Source: Clostridia bacterium
GTDB lineage: Bacteria; Bacillota; Clostridia; UBA1212; UBA1255
DNA length: 64,000 nucleotides
Assembly: GCA_046952735.1 (NCBI GenBank)
Contig: JBKUJR010000010.1
Span: 3,099-67,098, forward strand
Direction of reading: 5' to 3'
In this document: positions 1 to 64,000 of the stretch, one piece after another
Layout: the number at the start of each line of letters is the position of its first letter
How positions within the stretch are numbered: position 1 is the first letter of the stretch
The notes under the pieces: generated by a model
The model's database searches: none
The model's input: the letters and a program-made list of their open reading frames with translations, nothing else
What the model was told of the DNA's origin: nothing
Translations under genes and position numbers: made by a program

Positions 1-549
1 ATAAAGCATTTTTGCCGTGGAATTCATACGCGGGAAAATTTTCTCAACGGTGGGGCCCGGGCTTTCCGCACGTAAGATATGGAGCGACTGCCCGCCGGAG
101 AATTTCGCAATGGCAAGCACAAAGACGAGCACGCCCATTCCGCCGATAAAATGGGTAAAGCTGCGCCAAAACAGCATACATTTGTCCAGGGATTCTACAT
201 CCGCCAGCACGGAAGCGCCCGTGGTGGTAAATCCGGATACGGTTTCAAAGAAGCTGTCGATAAAGGAGGGGATTTGCCTGCTCAGATAGAAGGGGAGCGC
301 GCCGGTCAGGCTGAGGATCCCCCAGGAAAAGGTAACGATGGCAAATCCGTCCGCAGCATACAAATCTTCTCTTTTGGTTTTTAAACGATAGAAAAGAAAC
401 CCGACGAGAAATACGGAGGCCATTACGGGGAGAAAATAGATCCCGGAACGTTCCTGATAAATGAGCGCGACAATCAGCGGCAGAACCATCAAGACCGCTG
501 CGAGCATCATCGTAAATCCCGTCATTTTAAAAACAAGCTTTATATTCAT
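1..549 (-). CDS. trkH: Trk potassium uptake protein TrkH (N-terminal part; C-terminus runs off the window start)
   Basis: The reverse-complement of 1-549 translates from ATG at 549 as MNIKLVFKMTGFTMMLAAVLMVLPLIVALIYQERSG..., a multi-TM N-terminus typical of TrkH. It lies immediately downstream of trkA on the same strand. Confidence 0.7.
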   Translation of the reverse strand, partial: MNIKLVFKMTGFTMMLAAVLMVLPLIVALIYQERSGIYFLPVMASVFLVGFLFYRLKTKREDLYAADGFAIVTFSWGILSLTGALPFYLSRQIPSFIDSFFETVSGFTTTGASVLADVESLDKCMLFWRSFTHFIGGMGVLVFVLAIAKFSGGQSLHILRAESPGPTVEKIFPRMNSTAKMLY

Positions 550-579
550 TTCCGGCGCGCTGCCCTCGCTTTTCTTTCC

Positions 580-1941
580 TTATAAAAGAATTTCATTCAG
601 ATCTCCCAATTCGTTTCCCACCGTAGTGATTATGATCACGGTATCCCCCTGCTTCATGACGTCAGAGCCTTTCGGGGTAAATATTTTCCCGTTTCTGTTG
701 ATACAGCCGATCAGGATTCCGGGCCGCAGCTTCAGCCGGGCAAGCGGAACGCCGAGAAACGGAAGATTTTCCCGGATGCGGAATTCGAGAGCTTCCACTT
801 TGTTTCCTACGATTCTGTGGAGCGTTTCTACATTGCTCCCGTAGGAATGCTGCATGGCGCGTACATATTGGATAATATAATCCGCCGTGATATATTTCGG
901 CCTCACGATGCTGCCGATGTCCAGATCCTTGACGATATCCCCGAAATCGGATTGCTTCAGTTTGGTCACTACTTTTGCCTCCGGGACTTTCTTCCGCACA
1001 TTCATGGAGATCAGGATGTTTTGTTCGTCGATTCCCGTCAAACTCAGTACCGCAGCGGCATTGTCGAGGCCTTCTTCATAAAGGAAGCTTTGATTTGTGC
1101 CGTCTCCGTGGATGATCGTAGCAGACGGCAGTATTTCGCTGAGTTCTTCGCAGCGGTCCAGTTTTTTTTCTATGATTTTAACAGAGATTCCCCATTCGGA
1201 TAGCTTCCGTGCCAGATAATACGTGAGCGTCCCGCCGCCGATCACAAGCACGTTTTTGATTTTACCGGGCTGCATACCGATCTTTTTGAAAAATTTGCCG
1301 GCTTCGCGTACCGGCGCTATGAATGAAATCAGATCGCCCTCCTGAAGGACGAAATCCCCGGAGGGAATCGATACTTCCCCGCCCCTTTCGACCGCGCAGA
1401 TAAACACGTCGGCATGTACTTTCGTACTCAGGTCTTTGATCTGTGTGCGCTGCAATACGGAATCTTTTTGGATCTTGTGTTTCAGAAGCTCGACGGTTCC
1501 CTTTGCGAAGGTGTCGATCTTCATTGCGGAAGGGAAGCGGATCAGGCGTGAAATTTCTTCAGCGGCGGCCAGTTCCGGATTGATTGCAAGGCTGAGACGC
1601 AGATCGTCTTTGATCAGCGGAATGCTTTCGGAATAAACGGGATTCCGGATCCTGGCGATCGTATTTGCCGTGCCGAGTTTTTTTGCGATGAGACAGATCA
1701 GGAGGTTAACTTCGTCGGAATAGGTGATGGCGATAATCAGATCGCAGGTCCTGGCGCCGGCTTCGGTCAATACGCTTTTCGACGCCCCGTCGCCGCAAAT
1801 TCCGATCACATCCAGCGTGCTGACCGTTTTCTCGAGAACTTCCCGGTCGCTGTCGATTACCGTGATATCATGGTTTTCCCTTGCCAGCTGTTCGGCGATG
1901 GCGGCGCCTACCTTTCCGCATCCGCATATGATGATTTCCAT
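580..1941 (-). CDS. trkA: Trk system potassium uptake protein TrkA (tandem RCK/NAD-binding domains)
   Basis: A 453-aa ORF with two GxGxxG Rossmann motifs (IICGCGKVG; VIGGGTLTYYLA) and TrkA-N/TrkA-C architecture. Operonic with trkH. Confidence 0.9.
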   Translation of the reverse strand: MEIIICGCGKVGAAIAEQLARENHDITVIDSDREVLEKTVSTLDVIGICGDGASKSVLTEAGARTCDLIIAITYSDEVNLLICLIAKKLGTANTIARIRNPVYSESIPLIKDDLRLSLAINPELAAAEEISRLIRFPSAMKIDTFAKGTVELLKHKIQKDSVLQRTQIKDLSTKVHADVFICAVERGGEVSIPSGDFVLQEGDLISFIAPVREAGKFFKKIGMQPGKIKNVLVIGGGTLTYYLARKLSEWGISVKIIEKKLDRCEELSEILPSATIIHGDGTNQSFLYEEGLDNAAAVLSLTGIDEQNILISMNVRKKVPEAKVVTKLKQSDFGDIVKDLDIGSIVRPKYITADYIIQYVRAMQHSYGSNVETLHRIVGNKVEALEFRIRENLPFLGVPLARLKLRPGILIGCINRNGKIFTPKGSDVMKQGDTVIIITTVGNELGDLNEILL

Positions 1942-2166
1942 GCTTCGTCCAGCCTGCTCCTTTCAGTCAATGTCTTTATGGAATAAAGCGTGTACAATAT
2001 ATCATATTTTGATCCGTTCTCAAAGTAAAATCGTCTCCGAAAATCCCTCCATTATATTTTCCCTGTTTCCGGAGACAATAGTAGCGCCGCTCTTTTCAAA
2101 AAGAGCAGAGCGTAACCTTTTTCCGGAATATGTTTTATTTATGTTAAAAGTATGTCAAAACGCGAT

Positions 2167-2195
2167 TTGACGTATTTTGGGAAAAATTATATAAT
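2167..2195 (+). promoter_or_regulatory. sigma-A type promoter (TTGACG, 17 nt spacer, TATAAT) for the lipoprotein gene
   Basis: The -35 TTGACG is at 2167-2172 and the -10 TATAAT at 2190-2195 with a 17-nt spacer. A strong RBS AGGAGG precedes the ATG at 2231. Confidence 0.5.
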
Positions 2196-2230
2196 TTTAA
2201 CGGTTATATTCAATTAACAGGAGGTATTGT

Positions 2231-2980
2231 ATGATGAAAAAAAGAATTTTATTAATGGCGATGGCCGCGTGCCTTGCGATTGCCTGTTTTACGGCATGCA
2301 GCAAGGATGAGGATAAGGATAAGGGAAATCCGACAAGCAAGCCGACGGCATCCGCTACGGCAAAACCTACTGCTTCTGCCACAGCTGCGCCCACGGCAAC
2401 GCAGAGCGCCACGGCGGAAACGACGCCGGGCACGGACGAAACGGCAAAGCCTACGGGAGATCAGATCGACGCCGTCGTTTTTCGTTTCGACAATGAAGAC
2501 GACTATGACAGCGGCGAAGGCGCGTTTGCCAATACGTTCCAAGGTCACAATATGATGGGTACGACGATCGAGGCGACGAAAGAAGACGGCCTGATCATGG
2601 AAATCGAAGGAAACGACCCTTACGTATATTATACGGGCTTCGATCCTTTTGAACTGAGCGAATATCCGTATATGAAAATCTGTATCAAAAATCCTACGCC
2701 GGCGACTGCCTTTGAAATGTTCTTCGTACCGGCAGGCGCGGGCGGCGCTTCTGCGGGAGATCTCTTTACGGGGAATTCCATCACAGCCGCCGATACGGAA
2801 TTTAAGACATATGTCTTCGACATTGCGGCGAAAAACGGGGCTGCGTTTATGGATCGCTCGGTAGAAATGCTGCGTCTGGACTGCGTCAATCTGGACAACG
2901 CGGCAGGCAGCGATTATCAATTCAATATGAAGTATATCGCATTCTTTAAAACGGAAGCGGAAGCCAACGCATATAATTGA
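2231..2980 (+). CDS. secreted lipoprotein with a Thr/Ala/Pro-rich low-complexity linker, function unknown
   Basis: Signal peptide plus lipobox (LAIACFTAC|S), then a KPTASATA repeat linker and a roughly 170-aa C-terminal domain. Strong RBS. Confidence 0.7.
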   Translation: MMKKRILLMAMAACLAIACFTACSKDEDKDKGNPTSKPTASATAKPTASATAAPTATQSATAETTPGTDETAKPTGDQIDAVVFRFDNEDDYDSGEGAFANTFQGHNMMGTTIEATKEDGLIMEIEGNDPYVYYTGFDPFELSEYPYMKICIKNPTPATAFEMFFVPAGAGGASAGDLFTGNSITAADTEFKTYVFDIAAKNGAAFMDRSVEMLRLDCVNLDNAAGSDYQFNMKYIAFFKTEAEANAYN

Positions 2981-3050
2981 TACGGTTACAAGGAAACACA
3001 AAGCGGGAGCATTTGGGCAGACCCCATAAGGAAGTTTTTAGGTAAGAGGC

Positions 3051-3087
3051 GGTGTGACCCCGAATAAACGGGGTTGCACCGTCTTTT
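3051..3087 (+). terminator. rho-independent terminator after the lipoprotein gene
   Basis: Hairpin GGTGTGACCCCG-aataaa-CGGGGTTGCACC followed by GTCTTTT. Confidence 0.5.
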
Positions 3088-3398
3088 ACTTTGCTATGCG
3101 ACAAATCGGAACTTCTGCGGATTTTTCCATATTTCATCTATCATAGCCGGCAATTCTTTCTCGATCGGGATGTCAAACAGACCGATAGCCGTGAAGTAAA
3201 TATCCGCTTGCATATGACAGTATCAGCTCTTCAGTTGCGTTTTTGCATTGTTCATATTCCTTTTCATACCCATCTTGGCATGCAGTATATGGCGGATAAG
3301 GCGCAGGAACTCGGAATCAACACATTACCGGAATACTGCGGGAAAGGATATGCGTCGGCGGTATCGGGAATACTGAAGATGGCTACAAGGGCACGGTA

Positions 3399-4080
3399 TT
3401 GAAGGAAATATATCGGGTATTAAAACCGGGCGGGCTACTTGTGACTTCAACCAGGTTTGTCACTAAGGAAACGCTCGCAGCGTTGCCTACAAACGCACAA
3501 GTTGTTTTGAAAGAAAAGCGTCTGGACGTTTTCGCGGATTTATATGAAGAAACTGTGCTTGCCGGGTTTAAGACAATCGACAGCGAGGTCTGCGGCGTAA
3601 CGCTTGGCGGATATATCCGAAACCGCAGACTCACACTTGCTGGAAGTGAGCTTGTGAATACGAATGAAAGAATAATTGATATAGCCCTGAAATACGGATA
3701 TGGCAGTCCTGAAAGCTTTACACGAGCTTTTTCAAAATTTCCCGGGCTAACACCGTCTGATGCACGAAAAGACGGCAGAAATCTTAAATCCTTTTCCCGC
3801 CTGTCGGTGCAAATTATTATGAAGGGCGGCAAATGTATGAACTACAAAATTATTGAAAAACCCTGCTTTAAGATGCTTGAATAGAAGGAAAACAAGCATA
3901 GTATTCCTGATTTTTGGACGAGGTCGAGAAACGACGGAACATTAAAATTTCTGAGTGAGACGGCAATCAACAAAGATTTTATTTTTGGCATCTGCTACGG
4001 CAGTAACGAGAAAAATGCTGATAGCTTTGAGTATGCAATAGGTGCAATATGTGCTGCATTTTTTCTAACCTAAGGATATA
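3399..4080 (+). pseudogene. decayed regulator remnants: SAM-methyltransferase fragment, AraC-type HTH fragment and GyrI-like domain fragments in different frames
   Basis: RVLKPGGLLV is a class I methyltransferase motif. IALKYGYGSPESFTRAFSKFPGLTPSD is an AraC HTH second helix. MNYKIIEKPCFKML and, in another frame, IPDFWTRSRNDGTLKFLSE...FEYAIGAICAAFF are GyrI-like. The pieces sit in several frames with stops between them. Confidence 0.35.
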
Positions 4081-4339
4081 CGCCAACAGAGGAAATGGAC
4101 ATCGAGGCCTACGTTGACGATGATATGAGCTCATCTAATTACAAGAGCCAATTTGGGTTCCAATTAAAAAGTAACCGAACATTTAGTCGATTCGCTCCAA
4201 AATGCGACTACTTTATAAAGCGAAGCCCAACCTCTGGTTGGACAAATAGCAACTTGTTCAAACTACTGCGTTATTGTCTTTTGCCGATTTTGTCGATAAT
4301 ATACTATTGTAGCTACAAAAATATTGAGAGGTGATTTGG

Positions 4340-5116
4340 ATGGAAAACATAAAACTTAATGAGCAGATCGCTTTTTTGCGTCGGCAAAAGGGATTAACGC
4401 AGGAGGAACTTGCAAGAACGCTCGGTGTCACAAACCAAGCGGTATCAAAATGGGAATCTTCCCTGTGCTGTCCGGATATTACACTTTTGCCGGATATAGC
4501 AAAGCTCTTTGATGTAAGTATTGATGAGCTAATGGGATATAAATCAGCAGATACATTTGAAAATGTATATTTGAAAATTAAATCATTGTTTGCTGAAACA
4601 CCCGCTGAATCGGTATTCGAGAACGCTTTTCGATTGTCGGTATTACTACACGAAGCAGCCTGTACTCAAGGGTATAAAGGCTATACTCCATGGGATACAA
4701 ATAAAAATTACGGTATGGAAAAATGCCCGCACAAATGGGGGTTTTCTGCTTGTTCTGAACCCCAAGGCAACACCGTTTATAGTGGAAACGGTATCTTCAT
4801 TGCAAATGGAAAGTCTTATCAAACGCCCAGCATATCGCAAATACACGACTTATATTTTTCTTTAAAGCGTTTGGCGGAAAAGAATGTCTTAAAAGTTTTG
4901 TATGCGATATATGAAATGACAGCTAATGATTTTGATATGTATGTTTCTTTAACGGATATAACATCAAAATGCAGTCTTTCAGAAGCTGACGTGACCGCCG
5001 CACTTGAAAATATACCTGTGACAATAAAAGATGACGAAAACGGAGAGCCCTTCTATCGGATAGAAGGTTCCTATATGCACGTACCATCATTACTATTGCT
5101 TCTGAGAAATAAATAA
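4340..5116 (+). CDS. XRE-family helix-turn-helix transcriptional regulator with a roughly 190-aa C-terminal domain
   Basis: N-terminal HTH_3 motif (QKGLTQEELARTLGVTNQAVSKWE). RBS GAGAGG sits 8 nt before the ATG at 4340; the ORF track begins at a GTG at 4331. Confidence 0.7.
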   Translation: MENIKLNEQIAFLRRQKGLTQEELARTLGVTNQAVSKWESSLCCPDITLLPDIAKLFDVSIDELMGYKSADTFENVYLKIKSLFAETPAESVFENAFRLSVLLHEAACTQGYKGYTPWDTNKNYGMEKCPHKWGFSACSEPQGNTVYSGNGIFIANGKSYQTPSISQIHDLYFSLKRLAEKNVLKVLYAIYEMTANDFDMYVSLTDITSKCSLSEADVTAALENIPVTIKDDENGEPFYRIEGSYMHVPSLLLLLRNK

Positions 5117-5179
5117 AATTTCCAACCTTTTTCTATTCCCGTGTCTATATGGGTGAAAGCTTTCAAGGAGACAAAACAG

Positions 5180-5593
5180 ATGAAACGTGATCTTGCCGAG
5201 AAAATAACAACTGAATACTTGAAACCCATATACAGCTTTGCGCTGAAACGATGTGCGAATTTGCAGGACGCAGAGGATTTAACGCAGGAGATTGTTCTGC
5301 GGGCGTTCCGTGCGCTGCTTGTTAAGAATGATTTGGATTCACCCGAAAAATTCATTTGGACGGTGGCGCGCAACGCTCTTGCTAATTACTATCGTGACAA
5401 GACAAGGACTGCGATTGGTGTTCCCATGGATGATCTTGCGGAATTTTTGCCGTCTGATGACGATACCGCCGGAATCATTGAAAAAGAATCGATTGGGCGT
5501 CTACATTGTGAAATCGCATATTTGTCAAAACTGCAGCGCCGCATTGTGATTGCCTGCTATTTTAAAAACCGAAATGCACATAGACGGCAATAA
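5180..5593 (+). CDS. sigma-70/ECF-family sigma factor, probably C-terminally truncated or frameshifted
   Basis: Region-2 motifs (YLKPIYSFALKRCANLQDAEDLTQEIVLRAF) and the start of region 4 (LSKLQRRIVIACYF) are present. The ORF stops before the usual region 4.2 HTH. RBS AAGGAGA precedes the ATG at 5180. Confidence 0.5.
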   Translation: MKRDLAEKITTEYLKPIYSFALKRCANLQDAEDLTQEIVLRAFRALLVKNDLDSPEKFIWTVARNALANYYRDKTRTAIGVPMDDLAEFLPSDDDTAGIIEKESIGRLHCEIAYLSKLQRRIVIACYFKNRNAHRRQ

Positions 5594-5900
5594 TGGCTGG
5601 TTCAAATCTGTTCCGCAGGTTGTATGGCTTGAAAATACCGATATAAATAATGAGCTTAACGTCATCGGCGACCGCATCAAGGAAAAGTATTGGACAGAAT
5701 TGCAGGCAATGCGCGCGCCTGACATCAAAGCCGTTCTTGATGCAACGCCCAAGAACCTTCACACCATGCAAAAGTACGGCTTGCAGTACACCTTTTTCTC
5801 AGACGGATGGTTTATTCTTCACTTATAGTGCCGAACAACGAATCAAAACAAAGTTCCGAAACTCATTTCTGAACTTTGGGACTGTGCTTCTATACATAAA

Positions 5901-6200
5901 TCAATTCCGTGTTAACAACTTCGGTACCGCATTGCGGATGTTGTTCATTTCTTGCACCCGGCGCATTTGGTCGATTGCCTTCGATTTCTCGGTAATGTTT
6001 CGCTTTTTTACTATTCCTCCAACCAAGCGTAAAAACATTTCTTCTGCTTCCTCATTGAGATCGGCAAGATAATCATTCAGCTTGCCGGAAATGAGAAATT
6101 CCGTATAAAGAGTGCGTCGGTGCTGCTTGATGTACCGCAAATGCCGCTGTCCCCAGATTCCGTTCAGACGTGGCCCCGGCTTGTCCTCTCCGGCAATCAA
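5901..6200 (-). CDS. hypothetical protein fragment (99 aa), possibly a remnant of a mobile-element gene
   Basis: An isolated ORF in a scrappy AT-rich intergenic region with no recognisable motifs. Confidence 0.25.
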   Translation of the reverse strand: MIAGEDKPGPRLNGIWGQRHLRYIKQHRRTLYTEFLISGKLNDYLADLNEEAEEMFLRLVGGIVKKRNITEKSKAIDQMRRVQEMNNIRNAVPKLLTRN

Positions 6201-6529
6201 ATAGCACTCTCCGATCAGTTCCTACTTTAGCTCTGTGTTTTCATGGTACGCACAGAGACAAAAGAAGTCGAATGCGCAAAAAGAAAAATGCGAGAAACAC
6301 ATTTCTGTGCTCTCGTATTTTTCTTGCCTTTGCTATGACCGTGAGTATTTCATTTGAATTACTTCCTTATCTGGTCGTAGCATTGACGGCTCCCGCTTTT
6401 CATATATAATCTTTAGAAGCTTTTTGTTAAAAGAAATGAAAAAGATACAAAAGAACATATGTTTTTTCATTGTTATTTTCATATGCAGATGTTACAATAC
6501 TTCCGCAGCTCAAAAAAGCGTAAAATCAT

Positions 6530-9031
6530 ATGAAGGATGTATTACGGCATATGCGCGAAATTTCATTATGCGGAGCGTGGAGCTTACGCGGCAGACAGGA
6601 CGGGACAGGAGAGGAATTCCAAATTACCGCAACCGTCCCCGGATGTGTGCATACGGATTTGATACAAAATGGAATCGTCAAAGATATTTTTAAACGCGGC
6701 AATGCTCGTGAAGCGCAGTGGATCGAACGCGGCGACTGGATTTATTGCCGGGATTTTACATGCGAAGACGCGGAACCCGGCGCGCAGCTTATTTTCGAAG
6801 GGCTGGATACCTATTGTGATATTTACCTGAACGGAACATGGATCGGGCGCGGCGAGGACATGTTTATAAAATATGTTTTCGACGTGGCCGGTATCTTGAC
6901 GGAAGGTAAAAATACGCTGGAAGTTTATTTTTATTCTCCGGTCCGTATGGTGCGCGGCAGAAAAAAGCGCCCGGCCGCATTTACCGCGGAACGCCTTTCT
7001 ACGAGAAGGATCCAATGTACGTACGGATGGGACTGGGTGGACAGATTCGTTACCTGCGGTATTTACAGACCGGTTTTTCTTCGGTTTGGAACGCAGCAAA
7101 TCACGGATGAGGATCTTTATATTTATACGGTGTCTGCAAATCCGGAGTGGGCGCAAATTGCCGCCGAGCTGCATTTTAACGGTACTTGCACGGCATGCGC
7201 GGAGGTTTTCGATCCTTCGGGCAGACGGATATACGAAAATTCTTTTTACTGTGCAGAAAATTTTCGGAAAGAACAGATTACCATCCGAAATCCGCAGCTC
7301 TGGTATCCGAACGGCATGGGCGGCCAGCCGCTTTACCTGTTTCAAATCAGGATCGCAGATACGGTCGTCGCGTCCTGCCGTTTTGGAATTCGCACGGCGG
7401 AGGTAGTACAGCTTGCAGATTTGTCGGGCGGGGCATATTCCGAAAAATGCCGTGTACTGCAAAATACGAAAAGCGGCAGGGAATATGATTTCAATCAGAC
7501 GTATTCCGGTTTTACCCTCTATATCAACGGCAGGCCGGTATGGTGCCGTGGCGGAAACTGGGTGCCGTGCGAACCCTTTCCTTCTGCGGAGACCGAGGAA
7601 AAGATTACCGGGCTTTTAGAAGCCGCAGCCGCTGCGCATGTGAATATGATACGCGTTTGGGGCGGCGGTATTTTTGAGAAATCGCATTTTTATGAAGAAT
7701 GCGACAGACTTGGGATTCTGGTTACGCAAGATTTTCTCATGGCATGCGGCGCCTATCCGGAAGACGAGCCGTGGTTCCTCCGGCAGCTTTCCTTTGAGGC
7801 CGAATCCGCGGCGAAACGGCTGCGCAACCATCCGTGTTTGATCTGGTGGTCCGGGGACAATGAAAATGCGATTCGCGGAAACGATCTGGATCCTGCTTAT
7901 CCCGGGCGCCGCTCGGCGCTGCAGGCGATAGCCCCTGTTTTGCAGAAGCTCGATCCGCATCGGTTGTTTTTTCCCTCAAGTCCGTACGGCGGCGACCGAT
8001 ACGCATCGAAAACGCGCGGTACGACGCATAATACGCAATTTTTGGAATACCTGCTGCATTTTATCGAGCAGGGAGAGATAGAAGCGTATAAAGAATATTT
8101 TAAAGAGTACGTCGCCCGCTTTATTGCGGAAGAGCCTACGATGGGCGCCTCCTCCTTCTGTTCTTTAAAAAAGTTCATGACCGAAGACGATATTTTCGGC
8201 GAAAACCTGGAAATGTGGAAATATCATACGAAGACGAATCCTTTTTTACCCAGGGAGCTTTTTGATTATACCGGAATCTTTGCAGAGCGCTTGCTCGGCC
8301 CTTTCCGGGATGGGGAGGATCGTCTTTTTAAACTCCAGTATATCCAGTATGAATGGATGCGACTGACGATGGAGCTTTACCGCAGAAATCAGGGCTTTTG
8401 CAGCGGCGTGGTCTACTGGATGCTGGACGATTGCTGGCCGGCGGCGTCCGGATGGGCGCTGATCGATTATTACGGCGTGCCGAAAGCTGCTTATTATGCG
8501 TTTCAAAAAGCTGCGGGGCATGTGCTTGCATCCTTTGACCGCGGCGCAGACGGCGCTCTGGAATTGTATGCGGCGAACGACACGGCGGAGGCCGTTCCCG
8601 CAACGCTGATTCTCACGCGCATCGGAGAAAACGGAGCGGCGGAGAAGACGATTTCTTATCAGGCTGAAATTCCTGCAAACGCTTCTGCTTGCGTGCTGCG
8701 TGTGCCGGAAGAGCTGGCGCCGGGAAGAGAAAAACTTCTGGTATGTGATTTACGCAGCAATGCCGGATTTTACAGAGCCTTTTACCGGGAAGGGGGGCTG
8801 CCGCTGGAGGAATGTGCGGACGGAATCCGGATCCGGCAGGAAGCGGGCTCCGTTACGATACGAGCCTCCTCTTATGTGCACACCGTGGCGCTTGACGCCG
8901 CAGCGATATTCGAAGATAATTTTTTCTCCCTCCTTCCGGGGGAGACGCGTACCATCAGAATCCATCCGTTCCGCGAAAGCTGGGATGGAATTTATATCAA
9001 AACCTATACAATAAAGGAGAGTCGACAGTGA
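6530..9031 (+). CDS. glycoside hydrolase family 2, beta-mannosidase-like
   Basis: An 833-aa protein whose N-terminus GAWSLRG...TATVPGCVHTDLIQNGIV matches the beta-mannosidase hallmark (W.L....ATVPG.VHTDL). The length also fits GH2 mannosidases. The start could be 6530 or the ATG at 6551. Confidence 0.8.
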   Translation: MKDVLRHMREISLCGAWSLRGRQDGTGEEFQITATVPGCVHTDLIQNGIVKDIFKRGNAREAQWIERGDWIYCRDFTCEDAEPGAQLIFEGLDTYCDIYLNGTWIGRGEDMFIKYVFDVAGILTEGKNTLEVYFYSPVRMVRGRKKRPAAFTAERLSTRRIQCTYGWDWVDRFVTCGIYRPVFLRFGTQQITDEDLYIYTVSANPEWAQIAAELHFNGTCTACAEVFDPSGRRIYENSFYCAENFRKEQITIRNPQLWYPNGMGGQPLYLFQIRIADTVVASCRFGIRTAEVVQLADLSGGAYSEKCRVLQNTKSGREYDFNQTYSGFTLYINGRPVWCRGGNWVPCEPFPSAETEEKITGLLEAAAAAHVNMIRVWGGGIFEKSHFYEECDRLGILVTQDFLMACGAYPEDEPWFLRQLSFEAESAAKRLRNHPCLIWWSGDNENAIRGNDLDPAYPGRRSALQAIAPVLQKLDPHRLFFPSSPYGGDRYASKTRGTTHNTQFLEYLLHFIEQGEIEAYKEYFKEYVARFIAEEPTMGASSFCSLKKFMTEDDIFGENLEMWKYHTKTNPFLPRELFDYTGIFAERLLGPFRDGEDRLFKLQYIQYEWMRLTMELYRRNQGFCSGVVYWMLDDCWPAASGWALIDYYGVPKAAYYAFQKAAGHVLASFDRGADGALELYAANDTAEAVPATLILTRIGENGAAEKTISYQAEIPANASACVLRVPEELAPGREKLLVCDLRSNAGFYRAFYREGGLPLEECADGIRIRQEAGSVTIRASSYVHTVALDAAAIFEDNFFSLLPGETRTIRIHPFRESWDGIYIKTYTIKESRQ

Positions 9032-18865: not shown

Positions 18866-19333
18866 AGACCCGTAATATGTGAATTGCTCTTTTGTTCTCT
18901 TTTTGCGTACCTGCTTCGGTGTAAATTTGGCACGGGCTTCTTCCTTGGATTCGAGATAAATTTTCGTTAAAGACTGAAAGAACAGATCCTTTGCCGAATC
19001 GTCAAGATTACCGCCCGCAAAGAGTGTAGAAACACGGGAAAGAATATCTGTTGCCTCTTTCACACCTTTGTATCCGTATTCGTTTTTTGCATTGGCAATG
19101 AAGATATCGTGATCGATGTCTTTGGTTGTATCAGTTTCTTCTTCATCTAAAAGATATCCCACGGATACCTGCAGCGCCTCTGCCAGTTTACGAATATTAC
19201 CGATGCGCATCAGAACACCTGTTTGTTCATAGGAATATAAAGAACGCTCAGAAATACCGGTCATCTCTGCAACCTCACTTTGTGATAGGTTCAGTGCAAG
19301 TCTTGCGTTTTTCAGTTTCTCGCCAAATGTCAT
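18818..19333 (-). CDS. XRE-family HTH transcriptional regulator
   Basis: N-terminal HTH (LNLSQSEVAEMTGISERSLYSYEQ). Confidence 0.7.
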   Translation of the reverse strand: MTFGEKLKNARLALNLSQSEVAEMTGISERSLYSYEQTGVLMRIGNIRKLAEALQVSVGYLLDEEETDTTKDIDHDIFIANAKNEYGYKGVKEATDILSRVSTLFAGGNLDDSAKDLFFQSLTKIYLESKEEARAKFTPKQVRKKRTKEQFTYYGSLQIYILKGAYIDYIY

Positions 19334-19502
19334 AAAAATGCGTAAATTACTTTATATTGTTGTATTATAGATATCTCGACAGATGAAAATAAGTATGCTA
19401 TAATAAACAAAAATTAGGTTATTCTTAGTTGAAGGTGACTTATTTATGAACGGAGATCCTTTTTAGCTTAGTTGTGATAAATTATAATAGATTTAATTTT
19501 TG

Positions 19503-19540
19503 CGCAAAGTCCTTTTTTGAGGGGGACTTTGCGCTTTTTT
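19503..19540 (+). terminator. orphan rho-independent terminator hairpin
   Basis: GCGCAAAGTCC...GGACTTTGCGC followed by TTTTTT. No intact gene lies upstream on this strand. Confidence 0.35.
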
Positions 19541-19723
19541 ATAGTGTAGAAATAGAATGGATGTGATGATCTGTGTTATGTGTAAACGAGAATATCTTTA
19601 AATCAATATACGGTAATTATTCAAATGATATTTCATATGAGCAGTTTGCTGAAAAACATCATATAGCCAATTATGTTACATCGAATAGGAAGTCTGATAC
19701 CGTAAATAGGTGTATATATGTAA

Positions 19724-20221
19724 AAAAGCAATCTATACGCATTAACACTTAAAGAAAATATTTTTTTAAATGGATTAGATGAAAGAATTACTGACGGTGA
19801 GCTTGATGAATTGTTTTCTATGGTAGATTTAAAAATTCCCCAACATGGTTATGGTATGCCAGTCACCAAGGAGTTTGAAGAAGAAGGTTTAATGTTTTCC
19901 GGAGGAGAAAAGCAAAAGATATCTCTGGTAAGATCACTGACGCGACATTATCCTTTAATAGTTTTAGACGAGCCAACCGCCAGTTTGGATCCTATTTCTG
20001 AAGGCAAGTATATTGACGCTATTTATAATTCTTTTGATGATTCGACCGTTATTATGATTGCACATCGTTTATCAACGATCAGGAATTTTGATAATATTTT
20101 GGTGTTGGATAACGGAAGGATAGTCGAAAGCGGAACTCACGATGAATTAATGAAGAAGCATGGAATGTATTACACTATGTTTATGAATCAGGCAAAGGGG
20201 TATGAAGATGACGTCAAATAA
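19724..20221 (+). pseudogene. ABC exporter nucleotide-binding domain, C-terminal fragment (5' truncated)
   Basis: The open frame begins immediately after an in-frame stop at 19721. It encodes the Q-loop to H-loop portion: LSGGEKQKISLVRSL, LDEPTASLD, IMIAHRLSTI. The Walker A region and transmembrane domain are absent. Confidence 0.6.
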
Positions 20222-20954
20222 GGTATATCTGCGGGATATAAGATTTTCAAAGAAAAATCCCGGCGAAAATTATTGGTGCTGCTTACCGTTTTATCGGGAA
20301 TTAATATCAGGAAAGAAGATTTCTTTTAATACGCCCGTCACTTTTTTTATAGGAGAAAACGGTAGCGGTAAATCAACCTTGATAGAAGCTATTGCTGTTG
20401 CAATGGGATATAACGCAGAAGGGGGGTCTAAAAATTTTAATTTTAGCACGAGGAACACCACTTCAATGTTGTATGATGAACTTCAACTTAGTAAAATTGC
20501 TTACGAGAGTGATGGATTTTTTTTGAGGGCTGAGTCGTTTTATAATGTAGCGACACACATTGATGATCTTCGAATAAATATTGATAATTATGGGGGAAAA
20601 TCATTACATAATCAATCACATGGGGAGAGCTTTTTAGCATTAGTTCAAAATCGATTTCGCGGAAATGGTTTTTATATTCTTGATGAGCCGGAAGCTGCAT
20701 TATCACCCATGCGACAATTAACGTTGCTTATCGAAATAAACAATTTGGTGAAAAATAATTCTCAGTTTATAATTGCAACGCATTCTCCGATACTGCTTGC
20801 ATATCCTGGAGCGCAGATTTATAATTTGGACTCCGGAATTGAAAGGATAGATTATGCTGAAACTGAACATTATAAAATGACAAGAGATTTTCTTGATAAT
20901 CCGGATATATTTATTAAGAGATTATTTGATTCCGATCTCCCTACTGATAAATGA
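20202..20954 (+). CDS. stand-alone ABC/SMC-type AAA ATPase (AAA_15/21-like), 250 aa
   Basis: Walker A FIGENGSGKSTL, signature-like NQSHGES, Walker B ILDEPEAALSP and H-loop IATHSP. There is no transmembrane domain. Its start overlaps the ABC fragment by 20 nt. Confidence 0.65.
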   Translation: MKMTSNKVYLRDIRFSKKNPGENYWCCLPFYRELISGKKISFNTPVTFFIGENGSGKSTLIEAIAVAMGYNAEGGSKNFNFSTRNTTSMLYDELQLSKIAYESDGFFLRAESFYNVATHIDDLRINIDNYGGKSLHNQSHGESFLALVQNRFRGNGFYILDEPEAALSPMRQLTLLIEINNLVKNNSQFIIATHSPILLAYPGAQIYNLDSGIERIDYAETEHYKMTRDFLDNPDIFIKRLFDSDLPTDK

Positions 20955-21681
20955 AATGAGGTTTGCGGTTCAGCAGTTATAGTGAGTAATCATCATGATG
21001 TCATGGATTTGAGCCATGTCTGGGGAGCCAGGATTATTCATATCGGAATATGTAATATGCACCAGTAACGAAAACCTTGAAGATGAAAAGTCAGTAAGCA
21101 AAATTATCAGTTTGATTTGTTGACAGATGGGTAGCGCAAAAGCGTTACATTGAATTTTAAAAAAATTTTTTTATTTAAAATTTTTTCACACCCATTGACA
21201 AAATTCAAAAATCACCCCATATTATATATGAACCTTAAATTTATGAAGGAGAAATTCGAGATCAGTTTCAGCGAATCCGTATGGGATGCGCCCGAGCTGT
21301 CTTTGTTTCGACTTCAGGGAAAGGTTGAAATAATCGGCTTTGCGGACGCTTATCCTAACGGACAGGCGTCTTTTTTGTTCCTGCGGATCCGGCTTTTTGT
21401 CGGAGGAGTAATCGGACGACGATACGCTGTGACTGTCAGAATAATATATTTTGGAGGATTTATGGAACAATACGTAATCAATCGGATTACGTATGCTGCT
21501 TCCTATGAATTCCTCAAAAGATTTGTACGCAAAAACAAACTGAATATGAAACAGCTTGAGGATATAAGTATAGTGATGGCTGACTATCAAGTATGCGATC
21601 CTATCCTTTTGCATCATTGCGGGAACCCAGATAATCCGTATAATGGAGACAACTCCAAGATGCGAAAGGGGACAGGAAAAA

Positions 21682-22001
21682 ATGATGAGCAAAACAGTTC
21701 AGATCATCAAAGCAAACAAAGCGTCTGCCAAGGATGTATTGCGCGTTGCGGCATACTGCCTAGTACAGACTCAGAGGATCAGGTGAATTCCTTTATTGCG
21801 CAGATGCACTATTATTACAGTTTTATTCATCAAGCAGAAAACATGACGCTTGTAGATATTTATGCCGACGATAGTGTGTCTGGCAGACTAAATCCAATGA
21901 ATACTATTAGTTTAGGCTTTGGCGGTTTCCCCGCTAAAGCGTCGGTCGTGTTTCGGCGTTTTACAGTCTTGCAAGGGAATGTGTGCGGGTTCTTTGTGTA
22001 A
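21682..22001 (+). pseudogene. large serine recombinase N-terminal fragment (frameshifted)
   Basis: MMSKTVQIIKANKASAKDVLRVAAYC then, after a frame change, STDSEDQVNSF...DIYADDSVSG. This parallels the AAYCRVSTDDEDQFNSY...GIYADEGITG segment of the copy at 33975. Confidence 0.5.
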
Positions 22002-22175
22002 GCTTAGCCTGAAAACACTCCCCGGCTTGCCCCCGGATTTCTTCACCGCATATATCACATCATATCCTTGCGTTATCATAAAATATTCGTCAAGATCACC
22101 CAGTGTTTTTCAGTAATTATTCTTTGAAATCTGCGTTGTAAATAGATAGGAGCCATTTTTCTGTAAAAAACAAAA

Positions 22176-23022
22176 GAGATATGGTAATGTTAGCAATTCA
22201 AAGCCTTAGACCGGAGCCGTAGGCGGAGGGAGAAGGCTTTGAATTGCGGCGCGCTTATACCGACAGCTTTTCCCTCAGCAATTGAATCGGACTTTTTCCG
22301 CCGAGTGTACGCATGGTCTTATTATTACTCCACCGCAAATGTCCCTTGAGCTTTTCATTCAGTTCATCCACGTTTCTGAATTTCTCCCAGTCGTAGAAAT
22401 AACGCTGGTCATTCCTATGGCTGCGCTCGACCTTTCCGTTGTGCCAAGGTGTTCTCGGCGGAATCAGAATATGCGCTATACCGCATTTCTCAAGCAGCTT
22501 ATCCATCGGGCTTTTTTCTGTGTCGCTTATGAACTTGCAGGTAAACTCCGTTCCGTTATCGGTCTGTATTGTCTTGATTTTAAACGGAAATACTTTATTC
22601 TCCGGTGTATGCTCCTCAAACCCATATACAAAGCGAATCCGCGTACATTCATCTATGGCTGTCCACTGGTATAAACGCTTTCCGTCTCTGCGCAATTCTC
22701 CATGCAAACAGTCATATGGACTTCCTTTACGTCAATTTGAACCTTTTCGCCGGGAAAAAGCAGCTCCGGATAACGTTTCAGATTAGTGAGCGGCTGCTTT
22801 TTCTTTTTCGTTTCTGCTCCCAATCCGACCCTTTTGGCCGCATACACCATTCCGCTGAAACTGCGGCTATATCCGGCTTGTAAAACTTTTTCCTTTTCTT
22901 AATGAAAGTTTTTCTACCGCTTGCCGTTTCCTCGCTTCCTGTGTTATAATATTTATGGGAAGTTTCTCCTTGATATGGTTTTTGGTCTTATAATGATTCC
23001 ATTATACCATATCTTTCGAGAG
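22176..23022. mobile_element. internally deleted IS element remnant (rve/DDE transposase) with imperfect terminal inverted repeats
   Basis: A GC-rich block inserted in AT-rich DNA. Terminal repeats AAAGAGATATGGTAATG (about 22182) and the reverse-complement of CATTATACCATATCTTTC (about 23002) share the core AGATATGGTA. The body is only about 0.85 kb, so it is deleted. Confidence 0.45.
22255..22883 (-). pseudogene. DDE-type (rve integrase core) transposase, frameshifted
   Basis: QTDNGTEF...WHNGKVERSHR DDE core at 22255-22707. An upstream piece (EKVQIDVKEVH) lies in another frame at 22653-22850. Confidence 0.6.
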
Positions 23023-23093
23023 TCTTCCTCTCTTTTTGGGTCATATCATTTTAGTACATACAGTTTTTCGGCAAGTATTTTTTAACATGCATT

Positions 23094-23123
23094 GACAATT
23101 ATGGAAGATTTGTGATATCATGC
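23094..23123 (+). promoter_or_regulatory. putative promoter of the peptide-modification cluster (TTGACA, 18 nt spacer, TG-a-TATCAT extended -10)
   Basis: TTGACA at 23094 and an extended -10 TGATATCAT. A leader of about 270 nt follows. Confidence 0.4.
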
Positions 23124-23397
23124 ATTTAAGCTAAATACTAGCTTTCTGTGCTGAATTAATCGCAGGGAGAAACCTGATTATGACATACCGAACCGACAGC
23201 AAGAGTCTTGCTTATTCCTCTGGATTCATACATCGATTTGACGATGGATTACCGCCGTTATGTTTTTCTGTGTTGCAAAATATTTTTGCAAAAAGCGCAA
23301 AGCGTCCGCTAGGAGATGGCTTTGCGCTTTTGCTTTTGAACATAAGAATTTTATATATTGGTTTATACGTGCTTCGGAGTTTGTAGATACCCTGTAA

Positions 23398-24261
23398 TTG
23401 GGCGATTTCGCAGTATTAGAAATGAGGCTTAAAATGTTTTATTCATTTTATAAAAATGCCGAATATAGTATGGAAGATGATTTGCGTTATCTAAAGCTAT
23501 ATTCCGATTATGATCATGCAGAAAACGGGCAAACACAAGATGTTAATTTCACATTTGATACCAAATCGCTAGAATTGATACAAATTAGAGACACTTGGAA
23601 TATTGATGACGTTATGGGGTTAGGTACGGAGCTTCAGAGAATTGTCAAATTGAAAAAATGGGCTTTCGAGTTATTATGTTTTAGTGGGAAAAAACTTGAA
23701 AGTAGGCATTACGAAACGCTTAATTGTTTTGAAACTATTCAATCAGCAATAAGTGAAGGTTATTCATTGAATTGTAGATATATCTCCCTTATTTTTACAC
23801 AAATATTATTAGCTGCAGGATTCAAAGCGAGATGGGTATCTTGTTTGCCTATGGAGTTAAATTACTGTGAGTGTCATTGTGTTTCCGAAGTATTTATTGA
23901 GGAATATAGAAAATGGATCGTTGTAGATGTTGCATTAAATGTTTTGTATTTTGATAAGAAAGGAAGTCTTCTTAATTTATATGATATAAGGCAGCATGTA
24001 CTAAAAAATGAGCCGTTTAGAATACAATCAACAACAAAAGAACATTTTCAATATGTTTGGGAATATTGGATAAGGCATGTTTTTAGATTTAAATTCCTTT
24101 TAAATAACAAATACAATATGTTGGCATCAAGCAATAAAACATTTGTATTTTTAAACCCAAAAGGGTTTGTTGTAAACGATAAAGAAATAATTCATTCAGA
24201 GAACGACACTACGAAATTTATACATTTTTATAATGATAAATTATTTTGGAAGGGGTCTTAG
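23398..24261 (+). CDS. transglutaminase-like superfamily enzyme (papain-like Cys-His-Asp), putative peptidase
   Basis: NCRYISLIFTQILLAAGFKARWVS matches the Transglut_core Cys motif (G.C..FA..F..L.R..GIPAR.V). CHCVSEVFIEEYRKWIVVDVA supplies the His and Asp. The true start is probably the ATG at 23422 or 23434; the track starts at a TTG at 23398. Confidence 0.7.
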   Translation: MGDFAVLEMRLKMFYSFYKNAEYSMEDDLRYLKLYSDYDHAENGQTQDVNFTFDTKSLELIQIRDTWNIDDVMGLGTELQRIVKLKKWAFELLCFSGKKLESRHYETLNCFETIQSAISEGYSLNCRYISLIFTQILLAAGFKARWVSCLPMELNYCECHCVSEVFIEEYRKWIVVDVALNVLYFDKKGSLLNLYDIRQHVLKNEPFRIQSTTKEHFQYVWEYWIRHVFRFKFLLNNKYNMLASSNKTFVFLNPKGFVVNDKEIIHSENDTTKFIHFYNDKLFWKGS

Positions 24262-24265
24262 TTAT

Positions 24266-25573
24266 ATGTTTAAACAATCTAAATTTAATTACACTTGTAA
24301 AAATGATGATGGCGAATTGCTTATATATAATACATATATTGGTGCCAAAAGCATGTGTAAAATCAGAGATTTATTATTACAAGATACGTTCTTAAATAAC
24401 ATTTCAATTGAAAATGAATCAGTTCTTTCAAGCTTGTTATCAAGAGGTGTTTTGGTAAATGACGATTTAGACGAGAATTTGAAGCTAAAAAATCTTATTC
24501 ACAAAATACTATCTCCTTCTGATTTAAAACTTGTTATTAGTCTTACTGAGCAATGTAATTTTTTATGTAAGTATTGTTATGAATCGCATAACAAAATAAA
24601 GCTCACTTCAGATGTAAAATACAATATAGTGAATTATATAAGGCATAACATACACAAATTTACAGATTTAAATATAACTTGGTTCGGCGGCGAGCCACTA
24701 CTTGCACTTGATGATATAATAGAAATGTCGCAAGAATTTATAAAAATATGTACTTTTAACAGAAGAAAATATACAGCTTCAATGACTACTAATGGCTATT
24801 TATTGGATGTAGAAATATTTAAAGAACTCTTGCGTAACAGAGTCTGGGCATATCAGATAACCCTTGACGGCACAAAAGAGCTTCATGACAAGCAACGTCC
24901 AACTGTAGGAGGCAAACCTACATTTGATACTATTGTAAAAAATCTTGAAGAAATTAAAAAGTTGAAAAATCGAGATTTTCACATTGTTATCCGTTCAAAT
25001 CTTACGAGCGATATATTTAATCATTTAGACGAATATATGGAATTTATCTCTTATCTTTGCGGCGATGATAACCGTTTCTCTTTATCAGTTTGTTATGCCA
25101 GCGAGTGGTCTGATAATATCGATAAAGATTTCAAGGATACGTTTATTAATAACCGTAACAACATTTTTCCATTATATGAAAAATTTCTAAAATGCAAAAG
25201 TCAAATTAATTTTGCTTTTTTATTAAATCCTGAAGATGGAGCATGTGAACTGGGACGTGATAATAGGTTTTTTGTTCGTCCCAACGGAGAATTACATAAG
25301 TGTTCTGTGGGATTTGAGAATAAAAAAAATATCATTGGCGTATTTTCCGGCAATCAAATTACGCTTAGTGATAACTATTATGAAAAAATAATAGATCCAA
25401 GTATGTGCAGCAATTTTGAAAGTTGTTTCTTTGCTCCTATATGCAAAGGCGAAGTCTGCCCTGCGGTGCGAAGTGAAAAAAATACTAGTTGCCCCGACTC
25501 GAAAAATCACCTAAGTTACATACTTCGTTTATTAGACAAATCGAATCAGATTGTCCGTATTGATGAAAAATAA
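24266..25573 (+). CDS. radical SAM/SPASM-domain peptide maturase
   Basis: CNFLCKYC is the CxxxCxxC radical SAM cluster motif. A C-terminal SPASM-like Cys cluster follows (CELGRD...HKCSVGF...MCSNFESCFFAPICKGEVC). RBS GGAAGGGG precedes the ATG at 24266. Confidence 0.85.
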   Translation: MFKQSKFNYTCKNDDGELLIYNTYIGAKSMCKIRDLLLQDTFLNNISIENESVLSSLLSRGVLVNDDLDENLKLKNLIHKILSPSDLKLVISLTEQCNFLCKYCYESHNKIKLTSDVKYNIVNYIRHNIHKFTDLNITWFGGEPLLALDDIIEMSQEFIKICTFNRRKYTASMTTNGYLLDVEIFKELLRNRVWAYQITLDGTKELHDKQRPTVGGKPTFDTIVKNLEEIKKLKNRDFHIVIRSNLTSDIFNHLDEYMEFISYLCGDDNRFSLSVCYASEWSDNIDKDFKDTFINNRNNIFPLYEKFLKCKSQINFAFLLNPEDGACELGRDNRFFVRPNGELHKCSVGFENKKNIIGVFSGNQITLSDNYYEKIIDPSMCSNFESCFFAPICKGEVCPAVRSEKNTSCPDSKNHLSYILRLLDKSNQIVRIDEK

Positions 25574-25586
25574 GGAGTTAAAAATT

Positions 25587-25841
25587 ATGGATAAATCATT
25601 GATAAGAAATAATATTATTCAAGCCTTAGCAAAAGTTTTTATCTTTGTTGACAGCGCCGAAAATGAAGATGTTGATTTGGAAACATATATTGATGATTCT
25701 ATACAATTTATGTCTTTCATAGTTGAATTAGAGCAAATTTTCAATATCGAGTTTCCACCTGAATTGTTATTGTTTGATAATTTCAAGACCATCAATAACA
25801 TATCCTTAATTATAGAGGAGATGTCAGCATTAGATGCCTAG
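25587..25841 (+). CDS. acyl/peptidyl carrier protein-like (PP-binding) small protein
   Basis: An 84-aa protein with an ACP helix-2 signature around a Ser (YIDDSIQFMSFIVELEQIFNIEF). Strong RBS AAGGAG 9 nt before the ATG at 25587. Confidence 0.6.
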   Translation: MDKSLIRNNIIQALAKVFIFVDSAENEDVDLETYIDDSIQFMSFIVELEQIFNIEFPPELLLFDNFKTINNISLIIEEMSALDA

Positions 25842-25903
25842 TAATATTAGCCACAGGGCACTTTGTGTTAATATGATTATTCTCGAGAAAGGAGGATGCT
25901 GTT

Positions 25904-26035
25904 ATGACAAAAAAAGTCAAACTAAAAAAGCCGCAAGTCAAGAAAGACGATAAAATCTTGACTCTGTATAGCACGGAAACGAATGGCGTTGATTCATGCT
26001 GCCCAAGCGGTCAGAGTGGAAACTGCACCTGCTGA
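25904..26035 (+). CDS. candidate RiPP precursor peptide, 43 aa, Cys-rich C-terminus (not in the ORF track)
   Basis: RBS GGAGGA sits 7 nt before the ATG. Translation: MTKKVKLKKPQVKKDDKILTLYSTETNGVDSCCPSGQSGNCTC. It has a Lys-rich leader-like N-terminus and four Cys in the last 12 residues. It lies directly downstream of the rSAM/SPASM and carrier genes and is followed by a terminator. Confidence 0.55.
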   Translation: MTKKVKLKKPQVKKDDKILTLYSTETNGVDSCCPSGQSGNCTC

Positions 26036-26062
26036 ATTACTTAAATAAGTAAAATCCAAAAC

Positions 26063-26100
26063 CGCCTATATAGTAAAGTGCCTTACTATATAGGGCTTTT
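26063..26100 (+). terminator. intrinsic terminator/attenuator after the precursor peptide
   Basis: A roughly 15-bp stem GCCTATATAGTAAAG/CTTACTATATAGGGC followed by TTTT. Placement after the peptide is typical for high peptide-to-enzyme expression ratios. Confidence 0.5.
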
Positions 26101-26119
26101 GGTAGAAAGTAAGAAAGAA

Positions 26120-27901
26120 ATGAAAAAGTTAACCATATTTTCCGAATTACTACGATATGCATGGAAAAATCACAAATCACTTGTATTTGTGATTGTGTTT
26201 GAAAATATATTCTCCGCTACGCTTCCTCTAATAAACGTAGTTGGTATCGGCGTTATTATAGACGCTTTAACAAATGGACTCAGTAATAAAGCAGTGATGA
26301 ATATAATTTTAATGTTTACTGCATTGAATTTAGGCGTTTCATTGATAAAATATGTTTTAACATATTTGCATAATATAGCGGCACGAAAAGCGTCGGATAA
26401 AATTCAATATGATTATATGCGAGATGGGATTATCGTAAATTATCACTGGGCGCAGGACGGTTCTGTTCTTGATATGAAAAAGAAGTCAATGGGAGCTAAT
26501 CCCGTATTCGTATTTTCGCATATTGGAAACTTTATTGATTATATAGTAAAATTTGCCGGTATCCTATTTATTTTTTCAATGCTCAGTCCGCTGTTTATAA
26601 TTATGATTTCTGCTACATCGGCAATTTCAATCGTAATAACATTTAAAATACGGAAACTTGATTTTGAATTTGAAAATGAACGCACAGAAGATTCTCGCAA
26701 ACTCGATTATCTCTATAATCTTATGACACGGTATGAATACGCAAAAGAGGTCAGAATAAATAATTTAAAGCCTCTGATTATACACAAAAATGCTGGTATT
26801 ATCGCTACTCAATTAGTGAAACTTAAAAAATTTATGCGGTTAAAACTGCGTTTTGATAGTCTATCCGCTGTTGTTGCGGTAGTACAATCAGTTATTATGT
26901 ATTCGTATTTTTCTTATCGTGTTTATATCGGCAGCCTGACTATAGCTGATTACTCTGTTCTGCTGGGAGCTGTGGCGTTATTGACGTCTATTTTGATTGG
27001 TTTTTTTGATAATATTGCCGTTATAGACAGAATGACGGCTCGTATGGATATATTCCTTAAGTATAAAAAATGGGTACGTGAGAACAGCGATATTTTCGCT
27101 ACAAATGAAATACCTCAAAGCGTAATTGATGAAAAGCATAATCAAATAAATTTTGAAAATGTAAGCTTTATTTATCCAAATACCGATATTTCAATACTTC
27201 GTAATTTGAACTTTGTTTTGAAAGATGGGCAGAAAGTCGGAATTGTCGGATTGAACGGTTCCGGCAAGACAACGCTTGTTAAACTTCTTCTTCGCCTTTA
27301 TACGCCAACACAAGGGAAAATACTTCTTAACGGTATTGATATTAACACAATTCCCCTTGAACAATATTTAAAGCGGATTGGCGTGGTTTTGCAGGATTTC
27401 AACATTTTCGCATATTCAATTAAAGAAAATGTCGTTTTCGATAACAATGTTAGCGAAGATGTACTCAACAACGCTATTGAAAAAAGCGGCTTTGCGGGGA
27501 AAGTGGCAAGTTTAAAGGACGGCGTTGATACAATTCTATATAAAGAGCTTGATGAAAACGGGATAGAACTTTCCGGAGGTGAAGGGCAAAAATTAGCGCT
27601 CGCACGCGCACTCTGTAAAGATACCGGAATTTTAATCCTTGACGAACCGACTTCCACTCTTGATCCTATTGCCGAATACGAAATGTTTTCAAGTTTACAT
27701 GACATTTCAGAGGGAAAGACTACAATATTCATTTCCCATAGGCTTTCATCGACTAAATTCTGTGACCGTATTTTTGTGATTCAAGACGGAGTTATTGCTG
27801 AAGATGGTTCTCATAGCGAGTTGATGGCACAAGGCGGGTTATACGCCGATATGTTTGAATCTCAGGCAAAATTTTATAGAGAAAATGGTGTGCTATTATG
27901 A
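26120..27901 (+). CDS. ABC exporter, fused permease-ATPase (no C39 peptidase domain)
   Basis: An N-terminal six-TM domain followed by a nucleotide-binding domain with Walker A GLNGSGKTTL, signature LSGGEGQKLALARAL and Walker B ILILDEPTS. Confidence 0.85.
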   Translation: MKKLTIFSELLRYAWKNHKSLVFVIVFENIFSATLPLINVVGIGVIIDALTNGLSNKAVMNIILMFTALNLGVSLIKYVLTYLHNIAARKASDKIQYDYMRDGIIVNYHWAQDGSVLDMKKKSMGANPVFVFSHIGNFIDYIVKFAGILFIFSMLSPLFIIMISATSAISIVITFKIRKLDFEFENERTEDSRKLDYLYNLMTRYEYAKEVRINNLKPLIIHKNAGIIATQLVKLKKFMRLKLRFDSLSAVVAVVQSVIMYSYFSYRVYIGSLTIADYSVLLGAVALLTSILIGFFDNIAVIDRMTARMDIFLKYKKWVRENSDIFATNEIPQSVIDEKHNQINFENVSFIYPNTDISILRNLNFVLKDGQKVGIVGLNGSGKTTLVKLLLRLYTPTQGKILLNGIDINTIPLEQYLKRIGVVLQDFNIFAYSIKENVVFDNNVSEDVLNNAIEKSGFAGKVASLKDGVDTILYKELDENGIELSGGEGQKLALARALCKDTGILILDEPTSTLDPIAEYEMFSSLHDISEGKTTIFISHRLSSTKFCDRIFVIQDGVIAEDGSHSELMAQGGLYADMFESQAKFYRENGVLL

Positions 27902-29679
27902 AATTTATAAAGAACAAAATAATCGCTCCATTCGAGATCATCTCACTTATTTTCAAACATTCTCCCAGATATTTTGTGTTTTTCGTACCGCAAGTGATTT
28001 GCTCTTCTCTTTTGCCTTTGTTATATGTTTATGCGCCAAAATTAATTATTGAGGCCTTAACCGAAGGCAAGGATTATGATGGTATATTTAAAATCATAAT
28101 TCTTTTCTGCGGAACGGCGTTAATTTTAAATCTTATTATAGGTTATTTGAATAAGAAAATCAGTTACTGCGTGGAAAATTTCAGCAGAAAACTGTCCTCT
28201 GAAATAGGTCGAATCGTTATGAATCTCAGCCTTTCAGAAATTGAAAACACAACAGAGCGCGACAATATTCGCCTTGCGGGCAATGCTGCGGGAACAATAG
28301 AATTGTGTGAAGTCATTAGAAAATTAATACAAAATATTATAACGCTCATCGGATTCGTTGGGATTGTTTCTGAACTGGATATTAAATTTTTTGTAGTAGT
28401 TGCTATTTTGTTGATAGTGAAAATTATATTCACTTATATTAATTATAGAGCAAATCTCAAACTTCGTATACTGACTGCGCAAAACGACAGAACAGGCAAT
28501 TATCTTACCAATCTTTGTTATTTCAATCAAGGTGCTGCTAAGGAGATACGGGTAAACAGCATTCAATTATGGTTTCTTCAAAAAGTAAAAAAATTCAGAC
28601 AGAGGATGGTAAGATTACAGTATAAAGAGTTCCGCCGAAACTTATTTTTTGATAGTATTAACGCCATTTTGTTTGCGGCTTCTTCATTTTACATTCTTTG
28701 GAGTTTATCAACATATTACCTTGACAACGCTATTTCAATCGCTGATTTTACCCTTTATTTCACAACCATCACAGCATTGAGCGCTGCATTGGGAACAATT
28801 ACAGACCTTATAGCGCAATACAATAAACAGCTTAAAAATGCAGCTGATTTTGGGAAACTTAAAACATTATCAGAACAAAACGAAAAACATCCGTCATCAG
28901 ATATTGCACCTTTTGAAGAGTCGTCAAATATAGAAATTTGTTTTTCTGATGTATGGTTTGCTTATCCGGGCAGTAAAGATTTTGTACTTAGGGGAATTGA
29001 TATAAAAATTACTAACCGCGAAAAGCTGGTTATTGTCGGATATAACGGTGCGGGGAAAAGTACGTTTATAAAACTTCTCTGCAAATTTTATCGCCCTACA
29101 AGGGGAGCAATAACCTTAAATGGTATAGATATTTGGGAGATACCAAACGAACAATATAACAGAATAATTGGCGCGGTTTTTCAAGATTTTGTTACGTTCG
29201 CATTTACAATATCCGAAAATATATCAATGAGCGAAAATAATGACGATTTGTCCGGAGTTTTATTAAAAGCAGGACTTTTAGATTTTGTAATCAATTTGCC
29301 TGACGGCGAACAAACATACATTTCAAAAAAGTTTTCATCTGAGGGCATAGAGCTTTCAGGTGGACAAGGGCAAAAAATAGCTCTTGCCCGCGCGATGTAC
29401 AAAAATGCTCCTGTATTAATTCTCGACGAACCGACAGCAAGTCTTGATTTAAAGGCTGAGAGTGAATTGTATGAAAATTTCATGAAAACTGCTTTTGATA
29501 AAACCGCATTATTTATCTCTCACCGTTTGGCGGCTTCCCAGATAGCAGATTGTATCGCGGTTTTATCGGATGGGAAAATAGCTGAATGCGGAACACATAA
29601 AGAGCTTATAGAAAAAAACGGATTGTATGCCGAAATGTTTGAAAAACAGAGTAAACCATATATCCAAGATAAAGTATAA
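27898..29679 (+). CDS. ABC exporter, fused permease-ATPase (second half of a probable heterodimer)
   Basis: ATGA start/stop overlap with the upstream ABC gene. Walker A GYNGAGKSTF, signature LSGGQGQKIALARAM, Walker B LILDEPTASLD. Confidence 0.85.
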   Translation: MKFIKNKIIAPFEIISLIFKHSPRYFVFFVPQVICSSLLPLLYVYAPKLIIEALTEGKDYDGIFKIIILFCGTALILNLIIGYLNKKISYCVENFSRKLSSEIGRIVMNLSLSEIENTTERDNIRLAGNAAGTIELCEVIRKLIQNIITLIGFVGIVSELDIKFFVVVAILLIVKIIFTYINYRANLKLRILTAQNDRTGNYLTNLCYFNQGAAKEIRVNSIQLWFLQKVKKFRQRMVRLQYKEFRRNLFFDSINAILFAASSFYILWSLSTYYLDNAISIADFTLYFTTITALSAALGTITDLIAQYNKQLKNAADFGKLKTLSEQNEKHPSSDIAPFEESSNIEICFSDVWFAYPGSKDFVLRGIDIKITNREKLVIVGYNGAGKSTFIKLLCKFYRPTRGAITLNGIDIWEIPNEQYNRIIGAVFQDFVTFAFTISENISMSENNDDLSGVLLKAGLLDFVINLPDGEQTYISKKFSSEGIELSGGQGQKIALARAMYKNAPVLILDEPTASLDLKAESELYENFMKTAFDKTALFISHRLAASQIADCIAVLSDGKIAECGTHKELIEKNGLYAEMFEKQSKPYIQDKV

Positions 29680-29711
29680 TATATTTTTAATTGAAAACGA
29701 GGGGTTGGATT

Positions 29712-31490
29712 ATGAAGAAAATAAAAATAGCGATACTTGACAGCGGAGTAAGGAAAGATCACCCTGCTTTTTCAACTAAAACGATAAACGGTTTTTCTCT
29801 TCGTTTAATAGATGAATCTGTAGAACAATATGCAGAATTTATTGATAACGTAGGACACGGAACGGCAATCTTTTACCTTATAGATAAATTTATTGATAAT
29901 GTAGAAATCACAAATATAAAGATATATGATACTAATTCTGAATTAACACAATATAATTTTGAAATGCTGTTAGATTTTATTTGTAAAAATTATGATTTCG
30001 ATATAATCAACATAAGTATGGGATTTTTAAGCTGCGGCAGTGTCGCTAACTTACAAAAAATATGCGATGATTTTTACGCAAGAAGAACATTAATTATATC
30101 CGCTTTTGATAACAACGGCGCAGTTTCTTTTCCTGCCGCACTAAATAATGTAATAGGAGTTGACGGACAAGAAAATATTGATTCGTTAAATGGTTATATA
30201 CATGTGGAAAACAGTATTGTAAATATAATCGGAAAGCTCAAAAACATGAGAGTAGCCTGGTTGGCGCCTGATTATATAATTGTAAAAGGCAACAGTTTTC
30301 TTTGTGCAAATATTACTGCCAATGTGGCAAAATGTTTACAAGAGCAAGGGGTTGTGGATTGGCAAAAAATATGCACTGACAAATATTTGTTTCCAAAAAC
30401 TTTAGACAATCATATTCCGTTTAATATACGCAAAGCAGCGGTATTCCCTTTTAATAAAGAATTACATGCGATTGCGAGATTTGAGGAATTATTGAATTTT
30501 GATATAATAGATTATTATTCAATAAGAATAACGGGATACATTGGTAAAAAAATATCTGATGTTTTACCTGATTGCAGCAACGATAAGGTTATTAAGAATA
30601 TTGATGATATTGAATGGAATGAGTTTGATACTTTGATACTGGGTCATACCGGTGAATTATCGAGGTTAACTAAAAGTGATTATAGAACCACTCTTTTAAA
30701 TAATGCCATTGAAAAGGGTAAAAACATATATTGCTTTGATAATCCTATGCCAATTATAAACAATCCCAAATATACGGATGTATATTTTCCTAAAATTGAT
30801 AGTACAAACATTAAAAAAAGATTTGGCAAATTATATAAAACAGATAAACCGATTATAGCTGTAATTGGAACTAATTCTCGTCAAGGTAAATTTTCGCTTC
30901 AGTTGTGTCTTAGAAAAAAATTAATAGAGTTCGGATATAGTGTAGGACAAATAGGAACTGAACCTTCTGCACTGTTATTCGGATTTGATGAAATATTTCA
31001 TTGCGGATATAACGGACAAGTTGATTTGGATATCTCTCAAACATATATAGCTGTTAATGATATGATTTGGAATATAACTCAAAAAGATGTTGACCTGATA
31101 ATTGCCGGAACTCAGAGTGGATTTCTTCCCTATAATGATTACAACGCCATGATGTTTCCGACATATCATCAAATATTCTTTTCTGCTTTACAGACTGATG
31201 CAATTATTGTATGCATAAATCCATTTGACGATATACAGTTTGTGAACAGAACTATAAAAGCGGCAGAAGGTCTTTCGGGCGGAAAGGTGATTGGAATCGT
31301 ATGCTTTCCTATTGATGTTTGTGACAGTTGGCAAGGTAACTTTGGAATGAAAGCTCGCATAAGCGAAGAAAGAGAAAATGAAATCAAGCATAAATATTGT
31401 TCGCATGAAGATATAAAAGTATATATGCTTGATAAATCTGACGAACTTGATGAATTATTATCCAAATGTATTGAATATTTCCAGCAATGA
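29712..31490 (+). CDS. subtilisin-like (S8) serine protease domain fused to a roughly 370-aa C-terminal P-loop-like domain of unknown function
   Basis: N-terminal Asp (IAILDSGV), His (DNVGHGTAI) and Ser (GNSFLCANITANVA, compare GTSMAAPHVAG) in subtilase order. The C-terminal region contains PIIAVIGTNSRQGKFSLQLCL. RBS GAGGGG precedes the ATG at 29712. Confidence 0.6.
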   Translation: MKKIKIAILDSGVRKDHPAFSTKTINGFSLRLIDESVEQYAEFIDNVGHGTAIFYLIDKFIDNVEITNIKIYDTNSELTQYNFEMLLDFICKNYDFDIINISMGFLSCGSVANLQKICDDFYARRTLIISAFDNNGAVSFPAALNNVIGVDGQENIDSLNGYIHVENSIVNIIGKLKNMRVAWLAPDYIIVKGNSFLCANITANVAKCLQEQGVVDWQKICTDKYLFPKTLDNHIPFNIRKAAVFPFNKELHAIARFEELLNFDIIDYYSIRITGYIGKKISDVLPDCSNDKVIKNIDDIEWNEFDTLILGHTGELSRLTKSDYRTTLLNNAIEKGKNIYCFDNPMPIINNPKYTDVYFPKIDSTNIKKRFGKLYKTDKPIIAVIGTNSRQGKFSLQLCLRKKLIEFGYSVGQIGTEPSALLFGFDEIFHCGYNGQVDLDISQTYIAVNDMIWNITQKDVDLIIAGTQSGFLPYNDYNAMMFPTYHQIFFSALQTDAIIVCINPFDDIQFVNRTIKAAEGLSGGKVIGIVCFPIDVCDSWQGNFGMKARISEERENEIKHKYCSHEDIKVYMLDKSDELDELLSKCIEYFQQ

Positions 31491-32428
31491 TGGAGAGATT
31501 TATGTATATAGATATTGCGTCAACAAAATATGATACATACGATTGTTACCAGAACAATATAATTGCTATTTTAGGTAATTATTTTAAAATTGATTATCGA
31601 CCGTTTTTTTGGAGCGGTTTTGATTTTCGTTTTTCAATTGATCAAAAGAAAAATTATATAAATATAACAGGATATAATGCATACCAAGAACAGATACTTT
31701 TAGAGCAATGCGGAGTGAAAATTAATTGTATAAACAAGACTTGTATTCAAAGATTCAAACAAATCATCTTAAAAGAGTTAAACGATTCTAGACCTATTGG
31801 ATTACGCCTAAACGGTTCTGATTTGTCATGGAATAATGATAATAAAAATATAGATTATCATTACTTGCTTATTATTGGTATTGATGTTTCTGCTTCTCTC
31901 ATATACTGTTGTGATAGTTTTCTTTCCGATAAAATTCAAACAATTGATATTTCTTATTTATATGAAAAAGTAGAATATATATTGATTTACTCTATATCAG
32001 AGAAAGGTCAAATATCATTTAATATGTCGAGAGCTAATTTTTTAAGATGCTTGGATTATAACAGTAAAAATAAGAATTCTGATTTGTATCATTTTATAAA
32101 TAATACTTCAATATTATTTGAGAATCTTAAAGGTACTAATCCAAATAATAATTCGGTAATATTTCAATTATCCCGTGTTTGTTGGAGCAGATATAATTTC
32201 ATGAAATCATTGGAATATTTTCACGATATATACGGCAACGAAATACTCGATAATATAAAAAAGTGTTTTAATGTTATAATCGACACATGGACAAAATTGA
32301 AAAATATATTTATAAGGGCTACTCTTATTAATAATGCGCAGCAACTTAATAAATATAGTGAATATTTTATTAAGCTAATAATTGAAACTGAATCTGTGAT
32401 ACAAAATTATTTAGAAGCGCAAAACTAA
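31487..32428 (+). CDS. hypothetical protein, possibly BtrH_N/peptidase-C39-like (Cys...His) transferase or peptidase
   Basis: A 313-aa protein with an N-terminal Cys (DTYDCYQNN) and a downstream His in a beta-strand context (DYHYLLIIGIDVS), as in the papain-like BtrH/C39 fold. Its start overlaps the upstream stop. This is a family assignment from memory only. Confidence 0.35.
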   Translation: MMERFMYIDIASTKYDTYDCYQNNIIAILGNYFKIDYRPFFWSGFDFRFSIDQKKNYINITGYNAYQEQILLEQCGVKINCINKTCIQRFKQIILKELNDSRPIGLRLNGSDLSWNNDNKNIDYHYLLIIGIDVSASLIYCCDSFLSDKIQTIDISYLYEKVEYILIYSISEKGQISFNMSRANFLRCLDYNSKNKNSDLYHFINNTSILFENLKGTNPNNNSVIFQLSRVCWSRYNFMKSLEYFHDIYGNEILDNIKKCFNVIIDTWTKLKNIFIRATLINNAQQLNKYSEYFIKLIIETESVIQNYLEAQN

Positions 32429-32443
32429 AATAGGAGGATTCAA

Positions 32444-32689
32444 ATGGAGGAAAAAGTAATAAATATAATATGTCAAGCAATAACACTGGAAAGTGATATT
32501 TTGATTACAGTTGACACACTACTTTCTGACTTGCCGTTTGATTCTATAAAATTTATTAAAATGGTGGTAGCTTTAGAAAGTGAATTTGATTTTGAATTTG
32601 AGGATGAAAAATTGCTCTTTACACAATTTCAAACGGTGAAGTCGTTAATTGAATATGTTGATTTGAAAGTTAATTCACTGAATAAATAA
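32444..32689 (+). CDS. second acyl/peptidyl carrier protein-like small protein
   Basis: An 81-aa protein with LSDLPFDSIKFIKMVVALESEFDFEF, an ACP-like Ser motif. RBS AGGAGG. Confidence 0.55.
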   Translation: MEEKVINIICQAITLESDILITVDTLLSDLPFDSIKFIKMVVALESEFDFEFEDEKLLFTQFQTVKSLIEYVDLKVNSLNK

Positions 32690-32904
32690 AATGTGTAAAT
32701 GATCAAGCTAAGATTCTGATAAGAGAGTAACCCGTGAAATTACTTTATTTCTGGGCATCGCTAAACTGTGAAAGCATTCCATTTCGGTGTTTTGCTATAA
32801 CTGTACCATTACTGATTTTATTTCTCTACAACAAATAAGACCAATTTTAAGTTTTTGATGGCGTGGCTGCAAAAAAGTTACATAAAAACCTGATTTATTT
32901 TTAG

Positions 32905-33980
32905 ATTTGTCTTGACACGGGGAGACGAGGGTATTACGGGAACATGTCTTGCCAAGCGTGATGAGTTTAACCGTATGATACGTGACAGCAAGGAAGGGAA
33001 GATTGACCGTATCTATGTAAAAAGCGTTTCCCGTTTTGCAAGAAATGCTTTAGATTGCCTTGATAGTATCTGTATTCTGAAAGAGTACGGCGTGTCGGTG
33101 TTCTTTGAAAATGACGCTATTGATACGCAGACACTCAATTCCGAACTTGTGCTGTATATTAAAAGTGCATTTGCCCAGGCTGAATCAATGACAGGTCCAA
33201 AAGGGTGAAGACGAGCAACAGGATGCGTGCGGAAAGCGGTCACTATACCTTTACAGCACCGCCATTCGGTTACAGAATGGAAAACAACACGCTGATTCCC
33301 GTGCAGGAAGAGGCGGAGATTGTTATTCGTATCTATAAGGAATACCTTTGCGGTATGGGCGTGAGCAAGATTGTATCGGGATTGAACTCTGATCCGGATG
33401 TTCCGGGCAAGCCGTGGAGGAAAGAGGGCGTTCGGTATATCCTTGCTAATGAGAAGTACATCGGAGACAGTCTCTTTCAAAAAAGCTTCACGCCAAATGA
33501 ACTGCCTTTCAGAAATCGTGTAAATCGTGGTGAGGTGGAAAAGTACGATATCTCGGGTACCCATGAGGTAATTATGGATAGGAAACTTCATTCTGCCGTA
33601 CAGGAGATGCTGCGTCGTAATGTCGAAAAGCAGGCGAAAAAAGCAAGACCTCGTAAATTTAACTTCAGCAACAAAATATTCTGCGCATCCTGTGGATGGA
33701 CATATAAGCAATGAACGGGATTTTGTCGCAGGAAGCGCTGAATTTCCAGCCCGCAAAAAAAGCACTCTTTGATCTCCTGAATGCGCAGTTTGACTGCTGT
33801 GAGCCGGATCGCTCCGGCGTAGTAGAGTATATAAATGACTGTAAATCAATCGACGCAGTCGATGTGTCGCTTTTCAAGGTAATTCTTTCGGAAATTCAAA
33901 TCGATGCAAACGGAACGGTCGCTCTGCGCTTTGCAAATAACGCCGTCATTTCGTTGGAAGGGAGCGAGGAGCATGAATAA
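32905..33980 (+). pseudogene. large serine recombinase, N-terminally truncated and frameshifted (three frames)
   Basis: DEGITGTCLAKRDEFNRMIRD...VKSVSRFARN is the resolvase domain, lacking the catalytic-Ser N-terminus. The recombinase domain at 33205-33714 ends in a CxxC zinc-ribbon start (CASCGWTYKQ). A C-terminal tail lies in a third frame at 33711-33980. Confidence 0.6.
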
Positions 33981-34771
33981 CAGCAATCAGACAACGCAAA
34001 AGATCGTGACGAAAATCGCCGCCAATCCTGCACTGTCCAAAAAGTTCGATCCGAACCGTCCCTCAAAATAGCGGCATACTGCCGTGTATCCACTGATGAT
34101 GAGGATCAGTTTAACAGCTACAGAACGCAGAAAGCATACTACACCGATTACATCAAAAAGAACCCCAAATGGCGTTTCACCGGAATTTATGCTGACGAGG
34201 GTATTACAGGAACTTTGGTAAAAAAACGCGACGATTTTCTTCGCATGATAGCGGATTGCGAAAAAGGAAAGATCGACCTTATTCTGATTAAATCGGTTTC
34301 CCGATACGCAAGAAACATCGTGGATTGCATTTCGTATATACGCAAGCTCAAGGCACTGGGGATCGGAATCTACTTCGAGGAGCAGAATATCAGCTTACTG
34401 AGGACAGCGAGGTATATATCGGTATCTACGGCGTTATGGCACAGTCGGAAAGTGAGAATATTAGTGCTAATGTTAAGTGGGGAATCAATAAGCGGATGCA
34501 GAACGGTACATATGCCTGCCGCTTTAATTTGCTTGGATACCGCAGAGATAAGGAAACTAAGGAAATTAGGATTATACCCGAGGAAGCAGAGATTGTAAAA
34601 AAGATATTCCGTATGTATCTGCAGGGTTCGAGTTTGGATCAAATCAAGGCGTATTTGGAAGAGAACGGCGTTAGGACAGTGAGGGGAAATCTAAAATGGG
34701 ATAAGCACGGCATCCGATCTATGCTGACAAATGAGAAGTATGCGGGGGATATATATCCACTTTTTTTATAA
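33975..34771 (+). pseudogene. second large serine recombinase, frameshifted and 3'-truncated
   Basis: ATG at 33975 with an RBS. A 1-nt frameshift precedes KIAAYCRVSTDDEDQ (catalytic Ser motif). GIYADEGITGTLVKKRDDFLRMIAD and the recombinase domain follow with another frameshift near 34380. About 70% nucleotide identity to the upstream copy. Confidence 0.6.
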
Positions 34772-34929
34772 TTAGGGATTGACAAGTATACTAATAGGAT
34801 GGTATATTAATTTGGTCAGCGAGACTATTTGGTAGAAAATCAAATGTCCAAGACATAAATTTTTATTGGAGCTTTTTCAAAAATATTTTTGTTATCGTGT
34901 TTTTTCAAGGGTAGCAAAAAATAAAATAT

Positions 34930-35005
34930 GCACCTTTAGCTCAGTTGGTAGAGCAACTGACTCTTAATCAGTGGGCCCAGGGTTCGAGTCCCTGAAGGTG
35001 CACCA
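34930..35005 (+). tRNA. tRNA-Lys (anticodon CTT)
   Basis: GCACCTTTAGCTCAGTTGGTAGAGCAACTGACTCTTAATCAGTGGGCCCAGGGTTCGAGTCCCTGAAGGTGCACCA folds as a cloverleaf with anticodon loop CTCTTAA and an encoded CCA. A TTGACA...TG-g-TATATT promoter-like element lies about 120 nt upstream. Confidence 0.9.
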
Positions 35006-35014
35006 AAGAGTATA

Positions 35015-35058
35015 AACCGAACATTTTACCGGATGGGAAAGTGTTCGGTTTTTCTTTT
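35015..35058 (+). terminator. terminator after tRNA-Lys
   Basis: AACCGAACA...TGTTCGGTT stem followed by TTTCTTTTTC. Confidence 0.45.
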
Positions 35059-35164
35059 TCGCTTCCTTTTTTCTCATAAACCGGTAATTTTTCTTGCTGG
35101 TTTTATATGCTCCTATTTATATTTCCGAATGCGATCACGACTGTAACAAAATAAACAACATTTA

Positions 35165-36358
35165 TCAACGGAATCCGATTTTATGCGTCTCCGGCCACGG
35201 GCAGCTTTTCCATTGCCCGCCGTCCTCCTCCAGATCTCCTGTTAATAGATCCGTTGCCGCATTCGTAATGTATCCGAGATAACTTTCTGCATCGGGAGCA
35301 CCGTTTAAAATTTTCCAGAAAATACCGCCAAATTGATAGGAACGTGCGAATTCCCGCCAGCTGCGCATTCCGAGACATACTTTCTGCGACAGGTCCCACA
35401 GAATGCCGATTGCTTCGCCCTCTGTAATCCAGCCGAGATAATATCCCCAGCGTGTCAGCATAGCCGCCCGTCCGATGTCCCAGCCGAGCAGAAAATCAGG
35501 CAAATACCGTTCCTTGTAATATTGCGCAAACCGCCACCCGCGGCTGACGGAGGCGATCTCTTCTTCCTCTATCTCTTCGCCGCATAATTCCTCCGGGGAA
35601 GCCGCTTCGCAATATTGCTGATACCGAAAGACATAGCCCTCCTGCGTCAGATACCGAAGCGTTTCCATAAGTTCTGCGCGCCCGTTGATCCCCCAGCTGC
35701 GGCGTACGAGCGAAACGATTCTCTGTTCCAGAATCGGGATATGCTCTTCCACATCCAGCCCGTCGAGCTCATGTTCATTCACTTTGGAAACGATCCCTGA
35801 AAGCAGGATCCCGAAACGCCCCCATTGCTTGGAATCCTTCGGATAGTAGACAGGCTCCGGCTCCGGCAGCGAATCTATCTGTTCCATACTGTTTTCCAGT
35901 ATATGATAAAGCTTCTGCTCAAATGCCAAATCGAACGATTCTGCATCTTCCTCTAAATCCGTTTCCGCCTGTTCGTTTTCCAACGCAAGCGTTTCCAGAG
36001 CCGCAGACAGGATTCCCATATCTTCGCCAAATAGTTTTTCCATCATGCCGTCTGCGCTCATAGAGGCATATTCGGAGACCTGCTCCGCTACCATATTCTG
36101 GATCTGTGCTTCTGAAGAAGCCATCTGCGCCAATGTTTCCTCGTCAAAAAGCTGACCCAAAATTTCTACCTGCCGCCGGCTGCTTTCGGATGCCTGTTCC
36201 GCCGCCTTCTTGGCATCTTCGTTCTGCTTCTTTTCTAGTTCCGTTTCTTCCGATGCCTGCCGTGCAATTTCTGCGCTTTTCTGTATGGATTTTTCCAAAT
36301 CGGCAGAGGCTCTGTTACTGGCCTCCTGCGCTCTGCGGAAAATTTCGTCGATATCCAT
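35165..36358 (-). CDS. DUF1266-domain protein with an N-terminal coiled-coil/acidic region
   Basis: The C-terminal W-rich segment (WDIGRAAMLTRWGYYLGWITEGEAIGILWDL) resembles DUF1266. Confidence 0.55.
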   Translation of the reverse strand: MDIDEIFRRAQEASNRASADLEKSIQKSAEIARQASEETELEKKQNEDAKKAAEQASESSRRQVEILGQLFDEETLAQMASSEAQIQNMVAEQVSEYASMSADGMMEKLFGEDMGILSAALETLALENEQAETDLEEDAESFDLAFEQKLYHILENSMEQIDSLPEPEPVYYPKDSKQWGRFGILLSGIVSKVNEHELDGLDVEEHIPILEQRIVSLVRRSWGINGRAELMETLRYLTQEGYVFRYQQYCEAASPEELCGEEIEEEEIASVSRGWRFAQYYKERYLPDFLLGWDIGRAAMLTRWGYYLGWITEGEAIGILWDLSQKVCLGMRSWREFARSYQFGGIFWKILNGAPDAESYLGYITNAATDLLTGDLEEDGGQWKSCPWPETHKIGFR

Positions 36359-36556
36359 TCTTTTTTTCTCCTTTACCAGTTTCCATCCTGCTGTATTGTA
36401 TACATCGAATGAAGGCTTTTCGTTTTCAGTATCATAACATAGCCATGTAAATATTTCTATACTTAACCATAGGATTTACGGGCTCCTCTAAGAAATCTTT
36501 GCGGAAGGGGATTAAACCGCGGAAAACGGGTTATCCTTTCCATAGAGGTGATTTCC

Positions 36557-36736
36557 ATGAAAGATCCCGTAGATCAGAAAAACCTTTCGGCAAAGACTGA
36601 AAAGAAAACGGCCTGCGCGGCGGCAAGCACGCGGAAAAATCAAAAATCCGCCGTAAATAACCAGTGGGTCAGCACCGGGAAAAAGTCAGGCGACGACAGG
36701 GAACGGCGGGACGGCCCCGGCGGAGAGGACGCATAA
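36557..36736 (+). CDS. small basic hypothetical protein (59 aa)
   Basis: RBS AGAGGTG sits 7 nt before the ATG. The ORF is followed by the GGACGC-ataaaa-GCGTCC TTTTTT terminator at 36727-36750. Confidence 0.35.
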   Translation: MKDPVDQKNLSAKTEKKTACAAASTRKNQKSAVNNQWVSTGKKSGDDRERRDGPGGEDA

Positions 36737-36750
36737 AAGCGTCCTTTTTT
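36727..36750 (+). terminator. rho-independent terminator
   Basis: Hairpin GGACGC/GCGTCC followed by a T6 run. Confidence 0.45.
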
Positions 36751-36771
36751 ATCGAATTTTATCCGTGCCAT

Positions 36772-37203
36772 TTACATGGATTTATTTTTTGCACGTGCGT
36801 TCGTATCGATCGAGCCCCGATAGACAACAAACCGGCAGAACAAAAATTCGGTAGCCATATTCGTAACCATGACCAGAGCCAGTACGAGGTATTCGTTCCA
36901 GCCGGCCTGCTCCAAATGGTTGCCGGCCCAGGTTGAAAGCGGCGTAAAAACAAGATAATACAAGGCAACCTGAAACATCGCTTTGGGAATGTTATTCGCG
37001 GATTGGAACGTAAAAGCACGGTTTACGGTAAAATTATATACTACCGATGCAATCAGCGCCGGCAGATAGCTTCCCCAGAACGGCAGCCGCAGCAGCTCAT
37101 TGAGCAAACTGAATATGAGCGCCTGTAAAATTCCCGCGCTTGCCGAGAACAATACGAATTTTACGATTTGCCGCAGATTGCGCTGCGTTTTCTTTTCTTT
37201 CAT
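36772..37203 (-). CDS. GtrA-family membrane protein
   Basis: A 143-aa four-TM protein of GtrA-like topology (FVLFSASAGILQALIFSLL...). Confidence 0.7.
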   Translation of the reverse strand: MKEKKTQRNLRQIVKFVLFSASAGILQALIFSLLNELLRLPFWGSYLPALIASVVYNFTVNRAFTFQSANNIPKAMFQVALYYLVFTPLSTWAGNHLEQAGWNEYLVLALVMVTNMATEFLFCRFVVYRGSIDTNARAKNKSM

Positions 37204-37369
37204 ACATACATCCTTCTTGTATGGCAGCCCTTGCGCTTTTAGAAACTTATCGTTTCAAACAAAAGAAGCGCCCGGGCGCCGCGATATTCCTGTAAACATA
37301 AAAATTGCCCGGCGGGCGCCCCTGCACAGGCCGCATTTCGATCCGCCGGGGAAACGTGCCGGACAAAAT

Positions 37370-37909
37370 TTATATAGACTTTTTATTTGCCTCGATTTCG
37401 TTATAGGTTTTCGCCAGAATGTCCGCGACGTAATCCAGCTTATCGTCCAGATACTTCTTCGTAGCGCGTTTGATTTCTGCGGCGCGCTCGTTCGCCTGGC
37501 TGACGATATCGTTCCCGCGTTCCGTTGCGATTTGCGTAATACGATGCTCCGCGATCAGCTCCGCCTGCTGGCGATGCGCTTCTTTCACGATCGCATCCGC
37601 TTCGCCGTTGGCATCTGCGATAATCGCTTCCGCATCGCTTTGCGCCTTATCCACGATCTCGTTTGCTTCTTTATTGGCCTGCGCGATAATCATATCGGCT
37701 TCATGCTCGGTGGAATCACGCAGCTCGCGGCTGTCTCTATAGAACTCGTTCGCCTGAATGATTTCATCCGGTAAAATGCTTTTGAGCTCGTCGATCACGG
37801 CCAGAAGCTCGTTCTTATCTACGGAAATTCTGCCGCTCATCAGGGATTTCTTACCGTTCTCGATCATATCTTCCAATTCTTCCAACATTTCAATACTGTG
37901 AAGCTCCAT
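37370..37909 (-). CDS. hypothetical coiled-coil protein (Ala/Glu/Gln-rich)
   Basis: A 179-aa ORF downstream of coaD with a heptad-like Ala/Glu/Ile repeat composition. Confidence 0.5.
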   Translation of the reverse strand: MELHSIEMLEELEDMIENGKKSLMSGRISVDKNELLAVIDELKSILPDEIIQANEFYRDSRELRDSTEHEADMIIAQANKEANEIVDKAQSDAEAIIADANGEADAIVKEAHRQQAELIAEHRITQIATERGNDIVSQANERAAEIKRATKKYLDDKLDYVADILAKTYNEIEANKKSI

Positions 37910-37956
37910 AACGCAACGCTCTCCTTTGTTCTGCTTATGTACGTGTTTTTGACATT

Positions 37957-38445
37957 TTAATACATTTTTGCCATGATGTCATCAATTATTTTATCCGGAA
38001 CGAGCCCTTCGATATTGCCTCCGTTCTGGGCAAGCTCTTTGACGATACTGGAGCTCAGGAACGAGTTCTGGATATTCGCCATAAAGAAAATCGTTTCGAT
38101 CTCCTCGGCAATATGTTTGTTGAGCGCGGCCATCTGCAGTTCGTATTCATAGTCGGAAACGGCCCGGAGCCCTTTCACGATCGCGGCGGCATTGTTTTCT
38201 TTCACAAAATCGACGAGCAATCCGTTGAACATTTTTACTTCGATATTATCGATTTCCGCAGTACATTTTCGAATCATCGACACGCGTTCTTCTTTTGTAA
38301 AAAGCGGATTCTTTGCGCTGTTGTTCAAAACACCCACTATCAGGAAATCAAATAATTTGGACGCTCTGCGGATAATATCGAGATGACCGTTTGTCAGCGG
38401 GTCGAAGCTGCCGGGATAAACTGCAATTTTAACGTTCTGTTTCAT
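37957..38445 (-). CDS. coaD: phosphopantetheine adenylyltransferase
   Basis: [19 protein letters not shown] is the HxGH nucleotidyltransferase motif. The 162-aa length fits. Confidence 0.9.
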
Positions 38446-39016
38446 AAGACGATACCTCGTTTTCGTATACGGACACCGCTACGGTTCCGTATTTTTTTTC
38501 TTTTCTGCACGTAAAATGCCCGATCCGCTCCGGCAGACGGTCTTCCGTGCTGTGCTCGCAGACCGCGGTACAGGGCTGCGCCGTTAATCCGAATTTTTCA
38601 ACCAGTTCCAGTGCCTGCACATCGAAACCCTTCCCATAGGGGGGATCGAGGAGAATCAGATTGAATTTTACGCCGGATCTTTTATACCTTGAAAGCGCTT
38701 CCGTATAATCGGCGCAGGATAGCTCTGCGGAATCGATCAATTTCGTATAAATCAGATTCTTTTGCACCAATTCGCAGCACTGTCTGTTTTTGTCATTAAA
38801 ATAACACTTTGCAGCGCCCCTGCTGAGCGCTTCGATTCCCAGCGCGCCGTTTCCGGCAAAGAGATCCAATACGGCCGAACCGTAAATTTCTTCCCGCAGC
38901 ATACTGAATACGGCTTCTTTCACCCTGTCGAGCGTAGGACGTGTGGAAGCGGAATCTAAAGTCTGCAATTTGAGACCGCCGGCAGTGCCGGATATGACTC
39001 TGACCATTTGACACAC
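38429..39016 (-). CDS. rsmD: 16S rRNA (guanine966-N2)-methyltransferase RsmD
   Basis: [23 protein letters not shown] motif and the LDPPY motif. The conserved rsmD-coaD pairing is present. Confidence 0.85.
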
Positions 39017-39102
39017 CTCTCCGATTCAGTATAAAGCCGGGTAAAATATTTGTCAACGCTGCGGCGATCCTTTATAATAGAGAAGAAACAGGAGGTGGGG
39101 AT

Positions 39103-41124
39103 TTGTCGGTTCCCGTTACATTTTTAAAAGGCGTCAAAACGGCGCGGGCAGCGCAGCTCGCCCAACTCGGCATATATACGGTAGAGCAGCTTTATACGCT
39201 TTATCCCAGAAGCTATGAGGACAGAAGCGCAGTGCGGACGATCGGGACGCTTCAAAACGAAGAATTCGCTACTGTATGCGTATGTATCCGAAGTACGGAA
39301 ACACGCACGATCAACGGCGGCCTTACAGTGACGAACGTCCGCGTTGCCGATGAAACGGGGAATATGAATCTCTCCATATTTCACGGGAATTATCCTCCTC
39401 CGGCGTTCCGCCCGGGGGAACAGTATGCCTTTTATGGGAAAATCAGCAGAGACCAATATGGTTTTCATATGACGAACCCTGTTTTTACAAAATATGAAGG
39501 CGGCTGGGATGAAACATTTTTCACGATTCAGCCTGTGTACCCGCTGACCAAAGGACTGACGCAGAACGTCCTCCGCAGAATCATGGCGGAAGCGCTGAAA
39601 ACGGCGCCGCCGGAATATGAAACCCTGCCGGTTGCTTTACTGCAGAAATACCATTTTATGATGCGCGACGCCGCGCTCCGGAATATCCATTTTCCCAAAT
39701 CGGCAGAAGCGCTGCAAAACAGCCGCAGAAGATTCAAATTTGAAGAGCTTTTCACAATGCAGCTCATGCTGCTGCTTTTAAAGGATGCGGAAGATCGTGT
39801 GAAGAACGGGATTTCTTTCCGGAATGCGGCGGCAGATGCGGAAATCGGCGCGTTTCTTCAAACGCTGCCCTTTACATTGTCGGAAGGGCAGGAGCGCGTA
39901 TGGAAAGAAATTTCGGAAAATATGGACGCCGAACAGGCAATGAACCGCCTGGTGCTCGGCGACGTGGGCTCCGGTAAAACGATTTTAGCCGTACTTGCGA
40001 TGATCAAGGCAATCCGGGCCGGCTATCAGGCCGTATATATGGCGCCGACGGAAATCCTTGCGGAGCAGCACTCTGAGAATATCAAAAATTTGCTTGCGCC
40101 CCTTGGCATTCGGACGCAGCTCGTTTCCGGATCGCTTACGGGAAAACAAAAAAAAGAAGCGCTGGCCGCCGTGGAGGATGGAACGGCACAATGTATCATC
40201 GGCACGCATGCGCTGATCCAGCCCTCCGTGAAATACCGCAAGCTTGGTCTTGCCATTACGGACGAACAGCACCGTTTCGGCGTCAAACAGCGGGCAATGC
40301 TTTCCGAGCAGGGCAATACCCCGGACGTCCTGGTAATGACGGCGACGCCGATTCCGCGTACCCTCGCGCTGATCCTTTACGGGGATATGGATATTTCTGT
40401 TTTGAAGTCTTTGCCGCGCGGACGCCTCCCGGTAAAAACGTATGCGCTCGAACGTTCCATGCACGACAGGATTTTTCGGTGGATCCTGCGCCTCGTCGCG
40501 GAAGGGCGGCAGATATATATGGTATATCCTTTGATCGAAAAAGGAGAGGATCCGCGGCTCTTTTCCGCGATAGACCAATTTGCGGCGCTTTCCGCCGGCG
40601 TTTTCCGGGAAGTGCGCTGCGGGCTGCTGCACGGGAAAATGCCGCCTGCGCAAAAAGAAGGCGTTATGCGGGATTTTAAAGAAGGGCGGATCAAAATATT
40701 ATTTTCGACTACGGTAGTGGAGGTCGGCGTAGATGTCCCGAACGCTTCGCTGATGGTCGTCGAAAATGCAGAACGTTTCGGACTTGCCCAGCTGCATCAG
40801 CTGCGCGGCCGGGTAGGGCGCGGCGCTTATCAATCGTACTGCGTCCTTTTTTCCGATAAGATTACGGAGCGGATGAAGATCATGGAAAGCGTGTCGGACG
40901 GCTTCCTCCTATCGGAAAAGGATCTGGAGCTCAGGGGGCCGGGAGACTTTTTCGGCGTGGAACAGCACGGCCTTCCGCCGTTTAAAATAGCGAATTTATA
41001 CCAGGATGCAGAGCTGCTCAAACTCGCCGGGGAGGCGGCGTTCCATGTACTTGAGAACAGGTCGAAATACGACGAATTTATCGCATATATAAGGAAAAAA
41101 TACCCCGATCGTCTTCCTCTGTAG
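39103..41124 (+). CDS. recG: ATP-dependent DNA helicase RecG
   Basis: A 673-aa protein with a wedge domain, Walker A GDVGSGKT and DEQHRFG (DEAH box). TTG start with RBS AGGAGGTG. Confidence 0.9.
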   Translation: MSVPVTFLKGVKTARAAQLAQLGIYTVEQLYTLYPRSYEDRSAVRTIGTLQNEEFATVCVCIRSTETRTINGGLTVTNVRVADETGNMNLSIFHGNYPPPAFRPGEQYAFYGKISRDQYGFHMTNPVFTKYEGGWDETFFTIQPVYPLTKGLTQNVLRRIMAEALKTAPPEYETLPVALLQKYHFMMRDAALRNIHFPKSAEALQNSRRRFKFEELFTMQLMLLLLKDAEDRVKNGISFRNAAADAEIGAFLQTLPFTLSEGQERVWKEISENMDAEQAMNRLVLGDVGSGKTILAVLAMIKAIRAGYQAVYMAPTEILAEQHSENIKNLLAPLGIRTQLVSGSLTGKQKKEALAAVEDGTAQCIIGTHALIQPSVKYRKLGLAITDEQHRFGVKQRAMLSEQGNTPDVLVMTATPIPRTLALILYGDMDISVLKSLPRGRLPVKTYALERSMHDRIFRWILRLVAEGRQIYMVYPLIEKGEDPRLFSAIDQFAALSAGVFREVRCGLLHGKMPPAQKEGVMRDFKEGRIKILFSTTVVEVGVDVPNASLMVVENAERFGLAQLHQLRGRVGRGAYQSYCVLFSDKITERMKIMESVSDGFLLSEKDLELRGPGDFFGVEQHGLPPFKIANLYQDAELLKLAGEAAFHVLENRSKYDEFIAYIRKKYPDRLPL

Positions 41125-41189
41125 CGTATTGCGCCCCATTCCGAAGTGTAGTATAATGACCGTATCAGAGGCATAGGAGGATCGGCGAA

Positions 41190-43685
41190 TTGAGCAATGG
41201 AAAACGAAAGATAAACGGCGGAAGCAGGAATACGAAAGCCGGAGATGCGAAAGATCGGAAACCGGCCGGTCAGGTGAAAGTCCGGGATGACAGCAAGCGG
41301 AAGGAGATCGCCGCCGTAATATTGATTGCATCGGGCATCTTTATGTTTTTTTCGCTGATCGACAAAACGGGGATCGTAGGCCGTTTCCTGATCAATATTT
41401 TTTACGGCTTGTTCGGGCGCGCCGTTACGGTGGCGATCATGATCACGATGTTCGTACTGGCATGGTGTCTGCTTCGCGGTACGGAAAAACTGGTGTTCAA
41501 TTTTAAAACGACGCTGCTTTATATCGCTTTCGTATTGTTCCTGGCGTCGCTGATCCACACGCTGGCCAACAATTATACGGCGGATTATGCGAACCTGTCC
41601 TTCACAGAGACAATCGATAAGCTCTGGCATTCGCATTCCGGCGGGATCATCGGGGGCGGGATCAGCTGCATTTTACAGAAATTTTTTGAAAAAGCGGGAG
41701 CGCTGGTTATTTTGGTACCCTCGCTGCTTATCGTGGCAATCACATTGTTTTCTTTCTCTATTGTGAATTTTGCCCGTAAATCCGCAGGCCGTTTCCGCAT
41801 CGCGGGAAATTGGTTCCGGGACGTCAAAAAACGTTTTGCGGAGCAAAAGGCGGAAAATAAGACGGAACCGCAGCGAAAAAGCGTTAAGAAACCCCTGAAA
41901 ACTGATTTTGACGAGATCCCTGCGGCGGATACGGAATCCGTATTGAAATCGAGTTTTGAGGATATGAACGAGCCGGAATTCGCCAATATGGATCTGGACG
42001 GCGACGAATATCACATGGATTTCGAATTCGAAACTACGGCGAATAAGAAAAGAAAACCGGGAACGGCGGGAAAAACAGGACAGAACGGGGAAATCCGCAG
42101 GGAAGAGGATACGGAGGTCATCAAAACGATTCTGCCGGGTATGAATAATACTTTGGAGACTAAGGTTCCGGAGCCTGCTGCGGAAGATCTGGTGAAAGTG
42201 ACGACGAGTAAATTCGATACGACTTATGATGCTCCGCCTTTTTCCTTGCTGGAAACGGAAGAAGAGCCGGAAAATCTGCATGCGGAACAGAAAAAACAGG
42301 CTGCAAAAACTGCGCGGAAACTGGAAGAAGTTATGCGCAGTTTCGGAATTGAAGCCAGGGTGATCCATATTTCCAGAGGGTCTACGGTGACCCGGTATGA
42401 ACTGCAACCGCATTCCGGCGTGAAGGTCAGCAGAATCAAAAATCTTTCCGACGATATCGCGCTGAACCTTGCGGCTCCGGGAATCCGGATCGAAGCGCCG
42501 ATCCCCGGCAAAGCGGCGATCGGGATCGAAATCCCGAACGAAGAAGTGCAAACCGTCTATCTGCGCGATCTGGTAGAAACCGAAGTCTTTTTAAACCATA
42601 AATCCGGTCTGTCGTTCTGCCTCGGCGAAGATATTTCCGGAGAGACGATCGTCGCCGATATTGCCAAAATGCCGCACCTGCTGATCGCAGGTTCCACAGG
42701 CTCTGGAAAAAGCGTTTGCATCAACTGTATGATTACAAGCATTTTATATAAAGCCTCGCCGGACGACGTGCGTATGATCATGATCGATCCGAAGGTCGTA
42801 GAGCTCGGCGTCTATAATGGAATTCCGCATTTGCTGATTCCCGTGGTGACGGAACCGAAAAAAGCCGCGGCAGCGCTGGCCTGGGCGGTGCAGGAGATGG
42901 AAAACCGCTATAAACTGTTTGCAAAATTCGGAATCCGGGATATCAATTCCTATAATCATTATGCGTACGAAAGAGGCATGGATAAAATGCCGCGCATTCT
43001 GGTCATTATCGATGAGCTGGCGGACCTGATGATGGTCGCAAGAGATTCCGTAGAAGAAGCCATCAACCGCATCGCACAAAAAGCGCGTGCGGCGGGAATT
43101 CATCTCGTCGTTGCAACGCAGCGCCCTTCCGTAGATGTCATAACGGGTCTGATCAAATCCAACATCCCGTCGCGAATCGCATTTAAGGTGGCTTCGCAGG
43201 TGGATTCCAGAACGATTTTGGATTATGCCGGCGCGGAAAAACTGCTGGGCAGGGGAGATATGTTGTTTTACCCGGTGGGAAGCATGAAGTCGATTCGCGC
43301 GCAGGGCGGATTCATCTCTGATGAAGAAATCGAGAATGTCGTAAAATATTTGCAGACTACTTACGGAAACGCAGAATACGATCAGAAGGTCCACGAAGAA
43401 GTCGAAAATGCCAGGATTCCGGAAAAAGGCAGAAGAGGAAGTGCGCAGAGTGCTTCCGGCGGCGCGGACGGCGATGTGGATGAGCTGTTCCTGGACGCAG
43501 TGCAGATCGCGATCGATGTGAAACAGATTTCCGCTTCTTATCTGCAGCGGAAGTTAGGGCTTGGTTATAGCCGCGCCTCCAGAATCATCGATCAGATGGA
43601 AGAAAAGGGCTATATCAGCGGGCGGGATGGAAACAATCCGCGGCAGGTCCTCATTTCTTCTTTGCCTGAGACCTCCGGAGAATGA
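41190..43685 (+). CDS. ftsK: DNA translocase FtsK/SpoIIIE
   Basis: N-terminal TM segments, a long linker, the motor domain (GSTGSGKS Walker A) and a C-terminal gamma winged-helix domain. Confidence 0.85.
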   Translation: MSNGKRKINGGSRNTKAGDAKDRKPAGQVKVRDDSKRKEIAAVILIASGIFMFFSLIDKTGIVGRFLINIFYGLFGRAVTVAIMITMFVLAWCLLRGTEKLVFNFKTTLLYIAFVLFLASLIHTLANNYTADYANLSFTETIDKLWHSHSGGIIGGGISCILQKFFEKAGALVILVPSLLIVAITLFSFSIVNFARKSAGRFRIAGNWFRDVKKRFAEQKAENKTEPQRKSVKKPLKTDFDEIPAADTESVLKSSFEDMNEPEFANMDLDGDEYHMDFEFETTANKKRKPGTAGKTGQNGEIRREEDTEVIKTILPGMNNTLETKVPEPAAEDLVKVTTSKFDTTYDAPPFSLLETEEEPENLHAEQKKQAAKTARKLEEVMRSFGIEARVIHISRGSTVTRYELQPHSGVKVSRIKNLSDDIALNLAAPGIRIEAPIPGKAAIGIEIPNEEVQTVYLRDLVETEVFLNHKSGLSFCLGEDISGETIVADIAKMPHLLIAGSTGSGKSVCINCMITSILYKASPDDVRMIMIDPKVVELGVYNGIPHLLIPVVTEPKKAAAALAWAVQEMENRYKLFAKFGIRDINSYNHYAYERGMDKMPRILVIIDELADLMMVARDSVEEAINRIAQKARAAGIHLVVATQRPSVDVITGLIKSNIPSRIAFKVASQVDSRTILDYAGAEKLLGRGDMLFYPVGSMKSIRAQGGFISDEEIENVVKYLQTTYGNAEYDQKVHEEVENARIPEKGRRGSAQSASGGADGDVDELFLDAVQIAIDVKQISASYLQRKLGLGYSRASRIIDQMEEKGYISGRDGNNPRQVLISSLPETSGE

Positions 43686-43703
43686 GGAACGGGCAAAAAG
43701 GAC

Positions 43704-43733
43704 TTGACATATAATTGCAGGATATTGTAGAAT
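43704..43733 (+). promoter_or_regulatory. putative promoter for rny (TTGACA, 18 nt spacer, TAGAAT)
   Basis: TTGACA at 43704-43709 and TAGAAT at 43728-43733. Confidence 0.4.
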
Positions 43734-43786
43734 ATGGCTCGTATAAAAAGTATACGCATTTTTGTGGATGATATAAATGTCGTACT

Positions 43787-45412
43787 TTGATAACTAAATT
43801 TCAGAAAGGGGAGGTGTTCATTATTATTAGTATTGGACAGCTTTTATTCATTATAATCCCCTTAATTTCAATAGCAGCAATTGGTTGTGGCCTATGCTGG
43901 TATTTTTCTGGAAAGAAGTCCTTTCAGAAGGGCTATGACACCAGAAAATCAGAAGCTGAGGCGGTATTTGGAAGTGCGGAAGCAGAGGGCAAGAGAATTG
44001 TCAGTGAAGCCGTGAAAGACGGCGAAAACAAAAAGCGGGAATGCTTGCTTCTGGCAAAAGAAGAAATACACAAAAGCAGAATTGAACTGGAACGGGAAAT
44101 TAAGGACAGGCGCAATGAAATTCAGCGCAACGAAAGAAGATTGATTCAGAAGGAAGACAGTCTCGACAAAAAGCAGGAACTGCTTGAACAAAAAGAACAG
44201 CAGATCAATGTAAAAATGACCGAGGTTGTCAAATATGAGGAAGCCGTGAAAGAAACATATGAAAAACAGACGGCGGAACTCGAAAAAATTGCAAATTTGA
44301 CGAAAGAAGACGCAAAAAGTTTGCTTCTTGCAAATGTAGAAAACGAAATCCAGCATGAAACCGTCATGCTGATCAAAGATTACGAAACGAAATTAAAAGA
44401 TGAATCGAGAGAGAAAGCACGCGAGATCATCGCAACCGCGATACAGAAATGTGCTGCGGATTACGTTTCGGAAGCTACAATTTCCGTGGTGGCGCTGCCG
44501 AACGACGATATGAAGGGCAGAATCATCGGACGGGAAGGAAGAAATATCCGTACATTGGAAACGCTGACGGGAATCGACCTGATCATCGACGACACGCCGG
44601 AATCCGTTATCTTATCCGGTTACGATCCGGTCAGACGGGAAGTTGCCAGAATCGCGTTGGAAAAATTGATCATCGACGGACGGATCCATCCGGCCAGAAT
44701 CGAAGAAATGGTCGAAAAAGCGAAAAAAGAAGTCGATCATGTGATCAAACAGGAAGGCGAGAACGCAACGTACGAGACGGGTGTTTACGGCTTGCATCCG
44801 GAAATCATACGGCTGCTCGGCCGCTTGAAATACAGAACGAGTTATGGGCAGAGCGTGTTGATCCATTCTATCGAAGTATCGCGTTTGGCCGGCATTATGG
44901 CGGCGGAACTCGGAGTGGATGTGGCGCTTGCCAAAAGGGCGGGACTGGTGCATGATATCGGAAAAGCCGTTGATTTTGAAATGGAAGGTTCCCATATCGA
45001 AATCGGCGCGGATATCGCCAGGAAATATAAGGAATCTCCGGTTGTGATCAATGCGATTATGGCGCATCATGGCGATGTCGAGCCGGAATCGATCATTGCG
45101 GTACTCGTACAAGCGGCAGACTCGATCTCCGCGGCGCGGCCGGGAGCAAGGCGCGAAACATTGGAATCCTACATCAAACGCTTGGAAAAGCTCGAAGAAA
45201 TCGCAAACTCATTCGAGGGTGTCGAGAAGACCTACGCAATCCAGGCGGGCAGGGAAGTCCGCATCATGGTAAAGCCGGATCATATTTCGGACGACGACAT
45301 GGTGCTGAAGGCGCGGGAGATCGTAAAGAAGATCGAAGACGAGATGGAATACCCGGGACAGATCAAAGTGACGATGATCCGGGAGACGCGAACGGTGGAT
45401 TACGCGAAATAA
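43787..45412 (+). CDS. rny: ribonuclease Y
   Basis: N-terminal TM helix, a coiled-coil, a KH domain ([10 protein letters not shown]) and an HD domain (HSIEVS...HDIGK). The start is uncertain: no RBS precedes the ATG at 43787, and GGGGAGGTG sits upstream of in-frame ATT codons near 43836. Confidence 0.85.
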
Positions 45413-45423
45413 CGATTATAAAG

Positions 45424-45458
45424 AGACTCCATGAAGTCCGCTTCATGGAGTTTTTTTC
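45424..45458 (+). terminator. rho-independent terminator after rny
   Basis: ACTCCATGAAG-tccg-CTTCATGGAGT followed by TTTTTTT. Confidence 0.55.
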
Positions 45459-45479
45459 TTATGTTCCGGAGGAAACAGG

Positions 45480-46277
45480 ATGAATACTGTCAATATTTTA
45501 TTTGTAGGGGATGTTTTCGGGCGCACCGGACGCTGTGCTGTGCGTAAAATCCTCCCGGAGATCAGACGGGAATATGCGGTTGACGTATGTATCGTGAACG
45601 GAGAGAATGCTTCGCACGGCAGAGGCCTGTCCATACAGTCTGCGGACGAGCTTTATCTGGCAGGTGCGGATTGCATCACAATGGGAAATCACACATGGAA
45701 TCATCATGATATTTATCAATATATCGATGACTATCCCATCGTACGCCCTGCAAATTTTGCCGCCTCGCTCCCAGGAAAAGGATCTCTTTTACTGGAAAAC
45801 AGCGGCTCACCGGTGGGAGTCGTCAATCTGCAAGGACGCGTCTATATGGATCCCTGCGACAATCCGTTCGAATCGGCATATGAGGAGATCAAAAGGCTCC
45901 GGGAACAGACATCTGTAATCTTAGTGGACTTCCATGCAGAGGCAACGGCGGAGAAAGCCGCCATGGCGTACTATCTGGACGGGCTCGTAACGGCTGTCGT
46001 GGGTACGCACACGCATGTCCAGACGGCGGACGAAAAAATCCTGGCTGGGGGAACCGCTTTTATTACGGATGTCGGTATGACCGGACCGCACGATAGTATT
46101 ATCGGTATGGATAAAACAGGTGTCCTGAACAAATTCGTGAGGTGCGTACCGCAGAAATTCAAGCCTGCGGAAGGCTGCGCCGTACTGCATGCGGTATTTC
46201 TCAAAGCAGATGCCGTTACTGGAAAATCATTAGAGATCAAAAGACTCGCAATTCCCTGCGAAGAGGCCGGGAAATAA
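45480..46277 (+). CDS. ymdB: YmdB-family metallophosphoesterase (2',3'-cyclic-nucleotide phosphodiesterase)
   Basis: ILFVGDVFGRTGR, IVNGENASHGRGL, ITMGNHTWN and GTHTHVQTADE match B. subtilis YmdB throughout. Confidence 0.9.
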   Translation: MNTVNILFVGDVFGRTGRCAVRKILPEIRREYAVDVCIVNGENASHGRGLSIQSADELYLAGADCITMGNHTWNHHDIYQYIDDYPIVRPANFAASLPGKGSLLLENSGSPVGVVNLQGRVYMDPCDNPFESAYEEIKRLREQTSVILVDFHAEATAEKAAMAYYLDGLVTAVVGTHTHVQTADEKILAGGTAFITDVGMTGPHDSIIGMDKTGVLNKFVRCVPQKFKPAEGCAVLHAVFLKADAVTGKSLEIKRLAIPCEEAGK

Positions 46278-46442
46278 TCAGGCACGGCCGGATTCGACGC
46301 AAAAAATTTTTGATTTCAATATTATTTTAATAAGAATGAAAAAGCTTTCTTCCAGCGCTTTCCATCGTGGGAAATAATAGATTTTTGTGTTTTGAAACGG
46401 TAAAATACCTTCTACAAAACATTACTTCAGGAGGTATTAAAA

Positions 46443-46721
46443 ATGGACGTATTAAAAGTTTCATCAAAATCCAACCCTACATCGGTAGCATCTGCGCTGG
46501 CCTCGGTAATCAAAGAAGAAGGAGGCGCGGAGCTTCAGGCGATCGGAGCAGGCGCGGTGAATCAGACAATGAAAGCAATTGCGATTGCAAGAGGATATCT
46601 TGCGATTTCCGGCAAAGACGTAGTATGTATTCCGGCTTTTTCAGATGTTTACATTAACGGAATGGAACGGACTGCGCTCAGATTCGTTGTAGAAAGCATC
46701 GATCTCGGGTATGCGATCTAA
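46443..46721 (+). CDS. spoVS: stage V sporulation protein S
   Basis: MDVLKVSSKSNPTSVASALASVIKEEGGAELQAIGAGAVNQ matches SpoVS closely. The conserved rny-ymdB-spoVS order is present. Confidence 0.9.
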   Translation: MDVLKVSSKSNPTSVASALASVIKEEGGAELQAIGAGAVNQTMKAIAIARGYLAISGKDVVCIPAFSDVYINGMERTALRFVVESIDLGYAI

Positions 46722-46924
46722 ATAATGTTCTATTAATATAGAAGATAGTGAATGATTTTGGCAGGATTTGTTGATTTACGTAAAATTAATATATTCTGCC
46801 ATTATTGTTTATTTTCTGTGCAAGCCTAATACAAATTTTCTTTTTACACTTATGCCAGTGAATCAAATTATATCGAAATTCTGGAGAAGTTAATTTTATC
46901 AGAAATTTCATTGAGGGGATAAGT

Positions 46925-48331
46925 TTGATAAAAGGAAAATATTTAATTTCAATATTGCTCTGTTTCCTGTTGGTCTTTTGTTTGGCGGTCCAAAGCGGCT
47001 GCGCCGTGCGTGTGGATCCGGAAACGCACGAAATCCGTTTTTGGCATAATTACACGGGGCAGCAAGAAGCCGTTTTCAATATGCTGGTCAGCACATACAA
47101 TTCGACGCAGGGAGAAAAAAACAACATCCGCATTGTACCGGTATATAAAACGTTAGAAGAAATAGAATCTTATTTTCGGGAGCATTTTGATAACAACGAT
47201 TCTACCGGCTATCCGGAGATCTCCGTCATCACGAACGAGCTTGCTTATCAGGCGATGTGCAGAAGCCTGATCGCCACCGCGGAACCCTATCTGTCCACCG
47301 AAGAGCTTTCCGGATATTTCAACGATTTTTTGAATGAGGGGCGTTTTACCGGGAAAACGGAAACGTATATTTTTCCGATCTCGAAGATGACGGAAATTAC
47401 GCTCGTAAACGATTCTTTGTGGAAACATTTTTACGGCGACAATAATGTGAGTATGGATCAGTGGACGACGTGGAAGGGGATCACGAATCTTGCAAGGCAA
47501 TATTATGAATGGTCCGGAGGCAAAGCGCTGTTTGCGATAGAATCCGTCCAGGATTATATTTTCACATATTCCGCGCAGCAGCTGCCGGCGATCGTACAGG
47601 CAGGGAATAAAGAAATCAAAATCAATATGAATAAAGATACGCTTCATGCCATCTGGAATTTTTATTACGGCGGCGTGGTAAGAGGTTATCTTTTACAGAC
47701 AGAAGATATCCAGACGGCGCTTGCTGCCGGCGAAATCGTAGGATATGCCGGGATTCCGCGCGAGAGCGCCTACTTTCCAAAACAATTCAGGAATAACCGA
47801 GGCGATATGAGCGTTATGCTGTTATCGGCGCTGCCGTATCCCTCTGTCAATACATCCCGAAATATTGCGCCGCAAAAGGGTGTCGGCGTATCCGTATTCG
47901 ATCATGGGGAAGACGTCAACCAAGCCGCCTATTCTTTCCTGCATTGGTTTTGCAGCAATGAAAGCATCGTACAGTTCAGCGCGGCAAATTGTGAAATTTC
48001 GTCCTACGTTGCGAACTACGCCGAACCTGTCACGAAAGACTATCTGAAAACGCTTTCTCTGTTTGACAGCATGAAATATAATATGCTTTCGGTTTCCGTG
48101 GAACAGGTACTGGAAGGAGCAACGTATGCGCCCACCGGTTTTATAGGCTATGATTCGTTCTGTGCGGAGCTGACGGAGTCGCTTACCGATGCAGCAGGGC
48201 GCGGGCGCGCGGAGGTTTCCGCTTTGTGCGGCGACGGCGTTTCGTATGAGGCGGCAGTGACACGCGTAGATGACGAGAATGCATTTGAAGAGTGGTATCG
48301 TTCTGTTGTGGAATTAGCCTCCAAATATTAA
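46925..48331 (+). CDS. lipoprotein, probable ABC-transporter solute-binding protein
   Basis: Signal peptide plus lipobox (AVQSGC|A). At 468 aa it fits family-1 extracellular solute-binding proteins. TTG start. Confidence 0.55.
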   Translation: MIKGKYLISILLCFLLVFCLAVQSGCAVRVDPETHEIRFWHNYTGQQEAVFNMLVSTYNSTQGEKNNIRIVPVYKTLEEIESYFREHFDNNDSTGYPEISVITNELAYQAMCRSLIATAEPYLSTEELSGYFNDFLNEGRFTGKTETYIFPISKMTEITLVNDSLWKHFYGDNNVSMDQWTTWKGITNLARQYYEWSGGKALFAIESVQDYIFTYSAQQLPAIVQAGNKEIKINMNKDTLHAIWNFYYGGVVRGYLLQTEDIQTALAAGEIVGYAGIPRESAYFPKQFRNNRGDMSVMLLSALPYPSVNTSRNIAPQKGVGVSVFDHGEDVNQAAYSFLHWFCSNESIVQFSAANCEISSYVANYAEPVTKDYLKTLSLFDSMKYNMLSVSVEQVLEGATYAPTGFIGYDSFCAELTESLTDAAGRGRAEVSALCGDGVSYEAAVTRVDDENAFEEWYRSVVELASKY

Positions 48332-48473
48332 CAGTTCTGTGTTTCTTTGTAAAAATATTGATTGACATTCTATAGAAGGTAACGGTAAAATACAAACGCA
48401 TGCATATTGATATGCGGCGCTGTAGGATGGAAGGACCGCGGGGCGCGGACCTGAGCGGCGGAAAATTTATTTT

Positions 48474-50015
48474 ATGATATCGGAGGACGGTAGGATGGCA
48501 GTCAAAATCGCTTTTGTAGCATTGTTTTTTGCGGCGACGCTTCTGCTCGGCTTTTTTTATAAGAAAAAAGTCAGAAGCATGGACGATTTCGTTTTAGGAG
48601 GGCGGAGCGTCGGCCCGTGGCTCACCGCATTTTCTTATGGAACATCGTATTTTTCAGCAGTGGTATTTATCGGATATTCCGGCCAGTTCGGTTGGAATTT
48701 CGGCATAGCGGCATTCTGGGTCGGCCTTGCCAACGCGCTGCTCGGCAGTCTTGCAGCATGGGTGGTGCTGGGGCGCAGGACGCGCGTGATGACGAAACAT
48801 CTTGGGGCGGCCACCATGCCTGCCTTTTTTTCCAAGAGATATAACAGCCGGGCCCTCAAGCTGGCGGCGGCGTTCATCATATTTATTTTTCTTGTCCCCT
48901 ATTCCGCCTCCGTATATAAAGGGCTTTCGGGGATTTTTTCTATGGCGTTTGGAATCGATTTCAAATATTGTATTATCGGAATGGCGCTGCTCACCGGAGT
49001 ATATGTGGTGCTCGGCGGCTATATGGCTACCGTTGCAAATAATTTCATACAGGGGCTTATTATGCTGGCAGGCATTGTCATGGTCGTATTTGCCGTTTTA
49101 AACGGCAAAGGCGGCTTTACGGAAGCCGTCCGTTCGCTTTCCGCGATCGACGTGGCTCCGGGCGCCGCGGGGGAAGGCATGCAGGGCGCGTATACGTCCC
49201 TGTTCGGACCGGATCCCCTGGGACTTCTCGGCGTTATGATCCTGACGAGCCTGGGTTCCTGGGGACTGCCGCAGATGGTACATAAATTTTATACGATCGA
49301 CAGTGAAAAATCGATCGGCAAAGGTGCGGTTATTTCTACCATATTTGCTTTCGTTGTGGCAGGAGGATCTTATTTTATCGGCGGCTTCGGCAGATTGTAC
49401 GTTACGGCCGGCGCAAACGGCGGCCCTTCTGTTGCTTACGATGAAATCATGCCCCGGATGCTTGCAAGCGTACTGCCGGATCTTTTGATGGGCCTGGTCG
49501 TCGTACTCGTATTGTCCGCATCGATGTCTACGCTGTCTTCTCTTGTAATCTCTTCCGCATCGACGCTTACGGTAGATTTCGTAAAAGGATTTCTGAAAAA
49601 AGATATGCAGGATAAACAGCAAATGATTATAACAAGACTGTTTTGTGTGATCTTCATGATCGTGTCGGTGGTTCTGGCGCTGTATCCCGGCGCGCTGATC
49701 ACCAATCTGATGGCGATCTCCTGGGGGGCGCTGGCAGGCGCTTTCCTGGCTCCGTTTTTGTACGGCTTATACTGGAAAAAAGTTACCAATGCCGCCGTCT
49801 GGATCAGTTTTGCAGCGGGAATCGGTTTCGTCTTATGTAATATGATTTTTCAATTTATGTCCGGTACGGGAGCCGGAGCCGCTTCCATGCTGCTCACGCT
49901 TGCGCTCGTCCCTCTGGTAAGCCTGATTACGAAACGGCCGGATCCGGCACATACGGAAGCCTGCTTTGCCTGTTACGCGGAAACGGGCCGGGCTGTTGAC
50001 GGAAATAAAATATGA
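48474..50015 (+). CDS. sodium:solute symporter (SSS family)
   Basis: A roughly 13-TM protein with an N-terminal FVLGGRSVGPWLTAFSYGTSYFSAVVFIGYSG motif typical of SSS permeases. Confidence 0.8.
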   Translation: MISEDGRMAVKIAFVALFFAATLLLGFFYKKKVRSMDDFVLGGRSVGPWLTAFSYGTSYFSAVVFIGYSGQFGWNFGIAAFWVGLANALLGSLAAWVVLGRRTRVMTKHLGAATMPAFFSKRYNSRALKLAAAFIIFIFLVPYSASVYKGLSGIFSMAFGIDFKYCIIGMALLTGVYVVLGGYMATVANNFIQGLIMLAGIVMVVFAVLNGKGGFTEAVRSLSAIDVAPGAAGEGMQGAYTSLFGPDPLGLLGVMILTSLGSWGLPQMVHKFYTIDSEKSIGKGAVISTIFAFVVAGGSYFIGGFGRLYVTAGANGGPSVAYDEIMPRMLASVLPDLLMGLVVVLVLSASMSTLSSLVISSASTLTVDFVKGFLKKDMQDKQQMIITRLFCVIFMIVSVVLALYPGALITNLMAISWGALAGAFLAPFLYGLYWKKVTNAAVWISFAAGIGFVLCNMIFQFMSGTGAGAASMLLTLALVPLVSLITKRPDPAHTEACFACYAETGRAVDGNKI

Positions 50016-50058
50016 GTTATAATTTTAAATTAGCAATGAAATAAGGAGTTGTACCGCA

Positions 50059-51351
50059 ATGATCTGGAATCCGGGCAGGGAATGCCTCACAAGAAAAGAA
50101 TATGACGCCATGAAGCTGGAGCGGCTGAAATGGACGGTCAGCCGCGCGTATGAAAAAGTTCCGTTTTATCGCAGAAGGTTCGATGAAATCGGCCTGAAGC
50201 CGGAACACATCCAGACGCTGAAGGATATCGAAAAGATCCCGTATACAACGAAGCTGGATCTGCGGGACAACTATCCGTTTCAACTGTTTGCGGAGCCGAT
50301 GGGCAAGATCGTACGCCTGCACGCCAGTTCGGGCACGACGGGAAAGCCCGTCGTATTCGGGTATACGAAACACGACATGGAGGTCTGGAAAGAGAATATT
50401 TCACGGATCGCCGCAATGGCGGGGGTAACGGCAGAAGACGTAGCGCAGATCGTATTCGGATTCGGCATGTTTACGGGCGGTTTCGGGCTATATCAGGGCC
50501 TTGAAAATATGGGCGCCACGGTCGTCCCTTCTTCCTCCGGCAATTCGGAACGGCAGCTGATGTTCATTGAAGATTTCGGAGTCACCGTGATCGTTGGCAC
50601 GCCTTCTTACGTTTTGCATCTTGGCGAGCTTGCGGCCGAACGCGGACTGCAGCATAAACTGCGGGTCGGCATGTTCGGCGGAGAAGGCCATACGGCTGAA
50701 ATGCGAAAGCAAATCGAAAAAATGTGGGGGATCGAATGCACGGAGAATTACGGACTGACGGAGGTGCAGGGGCCCGGCGTATCGGGAGAATGCCTCGAAC
50801 ATAACGGCATGCATTTTAACGAAGACAGTTTCCTGTATGAAATCATCGACAGCGAAACCCTGGAAGTAAAATCCCCAGAAGAAGAAGGAGAACTCGTACT
50901 GACGACGCTGACCAAAGAAGGCGTGCCTGTTTTACGCTACAGAACGAAGGATATTACTTCTATCGATTTCGCGCCTTGCAAATGCGGCAGAACTTCGGCA
51001 AGGATGAGTAAAGTAAAAGGCCGTTCCGACGATATGCTGATCATCAAAGGAGTCAACGTTTTCCCCAGCCAGATCGAGAGCCTGCTGCTTGGGATGCCCC
51101 ATATCGGACCGCATTATGAAATCGTCGTAACAAAGAAAGGATACATAGATCAGCTTGAAGTCAAAGTGGAGCTGGCGGATTCTTCATTACTGGAAAGCTA
51201 CGGCGAACTGGAAGCGCTGACGGCGAAAATACGGGAAAAAGTAAAATCGAACTTGCTGCTCGACGCAAAAATTACGCTTGCCGAGCCAAAGTCTCTGGAA
51301 CGTTACGTAAACGGCAAGGCGAAACGCGTACATGATTTAAGAAATCAATAA
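50059..51351 (+). CDS. paaK: phenylacetate-CoA ligase family (PaaK-like) adenylate-forming enzyme
   Basis: SSGTTGKPVVFGYT AMP-binding motif. The 430-aa PaaK-type architecture. Adjacent to iorAB. Confidence 0.8.
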   Translation: MIWNPGRECLTRKEYDAMKLERLKWTVSRAYEKVPFYRRRFDEIGLKPEHIQTLKDIEKIPYTTKLDLRDNYPFQLFAEPMGKIVRLHASSGTTGKPVVFGYTKHDMEVWKENISRIAAMAGVTAEDVAQIVFGFGMFTGGFGLYQGLENMGATVVPSSSGNSERQLMFIEDFGVTVIVGTPSYVLHLGELAAERGLQHKLRVGMFGGEGHTAEMRKQIEKMWGIECTENYGLTEVQGPGVSGECLEHNGMHFNEDSFLYEIIDSETLEVKSPEEEGELVLTTLTKEGVPVLRYRTKDITSIDFAPCKCGRTSARMSKVKGRSDDMLIIKGVNVFPSQIESLLLGMPHIGPHYEIVVTKKGYIDQLEVKVELADSSLLESYGELEALTAKIREKVKSNLLLDAKITLAEPKSLERYVNGKAKRVHDLRNQ

Positions 51352-51381
51352 ATAAAGATCAAAATAACGGGAGGTTTTTAA

Positions 51382-53130
51382 ATGAAAAAGCTGCTTTTGG
51401 GAAACGAAGCCGTGGCGCGCGGGGCATGGGAAGCCGGCGTCAATGTCGTTTCCTCCTATCCGGGCACGCCCAGTACGGAAATTACGGAGAGCACTGCGAA
51501 ATACGATGAAATATTCTGCGAGTGGGCGCCGAATGAAAAGGTGTCTATGGAAGTCGCAATCGGAGCATCTGTAGCCGGCGCACGGTCGATGTGCTGTATG
51601 AAGCATGTGGGTTTAAATGTCGCGGCAGATCCGCTGTTTACGGCAGCGTATACCGGCGTCAACGCGGGAATGGTGATCGTTGTGGCGGACGATCCGGGTA
51701 TGCACAGCTCCCAAAATGAACAGGACTCCCGGTTTTACGCATTATCCGCGCATATACCGATGCTCGAACCTTCAGACAGCGAAGAATGCAGAGAATATAC
51801 AAAACGGGCGTTCGAGATCAGCGAGGCGTACGATACGCCGGTGATCCTCAGGCTGACCACGCGGATTGCGCATGCGCGCAGCCTGACTACGATGGGAGAC
51901 CGCACGGAGCATCCGAAGCTCCCGTATCGGAAAGATGTCATGAAATACGTTATGATGCCGGGTATGGCAAAGAAGCGCCATTTCGCCGTAGATGCCAGAA
52001 TGGATAAGCTGCGCGCTTTTTCCGAAGAAGGCGCAGACGGGCTGAATACAGTAGAATATAAAGATACTTCGCTTGGCATTATTACATCCGGTATCAGCTA
52101 TCAATATACAAGGGAAGTATTTCCGGAAGCGTCGGTTCTGAAGCTCGGCATGGTATATCCGTTGCCCGACAAACTGATCGAAGAATTTGCCGGAAAGGTA
52201 GACCGGCTGCTTGTTATCGAAGAATTGGAACCCTTCATCGAGAATCATATTTTACAACTGGGGATCCGCAAGGTCGAAGGAAAAAAATATTTTACCAATC
52301 AGGGAGAACTGAATACAACCCTGATCCGGAAAGCTTTTACAGGAGAAACGCTTCCTACGGCGGAAGCTGCCGAAAAGGTAGAGACGCCTGCAAGGCCGCC
52401 GGTGCTTTGTCCCGGCTGTCCGCACAGGGGCGTATTCTATGTTCTGTCTAATATGAACGTGCGTGTCTCCGGAGATATCGGCTGTTACACGCTCGGCGCA
52501 ATGAAACCGTATGAAGCGGTGGATACATGCGTCTGCATGGGAGCCTCCGTAAGTATGGCGCACGGCATGGATAAAGCGGATGCGCAGTTCGGCGACAAAA
52601 TACCTACCGTTGCGGTGATCGGAGATTCCACCTTTATGCATTCCGGCGTTACGGGCCTGATCGATATCGTTTATAATAAAGGCGCGGCAACGGTCATCAT
52701 ACTCGATAATTCCATTACGGGAATGACGGGCCATCAGCAGAATCCTACTACGGGCCTTACGATCAAAGGCGAACCGGCTCCGGCGGTCGATCTCGTAAAG
52801 CTTGCGGAAGCGGTCGGCGTAAAACGGATCCGCGTGGAGGACCCGTTCGATATGAAAAAATTCAAAGCCGCCGTAAAGGAAGAAATAGAGGCCGACGAAC
52901 CCTCGGTCATCATTGCGCAGAGACCGTGCGCGCTATTGAAATCTGTAAAATACGGCGCTCCTGTTCGGATCGATGCGGAAAAATGCAGAAAATGCGGCGC
53001 ATGTATGCGTTTGGGCTGTCCGGCTATTTTCACGGAAGACGGCGCGTACCTGATTGATAGATCCATCTGTCTGGGCTGCCGGCTCTGTGAACAGATGTGC
53101 GCGTTCGGTGCGATCGGAAAGGAAGAGTGA
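51382..53130 (+). CDS. iorA: indolepyruvate ferredoxin oxidoreductase subunit alpha
   Basis: TPP-binding GDIGCYTLG and GDSTFMHSG motifs. Two C-terminal 4Fe-4S ferredoxin motifs (CRKCGACMRLGCP; CLGCRLCEQMC). Confidence 0.85.
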   Translation: MKKLLLGNEAVARGAWEAGVNVVSSYPGTPSTEITESTAKYDEIFCEWAPNEKVSMEVAIGASVAGARSMCCMKHVGLNVAADPLFTAAYTGVNAGMVIVVADDPGMHSSQNEQDSRFYALSAHIPMLEPSDSEECREYTKRAFEISEAYDTPVILRLTTRIAHARSLTTMGDRTEHPKLPYRKDVMKYVMMPGMAKKRHFAVDARMDKLRAFSEEGADGLNTVEYKDTSLGIITSGISYQYTREVFPEASVLKLGMVYPLPDKLIEEFAGKVDRLLVIEELEPFIENHILQLGIRKVEGKKYFTNQGELNTTLIRKAFTGETLPTAEAAEKVETPARPPVLCPGCPHRGVFYVLSNMNVRVSGDIGCYTLGAMKPYEAVDTCVCMGASVSMAHGMDKADAQFGDKIPTVAVIGDSTFMHSGVTGLIDIVYNKGAATVIILDNSITGMTGHQQNPTTGLTIKGEPAPAVDLVKLAEAVGVKRIRVEDPFDMKKFKAAVKEEIEADEPSVIIAQRPCALLKSVKYGAPVRIDAEKCRKCGACMRLGCPAIFTEDGAYLIDRSICLGCRLCEQMCAFGAIGKEE

Positions 53131-53133
53131 AGC

Positions 53134-53718
53134 ATGAAAAACCTTGACAATTTAAATGTTTTAATCGTGGGCGTCGGCGGACAGGGCACGCTGCTTGCTT
53201 CGAAATTTTTAGGAGCAGCGGCGGCTCTGTGCGGAAAGGACGTCAAAGTTTCCGAAGTACACGGTATGTCGCAGCGAGGCGGCAGCGTCGTAACGTGCGT
53301 GAAAATCGGAGAGCAGATTGCTTCCCCTATTATCGATGAGGGCGAGGCGGACGTTATTCTTGCTTTCGAACGGCTGGAAGCAGTGAGATGGCTCCCGTTC
53401 TTGAAAAAAGGCGGAACCGTTATCGCAAATATCCAGAAAATCAATCCCATGCCGGTCGTATCCGGCGCGGCGAAATACCCGGATCATATCCTGGAAATTT
53501 TAGAAAAATCGGAAATAGAGACGATTTTGCTGGATGCTCTTGGAATTGCGGAAGAATGCGGAAGCGCAAAAGCCGTCAACGTGGTGCTGCTGGGAGTGCT
53601 CGCTTCAAAATTGACGGAAATTCCGGAGAATGTCTGGATGGAAAGCCTGAAGAGCGTAATTCCTGCAAAATTGTACGATATCAATGAAAAGGCATTTCGG
53701 AAAGGACGGGGCTTATGA
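53134..53718 (+). CDS. iorB: indolepyruvate ferredoxin oxidoreductase subunit beta
   Basis: A 194-aa protein with N-terminal VGVGGQGTL, a pyruvate/ketoisovalerate oxidoreductase gamma-like fold. Adjacent to iorA. Confidence 0.8.
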
Positions 53719-55019
53719 AATACTGGAACGAACATTTTGAATGTATGCCGCGCGAGGAACTGCGGGACCTCCAATCCCGCCGGCTGCAAAAATTGGTAGA
53801 CAGAGTGTACAATCATGTTCCTCACTACCGTGATAAAATGATTGCCGCAGGCGTCGAGCCCGGCGATATCCGTACGGTAGACGATATCGGAAAGCTCCCT
53901 TTTACAACAAAGCAGGATTTACGCGACACGTATCCTTTCGGAATGTTCGCCGTCCCGATGTCCGATATCAACAGGATCCATGCATCTTCGGGTACGACAG
54001 GCAAGCAGACCGTAGTAGGCTATACGGCGCGCGACCTCGATATCTGGGCGGAATGTATGGCCAGAAGCTTGACGGGAGCAGGTGCGGACCGAAGCTCCGT
54101 CGTCCATGTGGCTTATGGCTACGGACTGTTTACCGGGGGCCTCGGCGCACACTATGGCGCGGAAAAAATCGGCTGCGCGGTAATCCCGGTATCCTCCGGC
54201 AATACGGCGCGGCAGATTACGATTCTGAAGGATTTCAAACCGGATTATATTTGCTGTACGCCTTCTTATGCGCTTTATCTTGCCGAAGAGCTGTATGCGT
54301 CCGGCGGAAGTCCGGCGGATATCAACCTGAAGGCCGGCTTGTTCGGGGCCGAACCCTGGACGGAAGAAATGCGCGCAGAGCTTGAAGCGAAGCTCGGAAT
54401 CAAAGCGCTGGATATTTACGGTCTCAGTGAGATTATGGGGCCGTCCGTCAGCTGCGAATGCCTGGAGCAGTGCGGTATGCACGTCCAGGAAGACCATTTT
54501 CTGATTGAAATCATCGATCCGGGCACGGGTATGCCTGTCAAAGACGGAGAACAGGGAGAAGTCGTATTTACGACGCTTACGAAAGAAGGCTTCCCGCTGA
54601 TCCGGTATAGGACGCGCGATCTTTCCTATATTATGACGGAGCCGTGCGCCTGCGGACGGACCACAGCCCGGATGCATAAGCTTTGCGGCAGAACGGACGA
54701 TATGCTGATCGTCCGCGGGGTAAATGTATTCCCGTCTCAGATCGAAAGCGTGCTGCTTGAAATGGGAGAAACGGCGCCGCATTATATGATCGTTGTAGAC
54801 AGAGAAGGAAATCATGATACGATGGACGTACAAGTAGAAATGACGGAAGCCTTTTTCTCGGATTCCGTTAAAAATATCGAAAGTTTGGAAGGAAAAATCA
54901 AAGCCCGGCTGGCCAGCGTGCTCGGAATCAGCGTCGGCGTACGTCTGGTGGAGCCGAAAACGATCGCGCGCAGCGAAGGCAAAGCAAAACGCGTGGAGGA
55001 CAGGCGTAAGCTGCACTGA
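53715..55019 (+). CDS. paaK: second phenylacetate-CoA ligase family paralog
   Basis: [14 protein letters not shown] motif. Paralogous to the gene at 50059. Confidence 0.8.
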
Positions 55020-55098
55020 TTCGGAATTCTGCATTGAAGCCTATTTTGTTTTGTGGTATACTAAAACCAATCTAAAAGAAAATAGCTGAAAGGGGCAT

Positions 55099-55536
55099 AT
55101 GAACATGAGTGTAAGACAAATTTCGGTTTTCCTGGAGAATAAAGCCGGACGGCTGGCGGATGTCACAAAAGTTCTGGGGAAAAACAATATAGATATCAGT
55201 GCTTTATCCATTGCGGATACGACGCATTTCGGGATTTTACGTTTGATCGTGAACGACCCGGACCGTGCGGAGCAGACGCTCCGTGAGAATGGTTTTACCG
55301 TAAGCAGTTCCCCTGTTCTTGCAATTGCAGTAGACGATGTGCCCGGCGCGCTTTCTAAAGCGCTGGAAGCGCTGACAACAAATGGGATCGGCGTCGATTA
55401 TATTTATGCGTTCGTCGGAAAGACGCAAAACAAAGCGCTTGTCATATTCCGTGTGGAGAATACGGAGACGGCCTCCGCAATCCTGCAAGAAGCGGGAATT
55501 CTGGTGCTGAGGGACGAAGAGGTTTATAGTCTGTAA
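55099..55536 (+). CDS. tandem ACT-domain protein
   Basis: Two ACT-like repeats (ISVFLENKAGRLADVTKVL; IAVDDVPGALSKALEAL). This is the usual partner of paaK/ior operons. Confidence 0.75.
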   Translation: MNMSVRQISVFLENKAGRLADVTKVLGKNNIDISALSIADTTHFGILRLIVNDPDRAEQTLRENGFTVSSSPVLAIAVDDVPGALSKALEALTTNGIGVDYIYAFVGKTQNKALVIFRVENTETASAILQEAGILVLRDEEVYSL

Positions 55537-57197
55537 TGGCCGGCGATGACAAAAGAAACGGAAGAGGCACGCAGCAGGGAGGGCCGAAAAAGCCGAAGCC
55601 TTTAGTCAAGCTGAACGGGAAATCGAGCGATCGGTACGATAGCTACGGATATCGGATTGAAAAAACCGCCCCTCCGGTCTCTGCGGAACGGAAATCTCCC
55701 AGCCAAGGAACGGCGCCTGGGAAACAGCGCGCAGGCGAACCCGCAAATGCAAAAAAACAGGAAGACAAGATGCGGGAGCGGCTTTATACGAGCAAGCCTC
55801 CGAAAAAAACACCGGCCTCGGTTCCTGCACGGCAAAAAGCAGAATTGCCTTCCCATGAACGCAGAATTTCCGAACGCGCTCCGAAACGGAGAAAAAATAT
55901 TTTAACCGCGGTAAAGGTCATCCTGTTTTTATTACTTGTTGCGGGCACGATTCTTTTGATTTTATATAACAAAGAAGAAAATGAAAATACGCCGCGGACG
56001 GCTTTCCTTTCGACGGGAACGATTGAAAATTCATTCAGCGCCCAAGTCAGTATGATTCGCGACGAATCTGCCGTGACTGCAGGCTTTTCCGGAAAATTGA
56101 TTGCAGTGGTGAACGAAGGGGACCGCGTGGCGGCCGGCGCGGTGATCGCGTATGTGGTCAAACCCGAATATGAAAGCGATCTGAAAACCCTCCGCGACAT
56201 AGAGGACAAGATCGCGACGGCACAGAGCGCCTCCTCCTATGTCAATACGTCTCAGTCTGCGGAAGTCAGTTCCCTGAACGAAAAAATTCTGGAATTGACC
56301 GATCAGCTTTCCGCATTGTCCGGCACGTCATCCGGAATCGGCGGATATTCCGCGCTGATAAAAAAGCTCGATGATCTATTTCGTATGAAAAATGATATCA
56401 TGATGAACGCCGACACGGCCGACGCATATATTACAGGATTAAAGAATGAACGCGCCGCGGTGCTGGCACGTCTGGGCGACTCCATGCACGAAGTCAAAAC
56501 CCAGCAGGCAGGCGTCGTATCCTTTTACGCGGATTCCGGATCGCAGGATGCTTCCGGAAAGGCGCGGGCCATCACCGAATACATCGATAAAAAAGGCGAA
56601 ACGGGAAATCTTCTATCCGAAACGGCGCTCTCTTTTACGGATACGCAGATGCGTTACACGGTAGGAGCCGATGTCGGCGAAAGCGACGTAGTAGCACGGA
56701 TCACGCCGGATGTCCAGTATTATCTTGCGGCAGATATCACAGGAATCGATTATTCCGGACTTTCTGCCGGAAAATCCGTCACGGTCAAAGCAGCCGGACG
56801 CGAATTTTCCATTGCCGCCACCGTGGAAGAGGTTCTGAAATACGGTGAAAAAATGTATGTACTGATGAAATCGTCTGCGGGGATTTCCGGTACGATATCG
56901 AAACGCGTCGTCCAATCCGATATCGTGGTGGATTACAGCGAAGGGATAAAAGTGCCGAAGCGCGCGCTGGCGGAATGGGATTCGGCAGGCCTGACCGCGC
57001 GCATTGCAATCGTCCGTTCGAATTACGTTTCATACGTATATGTGAATATCCTTGCCGAAGACAGCGAATATGCGATCATCAGCAATTCAAATGGCTTTGG
57101 TTCGGAAGAGGGGAGCGGCATTACAAGCGTTCGTATCAATGATTTATACGTCGTAAATCATGAGACGGTTACGGAAGGGCAGATTATAGGAGGCTGA
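55536..57197 (+). CDS. membrane-anchored protein with a basic disordered N-terminus and a HlyD/biotinyl-like beta-barrel segment
   Basis: Lys/Arg/Pro-rich first 130 aa, one TM helix (ILFLLLVAGTILLILY) and a GKLIAVVNEGDRVAAGAVIAYV hybrid-motif-like segment. It lies upstream of ylmE-sepF. Confidence 0.45.
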   Translation: MAGDDKRNGRGTQQGGPKKPKPLVKLNGKSSDRYDSYGYRIEKTAPPVSAERKSPSQGTAPGKQRAGEPANAKKQEDKMRERLYTSKPPKKTPASVPARQKAELPSHERRISERAPKRRKNILTAVKVILFLLLVAGTILLILYNKEENENTPRTAFLSTGTIENSFSAQVSMIRDESAVTAGFSGKLIAVVNEGDRVAAGAVIAYVVKPEYESDLKTLRDIEDKIATAQSASSYVNTSQSAEVSSLNEKILELTDQLSALSGTSSGIGGYSALIKKLDDLFRMKNDIMMNADTADAYITGLKNERAAVLARLGDSMHEVKTQQAGVVSFYADSGSQDASGKARAITEYIDKKGETGNLLSETALSFTDTQMRYTVGADVGESDVVARITPDVQYYLAADITGIDYSGLSAGKSVTVKAAGREFSIAATVEEVLKYGEKMYVLMKSSAGISGTISKRVVQSDIVVDYSEGIKVPKRALAEWDSAGLTARIAIVRSNYVSYVYVNILAEDSEYAIISNSNGFGSEEGSGITSVRINDLYVVNHETVTEGQIIGG

Positions 57198-57203
57198 AAG
57201 AAT

Positions 57204-57893
57204 ATGACGATTCAAGAAAATCTAAAAAAATTAGAGGATAAAATTGCGGAAGCGGCTGCAAAAAGCGGAAGAAAAAGGGAAGATATCACGCTCGTTGCCG
57301 TGAGTAAAACAGTTGGCGCCGCAGAGGTCGCCGAAGCGTACCGGTTGGGACAACGCGTGTTTGCGGAGAACCGGGTACAGTGCCTGCTGGAAAAATACGA
57401 GGCAATAGAACCGTCGGCGTTCCCGGGTATCGATTGGCATTTAATCGGCACGCTGCAGACAAATAAGGTAAAATATATCATCGATAAGGTTTCGCTGATC
57501 CATTCGGTGGACAGCATGCATCTTGCCGATGAAATCGATAAATGCGCGGCGAAACGCGGGGTCCGGATGGATTGCCTCCTGCAGGTGAATGTTTCCGGAG
57601 AAGAAAGCAAGCATGGGGTTGCTCTTGCGGAAGTAGACAGACTGGTGGAACATTTTACCGGACTTGACAATGTCTGTTTGAAAGGTCTTATGACCATGGC
57701 TCCCCTCGACGCGAATGAGGCGGAACTGCGCAAAATTTTTTCTGCGCTGCATCAAAAGTATATTGACATAGATTCGCAAAAGGGGCATAATATAAACATG
57801 TCTTATCTATCGATGGGGATGACGCATGACTTTTCTTATGCGATTGAGGAAGGTTCCAATATGGTCCGTATCGGTACCGGCATTTTTCACTGA
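57204..57893 (+). CDS. yggS: pyridoxal-phosphate homeostasis protein (YggS/YlmE family)
   Basis: TLVAVSKT (PLP Lys), HLIGTLQTNK and MGMTHDF conserved motifs. Confidence 0.85.
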   Translation: MTIQENLKKLEDKIAEAAAKSGRKREDITLVAVSKTVGAAEVAEAYRLGQRVFAENRVQCLLEKYEAIEPSAFPGIDWHLIGTLQTNKVKYIIDKVSLIHSVDSMHLADEIDKCAAKRGVRMDCLLQVNVSGEESKHGVALAEVDRLVEHFTGLDNVCLKGLMTMAPLDANEAELRKIFSALHQKYIDIDSQKGHNINMSYLSMGMTHDFSYAIEEGSNMVRIGTGIFH

Positions 57894-57935
57894 CCGTTTT
57901 TACGGGAAGGGAATATTTTACAAAAGATTTTTTAT

Positions 57936-58550
57936 GTGCAAAGGATGAGGAGGAAATTAATAATGGCTGATTTCAAGAGACGTTTCAAGGATCTTTTAGG
58001 ATTTGGCGGAAACGAATCCGTCGCGTATGACGATTCCGCTGAAGAGGACTACGATTATTCCGATTATGATGAAACTGAAGATTTGACCGAAGACGAGGCA
58101 CCGGAGGATACTTATGTGTCTTCAGAGCGGTATTCGTCGAGAGCTGCTGCGAGCGCATCCGCGCCGAATGCAAGGCCGAGAGCGACGGGAAGCAGAGCGT
58201 CGGAAAATTCTTATCGCGGCGCTTCGGCAGGCAGTTCGGAACGGAGCAGAATCCTGAATATGGGAGCTACTTCCAATCTGAGGGTCGTTCTTTCCAAACC
58301 AATGGAATTTGACGATTGTCAGGGCGTGTGTTCTCATCTCAGAGGACATATGACGGTGGTTCTCAATCTGGAATTTGTGCGCAATGTCGCAGACAGACGC
58401 CGCATTTTTGATTTTGTTTCCGGCTGCTGTTTTGCGCTGGACTGCAACATCCAGCGCGTTTCCGAGCTGATTTACGTGATAGCTCCGTGCGACGTGGATA
58501 TCTTCTCCGAAGCGGAAGATGACGAAGAAAATTCCTCCTACATGTTCTAA
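57936..58550 (+). CDS. sepF: cell division protein SepF
   Basis: A disordered N-terminus and a conserved C-terminal SepF domain (VVLSKPMEFDDCQGVCSHLRGHMTVVLNL...RRIFDFVSGCCFAL). Confidence 0.8.
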   Translation: MQRMRRKLIMADFKRRFKDLLGFGGNESVAYDDSAEEDYDYSDYDETEDLTEDEAPEDTYVSSERYSSRAAASASAPNARPRATGSRASENSYRGASAGSSERSRILNMGATSNLRVVLSKPMEFDDCQGVCSHLRGHMTVVLNLEFVRNVADRRRIFDFVSGCCFALDCNIQRVSELIYVIAPCDVDIFSEAEDDEENSSYMF

Positions 58551-58597
58551 TATTACATAGATTCAATATTTACGCAGCATTAAAGGACACAATCATT

Positions 58598-59014
58598 ATG
58601 AACTCGATGTATGGCAATCACAATAAATATGATGGCGGGCGTAAGCCGGCGAAAAAAACATCATATTCTGAAAACGATAACCGGATCAGGATCGCGGTTA
58701 CTGCGGTTATTGTGAATGTTGTCACAGCGGCCATTATGATTGTGTTCTCCTATTTATTGATTTCCTCGCCCGAATCGCGTGAAATCTATACCAAATTTCT
58801 ATTTTTGCCCGTATCGGCATTTGCCGGCGCGTTTCTTTCCTTCCTGATCCATAAGGAACTGTTTATAAACGCAACGTGCAGCGGCGTTATTTTTTTAATT
58901 TTACATTTTATTTTTGTCGAATTTTCCTTCTGGGCGCTTCTGTGGATGTTTTTCTATTTACTCAACGCATTCATCGGGTTCCTCCTGGCGCTCGTCGTAC
59001 GCACCTTTCACTGA
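58598..59014 (+). CDS. hypothetical integral membrane protein (138 aa)
   Basis: Three to four predicted TM helices. It sits where ylmG/yggT-like genes lie in division clusters, but it is longer. Confidence 0.45.
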   Translation: MNSMYGNHNKYDGGRKPAKKTSYSENDNRIRIAVTAVIVNVVTAAIMIVFSYLLISSPESREIYTKFLFLPVSAFAGAFLSFLIHKELFINATCSGVIFLILHFIFVEFSFWALLWMFFYLLNAFIGFLLALVVRTFH

Positions 59015-59015
59015 T

Positions 59016-62000
59016 TTATTTTTCAACGCTCTCCATATTTGCTTTACACAGGGCGGTGAAGTCGTCGTCTGAGACCATATCGGCGGGATGCCGGATGCCG
59101 ATATAAAGGTCCGAATCTTCAGATAACGCAAATTTGATTTCAAATACACCGAAAACCTCTTTTGAAATGATATGGCGTTCGGCAATGCATTCTCCCGTTC
59201 GGATGTTCTGTACAAACAGATAGGCGCCCGTCTCTCCTGTCAGGAGCTCGAATGTGCATTTATGGGAGCCTGCGCGCAGATGCAGGCCTTGATACAGGCT
59301 CGTGTCGCCTTCCCTGAAATACCGCATAACGCCGCAGACTTTTCCGTTTACCTGATGTACGGCCACGGAGTCTTTCTTTTTATTCCTTTTATAAGACCAG
59401 TTCGACAGGTTCGGCTGCATACTGATGCAGAAATCGCCGTTCTGGAAATTGTCCGCAGAATATATGCCGCAGTCGGAAAGAAAATCCGTAGCGCGGATCG
59501 GACCGAGCGTACATTCCCCTTCATAAATATTATGAAAGATCCGCACGGATTTGACCGGCGAATAATCGTCCGTTTCCGTGTTGTCGAACGGTTGCTTTCC
59601 GCCGTACGGATTATCCGGCCACGTACCGACAGGATTAACGCACGTGATATAATTGTCATACGCAGTAATATCGGAAACTTCCTGCATTTCGTAATTCGGA
59701 TCGCAGGTTCCCCAGGTAATAAAAGCAAGCGCCTTGCCGCCGCCGGAATTGAGATAGGAATGCGCAATGCGGACATGGCGCGTGCCGCCGTGCTTCCCAA
59801 GCCGCGATTTCCACCAAACCAGACCGCGCGGGTCGAAATAACAGCCGCTGAGTACGACGCCGTCGTCGTTCGACTGGAAAAAATTCCGGTTCAAAGCAAC
59901 ATGATGCGAGCCTTTGGAAAGACCGAAACCGTCGCCGCTGACGCAGCGCACCTCGTGCAGCTTGAGATTTGCGGCGTATATATAGGCGCAGCCATATAAC
60001 CCCACATGATAATTATTGGTCCTGACGAGCGAAAAATCGCGGAGCTCCAGATGCTCCACTTCATAGAAGCCGATCGGAATCTGATGGATCCTGTCCGGAC
60101 ACCCTGTAGAATAACTGCCCAGGGATACGCCCTCTTCCGCGCCTGTGTCCACGGACCGGATCTTGCCGAACCCTGTGATTTTAACGTATTCGCTGTACGC
60201 GCATTGTAAAGTCGGAAGATTTGCCACATGTAAGCAGTGCGTCCAGTTGATATTCGGCATTCCGATATCATGCCCATAAGAAGGCACATATCGATAATCC
60301 CGGTAGATCGGAGACTGCCACAACACGGCGCCCGGTTCAAAATGAAGTTCAACGCGGCTTCTGAGAAGTAAATTCGTAATCCGGTAGCGTTTTCCGTAAA
60401 ATACGGTTTGCGGGTCTGCTTCTGCTGTTCCGGGAATGATCACAGTCCCGCCCCCCTGCTTCCAGACCGTATCGATCGCATTCTGGATCGCTTCCGTATC
60501 GTCCGTACAGGCATCTCCCTTGGCGGAGAACGGCGCATCCGTAACAGTTACCAGATAATCCGGCAGTCTGAATTCATAAGGATTATGATCGAAATCCATA
60601 TAATTTTCGATGTAAAAACGCTCTCCGACCGGAATGGTAACGCCGTTTACCGAAAGATAAGCCGCAAATTGGTAGGAAAGGCGGGTGATCGGACCATTTT
60701 GAAAGGGGATCCCGGGAACCGTAAATTCTATCCGGCCGTCTTTGATGCCGGGATTTTCGTTTAGAGCCTGACGGCTGAGGGAGGCGGTTGTCAGAAGCTC
60801 CTTCCCATCGGGTAAATCGCTTTCGTCCATCATCGTCGTAGCATAGATCGATACGATTCCGCCTTCGCTTCCATATGCTTCTTCTATGTATCCTTTCACG
60901 GTGATTTCGTCGCCGCAGGCGAGACACGATGTGATCTCTCCGGCATTTTTTGTGATTTTTCGTTCTTCTTCAAAAGAATATTCCCGTATTACAAGCTCGC
61001 CGGCCCCGCTGCATACGAGTTTAAATTGCAGAAGCCTGCCTTCGCAGCCGGGCGTAGCGGACAAGTTGAAATAATACGACCGATACTCCGGGGAACGGCT
61101 GATTTGCACTTCCGCAGAATTTTCTTCGCAATATTCCGGATGCAGCGTCGTTTTATAATAAAGTTTCAGTTTTGAGGCGGTAGAGGTATTCTTCAATACC
61201 ATAAATACCGTATTTCGCCGCGGCATCAGCATGTTATAAACACTTTTCGACGTATCGGGGAAAACGCAGGTTTCGATTTCGCACGCCCCGTTTATTTTAC
61301 AGGAAAGCGTATCGTCTTTCTCCGTAAGCGTGCAGCCGGAGGCCGTATAGAAAGGCGCCTGCCCTTTGTATCTGAAATATGGATCCAGCACGTTCAATTT
61401 TAACAGCCTGAACTCTTTTAGCGGCCTGCCGGCTGAAACGGACAGTCTGGAAACCTGTGCGAATTCCATGTCGTTGCAGTCGAAGTATACCGTATTTTCA
61501 CCGGGAACGAGCGCTGCTTTGGAAACGAAAGCAGCGGAGCCGTGACAGAATGTAACGGTTATTTCCGTTGCGGCGCCGTTAGAAGTTATTTGGCCGTCGG
61601 CAGTATACGCCCCCGTATCGTATGCGGGATCGAATTCTTGCTGTTCTGCTTCGCAGACACATTCCAGCGTAAACCCGGAACAGCCGGAAAGGTCGAACGA
61701 GACGGGGAATACATGCGTTTTTTTGTTTTCCAGTACGGTATCCGGCTCCGGTTCGAAAAGGATGTCTCCCGTTTGGTACAGAAACCTGCCGGTAATCCTG
61801 TTGGAATGATCGACGCCGCGTTTTTTCTGTGCTTCATAGTAGTTGTATTTCGTATAAATCGCAGGTTCTTTTTCCAATGCCAGCAGTTGTTCTTTCCATT
61901 TCCGGCCTACTGGGAAGTCAACAGGAGAGTCGTCTCCGCCAATCACTCTGTGAGAAGGGATACAAAATAATAATTTATTGGCGCATACGGCATCTGATAC

Positions 62001-62327
62001 GGCTTTTACGCTTTGCGGGCTGCCAATGCGCTCGGCGAGTTCTTTACAGGAAATCGTTTCTCCGTACGGTATTTCTGCAATTTCTTTCCAGACCCGATTC
62101 TGAAAGTCGGCGCCTGTGAGACGGTAGGGGAACGTGAATGCGCTCCGATCGCCTGCAAAATATTCTTTCAACTGCATGATGCACAAATTTGTACAGATAT
62201 TTGGTTCGCAGTTTTCTTCCGGCATTTTTCCGGGCGGCAGCAGCCGGATGGAAAGAACGGATTCTTCCTCGGCTTCCACTTCGTAAGTTCCGGACGGAAT
62301 CGTAAAATATTCTTTAAATTGGCTCAT
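59016..62327 (-). CDS. fusion protein: N-terminal Ogt/MGMT-like domain with Ser replacing the acceptor Cys, plus a roughly 940-aa pectate-lyase-superfamily right-handed beta-helix
   Basis: FQNRVWKEIAEIPYGETISCKELAERIGSPQSVKAVSDAVCANKLLFCIPSHRVIG aligns to the Ogt motif ...PCHRV with PSHRV. The downstream segment GDACTDDTEAIQNAIDTVWKQGGGTVIIPGT is a Pectate_lyase_3-type start. No signal peptide. Confidence 0.7.
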   Translation of the reverse strand: MSQFKEYFTIPSGTYEVEAEEESVLSIRLLPPGKMPEENCEPNICTNLCIMQLKEYFAGDRSAFTFPYRLTGADFQNRVWKEIAEIPYGETISCKELAERIGSPQSVKAVSDAVCANKLLFCIPSHRVIGGDDSPVDFPVGRKWKEQLLALEKEPAIYTKYNYYEAQKKRGVDHSNRITGRFLYQTGDILFEPEPDTVLENKKTHVFPVSFDLSGCSGFTLECVCEAEQQEFDPAYDTGAYTADGQITSNGAATEITVTFCHGSAAFVSKAALVPGENTVYFDCNDMEFAQVSRLSVSAGRPLKEFRLLKLNVLDPYFRYKGQAPFYTASGCTLTEKDDTLSCKINGACEIETCVFPDTSKSVYNMLMPRRNTVFMVLKNTSTASKLKLYYKTTLHPEYCEENSAEVQISRSPEYRSYYFNLSATPGCEGRLLQFKLVCSGAGELVIREYSFEEERKITKNAGEITSCLACGDEITVKGYIEEAYGSEGGIVSIYATTMMDESDLPDGKELLTTASLSRQALNENPGIKDGRIEFTVPGIPFQNGPITRLSYQFAAYLSVNGVTIPVGERFYIENYMDFDHNPYEFRLPDYLVTVTDAPFSAKGDACTDDTEAIQNAIDTVWKQGGGTVIIPGTAEADPQTVFYGKRYRITNLLLRSRVELHFEPGAVLWQSPIYRDYRYVPSYGHDIGMPNINWTHCLHVANLPTLQCAYSEYVKITGFGKIRSVDTGAEEGVSLGSYSTGCPDRIHQIPIGFYEVEHLELRDFSLVRTNNYHVGLYGCAYIYAANLKLHEVRCVSGDGFGLSKGSHHVALNRNFFQSNDDGVVLSGCYFDPRGLVWWKSRLGKHGGTRHVRIAHSYLNSGGGKALAFITWGTCDPNYEMQEVSDITAYDNYITCVNPVGTWPDNPYGGKQPFDNTETDDYSPVKSVRIFHNIYEGECTLGPIRATDFLSDCGIYSADNFQNGDFCISMQPNLSNWSYKRNKKKDSVAVHQVNGKVCGVMRYFREGDTSLYQGLHLRAGSHKCTFELLTGETGAYLFVQNIRTGECIAERHIISKEVFGVFEIKFALSEDSDLYIGIRHPADMVSDDDFTALCKANMESVEK

Positions 62328-63102
62328 TTTGTTTTCCTCCGCGTTTCTTTAAAAATTTTCTATAAATCAACGATGATATAATGGACAAGGATAAATGGAT
62401 CACGACAGACAGGATAAATACGGGCGAGTCCGGCTCTGTGATTGTAGCGCCTACCAGCGTAACGGTTATGATGGACGGCACGCAGCCAAGCACGCCGCCG
62501 GTAATATATTTAAAAAATGAAATTCTGCTTGCCCCCATATAAAGGCTCAATACGTCGCAGGGAATAAAACCGATGATCCGCATGATGTAGGAGAGAAAAA
62601 AACTGTTCTCACTCTGGATGCGGCCGACTTTTGCAATTATACCGCGCTTGTCGTATTTCTCGATAAATTTATCGGCAGCCTTCTGCCCGATCAGTCTTCC
62701 CAGCCAATAGGGAATACTGAGACATACGGCGACGCCGATCGTGTTGACGGCCAGAGACAGCAACTGAGAATCGAAAAACATCCCGCCGGCAATCATCAAA
62801 AGATTCAGGGGGACGACGATCAGAATGCTCTTTATGGCATAGGCACAGATGAGATAGGCGGAAGCCAGCCAGCGATTGTCCATACGGAAACGCATGATAT
62901 CCTCTAAAGTCAGCTGTTTTCCGATCATAACCAATATGACGACGGTGAATACGATTCCGATAATCGGCAGCGATTTAAAGAGGATATTGCCTGCGGGCGA
63001 CTGCGCCCGCAGGCTACGGCGGCCATGAAGTTGTTCGTCTTTGTTTTTCTGCTCCTGGGGCGTCGTATTTTTCATTTGTTTTTGTGTCGTATCTTTCCTC
63101 AT
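62314..63102 (-). CDS. TVP38/TMEM64 (DedA-related) family membrane protein
   Basis: A 262-aa multi-TM protein with SNARE-associated/DedA-like core motifs. Confidence 0.75.
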   Translation of the reverse strand: MRKDTTQKQMKNTTPQEQKNKDEQLHGRRSLRAQSPAGNILFKSLPIIGIVFTVVILVMIGKQLTLEDIMRFRMDNRWLASAYLICAYAIKSILIVVPLNLLMIAGGMFFDSQLLSLAVNTIGVAVCLSIPYWLGRLIGQKAADKFIEKYDKRGIIAKVGRIQSENSFFLSYIMRIIGFIPCDVLSLYMGASRISFFKYITGGVLGCVPSIITVTLVGATITEPDSPVFILSVVIHLSLSIISSLIYRKFLKKRGGKQNEPI

Positions 63103-63295
63103 GAACCCACCTGTTCGCTGTTTCTCAGTATAATATACTATATATTGTACGTAATCGCAATATTATAAAATTTTCTTGCAAAAGAGACTTAAATTTCATT
63201 GCCGTCCGGACAGAAAAACATTGAAAAAGGTTGACAAATGTAGTCCTTGCAGGTATAATCGGTCTACGATTATAGTCCGACAGGAGTTTATAGAA

Positions 63296-63691
63296 ATGGA
63301 AAAACAGATTCTTGCGAGCGAATGGAAAATTATGGAATATGTGTGGACACATCCGGATTGCACGCTGATGCAGATTGTCAAAGCGATGAAGGAAGAGACC
63401 GGATGGGCAAAAAGCACTGTTACGACGATGGTTTCCCGCATGGAAAACAAAGGGCTGCTGCTGTTTGCGGAAAACGGAGGCAGGGCAAAGCGGATCGGCG
63501 CCGCAGTAACGCGCGAAGAAGCCGGAACGGCGGAAACCAAATCGCTGCTGGATAAAATTTACCGGGGCAGCGTCGGAATGCTTGTCTCTTCTCTGGTTGC
63601 CCAGGAAAAGCTTTCGAGAAAAGAAATCGAGGAATTATATGATATTTTAAAAAAAGCGGAGGAAGCTAAAGATGCCGGAAATGACGTTTGA
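63296..63691 (+). CDS. blaI: BlaI/MecI/CopY-family transcriptional repressor
   Basis: SEWKIMEYVW...TVTTMVSRMENKGLL winged-helix penicillinase-repressor signature. The likely start is the ATG at 63296 after RBS CAGGAG. Confidence 0.8.
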   Translation: MEKQILASEWKIMEYVWTHPDCTLMQIVKAMKEETGWAKSTVTTMVSRMENKGLLLFAENGGRAKRIGAAVTREEAGTAETKSLLDKIYRGSVGMLVSSLVAQEKLSRKEIEELYDILKKAEEAKDAGNDV

Positions 63692-64000
63692 AACGATACT
63701 CACTTCTTCCGCGCTGATCGCGGCGGTACTTTTTCTCCGGAAATTGTTAAAAGGAAAGATCGGCAGCGGCATGCAGTATGCTGTGTGGCTGATCGTAGCC
63801 GTCCGTCTGCTTTTACCGTCTCCGCTTCTGCCCAGCCGCGCCAGTATTATGAACGGCGCTGCCGAAACTGCTGCCAAAGCGATAGAAGCACAGCGTTTCG
63901 GATCGCCAGGAACGGAACAGCGCACGCCGGCTTCGGTTGTTAAAAATCCGGAGCAAGCTGCTCCGGCGGGAGCAGATCCAGATTCGCCGCGGGGAATGCG
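63672..64000 (+). CDS. BlaR1-like (M56) membrane sensor-peptidase, N-terminal part (continues past the window end)
   Basis: It overlaps the blaI stop. Its TM-rich N-terminus (LTSSALIAAVLFLRKLL...VWLIVAVRLLLPSP) is typical of BlaR1/MecR1 partners of BlaI. Confidence 0.7.
   Translation, partial: MPEMTFETILTSSALIAAVLFLRKLLKGKIGSGMQYAVWLIVAVRLLLPSPLLPSRASIMNGAAETAAKAIEAQRFGSPGTEQRTPASVVKNPEQAAPAGADPDSPRGM

Follow-up and report, generated by a model that had tools for sequence, protein, structure and literature searches.

What might a compact operon of a Clostridia bacterium make if it places two acyl-carrier-like proteins beside a radical SAM (rSAM) peptide maturase? We addressed this question in a window of 64,000 nucleotides (contig JBKUJR010000010.1), the whole stretch of DNA analyzed, in which nine co-directional, closely spaced ORFs (g1 to g9) occupy the + strand at 23434-32689, with intergenic distances of -4 to 84 nt. 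Gene starts were refined using ribosome-binding sites and the lengths of homologues, and the refined starts agree in full with those of the PGAP entries in the public record (proteins MFR1517950-57). All nine tightly packed genes of the original prediction were recovered and its domain guesses for each were verified, the SPASM Cys residues by alignment. The AT-richness that it had judged by eye (about 30% G+C) was also borne out, as G+C is 32.3% at 23094-32689 compared with 46.9% in the remaining window. A truncated rve-family transposase/integrase fragment lies on the - strand on one side (22255-22707; Pfam rve and rve_3), and fragments of a frameshifted serine recombinase lie on the + strand on the other (32912-34771; Pfam Resolvase and Recombinase on three ORF pieces), followed by a tRNA-Lys identified by ARAGORN (34930-35005). 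Remnants of mobile elements thus lie on both sides of the cluster, which had been proposed to sit within a decayed mobile island, and the operon is horizontally acquired.

The maturase, g2 (24266-25573, 435 aa), is a radical SAM/SPASM protein with a Pfam Radical_SAM match. Its top NCBIfam models are all maturases of Cys-rich peptides, each scoring far under its cut-off: TIGR04463 (173 bits), Clo7bot (160), CefB (153), geopeptide (141), PapB (118) and CcpM (94). The PapB family among these is experimentally characterized. An alignment of 55 g2 homologues shows no change in the CxxxCxxC motif or in six of the seven SPASM-type Cys at the C terminus; the remaining one is kept in 51 of 55 and is offset by three residues in the g2 of the window. 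The putative substrate is g4 (25904-26035, 43 aa; MTKKVKLKKPQVKKDDKILTLYSTE-TNGVDSCCPSGQSGNCTC), which combines a Lys-rich leader containing an LY..E motif with a core of four Cys and has an AGGAGG ribosome-binding site 7 nt upstream. This gene is unannotated in the public record, and the protein collection has no entry identical to the peptide. Orthologues were found in loci L081-L084, L001 and L003, sharing the core NG(V/I)D.CC..GQ..NC.C, and the leader architecture, in which LY..E ends the leader, recurs in around 55 of 87 loci. The precursor is conserved beside rSAM and carrier genes across Firmicutes and Treponema, and relatives often carry several tandem copies. Directly 3' of g4 is a 12-bp stem-loop with a U-run (26065-26101, + strand), the top terminator-like match in the region (folding energy -22.6 kcal/mol, z = -4.6). 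Three relatives (L081, L084 and L001) have a hairpin of diverged sequence at the equivalent position, making it a candidate attenuator or partial terminator.

The leader peptidase is presumably the N-terminal domain (29712-30368) of g7 (29712-31490, 592 aa), a subtilisin-like S8 protease (Peptidase_S8 match) in which D17, H56, S202 and N141 are invariant. Against the QhpE model it scores 84 bits (cut-off 165), and all 20 relatives tested match the same model. In the PDB it matches intracellular serine proteases best, and neither a signal peptide nor a propeptide was seen on inspection of g7; the enzyme is classed as cytoplasmic and QhpE-like. Export would fall to g5 (26120-27901, 593 aa; ABC_tran) and g6 (27898-29679, 593 aa; ABC_membrane and ABC_tran), two fused permease/ATPase half-transporters whose genes overlap by 4 nt. 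Domain calls agree with the earlier claim that the exporters lack a C39 peptidase domain, and alignments of g5 to NHLP/bacteriocin exporter NCBIfam models begin past that domain, at profile position 134 or later.

This core is not peculiar to the window. The family of S8-DUF1611 fusions to which g7 belongs comprises >665 protein clusters, with relatives in 221 species genomes, and 80 loci that we fetched contained the fusion in all cases, ABC exporter genes in 72 (mostly paired), rSAM genes in 64 and carrier genes in 64. Relatives with 75% identity in the S8-fusion protein keep the nine genes in the same order; this conservation, together with core synteny in most of the 80 loci, indicates that the arrangement did not arise by chance. 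The core set thus comprises rSAM, a carrier with an invariant Ser, precursor, S8-DUF1611 fusion and ABC exporter(s). It is the sister of the CLI_3235/CcpM 'peptide maturation system' (TIGR04065-69), which consists of an rSAM enzyme, an ACP-related protein, a TIGR04066-type protein, an S8 protease, an ABC exporter and a Cys-rich peptide, although no curated cut-off was reached in searches with the rSAM, TIGR04066, TIGR04069 or QhpE models. Passages in two papers already note such a system in Roseburia intestinalis and Paenibacillus polymyxa (PMC4573289, PMC10731318), and our literature searches returned no demonstrated chemistry for any family member or TIGR04065-69 sister. The original prediction that this combination is undescribed was thus only partly right: the core has a database-defined sister, and the unusual part is an add-on module formed by the Cys-His-Asp enzyme g8 with its own second carrier, g9, plus the transglutaminase-like g1. 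[quoted passage not shown]

The first carrier, g3 (25587-25841, 84 aa), is an ACP/PCP-like core component (Pfam PP-binding, 28.3 bits) with a weak match to TIGR04069 (17 bits, cut-off 70); homologues occur in 64 of the 80 loci, mostly immediately 3' of the rSAM gene. In an alignment of g3, 64 locus homologues, g9 and Escherichia coli AcpP, the attachment Ser was invariant (67/67) and the preceding Asp was present in 62 of 67, so that a family only 25-60% identical retains its Ser completely within a DS(I/L) motif. A conserved Ser is not in itself proof of phosphopantetheinylation. The second carrier, g9 (32444-32689, 81 aa), is a more classical ACP (PP-binding, 40 bits; other ACP models at down to 7e-10) and also has the DS motif. 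Domain searches of the cluster for a carrier-loading enzyme retrieved neither an adenylation domain nor an ATP-grasp protein, and no acyl-CoA ligase, PPTase or acyltransferase either, in line with what had been reported from the sequence.

An S8 fusion had been predicted for g7, and its protease half held up; the second half (30432-31490) had gone unidentified. It is a P-loop domain of TIGR04066-like/DUF1611 fold, scoring 97 bits against TIGR04066 (cut-off 200; matched by 20 of 20 relatives) and 26 bits against Pfam DUF1611 (cut-off 25), and its P-loop, G-T-x-S-x-Q-G-K, is invariant. A PDB profile search matched 2g0t, and an AF2 model of the domain (pLDDT 85) retrieved 2g0t and 2obn (TM around 0.7) as well as 7xrj, 'N-acetyltransferase DgcN' (E = 5e-9), in Foldseek. 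Only 7xrj among the matched solved DUF1611-fold structures has a functional name, and as modelled the S8-fused domain shares the fold of this N-acetyltransferase, which makes it our top candidate for the 'missing' carrier-related enzyme. Four loci (L007, L009, L018 and L050) have precursor, ABC and S8-DUF1611 genes without rSAM and carrier genes, so the domain may not strictly need a carrier unless one is supplied in trans; at least two of the MAGs behind these loci have a second locus with such genes.

The add-on enzyme g8 (31487 or 31502 to 32428, 313 or 308 aa), labelled 'hypothetical protein' by PGAP, is a BtrH/CtaG-like papain-fold protein with a Cys20-His125-Asp143 triad. The earlier BtrH assignment is supported transitively, through remote homologues: g8 itself scores a sub-threshold 15.9 bits against BtrH_N and its structure model failed (pLDDT 43), but a profile search extended its six clusters of close homologues to 297, remote members of which match BtrH_N (some above cut-off) and Peptidase_C39_2 and include fusions to NRPS A-T or C-A-T modules. 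C20, H125 and D143 are kept in 101, 99 and 100 of 104 aligned sequences, respectively. A g8-type gene has an adjoining or fused ACP in five independent contexts; the pair recurs in L081-L083, L085 and L086 and forms a single ORF in L003, and we take g9 to be the dedicated partner of g8. Cys-less BtrH-like paralogues (family f5) are the commoner form (42 of 80 loci) and generally lack a dedicated ACP; the sole apparent case (L072) is an over-long ORF call. The first gene, g1 (23434-24261, 275 aa), encodes a papain-fold enzyme that PGAP labels 'transglutaminase-like domain-containing protein' (Pfam Transglut_core, 29.5 bits, cut-off 23). Homologues occur in 12 of the 80 loci. The Cys-His-Asp triad of g1 is intact: C126, H160 and D177, numbered from a TTG ORF start, are shared by all 15 of the 15 homologues associated with such clusters. 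The literature documents BtrH/C39-like CtaG and transglutaminase homologues as carrier-dependent transacylases (PMC7183216).

Given the genes and domains observed, the conserved catalytic residues, the synteny and the precursor family, we consider it reasonably probable that the operon directs the synthesis and secretion of a thioether-cross-linked, Cys-rich RiPP along the following route. The g4 precursor would be produced in excess, with the hairpin attenuating read-through to the downstream genes. The maturase g2 would bind the Lys-rich LY..E leader and form cross-links between acceptor carbons and the four Cys of the core, and the S8 domain would then remove the leader; both the thioether chemistry and the cleavage site we infer. 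The DgcN-fold domain and phosphopantetheinylated g3 may next perform a carrier- or CoA-dependent acyl transfer, most likely to the newly exposed amino terminus, and in this sub-lineage the putative transacylase g8 with g9 could add or move a further unit, g1 either joining this module or serving as an auxiliary protease, before export by a g5/g6 heterodimer. The two carriers beside enzymes of carrier-dependent type suggest that the peptide receives an additional group. Carrier-dependent acylation is plausible, although every such step is inferred, down to what the acyl group is and where it comes from; in its favour are the documented transacylases of CtaG and transglutaminase type, the ACP Ser (67/67), the DgcN fold, the g8 triad (at least 95% of 104), the NRPS-fused g8 relatives and the contrast between g8, paired with an ACP in five contexts, and f5, which generally has none.

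A simpler account, in which the peptide is a plain thioether bacteriocin or signalling peptide receiving only rSAM cross-links, S8 leader removal and ABC export, is possible, if clearly the weaker bet. The carriers, DUF1611-like domain, g8 and g1 would then act as immunity factors, as additional proteases, or as chaperones or adaptors that bind non-covalently. Lasso-peptide B proteins are transglutaminase-like RiPP leader peptidases. More broadly, papain-fold C39 and transglutaminase-like proteins serve as leader peptidases in RiPP pathways (PMC7183216), but two further proteases would be superfluous beside an invariant S8 domain. The commoner f5 paralogue, being Cys-less, cannot act as a Cys transacylase; g8, however, has its triad, is paired and in L003 fused with a classical ACP, and has relatives adjoining NRPS T domains. 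The absence of a loading enzyme and the four loci without rSAM or ACP fit the simpler account, as does the reported activity of heterologously expressed SacP23 peptide (PMC10731318), whereas complete conservation of the DS(I/L) Ser in so divergent a family does not. The missing loading enzyme, the sub-threshold BtrH_N score and the rSAM/ACP-less loci are also among the points that speak against the proposed route, together with the curated cut-offs that were not reached and the lack of demonstrated chemistry in the papers searched.

That two pathways merely adjoin, an rSAM RiPP and a separate NRPS-independent thiotemplated small-molecule route of closthioamide or butirosin type built from the ACPs and the BtrH-like and transglutaminase-like enzymes, seems very improbable. 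Closthioamide synthesis does draw on the same kinds of enzyme, namely CtaG (BtrH/C39-like), CtaJ (a transglutaminase) and PCPs (PMC7183216), but domain searches found neither ATP-grasp nor adenylation proteins, nor any other enzyme that forms amides or loads carriers, g3 is a syntenic RiPP core member in 64 of 80 loci, the g8-g9 pair recurs specifically beside S8-DUF1611 genes (L085, L003), and the genes share one operon, overlapping or lying within 15 nt of a neighbour. The trio of rSAM enzyme, S8 protease and ABC exporter also mirrors QhpD/E/F. QhpD is the rSAM counterpart in that trio (PMC10114670), and QhpE is the best named match of the S8 domain; maturation of a quinohemoprotein amine dehydrogenase, or a sulfatase maturase system, would involve no secreted peptide. 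Both are effectively refuted: scores fall far under cut-offs (QhpE 84/165, QhpD 70/453, anSME 68/349 bits), no dehydrogenase subunit or sulfatase gene was found in or near the cluster, and the substrate is a stand-alone 43-aa peptide, often in tandem copies in relatives. The RiPP-type system originally predicted was upheld on the three points at which it had been said to be vulnerable: g2 resembles Cys-rich-peptide maturases (173 bits) rather than anaerobic sulfatase maturases (68 bits), homologous rSAM genes are accompanied by the conserved small peptide, and the carriers are full-length genes that stand alone and share an invariant phosphopantetheine-attachment Ser, not NRPS/PKS fragments.

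Upstream of g1, the leader of around 310 nt showed no conservation in relatives and no match to an Rfam family. Also upstream of the operon is a candidate sigma-70-like promoter (23092-23121, + strand; TTGACA and, after 18 nt, TATCAT preceded by TG; 11 of 12 positions), a consensus match that ranks top among promoter-like matches within 22700-33100. It coincides with position 23094, at which the cluster had originally been taken to begin.

The nine genes of the cluster (g1-g9) all lie on the plus strand and are spaced by -4 to 84 nt, with start codons that we set from homologue lengths and ribosome-binding sites. They encode, in order, a transglutaminase-like protein (g1, 23434-24261, 275 aa), a radical SAM (rSAM)/SPASM enzyme (g2, 24266-25573, 435 aa), a carrier protein (ACP; g3, 25587-25841, 84 aa), a precursor peptide (g4, 25904-26035, 43 aa), two ABC exporters of 593 aa each (g5, 26120-27901; g6, 27898-29679), an S8 protease fused to a second domain (g7, 29712-31490, 592 aa), a BtrH/CtaG-like protein (g8, starting at 31487 or 31502 and ending at 32428, 313 or 308 aa) and a second ACP (g9, 32444-32689, 81 aa). 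With these starts, the proteins agree exactly with the PGAP entries MFR1517950-57 deposited for the 68,961-bp MAG contig. The G+C content of 23094-32689 was 32.3% compared with 46.9% in the rest of the window which, together with the open reading frames and the PGAP identity, bears out the AT-rich nine-gene cluster of the original prediction. The best sigma-70-like match in the region (TTGACA, 18 nt, TG-TATCAT; 23092-23121) falls at the same place as the start coordinate proposed there. An Rfam search of 22700-33100 returned no credible match, and conservation of the ~310-nt leader 5' of g1 was looked for in relatives and not found.

The maturase candidate g2 matched the Pfam Radical_SAM family with 65 bits. 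In an alignment with its homologues, the CxxxCxxC motif (C97, C101 and C104) and six SPASM-type cysteines (C327, C346, C387, C393, C398 and C409) were invariant in 55 out of 55 sequences; a seventh SPASM cysteine, at column 384, was found in 51 of the 55 and is moved by three residues in g2, to C381. All of the top NCBIfam matches of g2 were maturases of Cys-rich peptides (TIGR04463, Clo7bot, CefB, geopeptide, FlmE/OhkG, PapB and CcpM). The best of these, TIGR04463, scored 173 bits where 525 are required, and the scores for named families were likewise below their cut-offs (PapB, 118 vs 340 bits; SCIFF maturase, 69 vs 425 bits), so that g2 reached the curated cut-off of no NCBIfam maturase family.

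The candidate precursor gene g4 is preceded by an AGGAGG ribosome-binding site and followed by a 12-bp hairpin with a U-run (26065-26101; -22.6 kcal/mol, z = -4.6), an order that is the classic layout for making a RiPP precursor in excess of its enzymes. A hairpin of diverged sequence occupies the equivalent position in three related loci (L081, L084 and L001). An alternative GTG start for the exporter gene g5, at 26078, was rejected as it lies inside the hairpin, and ATG 26120 is backed by homologues and by PGAP. The public annotation does not include g4: its accessions pass directly from MFR1517952 (ACP) to MFR1517953 (ABC). The gene was recovered here by our analysis; the exact peptide was not found in a collection of 15 billion proteins. 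Orthologues are nevertheless present in the loci L001, L003 and L081-L084, with the core NG(V/I)D.CC..GQ..NC.C kept. More broadly, most of the 80 loci fetched around homologues of g7 carry a candidate precursor, an open reading frame of 25-70 aa that adjoins the ACP gene, often in several tandem copies; its sequence conforms to MKK.L.KP..K....V.LY..E, after which comes a core rich in Cys, Gly, Asn, Ser and Thr. The leader motif with a Cys-rich core was detected in ~55 of 87 loci, and the motif MKK.L.KP...LY..E can be used for genome mining. No relevant match, including to the CLI_3235-family peptide, was obtained when eight family precursors were compared with NCBIfam at E values up to 10. With the motif cysteines conserved, the best matches of g2 among maturases of Cys-rich peptides and a precursor kept beside the maturase, the proposed reading as an rSAM/SPASM RiPP system holds, as does the conservation of the 43-aa peptide together with the rSAM gene. 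In loci from Treponema MAGs (L038, L039 and L052) and in L034, L048 and L051, precursor genes with an LY..E or VY..E leader form diversified tandem arrays of 3-7. Some of the cores in these arrays are very short, for example ...LYKEKGVHCC, which occurs three times in L048.

The N-terminal domain of g7 is an S8 protease with QhpE as its best named match and intracellular serine proteases as the nearest solved structures; the residues D17, H56, N141 and S202 were invariant. Its C-terminal domain matched TIGR04066 ('peptide maturation system protein') with 97.1 bits against a cut-off of 200, a match that was recovered in 20 of 20 g7 relatives tested, and Pfam DUF1611 with 26.0 bits, above the cut-off of 25. 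An AlphaFold2 model of this domain (pLDDT 85) was similar in Foldseek searches to the DUF1611 structures 2g0t and 2obn (TM 0.68-0.73) and to 7xrj, 'N-acetyltransferase DgcN' (E = 5e-9), with more remote matches to P-loop proteins of the BioD, MinD and SRP types. In sequence searches of the PDB, the profile of the C-terminal domain weakly matched 2g0t, and searches with g1, with the g8 profile and with the single C-terminal sequence gave nothing useful. The C-terminal domain of g7 shares the two-domain DUF1611 fold and BioD-like P-loop with DgcN, a likeness at the level of the fold at ~11-15% identity. DgcN, which reportedly uses acetyl-CoA, is a stand-alone enzyme of primary metabolism (D-glutamate N-acetyltransferase), whereas the domain in g7 is fused to a protease and is encoded beside a carrier protein gene. 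The exporters g5 and g6 are fused permease/ATPase proteins whose alignments to NHLP/bacteriocin exporters start past the peptidase domain, which indicates that they lack a C39 domain. The transglutaminase-like protein g1 scored 29.5 bits for Pfam Transglut_core, above the cut-off of 23, and its C126, H160 and D177 were invariant in 15 out of 15 cluster-associated homologues. Overall, every domain assignment made from the sequence was upheld by Pfam/NCBIfam, that of g8 only through its remote homologues, and the DUF1611-like half of g7 had been missed.

Both carrier proteins exceeded the Pfam PP-binding cut-off of 20.8 (g3, 28.3 bits; g9, 40.1 bits). The attachment serine (Ser38 in the 84-aa g3), in the context (D)S(L/I), was invariant in all 67 aligned sequences and the preceding Asp was present in 62 of them, in a g3-type ACP family whose members are merely 25-60% identical. 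Only 8 of 33 family ACPs matched TIGR04069 at all, and the window scored 16.6-17.5 bits for this model against a cut-off of 70. We looked for a carrier-loading enzyme or a PPTase in the cluster and found none.

At normal thresholds neither Pfam nor NCBIfam recognised g8, which scored 15.9 bits for Pfam BtrH_N against a gathering score of 29.7. A word-indexed search retrieved six close homologue clusters only; a profile search of 1.84 billion representatives retrieved 297 clusters. The remote homologues among these match BtrH_N, some of them above its gathering score (P0129, 32.9 bits; P0225, 34.9 bits; P0170, 31.9 bits), as well as Peptidase_C39_2, and several are domains of NRPS proteins that immediately follow (C-A-T-X) or precede (X-A-T) a thiolation module. 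The residues C20, H125 and D143 were invariant in 7 close homologues and conserved in 101, 99 and 100, respectively, of 104 diverse family members. An AlphaFold2 model built from a 7-sequence alignment was unusable (pLDDT 43).

A single-sequence phmmer search found g8 in none of the 80 loci, suggesting that it was unique, a view overturned by profile and HHalign comparisons with a protein at the same position elsewhere. Clustering of the neighbourhood reading frames revealed this protein, here termed f5, of ~340 aa, in 42 of the 80 loci and often directly 3' of the gene for the S8-DUF1611 fusion. Examples are L005, L006, L020-L022 (6752-7792 in L021), L027 and L035. It has a weak BtrH_N match and, over the C-terminal two-thirds, an HHalign probability of 98% for its alignment to the g8-family profile. 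As f5 is related to g8 but lacks the catalytic N-terminal Cys, g8 is the catalytically intact version of a common cluster protein. Conserved residues of f5 are W41, Y106, H129, H260 and R267; it may be a pseudo-enzyme or serve in peptide binding or immunity. The Cys-containing g8-type protein was accompanied by its own ACP in every case seen (the window, L081-L083, L085, L086 and L003). In L081-L083, the S8-fusion protein is 75% identical and the nine-gene order is the same; L085 has the order S8-DUF1611, 203-aa protein, BtrH-like protein, ACP and then ABC; and in L003 the BtrH-like protein and ACP form one open reading frame. A carrier-protein partner for g8 is suggested by this genomic association. 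The relative L084, at 66% identity, possesses g1-g7 but not g8 and g9, which argues that the pair is an accessory module. In L081, positions 1-3390 upstream of the orthologous cluster hold another ABC-ABC pair and, behind it, a truncated S8 fragment of 161 aa, apparently left over from a tandem duplication of the exporter and protease genes.

The S8-DUF1611 fusion is widespread, with >665 homologue clusters; a scan of species genomes found relatives in 221 of them, from taxa including Clostridia, Lachnospiraceae, Oscillospiraceae, Paenibacillus, Tumebacillus, Sutcliffiella and Treponema. Among the 80 loci, ABC exporters were encoded in 72, an rSAM enzyme in 64 and a g3-type ACP also in 64, in most of them directly after the rSAM gene; the transglutaminase-like gene was present in 12. 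Four loci (L007, L009, L018 and L050) encode a precursor, an ABC pair and S8-DUF1611, some of them f5 as well, and no rSAM or ACP gene lies within 10 kb. At least two of these MAGs contain a second, complete locus (L050 and L022 come from the same MAG, as do L009 and L051), so the absent genes may be supplied in trans; otherwise, the peptides may mature without cross-linking. Two loci from Paenibacillus and relatives that we inspected in full (L043 and L054) have the order S8-DUF1611, ACP, precursor, a PqqD-like protein of ~100 aa, rSAM (~340-350 aa) and ABC, in which the rSAM enzyme is shorter and different in type and the ACP still adjoins S8-DUF1611. S8-DUF1611, ACP and ABC occur in the same order in L067 and L068, from the same group.

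The closest known relative of this system is the 'peptide maturation system' of NCBIfam/TIGRFAM, which comprises TIGR04068 (the CcpM rSAM enzyme), TIGR04066, TIGR04069 (ACP-related) and the CLI_3235-family peptides. It has been described in silico in a five-gene cluster of Roseburia intestinalis L1-82 (PMC4573289) and in the SacP23 cluster of Paenibacillus polymyxa #23 (PMC10731318), in both of which an ABC exporter is present and the S8 protease is a protein of its own, and the roles of the ACP-related and TIGR04066 proteins were merely guessed in both studies. All six functions of the CLI_3235/CcpM system (TIGR04065-TIGR04069), namely rSAM, ACP-related, TIGR04066-type, S8, ABC and Cys-rich peptide, are also present in the window, and the original prediction of an undescribed combination was therefore overstated as far as the core parts list is concerned. 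However, the window misses the cut-offs of that system (TIGR04068, 93.9 vs 500 bits; TIGR04066, 97.1 vs 200 bits; TIGR04069, 16.6-17.5 vs 70 bits), has the S8 and TIGR04066-like parts fused in one protein rather than as separate genes and adds the transglutaminase-like enzyme, the BtrH-like enzyme and a second ACP. We conclude that the window system is a sister lineage of the CLI_3235/CcpM system, marked by the S8-TIGR04066-like fusion. A literature search found no solved chemistry for either. The pairing of an rSAM/SPASM enzyme with a precursor of leader and Cys-rich core also recalls the ranthipeptides and sactipeptides (PapB/freyrasin, CteB/thermocellin, SCIFF and QhpD), and the PapB, SCIFF-maturase and QhpD-family models gave significant partial matches to g2, with membership by score in none. 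We know of no ranthipeptide or sactipeptide pathway that employs a carrier protein, a DUF1611-like domain or a BtrH-like enzyme, and the literature search found none, nor any paper tying any one of these to rSAM RiPP chemistry.

Other identities for the system were weighed against this assignment. Maturation of quinohemoprotein amine dehydrogenase (QHNDH) follows a logic like that of the window, with thioether formation by the rSAM enzyme QhpD, then leader removal by the cytoplasmic, prodomain-less S8 protease QhpE and then ABC export, involving QhpF; its substrate is an enzyme subunit, whereas that of the window would be a free 43-aa peptide. We rejected the QHNDH system, as the QhpE and QhpD scores (84 vs 165 and 70 vs 453 bits, respectively) fall below the cut-offs and the neighbourhood in the window has no dehydrogenase genes. 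The anaerobic sulfatase maturase model also matched g2, at only 68 bits, a score too low for this identity. That g3 and g9 are fragments of an NRPS or PKS was rejected, as both are complete stand-alone genes with the invariant attachment serine. The cluster would work along the lines of QhpD/QhpE/QhpF and of the ranthipeptide pathways: g2 would recognise the leader and cross-link the Cys-rich core of g4, the S8 domain of g7 would cut off the leader in the cytoplasm, with a predicted cleavage site just behind the LY..E motif, and g5 and g6 would export the product. These putative steps are well supported by homology and architecture, and we consider it very probable that the product is an rSAM-cross-linked, S8-processed, ABC-exported RiPP.

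Carrier proteins typify the assembly of non-ribosomal peptides and polyketides, and few ribosomal-peptide pathways use them. Among the latter, goadvionins and lipolanthines have a carrier-built acyl group moved onto the N-terminus of a ribosomal peptide, using a GNAT acyltransferase and a full PKS/FAS, whereas the window is without such machinery. BtrH and CtaG are carrier-dependent, amide-forming transacylases with a Cys-His-Asp triad, and the transglutaminase homologues AdmF (andrimid) and CtaJ (closthioamide) likewise transfer acyl groups from carrier to amine (PMC7183216). The protein g8, whose own BtrH_N score lies below the threshold, is remotely similar to BtrH (butirosin) and CtaG and has a Cys-His-Asp triad, its own ACP and NRPS-fused relatives, and g1 shares the transglutaminase fold and Cys-His-Asp residues of AdmF and CtaJ. 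The butirosin, closthioamide and andrimid pathways are non-ribosomal, with ATP-grasp or adenylation loaders, whereas the window is ribosomal and has no visible loader.

From these sequence data we infer that g3 and g9 are real carriers, which would take part in a thiotemplated transfer. This is suggested by the invariance of the attachment serine, by the fact that the sole functionally named DUF1611-fold structure matched is an N-acetyltransferase, by the fusion of this fold to an enzyme that creates a new N-terminus, by the wiring of g8 relatives to NRPS T domains and, by analogy, by the carrier-dependent transacylation of BtrH/CtaG and AdmF/CtaJ. Weak points counted against the mechanism are that the cluster has no loader or PPTase, that curated cut-offs are missed and that four loci are without rSAM and ACP. 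We thus propose a carrier-dependent covalent decoration of the peptide only tentatively and would lean somewhat against it when taken alone; the full statement, a RiPP core with carrier-dependent tailoring, seems to us rather probable on balance. A more far-reaching scheme appears rather unlikely: the trio of rSAM enzyme, holo-carrier and leader protease-DgcN-fold protein would couple leader removal to thiotemplated acylation of the new N-terminus or of a side chain, on a thioether-cross-linked core, and the second ACP, BtrH/CtaG-like transacylase and transglutaminase-like enzyme of the window would add a further unit.

If true, this would represent a new biosynthetic logic and a hybrid thiotemplated/ribosomal class of natural products without a characterised member, with many bearers among gut Clostridia, Lachnospiraceae, Paenibacillus and Treponema. 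Many members of the family come from gut and rumen anaerobes, and the family pairs a carrier of invariant serine with an rSAM enzyme and a protease-acetyltransferase-fold fusion. The window, as a compact nine-gene version with a single 43-aa precursor and a second ACP/transacylase pair, should be expressible and offers an experimentally tractable representative of a large family that is defined by its carrier protein.

The left neighbour of the cluster (13001-23093) is likewise low in G+C (39%). It includes a gene for a 539-aa protein with sigma-70 region 4 (13553-15172, minus strand), a tRNA-Ala (16672-16747, minus strand), a phage-integrase fragment (17228-17947, minus strand) and, on the left flank of the cluster, an rve fragment (22255-22707, minus strand). 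Also encoded in this stretch are a DUF1653 protein and an ATPase of AAA/ABC-like type (20202-20954). The right flank (32912-34771) holds frameshifted serine-recombinase pieces, which look like pseudogenes, and is followed by a tRNA-Lys (34930-35005). These pieces carry Resolvase and Recombinase domains, lie in different frames and derive from at least two serine-recombinase genes. The rve, phage-integrase and broken recombinase pieces agree with the decayed mobile island envisaged in the original prediction, and an acquired island may extend over ~13-35 kb and end at the tRNA-Lys. Further away, a 1103-aa open reading frame (59016-62327, minus strand) has as its only Pfam match an 80-residue DNA-binding domain of the 6-O-methylguanine DNA methyltransferase type, close to the N-terminus. 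At 6530-12805, in host backbone of ~50% G+C, genes for a GH2-like protein, a protein with an F5/8 type C domain and a GH127 beta-L-arabinofuranosidase-like protein occur in succession, a glycoside-hydrolase-type trio that would fit a Clostridia host living in the gut or degrading plant polysaccharides.

Follow-up and report, generated by a model that had tools for sequence, protein, structure and literature searches.

What does a protein do in which a subtilase of family S8 is joined to a P-loop-like domain, and why is it encoded in a peptide maturation operon? The question is raised by a 592-residue protein of a Clostridia bacterium, encoded in the window, here the whole 64,000-nucleotide stretch of DNA that was analyzed (Table 1). 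The original prediction had proposed a triad-complete S8 domain fused to a P-loop-like domain of roughly 370 residues in a radical-SAM (rSAM) RiPP setting, had called the fusion unusual, and had considered nucleotide binding by the C-terminal region and a comparison with PatA/PatG. According to Pfam and NCBIfam, the protein consists of an S8 leader-type protease and a TIGR04066-like/DUF1611 module.

The reading frame offers two possible starts, a TTG at 29691 and an ATG at 29712. The latter is the true start, because a GAGGGG ribosome-binding site lies 7 nt upstream of it, homologues have the same start, and NCBI holds an identical protein of 592 residues (P0001), in addition to 820 homologues. 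The gene is real and conserved and not a chance pattern, since a search of 596 Gb of genomes with two motifs of the fusion, GT[SN]SxQGK[FY][TS] and FPFNKE[IMV]H, returned only 327 stretches, 290 of which encode relatives. Conservation was assessed across 53 homologues of the fusion protein (36–80% identity). The AlphaFold model of the full-length protein has a pLDDT of 92.5 and a pTM of 0.91, the latter of which suggests that the two modeled halves stand in a fixed mutual arrangement.

Table 1. Features of the fusion gene and its operon (positions are those of the window).
Feature	Position	Strand	Basis or remark
Promoter-like site ahead of the operon	23092-23121		Promoter scan
Transglutaminase-core (papain-like) accessory protein, first gene of the operon	23398..24261	+	PF01841
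Radical-SAM/SPASM peptide maturase	24233..25573 (true start probably near 24266)	+	PF04055
ACP-like carrier protein, D-S motif kept	25587..25841 (listed ORF starts at TTG 25551)	+	PF00550
Precursor peptide, 43 aa, MTKKVKLKKPQVKKDDKILTLY / STETNGVDSCCPSGQSGNCTC (slash, probable cut)	25904..26035	+	Position and leader motif common to 53 loci
Terminator-like hairpin, 12-bp stem and T-run, directly 3' of the precursor gene	26065..26094	+	Consensus scan only
Two ABC exporter genes, each permease and ATPase	26078..27901, 27898..29679	+	Pfam, NCBIfam
S8–DUF1611 fusion gene, 592 aa	29712..31490	+	ORF, RBS, Pfam and NCBIfam, identical NCBI protein
Minimal subtilase domain, residues 1-225	29712..30386	+	PF00082, triad, Foldseek
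S8 catalytic codons: D10, H49, N134, S195	29739-29741, 29856-29858, 30111-30113, 30294-30296	+
Rossmann-like N-domain of the DUF1611 fold, residues ~241-360	30432..30791	+	AlphaFold, full-length alignment to 2obn/2g0t/7xrj, conservation
P-loop (SIMIBI/dethiobiotin-synthetase-like) domain, residues ~371-592	30822..31487	+	PF07755, Foldseek, conservation
Walker-A-like loop GTNSRQGKFS, residues 386-395	30867..30896	+	Family consensus GT[SN]SxQGK[FY][TS]
313-aa protein, weak BtrH_N match	31487..32428	+	Lineage-specific, 1/85 loci
Second ACP	32444..32689	+	Lineage-specific; ACP2-like proteins in 16/85 loci

The S8 Protease Half

The first half of the protein is the triad-complete S8 domain that had been predicted. 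PF00082 matches residues 2-213 with 31.6 bits (cut-off 21.8) and is found in 52 of the 53 homologues; D10, H49, and S195, as well as the oxyanion residue N134, are invariant in all 53. The triad residues occur in the order typical of subtilases and in the contexts ILDSG (D10), GHGT (H49), and GNSFLCA (S195). Foldseek retrieves subtilisins with a probability of 1.0 (E ~1e-9); PagA (4h6w), a cyanobactin protease, and 4zoq, a lanthipeptide protease, are among the structures matched. By sequence, the best PDB matches are intracellular serine proteases. The half contains neither a signal peptide nor a prodomain, as the protein begins right at the Asp strand.

The best NCBIfam match of this half is NF049966, the QhpE model (8.6e-24, 84 bits), which remains under the cut-off of 165, and no qhpABC genes are present in the window. 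By this score, the half is best described as QhpE-like, and not as QhpE. QhpE is a cytoplasmic subtilisin-like leader peptidase that acts after a radical-SAM thioether step and before ABC export (PMC7876137). Like QhpE (~220 residues), the S8 half is minimal, cytoplasmic, and devoid of a prodomain. On the other hand, the substrate of QhpE is an enzyme subunit and not a short RiPP precursor as here, QhpE carries no DUF1611 module, and the qhp operon lacks an ACP. The S8 half is a subtilase domain by identity, and its activity is presumably that of a cytoplasmic leader peptidase.

The C-Terminal DUF1611 Half

The remaining ~355 residues (~240-592) adopt the DUF1611 fold in full, with both of its domains. 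The P-loop part of the original prediction was correct, but not its extent, as the region of roughly 370 residues that had been proposed as a single P-loop-like domain is made up of a Rossmann-like N-domain and a P-loop domain. In Foldseek searches, the solved structures 2obn and 2g0t rank first (E ~1e-12, TM 0.66-0.72, TMt 0.68-0.72, full-length over ~340 residues), followed by 7xrj (E 1.4e-9, TMt 0.61, TM 0.57-0.61). The first two are the DUF1611 proteins Ava_3511 (2obn) and TM0796 (2g0t), both uncharacterized, while 7xrj is, by its PDB title, DgcN, a D-glutamate N-acetyltransferase. DgcN was reportedly found by Yu and colleagues in 2023 to be an acetyl-CoA-dependent N-acetyltransferase, and not an ATPase. 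PMC12363236 lists that study as its ref. 27. Next in the ranking of folds come cDPG synthetase, dethiobiotin synthetases, CobB, and MinD/ParA ATPases, and the top 50 PDB fold matches consist of DUF1611 proteins, DgcN, and SIMIBI P-loop proteins only. Neither of the outcomes that would have spoken against the original prediction was obtained, as the S8 match is significant and its catalytic Ser present, and the C-terminal region is not simply a known protease-associated domain.

Sequence profiles agree with this assignment in part. PF07755 matches the protein of the window marginally (26.0 bits, cut-off 25) and all 53 homologues, with a best value of 2.4e-13. PF17396, the other DUF1611 model that had been suggested for scanning, gave no match at E<=5 in 16 sequences of the C-terminal half, and the modeled Rossmann-like N-domain is accordingly recognizable by fold only, not by sequence. 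When compared to PDB sequences, the C-terminal half alone gave nothing meaningful with phmmer, and a profile of 16 such halves reached 2g0t over the P-loop only (E 0.0023). The same profile also returned PAS-domain matches of WalK (E ~1e-3, residues 19-102 of the half), which were rejected as spurious because the fold search gives them no support, and weak Pfam matches to ComA, Staphostatin_A, PYNP_C, NOD2_WH, and others were regarded as noise. No match to the DgcN model in NCBIfam was found at E<=10, and a homology search for canonical DUF1611 proteins with a 61-residue fragment of TM0796 returned nothing. A closer relative is TIGR04066, which matches the C-terminal half at 3.5e-28 (97-99 bits, cut-off 200) and its relatives with 56-105 bits, in some cases across the full model length. 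Judged by these profile scores, the half is a sub-threshold relative of TIGR04066.

In the P-loop domain, the peptide PIIAVIGTNSRQGKFSLQLCLRKKLIEFGYSVGQIGTEPS (residues 380-419) includes the Walker-A-like loop, of which G386, S389, Q391, G392, and K393 are invariant. The AlphaFold model places this loop between a strand (381-386) and a helix (393-406), the position of a P-loop, and it aligns to GTDCVVGKRTT of TM0796/2g0t. It follows the dethiobiotin synthetase (DTBS)/DUF1611 variant, G-x5-G-K-[FY]-[TS], as opposed to the classical GxxxxGK[ST]; the Lys never varies, and the hydroxyl residue comes one position later. Concerning a Walker-B acid, conservation places D/E461 at the start of the corresponding strand, while position 465 at its end is variable (T/V/A) and not acidic. 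Nucleotide or ATP binding, as envisaged in the original prediction, is not supported by the lack of a conserved acid at this strand end, nor by the N-acetyltransferase, non-ATPase character of DgcN, the closest characterized relative by structure. Further invariant positions are F-P-F-N-K-E-x-H (245-252), D306, and G311-H312 in the Rossmann-like N-domain, and G-T-E-P (415-418), G466-x-Q468, D496, N503, and D506 in the P-loop domain. The half looks enzyme-like, because about 16 polar or charged residues (K249, E250, H252, D306, H312, S389, Q391, K393, Q397, T416, E417, Q468, D496, N503, D506) are invariant across both sub-domains.

The likeness to DgcN, 2obn, and 2g0t covers the whole two-domain fold and includes PF07755 above its cut-off. 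The fusion differs from this group in its low identity (10-16%), in the missing PF17396 match, and in its motif, GT[SN]SxQGK[FY][TS] instead of GTDxxxGKxTT. The context differs as well, as DgcN belongs to D-amino-acid catabolism, whereas the fusion is found with peptide maturation genes and an ACP. Dethiobiotin synthetase and the CobB/CobQ ligases (3of5, 2qmo, 3mle, 4pfs) share the G-x5-GK spacing and the core fold of the P-loop sub-domain, but they match this sub-domain only (TMq ~0.35) and have no Rossmann-like N-domain. The acid that binds Mg at the end of their Walker-B strand has no conserved counterpart in the fusion family.

The Operon and Its Precursor Peptide

The neighborhood of the fusion was surveyed at 85 loci, 47 of them fully flanked. 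An rSAM gene is present in 43 of the 47, an ACP gene in 42, and both in 42, which answers the question of recurrence beside rSAM genes that had been posed for this protein; 4-5 of the fully flanked loci are without rSAM and/or ACP, as detected by HMMs. ABC genes occur at 79 of the 85 loci, and the transglutaminase-core protein at 19. These loci represent a radical-SAM RiPP cassette that is widespread and has no name yet. Its members are a SPASM rSAM enzyme, ABC exporters, an ACP-like protein, the fusion, and a short precursor with Cys. The RiPP setting that had been proposed holds for the window as well, in which the SPASM rSAM and precursor genes lie in the same operon as the fusion.

The best NCBIfam matches of the rSAM enzyme are TIGR04463, Clo7bot, CefB, and PapB, all under their cut-offs; it was therefore not accepted as a TIGR04463 equivalog, and the rSAM enzymes from 9 further loci likewise reach no NCBIfam cut-off. 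The enzyme has an N-terminal extension of ~100 residues, and RRE domains are normally found in such extensions. The ACP-like protein matches PF00550 with 28.3 bits (cut-off 20.8). Among 70 orthologues, the predicted phosphopantetheine Ser and a Glu 11 residues downstream of it are conserved in 100%, and the Asp of D-S-[LIM] in 90%. No obvious candidate for an ACP-loading enzyme was found in the minimal cassette.

The precursors have the form MKK..KP..V-x-L-Y/x-x-E..Cys, where the slash marks the probable cut, and the junction V-x-L-Y/x-x-E is conserved in 68 peptides from 53 loci. The motif search demanded an aromatic residue followed by Glu, and the -1 and +3 positions are therefore biased by selection. 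Cleavage would most likely occur after the aromatic residue, with V-x-L-Y as P4-P1, as motif conservation indicates. A C-terminal Cys is found in 31 of the 68 precursors, Glu is conserved at +2 to +5, and some cores span only 9-10 residues (e.g., GETGNCVFC). The precursor has no NCBIfam match; membership in the CLI_3235/TIGR04065 family was rejected, as no TIGR04065 match was obtained.

Distribution of the Fusion

The fusion is not rare, contrary to the original prediction that it is unusual, but merely uncharacterized. It is encoded by 290 species representatives of GTDB, mostly Firmicute, and by most of the closest 50%-identity clusters (~128 among the 150 best). At all 85 surveyed loci, the S8 and DUF1611 parts are on a single ORF. 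Two candidates for a natural split form, both stand-alone DUF1611 relatives from the closest clusters, were considered. One locus (L088) owes its split to a run of Ns and was rejected as an assembly artefact; at the other (L087), a truncated S8 ORF lies 33 nt upstream of DUF1611, which is poor evidence for a split in this subfamily. For S8 and TIGR04066, published work documents the split state in the canonical TIGR04066 system only. Cultured carriers include Paenibacillus polysaccharolyticus BL9, P. phocaensis, P. tuaregi, Tumebacillus flagellatus GST4, Lutispora thermophila DSM 19022, and Anaerocolumna sp. AGMB13025, and the function proposed below is therefore directly testable.

Relation to Known Systems

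The system most similar to the cassette is CcpM/CLI_3235, which we take to comprise a TIGR04065 precursor, TIGR04066, the TIGR04068 rSAM enzyme CcpM, and the ACP-related TIGR04069, together with an S8 protease and an ABC exporter. It has been described, for example, in Roseburia intestinalis L1-82 (PMC4573289) and in the SacP23 cluster of Paenibacillus polymyxa (PMC10731318), where S8, TIGR04066, and TIGR04069 are separate neighbors of the TIGR04068 rSAM gene. The two systems share a SPASM rSAM enzyme, a DUF1611 protein of the TIGR04066 type, an ACP-like protein, a subtilase, ABC export, and Cys-rich precursors, and the TIGR04066-type neighborhood (rSAM, ACP, S8, ABC exporter) is also that of the fusion loci, the S8 being fused. 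However, the fusion system scores under all cut-offs (97-105 bits against 200 for TIGR04066, 94 against 500 for TIGR04068, and 16.6 against 70 for TIGR04069) and gives no TIGR04065 match, TIGR04463, Clo7bot, and CefB are nearer to its rSAM enzyme, and its S8 and TIGR04066-like proteins are one polypeptide. On these scores, the cassette is best classed as a sister system of CcpM/CLI_3235, and not as a member. The relation to TIGR04066 and the near-obligatory ACP-like partner were not part of the original prediction.

PatA/PatG and LanP are likewise subtilases that process RiPP leaders or followers, sometimes with extra fused domains. The comparison with PatA/PatG holds as an analogy of architecture only, as the fused domain here is DUF1611 (SIMIBI P-loop), which is unrelated to the DUF and macrocyclase insertions of cyanobactin proteases. 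Lipidated RiPPs, such as goadvionins, lipolanthines, and selidamides, are made by GNAT acyl-ACP-dependent N-acyltransferases (e.g., GdvG of goadvionins). These enzymes move an acyl group from a carrier thioester onto an amine of a ribosomally made peptide and so set a precedent for the chemistry that we propose below for the C-terminal half; on the other hand, they have a GNAT fold with PKS/FAS genes for ACP loading nearby, whereas the candidate in the fusion is DgcN-like, with no loading genes.

Proposed Function

Our best explanation, held tentatively and with rather less than even confidence, is that the fusion is a bifunctional cytoplasmic maturase, combining QhpE-like leader removal with an ACP-dependent step, most likely a thioester-dependent N-acylation. 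The identity and context of the protein are highly probable, while N-acyl transfer by the C-terminal half is possible but doubtful. First, the rSAM enzyme would, by homology, cross-link Cys residues of the leader-bound precursor into thioethers of the ranthipeptide/QhpC type. The QhpE-like subtilase would then cut off the conserved leader, MKK..KP..V-x-L-[YF]. Finally, the TIGR04066-like/DgcN-like module would partner the co-encoded, presumably phosphopantetheinylated carrier protein. The phosphate or nucleotide moiety of the thioester donor would sit in the P-loop, and the acyl group would be moved to a peptide amine, most simply the alpha-amine freshly exposed by the fused protease, thereby capping the product ahead of ABC export. 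S8 and TIGR04066 are separate genes in CcpM/CLI_3235 and joined here, which argues that both activities act on the same intermediate.

Several observations speak against N-acyl transfer. The likeness to DgcN is by fold only, at 10-16% identity, and the closer structures, 2obn and 2g0t, are uncharacterized; no obvious ACP loader is present in the minimal cassette; and the next fold neighbors (dethiobiotin synthetase, cDPG synthetase, and CobB) are ATP-dependent ligases, which would equally suit a ligase. A broader proposal, toward which we lean less than toward its opposite, is that a DgcN-type (DUF1611) P-loop enzyme such as this one would stand for an unrecognized class of RiPP-tailoring enzymes with carrier-protein-dependent chemistry on a ribosomal peptide, either acyl or aminoacyl transfer from a dedicated holo-ACP to the amine that its own fused protease sets free or ATP-driven loading of the ACP with the peptide or an acid.

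A second explanation, somewhat improbable but serious, leaves the role of the protease unchanged and makes the C-terminal half a dethiobiotin-synthetase/CobQ-type ATP-dependent ligase, which, instead of unloading the carrier, would load it or make an amide or thioester ring. The phosphorylated carboxylate could be that of a small acid, of the conserved Glu close to the cut, or of the peptide C-terminus (often Cys), and the activated group could then go either to a nucleophile of the peptide or to the thiol of the phosphopantetheine arm on the ACP. Such an enzyme would fit the DTBS-type spacing with its invariant Lys and conserved hydroxyl residue, the fold neighbors that follow the DUF1611 structures and DgcN, and the precursors with their C-terminal Cys and conserved Glu. 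In addition, the invariant E417, D496, and D506, plus D/E461, could bind Mg2+, and the minimal cassette offers no other candidate loader for an ACP with an invariant Ser. However, the variable, non-acidic position 465 is not what a Walker-B strand end of a ligase would show, the hydroxyl residue is one position off after GK (as in DUF1611 proteins generally), and DgcN, the sole characterized member of the fold family, reportedly uses acetyl-CoA and not ATP.

It is unlikely that the C-terminal half is a non-catalytic docking, recognition, or checkpoint domain, which would bind a nucleotide, the leader, or one of the partner proteins (rSAM enzyme or ACP-like protein), and gate the protease until the peptide is fully modified, so that only such peptide is cleaved and passed on to the exporter. 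This corresponds to the coupling of cleavage to recognition in the original prediction. Fusion of RiPP proteases to non-catalytic domains is common, as in PatA/PatG, the SIMIBI neighbors MinD, ParA, and Get3 are commonly nucleotide-dependent switches, and the pTM of the model suggests a rigid two-part body. QhpE is also a tightly controlled, single-turnover enzyme (PMC7876137). Yet the number of polar and charged residues that remain invariant at 36-80% identity is larger than on a usual docking surface, a pattern typical for active sites, the extension of the rSAM enzyme already offers the usual place for an RRE, TIGR04066 is free-standing in the sister system, and the constant presence of a carrier protein with an invariant Ser would be left unexplained. 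Most improbable by far is a role of the TIGR04066-like half in producer immunity or in energy coupling of the transporter, which agrees with the adjoining ABC exporter genes and with the annotation-based guess of immunity made for 23sacE in one paper on SacP23 (PMC10731318), but not with a soluble, enzyme-like two-domain fold that has no membrane segments, is fused to a cytoplasmic protease, and shows no similarity to known immunity proteins, next to ABC proteins that have ATPase domains of their own.

Implications

TIGR04066 and its ACP-like partner have long been listed as proteins of a "peptide maturation system," their role unassigned (NCBIfam; PMC4573289, 2015), and no functional study of DUF1611/TIGR04066 proteins or of sets of SPASM, ACP, and subtilisin genes was found in the literature searched. 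From the fusion it is evident that the leader protease and the TIGR04066-type module belong together in function. The fold link to DgcN provides the first chemistry-level hypothesis for the module, namely thioester-dependent N-acyl transfer or ATP-dependent loading, and the invariant predicted phosphopantetheine Ser points to a true carrier protein in a RiPP pathway without PKS, NRPS, or FAS genes. If the broader proposal for DgcN-type enzymes holds, removing the leader and capping the peptide would be physically coupled in a single event, and the products would be N-capped thioether micro-peptides, for which a signaling role is as plausible as that of an antibiotic because of their size and leaders. 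If confirmed, this would be a new enzyme class and a new modification logic for RiPP biosynthesis, in a family of several hundred clusters of gut and soil Firmicutes that current NCBIfam models leave unnamed.

Domain Architecture of the Fusion Protein

The original prediction of a subtilase joined to a DUF1611-type, P-loop-like region was correct in both the observation, at the coordinates given, and the domain assignment. ORF calling in the window placed the gene at 29691/29712..31490, with a ribosome-binding-site-like GAGGGG 7 nt 5' of the ATG at 29712. From this ATG the product is 592 aa long and identical to an NCBI MAG protein (P0001) annotated as "S8 family serine peptidase [Clostridia bacterium]." Both halves score above Pfam cut-offs: Peptidase_S8 on residues 2-213 (31.6 bits, cut-off 21.8) and DUF1611_C (PF07755) on residues 372-504 (26.0 bits, cut-off 25). 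No substitution occurs at D10, H49, N134, or S195 of the subtilase in an alignment of 53 full-length homologues (36-80% identity), and G386, S389, Q391, G392, and K393 of the Walker-A-like loop quoted in the prediction are likewise invariant. The AlphaFold model built on this alignment is confident (pLDDT 92.5, pTM 0.91) and sets the loop between a strand (381-386) and a helix (393-406), a placement that, as modeled, has P-loop geometry. The fusion is neither a chance pattern nor an artifact.

The N-terminal half (residues 1-225) is a minimal, cytoplasmic subtilase. The chain begins straight at the Asp-bearing strand (MKKIKIAILDSG) and therefore has neither signal peptide nor prodomain. Against PDB sequences, the family profile matched intracellular serine proteases best, and the top NCBIfam match is QhpE (8.6e-24, under the equivalog cut-off). 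QhpE is a cytoplasmic subtilisin-like enzyme that cuts the leader off QhpC once the Cys thioethers have been installed by the radical-SAM enzyme QhpD; export by the ABC transporter QhpF follows (PMC7876137).

The C-terminal half (~355 aa) is more than a P-loop domain. In Foldseek searches it aligned full-length to the DUF1611 structures 2obn and 2g0t (E ~1e-12, TM 0.66-0.72) and next to 7xrj, "N-acetyltransferase DgcN" (E 1.4e-9, TMt 0.61); further matches (cDPG synthetase, dethiobiotin synthetases, CobB, and MinD/ParA/SRP-type proteins) covered the P-loop sub-domain only. PF17396, the DUF1611 N-domain model, had no sequence match to this half, so the N-sub-domain is recognized by fold only. 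The closest curated sequence family is TIGR04066, "peptide maturation system protein" (3.5e-28, 97-99 bits, cut-off 200), whose model is matched end to end by relatives. Among fusion homologues, ~16 polar residues are invariant over both sub-domains. The conserved motifs are F-P-F-N-K-E-x-H (245-252), D306, and G311-H312 on the N-side; the loop GT[SN]SxQGK[FY][TS], followed by Q397; and then G-T-E-P (415-418), G466-x-Q468, D496, N503, and D506. The residue ending the Walker-B-like strand is variable. Judged from conservation, this pattern looks like that of an enzyme active site and would not be that of a textbook NTPase.

Operon and Genomic Setting

Nine co-directional genes abut or overlap in this block, and the fusion gene is number seven; it shares the operon with a radical-SAM (rSAM) enzyme, carrier-like proteins, a precursor, and exporters.

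Features of the cassette and its surroundings (window positions)
Feature	Position	Strand	Remark
Phage_integrase fragment	17228-17947	-	
Protein with YhcG-type PDDEXK nuclease domain	17666-18076	+	unrelated neighbor
rve transposase fragment	22255-22707	-	
Transglutaminase-core protein	23398-24261		first operon gene
SPASM radical-SAM enzyme	24233-25573		
ACP-like protein	25587-25841		
43-aa Cys-rich peptide	25904-26035		precursor
Hairpin, 12-bp stem and T-run	26065-26094		30 nt past precursor stop
Two ABC exporters	26078-29679		
S8-DUF1611 fusion	29712-31490	+	
313-aa protein	31487-32428		weak BtrH_N match (E 0.015)
Second ACP, more canonical	32444-32689		PF00550, 4.4e-10
Serine-recombinase piece (Resolvase)	32912-33208		
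Serine-recombinase pieces (Recombinase)	33205-33714 and 34325-34771		
DUF1266 protein, long acidic N-terminal region	35165-36358	-	unrelated neighbor

The transglutaminase core is a papain-like Cys protease/transamidase fold. Leaky terminators of the hairpin kind seen here are common behind RiPP precursor genes; this one overlaps the GTG listed as the start of the first ABC gene, and the true start is suggested to lie further downstream (MKKLTIF...). BtrH is an ACP-dependent acyltransferase, also of papain-like fold, and the 313-aa protein and second ACP may add an extra carrier-dependent tailoring step; the former is confined to the window lineage (1/85 surveyed loci), and ACP2-like genes occur in 16/85. 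The GC content of the cassette block (23000-32700) is 30-35%, versus ~48-52% in the window, and broken transposase, integrase, and serine-recombinase genes lie on both sides. The cassette is therefore probably a horizontally acquired island, and the 14000-35000 region resembles an integrative element in decay, with a RiPP cluster as its cargo.

Distribution of the Fusion and its Partners

The fusion had been thought unusual, which proved wrong. A search of 5.8 billion proteins gave 820 matches; of the top 120, almost every one has both Pfam domains and a length of 585-625 aa. An exhaustive HMMER scan with the C-terminal half alone gave 1296 clusters at 50% identity, 517 of them at E<=1e-30. 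Among the top 150, ~128 have a length of 550-630 aa, the match beginning near residue 240. Relatives are encoded by 290 species (GTDB, one genome per species), mostly Clostridia (Lachnospiraceae, Oscillospiraceae), with Paenibacillus, Tumebacillus, Sutcliffiella, Lutispora, and a few Treponema MAGs among the other carriers. Cassettes outside Bacillota (L059, L064, and L078 in Treponema MAGs; L079 and L085 in bins labeled Alphaproteobacteria/Bacteroides) possibly reflect horizontal transfer or, for L079 and L085, binning errors.

ORFs were called in 85 loci and searched with HMMs from the window's neighbor genes; 47 loci were fully flanked (>=7 kb, i.e., at least 7 kb, on each side). S8 and DUF1611 share one ORF in 85/85. 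An rSAM gene accompanies the fusion in 43 of the 47 fully flanked loci, with the ACP-like protein present in 42 and both together in 42. ABC exporters occur in 79/85 loci and a transglutaminase-like protein in 19/85, mostly directly upstream of the rSAM gene. The typical order is rSAM, ACP, precursor, then fusion and ABC genes in either order. The operon partnership with an rSAM enzyme, a Ser-bearing ACP, the precursor family, and exporters is a fixed one. In one locus, L084, a further DUF1611-like ORF stands alone amid the ABC genes located downstream.

Carrier Protein and Precursors

The phosphopantetheine-attachment Ser of the ACP-like protein is kept in 70/70 sequences, with Asp preceding it in 90% and Glu 11 residues downstream in 100%; on this conservation it is very probably a true carrier protein.

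Located 3' of the ACP gene in 53 loci are 68 short ORFs that form a single precursor family. Their leader is basic (MKK..[LV]KKP), and the junction reads V-x-L-[YF], then x-x-E. Predicted cores have 5-52 residues and 1-5 Cys, the C-terminal residue being Cys in 31/68. The filter required the aromatic residue and Glu and allowed eight residues at -2, so only Val at -4 (41/68) and, in part, Leu at -2 (47/68) are independent signals. Two or three tandem precursor genes with a shared leader and differing Cys cores occur in L077, L017, L023, L059, L064, L078, L006, L032, and L049. Very short cores are predicted in L036, L039, L042, L043, L045, L020, and L028; short cores such as GE[TN]GNCxxC (e.g., GETGNCVFC), HSEGNNCRC, and DNEGCNNCWC contain two Cys and end in Cys. 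Such a size is commoner for signaling peptides than for bacteriocins.

Relation to the CcpM/CLI_3235 System

The CcpM/CLI_3235 system, reported in Roseburia intestinalis (PMC4573289) and Paenibacillus polymyxa (PMC10731318), comprises rSAM TIGR04068, TIGR04066, the ACP-related TIGR04069, a subtilase, and an ABC exporter, and the same five functions occur in the window cassette. However, S8 and TIGR04066 are separate genes there (PMC4573289; PMC10731318) and one polypeptide in the window family; the fusion is a joined form of the two. All window-family components fall under the curated cut-offs of the CcpM/CLI_3235 models, and the rSAM enzymes of ten loci score best against TIGR04463, Clo7bot, and CefB, with no cut-off reached. 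By these scores, the cassette is an unnamed sister of this known, biochemically uncharacterized system.

Proposed Mechanism

By homology, the rSAM enzyme would make Cys thioethers on the precursor and the S8 half would take off the leader in a QhpE-like manner. Subtilases generally favor large hydrophobic P1 residues, and the cut would most simply fall after the conserved aromatic, with V-x-L-Y as P4-P1. More tentatively, the C-terminal half may work with the carrier protein. A literature search found no function assigned to TIGR04066-like proteins. DgcN is the only member of the DUF1611-type fold family known to be characterized; it reportedly uses acetyl-CoA to modify the amine group of an acidic amino acid. 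The C-terminal half could thus be a thioester-dependent, DgcN-like N-acyltransferase, in which case fusion to the protease would put the newly exposed alpha-amine beside the transferase site, and the conserved Glu just past the junction may serve in recognition. It could instead be an ATP-dependent ligase of the dethiobiotin-synthetase/CobQ type that activates a carboxylate and loads the ACP or closes a ring, which would account for minimal cassettes having no other ACP-loading enzyme. The N-acyltransferase is slightly preferred, because the whole two-domain fold, not just the P-loop core, matches DgcN and because conservation is lacking at the Walker-B acid. With so many invariant polar residues, and with the ACP serine invariant too, the C-terminal half is less likely to serve only as a structural or gating element. 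Immunity, guessed for a TIGR04066-like protein from annotation alone (PMC10731318), finds no support.

This fused variant of a known, biochemically uncharacterized RiPP maturation system is widespread, and it yields a concrete, testable hypothesis: that carrier-protein chemistry by a DgcN-like module would be coupled to leader removal.

Follow-up and report, generated by a model that had tools for sequence, protein, structure and literature searches.

An Ogt module with serine at the alkyl-acceptor position fused to a putative cytoplasmic GH28-like glycosidase

The window analysed here, the whole stretch of 64,000 nucleotides, carries on its minus strand a long open reading frame that joins an Ogt alkyltransferase module to a body of carbohydrate-active type, with a membrane protein gene overlapping its start:
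59016..62327, minus strand: whole fusion ORF, 1103 aa (domain profiles, AF2 model, 16 full-length ortholog clusters)
62314..63102, minus strand: upstream gene for a VTT/DedA-family membrane protein, sharing 14 nt with the start of the fusion ORF

The fusion ORF starts with an ATG, with a GGAGG Shine-Dalgarno sequence 8 nt upstream, and encodes, in order, the Ogt module, a linker, three beta-sandwich domains, a GH28-like beta-helix and a C-terminal beta-sandwich. The VTT/DedA-family gene, which is syntenic in most fusion loci, is a probable operon partner of the fusion gene, and the sepF/yggS cluster also adjoins fusion loci in conserved synteny. No sugar-utilisation genes were found at the fusion locus, and no second ogt was found within the 64-kb window.

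The N-terminal part of the protein, for which the initial annotation had proposed homology to Ogt/MGMT, divides into two domains:
62118..62327, minus strand: Ogt N-terminal domain, aa 1-70, a Methyltransf_1N-like beta-sheet plus helix (AF2, Foldseek)
61869..62108, minus strand: Ogt C-terminal DNA-binding/active-site domain, aa 74-153 (PF01035, TIGR00589)

In the first of these, the AF2 model places strands at residues 4-29 and a helix at residues 44-57 (pLDDT ~80-88), and PF02870 is precomputed for several fusion orthologs. The second matched PF01035 over residues 74-153 (E=2.4e-20; 72.6 bits, cutoff 27) and the TIGR00589 'ogt' profile (E=8.2e-21; 73.8 bits, cutoff 46.4). A phmmer search of the PDB returned M. 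tuberculosis Ogt (1.9e-19), whose 'VPCHRVIG' lay opposite 'IPSHRVIG' of the window protein, while Foldseek aligned the model to full-length M. tuberculosis OGT over ~160 columns and gave a target-normalised TM of 0.81 to 4wxc/4bhc. Profiles and model together bear out the proposed homology and confirm residues 1-156 as a predicted full two-domain Ogt. The fold is shared at TM ~0.8 with bacterial Ogts (PF02870 plus PF01035; M. tuberculosis 4BHB/4WXC, E. coli Ogt/Ada-C 1SFE), and the window copy, ~33% identical to M. tuberculosis Ogt, keeps the HTH, the Asn hinge (N117), the Cys-activating His/Glu network (H126, E146) and R127 of the His-Arg pair. It differs from these proteins in its covalent ~950-aa glycosidase body and in missing the full PCHR/Tyr/Arg set, which is found in fusion orthologs.

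Downstream of the Ogt module, the remainder of the protein was divided as follows:
61782..61868, minus strand: junction/linker, aa 154-182, with a conserved 'LEKEP'
60630..61781, minus strand: three beta-sandwich domains, aa 183-314, 327-455 and 463-566 (AF2, pLDDT mostly 85-95)
59463..60560, minus strand: right-handed, GH28-like beta-helix, aa ~590-955, ~370 aa (profiles, AF2, Foldseek)
59019..59450, minus strand: C-terminal beta-sandwich, aa 960-1103 (AF2)

The linker segment 'YTKYNYYE' is the counterpart of the N-terminus 'KDKYTYEK' of unfused homologues, and the three beta-sandwich domains (aa 183-566) had no match in a Pfam profile search. All of this had initially been read as one beta-helix of ~940 aa of the Pectate_lyase_3 type. 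A helix of the pectate-lyase/GH28 kind is what GH28 profiles and Foldseek point to, but it accounts for only ~370 aa, with four beta-sandwich domains besides, and PF12708 (Pect-lyase_RHGA_epim) itself fell below threshold (18.3 bits against a cutoff of 27; E=0.0022), covering only the N-terminal cap at aa 600-642, whose motif reads GDACTDDTEAIQ...GGGTVIIPG. All nine relatives tested matched PF12708 weakly (best 7.4e-7). The NCBIfam BT4146 rhamnogalacturonidase profile was likewise below cutoff (2.6e-8; 33 bits against 500), and PF00295 was not matched by the window protein and gave E=0.081 in one of the nine relatives. A family profile searched against the PDB reached the GH28 enzymes 5olp (8.7e-11) and 3jur (2.7e-10), and the top Foldseek matches of the modelled helix were GH28 exo-polygalacturonases (2uvf, 4.6e-11; 3jur, 1.1e-9; 5olp, 9.2e-9; 1bhe, 6e-6). 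These searches support the presence of a predicted right-handed parallel beta-helix of the GH28 type.

Two motifs on this helix contain candidate catalytic residues:
59931..59933, minus strand: Asp799 in 'SGDG', aligned to the catalytic Asp of the GH28 'N-x-D-G' motif (motif alignment)
59862..59867, minus strand: Asp821-Asp822 in 'QSNDDG', at the position of the catalytic pair in GH28 'G-D-D' (motif alignment)

Both SGD799G and SND821D822G are conserved in 27/29 body-family members, R[NC][FL][FL]QSNDD being the family's most conserved motif, and they align with the nnDG/gDD motifs of 5olp, 3jur and 2uve in second HMMER stretches that are individually weak (E 1.3-14) but concordant, and that agree with the similarity in fold. 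On the following turns lie the family-invariant 'NSGGGK865ALAF' and 'VRIF', for which no alignment to the GH28 G/S-H-G and R-I-K motifs was obtained. Compared with GH28 exo-polygalacturonases and rhamnogalacturonidases (Y. enterocolitica 2UVF, T. maritima 3JUR, B. thetaiotaomicron 5OLP, BT4146-type), the window body thus shares the right-handed beta-helix, the cap motif GDGxTDDTxAIQxAI...GGGxVxxP and the Asp/Asp-Asp arrangement on consecutive turns; it differs in falling below the Pfam GH28 and NCBIfam cutoffs, in having 'NSGGGKALAF' instead of a clear G-H-G/R-I-K, and in its three additional N-terminal and one additional C-terminal beta-sandwich domains. At 150 near-invariant columns the window body has two deviations, none of them in the helix.

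The fusion protein was found to lack a signal peptide, as initially annotated, and also a TM segment (maximum Kyte-Doolittle 19-aa window 1.35). The combination of a cytoplasmic module with a polysaccharide-active fold had seemed paradoxical; this paradox dissolves, since the unfused body homologues also lack signal peptides, as well as TM segments, making the fusion topologically unremarkable. Judged from these sequences, the putative glycosidase is natively cytoplasmic. GH28-type enzymes of T. maritima and several gut bacteria are also intracellular. The body family without Ogt is widespread in gut and rumen Clostridia, and one unfused homologue adjoins a GH43 gene and a WbsX/GH99-like gene, in keeping with a role in carbohydrate metabolism.

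Within the Ogt module, alignments revealed substitutions at the positions central to alkyl transfer and lesion recognition:
61953..61955, minus strand: Ser125 codon TCT at the acceptor-Cys position, P-S-H-R-V (alignments, three assemblies)
62046..62048, minus strand: Cys94 (TGT) at the base-flipping Tyr position (human Y114), in 'ISCKELA'
62004..62006, minus strand: Lys108 (AAA) at the Arg-finger position (human R128), in 'SVKAV'
61899..61940, minus strand: degenerate pocket loop, aa 130-143, 'GGDDSPVDFPVGRK' against the family/standalone consensus 'GSDGSLTGFAAGLK' (alignments, AF2)

The acceptor Cys is present in 50/50 non-redundant standalone Ogt relatives, the base-flipping Tyr is invariant (100%) across the standalone set, and the Arg-finger position is R in most fusion orthologs and in M. 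tuberculosis Ogt. Set against the 50 standalone Ogts and the sister fusions P0002 and P0003, the window copy carries C125S, Y94C, R108K, G115C and T73A, together with the pocket-loop changes G133D/L135P/T136V/G137D/A139P/L142R in a segment that is modelled at low confidence (pLDDT 52-68).

Such a combination could in principle arise artefactually, from an assembly chimera or an overlooked stop or frameshift that creates the fusion and a sequencing error that creates the Ser. Metagenome data do contain an odd, chimera-like standalone Ogt (P0035) and frameshifted variants, including one at the linker (P0034). However, the continuous 1103-aa ORF and the TCT codon, one transversion from TGT, are common to the window and two assemblies from other samples (L069 and L070), each of which differs from the window at 34 other codons; since these assemblies are independent and have the same TCT codon, Ser125 is not a sequencing error. 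The junction sequence is also conserved, and the fusion occurs in ~10 species representatives among GTDB genomes, with MAGs from different studies and hosts, leaving an artefact with a negligible probability. Full-length fusion orthologs form 16 clusters at 53-99% identity, and a phylogenetic tree of the body recovered the fusion clade as monophyletic with 100% bootstrap. On these sequences, the fusion is real and inherited, and arose once, in an ancestor of Ca. Egerieisoma and related uncultured gut Clostridia. The closest free Ogts are 153 aa long and ~50% identical, and some have the same 'GANKLL..PCHRV' variant.

The initial annotation had presumed that the replacement of the acceptor Cys abolishes methyl-transfer chemistry, as in ATL proteins. 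The first part of this agrees with the alignments, from which we infer a window module that is catalytically dead, being predicted neither to accept alkyl groups nor to recognise lesions in the ATL manner. The ATL parallel did not hold. ATLs such as S. pombe Atl1 (3GVA) and E. coli YbaZ/eATL have in common with the window module a PF01035-type domain without the nucleophilic Cys, but in them the Cys is replaced by typically Trp and sometimes Ala, only the C-terminal domain is present, and the Arg finger, Tyr and lesion-binding pocket are kept (PMC10779285); the window module has Ser, an N-terminal domain, Cys94 for Tyr, Lys108 for Arg and a pocket loop rewritten at six or more conserved positions. 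Atl1 was also a weak PDB match (E=0.0048), against 1e-19 for true Ogts.

A Cys-less module that binds O6-alkylguanine and passes the lesion to another pathway, with the beta-helix as effector, would be compatible with the retention of H126, R127, N117 and E146. It would also recall human AGT, in which the Cys-to-Ser change gave a stable complex with O6-methylguanine DNA that made crystallization possible (PMC10779285). Yet human AGT C145S (PDB 1T38), while sharing Ser at the acceptor position, keeps Tyr114, Arg128 and the pocket and still flips and holds the lesion, whereas the window copy has lost these, its pocket loop being both rewritten and modelled at low confidence, and the N-terminal domain remains. 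In sister species the same fusion carries a normal Ogt with PCHR, and the beta-helix has carbohydrate-type catalytic motifs and belongs to a family mostly without any DNA-binding module. Damage sensing of this kind is therefore very unlikely.

Nor does Ser define the fusion, as had been implied. PCHR is intact in 14/17 fusion orthologs, which makes the Ser a lineage-specific degeneration. A second Cys-less type is seen in P0005, whose Ogt has Val at the acceptor position, a deletion and loss of the Glu. The body tree groups the window with P0002 and P0003 (97.5% bootstrap) and gives 0% to a grouping with P0005, indicating that the acceptor Cys was lost independently in the window's lineage (Ser) and in the P0005 lineage (Val). 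Replacement of the base-flipping Tyr by Cys recurs in three lineages (the window, P0005 and P0014).

We then have to consider what maintains such a module. A relic without function or constraint, on its way to being lost from a fusion that was an evolutionary accident, would fit the multiple independent changes at catalytic residues, the truncated and frameshifted variants in metagenomes, and an Ogt module evolving 1-1.9 times faster than the attached body. Purifying selection, however, still acts on the dead-type Ogt module (omega ~0.14). For the Ogt module, omega was 0.13 between the window and L001, against 0.12 for an intact-intact pair, and the dead-type pair L074 and L075 had 17 synonymous and nine non-synonymous differences (omega 0.14; P=4.8e-6 against neutrality), L074 being a fragment with a stop at codon 112, before the Cys codon, whose presumed dead status is deduced from the shared Y->C and R->A. 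The Ser lineage alone offers two non-synonymous and three synonymous differences in the module, too few to judge selection; its Ogt dN relative to the body is no higher than that of Cys-bearing sisters (1.46x against 1.9x). With omega values of ~0.13-0.14 lying far below 1, and the module neither shortened nor out of frame in orthologs with as little as 53% overall identity, neutral decay seems unlikely.

Purifying selection on a dead module could equally mean that it has acquired a new function, for example in nucleoid tethering via residual non-specific HTH-DNA binding, in oligomerisation, or as a regulatory or ligand-binding domain of the glycosidase. Consistent with this are, besides the omega of the Cys-less lineages, the in-frame module in the three Ser-lineage assemblies and the large P0005 cluster (138 member sequences), the recurrent Tyr-to-Cys change, which could be adaptive, the conserved 'LEKEP' junction, and a whole-chain pTM of 0.77 in the AF2 model, suggesting a defined inter-domain arrangement. 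The same omega would nevertheless be expected from selection for mere foldability on a useful enzyme; the changes fall on exactly the catalytic and lesion-pocket residues, fitting relaxation over redesign, and the residues degraded differ by lineage (S against V plus a deletion). Truncating variants exist (the P0034 linker frameshift, the L074 stop), and unfused homologues manage without the module. We regard such exaptation as rather improbable.

Further information came from P0015 and P0016, which keep PCHR and whose bodies deviate at 50 and 53 positions, the catalytic Asp residues among them. Degeneration is thus reciprocal, with a predicted dead Ogt and intact GH in the window, and a predicted dead GH and intact Ogt in P0015 and P0016, a pattern that neutral decay would also accommodate. 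That either module can degenerate with the other intact suggests that the two act independently, and a fusion without functional coupling between its modules is most likely.

On balance we favour, as probable, a GH28-like glycosidase of several domains that resides in the cytoplasm and bears at its N-terminus an Ogt module that is complete yet catalytically dead, the two being uncoupled. In this view, one fusion event placed an Ogt of standalone type (~153 aa) in frame ahead of the large beta-helix glycosidase, with the junction at about residue 5 of the latter. Most descendants retain PCHR, Tyr and Arg, the set of an apparently competent Ogt; the window's lineage has replacements at the acceptor Cys, base-flipping Tyr and Arg finger and over most of the loop that forms the O6-alkylguanine pocket. 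The glycosidase, its sequence fully conserved in that lineage, would be the working part, predicted to act on imported oligosaccharides, probably acidic or pectic-type, by GH28-type inverting chemistry through D799/D821/D822. Selection on the dead Ogt would then be for a folded, non-disruptive N-terminal domain and not for DNA repair. If the modules are simply independent, the protein is a curiosity of gene fusion and not a new mechanism.

The rarity that the initial annotation had attributed to this fusion was supported. Reviewed AGT fusions, namely Ada (AraC/Zn plus AGT), AGT-EndoV (Ferroplasma), ATL-EndoV and C. elegans AGT-2 (histone-like), likewise carry an alkyltransferase module within one polypeptide, but their partners are DNA- or chromatin-related (PMC10779285), whereas the window protein has a carbohydrate-active-type partner and a full two-domain AGT at its N-terminus. 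The Ogt-glycosidase fusion is an undescribed Ogt fusion architecture. It provides a natural series on the constraints of a suicide repair protein welded to an unrelated enzyme, bears on the persistence of pseudo-enzyme domains, and flags a large, uncharacterised cytoplasmic GH28-like family in about 50 or more species of gut and rumen Clostridia.

A further reading, which we consider doubtful, is that the Ogt module is a natural pseudo-alkyltransferase selected for a non-repair role on a metabolic enzyme, for example nucleoid tethering, oligomerisation or allosteric control, and that the repeated fusion of GHs to Ogt might point to a functional connection of intracellular glycan breakdown with alkylation chemistry; one can imagine the handling of sugar-borne alkylating compounds. 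Separately, P0030 was found to be a second, independent GH-Ogt fusion (GH13 plus Ogt), so that such fusions arose on at least two occasions, with a GH28-like partner here and GH13 there, a hint that chance alone might not explain the association.

The fusion gene of the window (protein cluster P0001) starts at an ATG with a GGAGG Shine-Dalgarno sequence 8 nt upstream, and it shares 14 nt at its start with the VTT/DedA-family gene lying upstream. In profile searches, aa 74-153 of its product matched PF01035 (E=2.4e-20) and TIGR00589 ‘ogt’ (8.2e-21), both far over the curated cutoffs, and a phmmer search against PDB sequences aligned it with M. tuberculosis Ogt (1.9e-19, residues 48-156), setting the window’s ‘IPSHRVIG’ opposite ‘VPCHRVIG’. 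A structural model of the protein was generated using AlphaFold2 from a 29-sequence family alignment (mean pLDDT 81.7, pTM 0.77), and matched M. tuberculosis OGT structures with a target-normalised TM of ~0.8. Since the N-terminal domain of an O6-alkylguanine-DNA alkyltransferase (AGT) is also present in the model, the module is a complete two-domain Ogt. These data uphold the N-terminal Ogt homology reported in the initial annotation.

Features of the fusion gene (window positions) and of the AlphaFold2 model of its product (aa)
59016-62327, minus strand: fusion ORF, 1103 aa
61953-61955, minus strand: codon TCT for Ser125 at the acceptor site, one transversion from TGT
after the Ogt module: short linker helix
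aa 183-314, aa 327-455 and aa 463-566: three beta-sandwich domains
aa ~590-955: right-handed beta-helix
aa 960-1103: C-terminal beta-sandwich

The exchange of the acceptor cysteine for serine noted at the outset is real. The same TCT codon was found in two loci from unrelated samples (L069 and L070), each of which has 34 other codon differences from the window. As two independent assemblies agree on the codon and the fusion itself recurs in about ten species (GTDB contigs, one genome per species), a sequencing error or chimera was ruled out, and we give an artefact practically no credence.

The initial annotation assigned the remainder of the protein to a beta-helix of some 940 aa of the Pectate_lyase_3 type. 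A right-handed beta-helix was indeed predicted, with a length of ~370 aa in the model; the match to PF12708 was weak (E=0.0022, under threshold, and confined to the cap motif), and the fold is backed by GH28-type evidence. NCBIfam GH28-type models match aa 600-830, the BT4146 rhamnogalacturonidase model at 2.6e-8, well under its cutoff, and a family profile of the helix region matched the GH28 structures 5olp (8.7e-11), 3jur (2.7e-10) and 2uve (5.6e-9). In Foldseek searches, GH28 exo-polygalacturonases ranked at the top (2uvf, 4.6e-11). Furthermore, two motifs invariant across the family, ‘SGD799G’ and, 22 residues on, ‘QSND821D822G’, fall opposite the ‘N-x-D-G’ and ‘G-D-D’ catalytic motifs of GH28 in 5olp, 3jur and 2uve; these stretches are individually weak (E 1.3-14) and concordant. 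We conclude that the body is a distant GH28-like glycosidase with its putative acid/base residues intact, on sequence evidence that falls short of certified GH28 membership.

As first reported, the window protein has no signal peptide, and it also has no transmembrane segment. Homologs that lack the Ogt module likewise begin directly at ‘MSRYLVKDKYTYEK...’. Since fused and unfused forms alike are without a signal peptide, the enzyme family is natively cytoplasmic, which removes the apparent paradox of a cytoplasmic module joined to a polysaccharide-active fold.

A search of 5.8 billion proteins recovered full-length fusion orthologs in 16 clusters (53-99% identity) and body-only homologs, starting where the Ogt module ends, in 13 (41-49% identity). 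The carriers of the fusion are Ca. Egerieisoma spp. (GTDB genus UMGS1537, family UBA1255, order UBA1212; PMC8035907) and gut Clostridia MAGs from human, chicken, rabbit and ruminant hosts, and body-only homologs were found in ~50 further gut or rumen Clostridia or Oscillospiraceae MAGs among the same GTDB contigs. Egerieisoma genomes with the fusion also hold body-only paralogs of 31-33% identity, implying that the glycosidase family is multi-copy there; these paralogs lie on other contigs (L062-L065, for example in Ca. Egerieisoma fecal_MAG_233). The fusion loci are syntenic, convergent with a sepF/yggS cluster and usually with the VTT/DedA gene ahead. With 100% bootstrap support, a neighbour-joining body tree unites the fusion proteins in one clade; the fusion therefore has a single origin. 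The nearest free Ogts are ordinary ~153-aa proteins of about 50% identity (from Mitsuokella and others), some free Ogts also having the ‘GANKLL...PCHRV’ variant. A compact, conserved junction links the two parts, ‘...LLxLEKEP’ running directly into ‘xxYTKYNY...’, as would result if the stop codon separating two neighbouring genes were read through. A pre-fusion arrangement, with ogt adjoining an unfused homolog, was not supported: no ogt lies nearby in the P0021, P0023 and P0017 loci of such homologs. A scan of the 64-kb window likewise found no second ogt.

The PCHR acceptor motif and the tyrosine (in ‘ISYKELAER’) are kept in 14 of the 17 fusion proteins, and the arginine finger is mostly kept. 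The window lineage has the serine. The P0005 lineage has Val at the cysteine site and a pocket loop shortened by a deletion, and it has lost the activating Glu. A neighbour-joining tree of the Ogt domain suggested a cysteine loss shared with the window lineage; on the body tree this grouping received 0% bootstrap, against 97.5% for the window with P0002 and P0003, so the two losses were independent. Recombination of the Ogt module may complicate this picture.

At sites that are strongly conserved in standalone Ogts and to which its sisters P0002 and P0003 conform, the window module departs by T73A, Y94C, G115C, C125S, G133D, L135P, T136V, G137D, A139P and L142R; it further has Lys108 where the sisters keep the arginine finger. 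In the 50 non-redundant standalone Ogts of this comparison, Cys and Tyr were 100% conserved. Within the modelled module, confidence is lowest in the pocket loop (pLDDT 52-68). The serine, as judged from these alignments, is best taken as a lineage-specific degeneration and not as the point of the fusion. The base-flipping Tyr to Cys change (window 62046-62048) recurs in P0001, P0005 and P0014, the last still with PCHR, and may reflect mutational chance (TAT to TGT) or be adaptive.

The initial annotation likened the module to the alkyltransferase-like proteins (ATLs). [quoted passage not shown] In contrast, the window module has lost the tyrosine, arginine finger and pocket and possesses the N-terminal domain. 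The comparison with ATLs therefore does not hold, an ATL-like sensor of lesions is very improbable, and the module is best described as a dead Ogt.

Deviations were tallied at 150 near-invariant body columns. The window body has two, none in the helix, and other fusion members have 1-10. In P0015 (loci L012 and L073, 8001-11273) there are 50, and in P0016 there are 53, 38 of them in the helix. These two, the most divergent fusion orthologs, are a mirror image of the window protein: both keep PCHR and have lost catalytic aspartates (D799I/D822S in P0015, D799N/D821G in P0016). The family thus includes, by residue content, an apparently dead Ogt on a live glycosidase and live-looking Ogts on seemingly dead glycosidases. 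Such reciprocal decay is hard to reconcile with a mechanism that requires both activities in cis, and points to independent modules.

Pairwise dN/dS was usable for the closest pairs, dS being saturated (pS > 0.75) for most orthologs. Omega was 0.13 for the Ogt module and 0.08 for the body between the window and L001, and 0.12 and 0.05 between L001 and L008, both intact. The window-branch ratio of Ogt to body dN (1.46, from a three-taxon decomposition by hand) was no higher than in the sisters that retain Cys (1.9 and 1.9). L074 and L075, a pair from the lineage with Y to C and R to A changes, differ across codons 1-111 by 17 synonymous and nine non-synonymous changes (omega 0.14, P=4.8e-6 versus neutrality). 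In the Ogt module of the Ser lineage there were only five substitutions (three synonymous, two non-synonymous; binomial P ~0.10 by hand). Omega well below 1 on a module of the dead type indicates that it is still constrained, at least for foldability, and speaks against free neutral decay, which we regard as unlikely; the dead module may also have been exapted for a new role, a reading that we rate no more likely.

Several variants interrupt the gene and may be real or errors. In P0034, which belongs to the P0005 lineage and comes from metagenome data, the reading frame shifts precisely at the A7 run of the Ogt/body linker (‘GGAAAAAAAGCC’ in L007). The product is a dead Ogt of 180 aa on its own, and could stem from a sequencing error or from real un-fusing. 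A diverged P0005 relative, L074 (2350-2685), carries a stop in place of E at Ogt-module codon 112, 7 nt short of the contig end; the module may be pseudogenised. In L010 (~7672-7674; MAG RGIG8679) an in-frame TAA at the Tyr575 position (‘YIEN*EDF’) divides the fusion into ORFs of 562 and 528 aa, through pseudogenisation or assembly error. In P0035, a standalone Ogt of 159 aa on a 754-bp ENA contig, the first ~90 residues share ~90% identity with the N-domain of the P0013 fusion, but the C-terminal half is that of an unrelated Ogt of canonical type (‘NRNPWLVVVPCHRVIG’); the protein is a recombinant or else reflects chimeric assembly at ‘IPYGET’, a conserved region.

Together, these analyses lead us to favour, as the probable reading, a GH28-like glycosidase that works in the cytoplasm on oligosaccharides imported into the cell, with accessory sandwich domains and a folded Ogt passenger. 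The enzyme would act through D799, D821 and D822, the beta-sandwich domains would serve as accessory or substrate-binding modules, and the Ogt-derived domain of the window would neither repair nor sense O6-alkylguanine, persisting as a folded passenger. A role in defence or DNA deglycosylation, combining DNA binding with a glycosidase, was set aside given the housekeeping context (sepF/yggS), the large unfused family with one member beside GH43, and the degraded DNA-binding residues of the window module.

The fusion is, as first remarked, very unusual: the AGT partners in a review are all DNA-related (Ada, EndoV, a histone-like domain; PMC10779285), and our literature search found nothing relevant on glycosidase-Ogt fusions or natural Ser-AGTs. 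The balance of evidence favours a fusion whose parts are not functionally coupled over a new system; the architecture, built from known kinds, merits note and a simple biochemical test. A second, independent glycosidase-Ogt fusion, P0030 (777 aa, NCBI), joins a GH13 alpha-amylase family protein to a complete, intact C-terminal Ogt (PF02870+PF01035, PCHRV), and P0032 joins Ogt to molybdopterin-oxidoreductase and GNAT domains.

The L072 locus (2296-10863) places the unfused homolog P0017 among genes of one direction: GH43, a WbsX/GH99-like gene, the homolog itself and a gene for a 980-aa protein without annotation. No other carbohydrate-type setting was observed for the glycosidase family; a similar 982-aa unknown protein lies near P0021 in L004. 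The VTT/DedA-fusion gene pair is preceded by divergent genes for a BlaI/MecI-type repressor (Penicillinase_R) and then a BlaR1-like M56 peptidase sensor (window 63176-63691, plus strand, and beyond; L069 174-2379). Elsewhere in the window, positions 14000-34000 form a low-GC island (GC 0.30-0.39, against ~0.49-0.52 in its flanks) that looks like a horizontally acquired cluster for RiPP-type peptide maturation and export, as judged from its predicted genes:

13553-15172: 539-aa protein with sigma-70 region 4
20202-20954: AAA_21/AAA_15 ATPase
24233-25573: radical-SAM enzyme
26078-29679: two ABC transporters
29691-31490: subtilase-like peptidase
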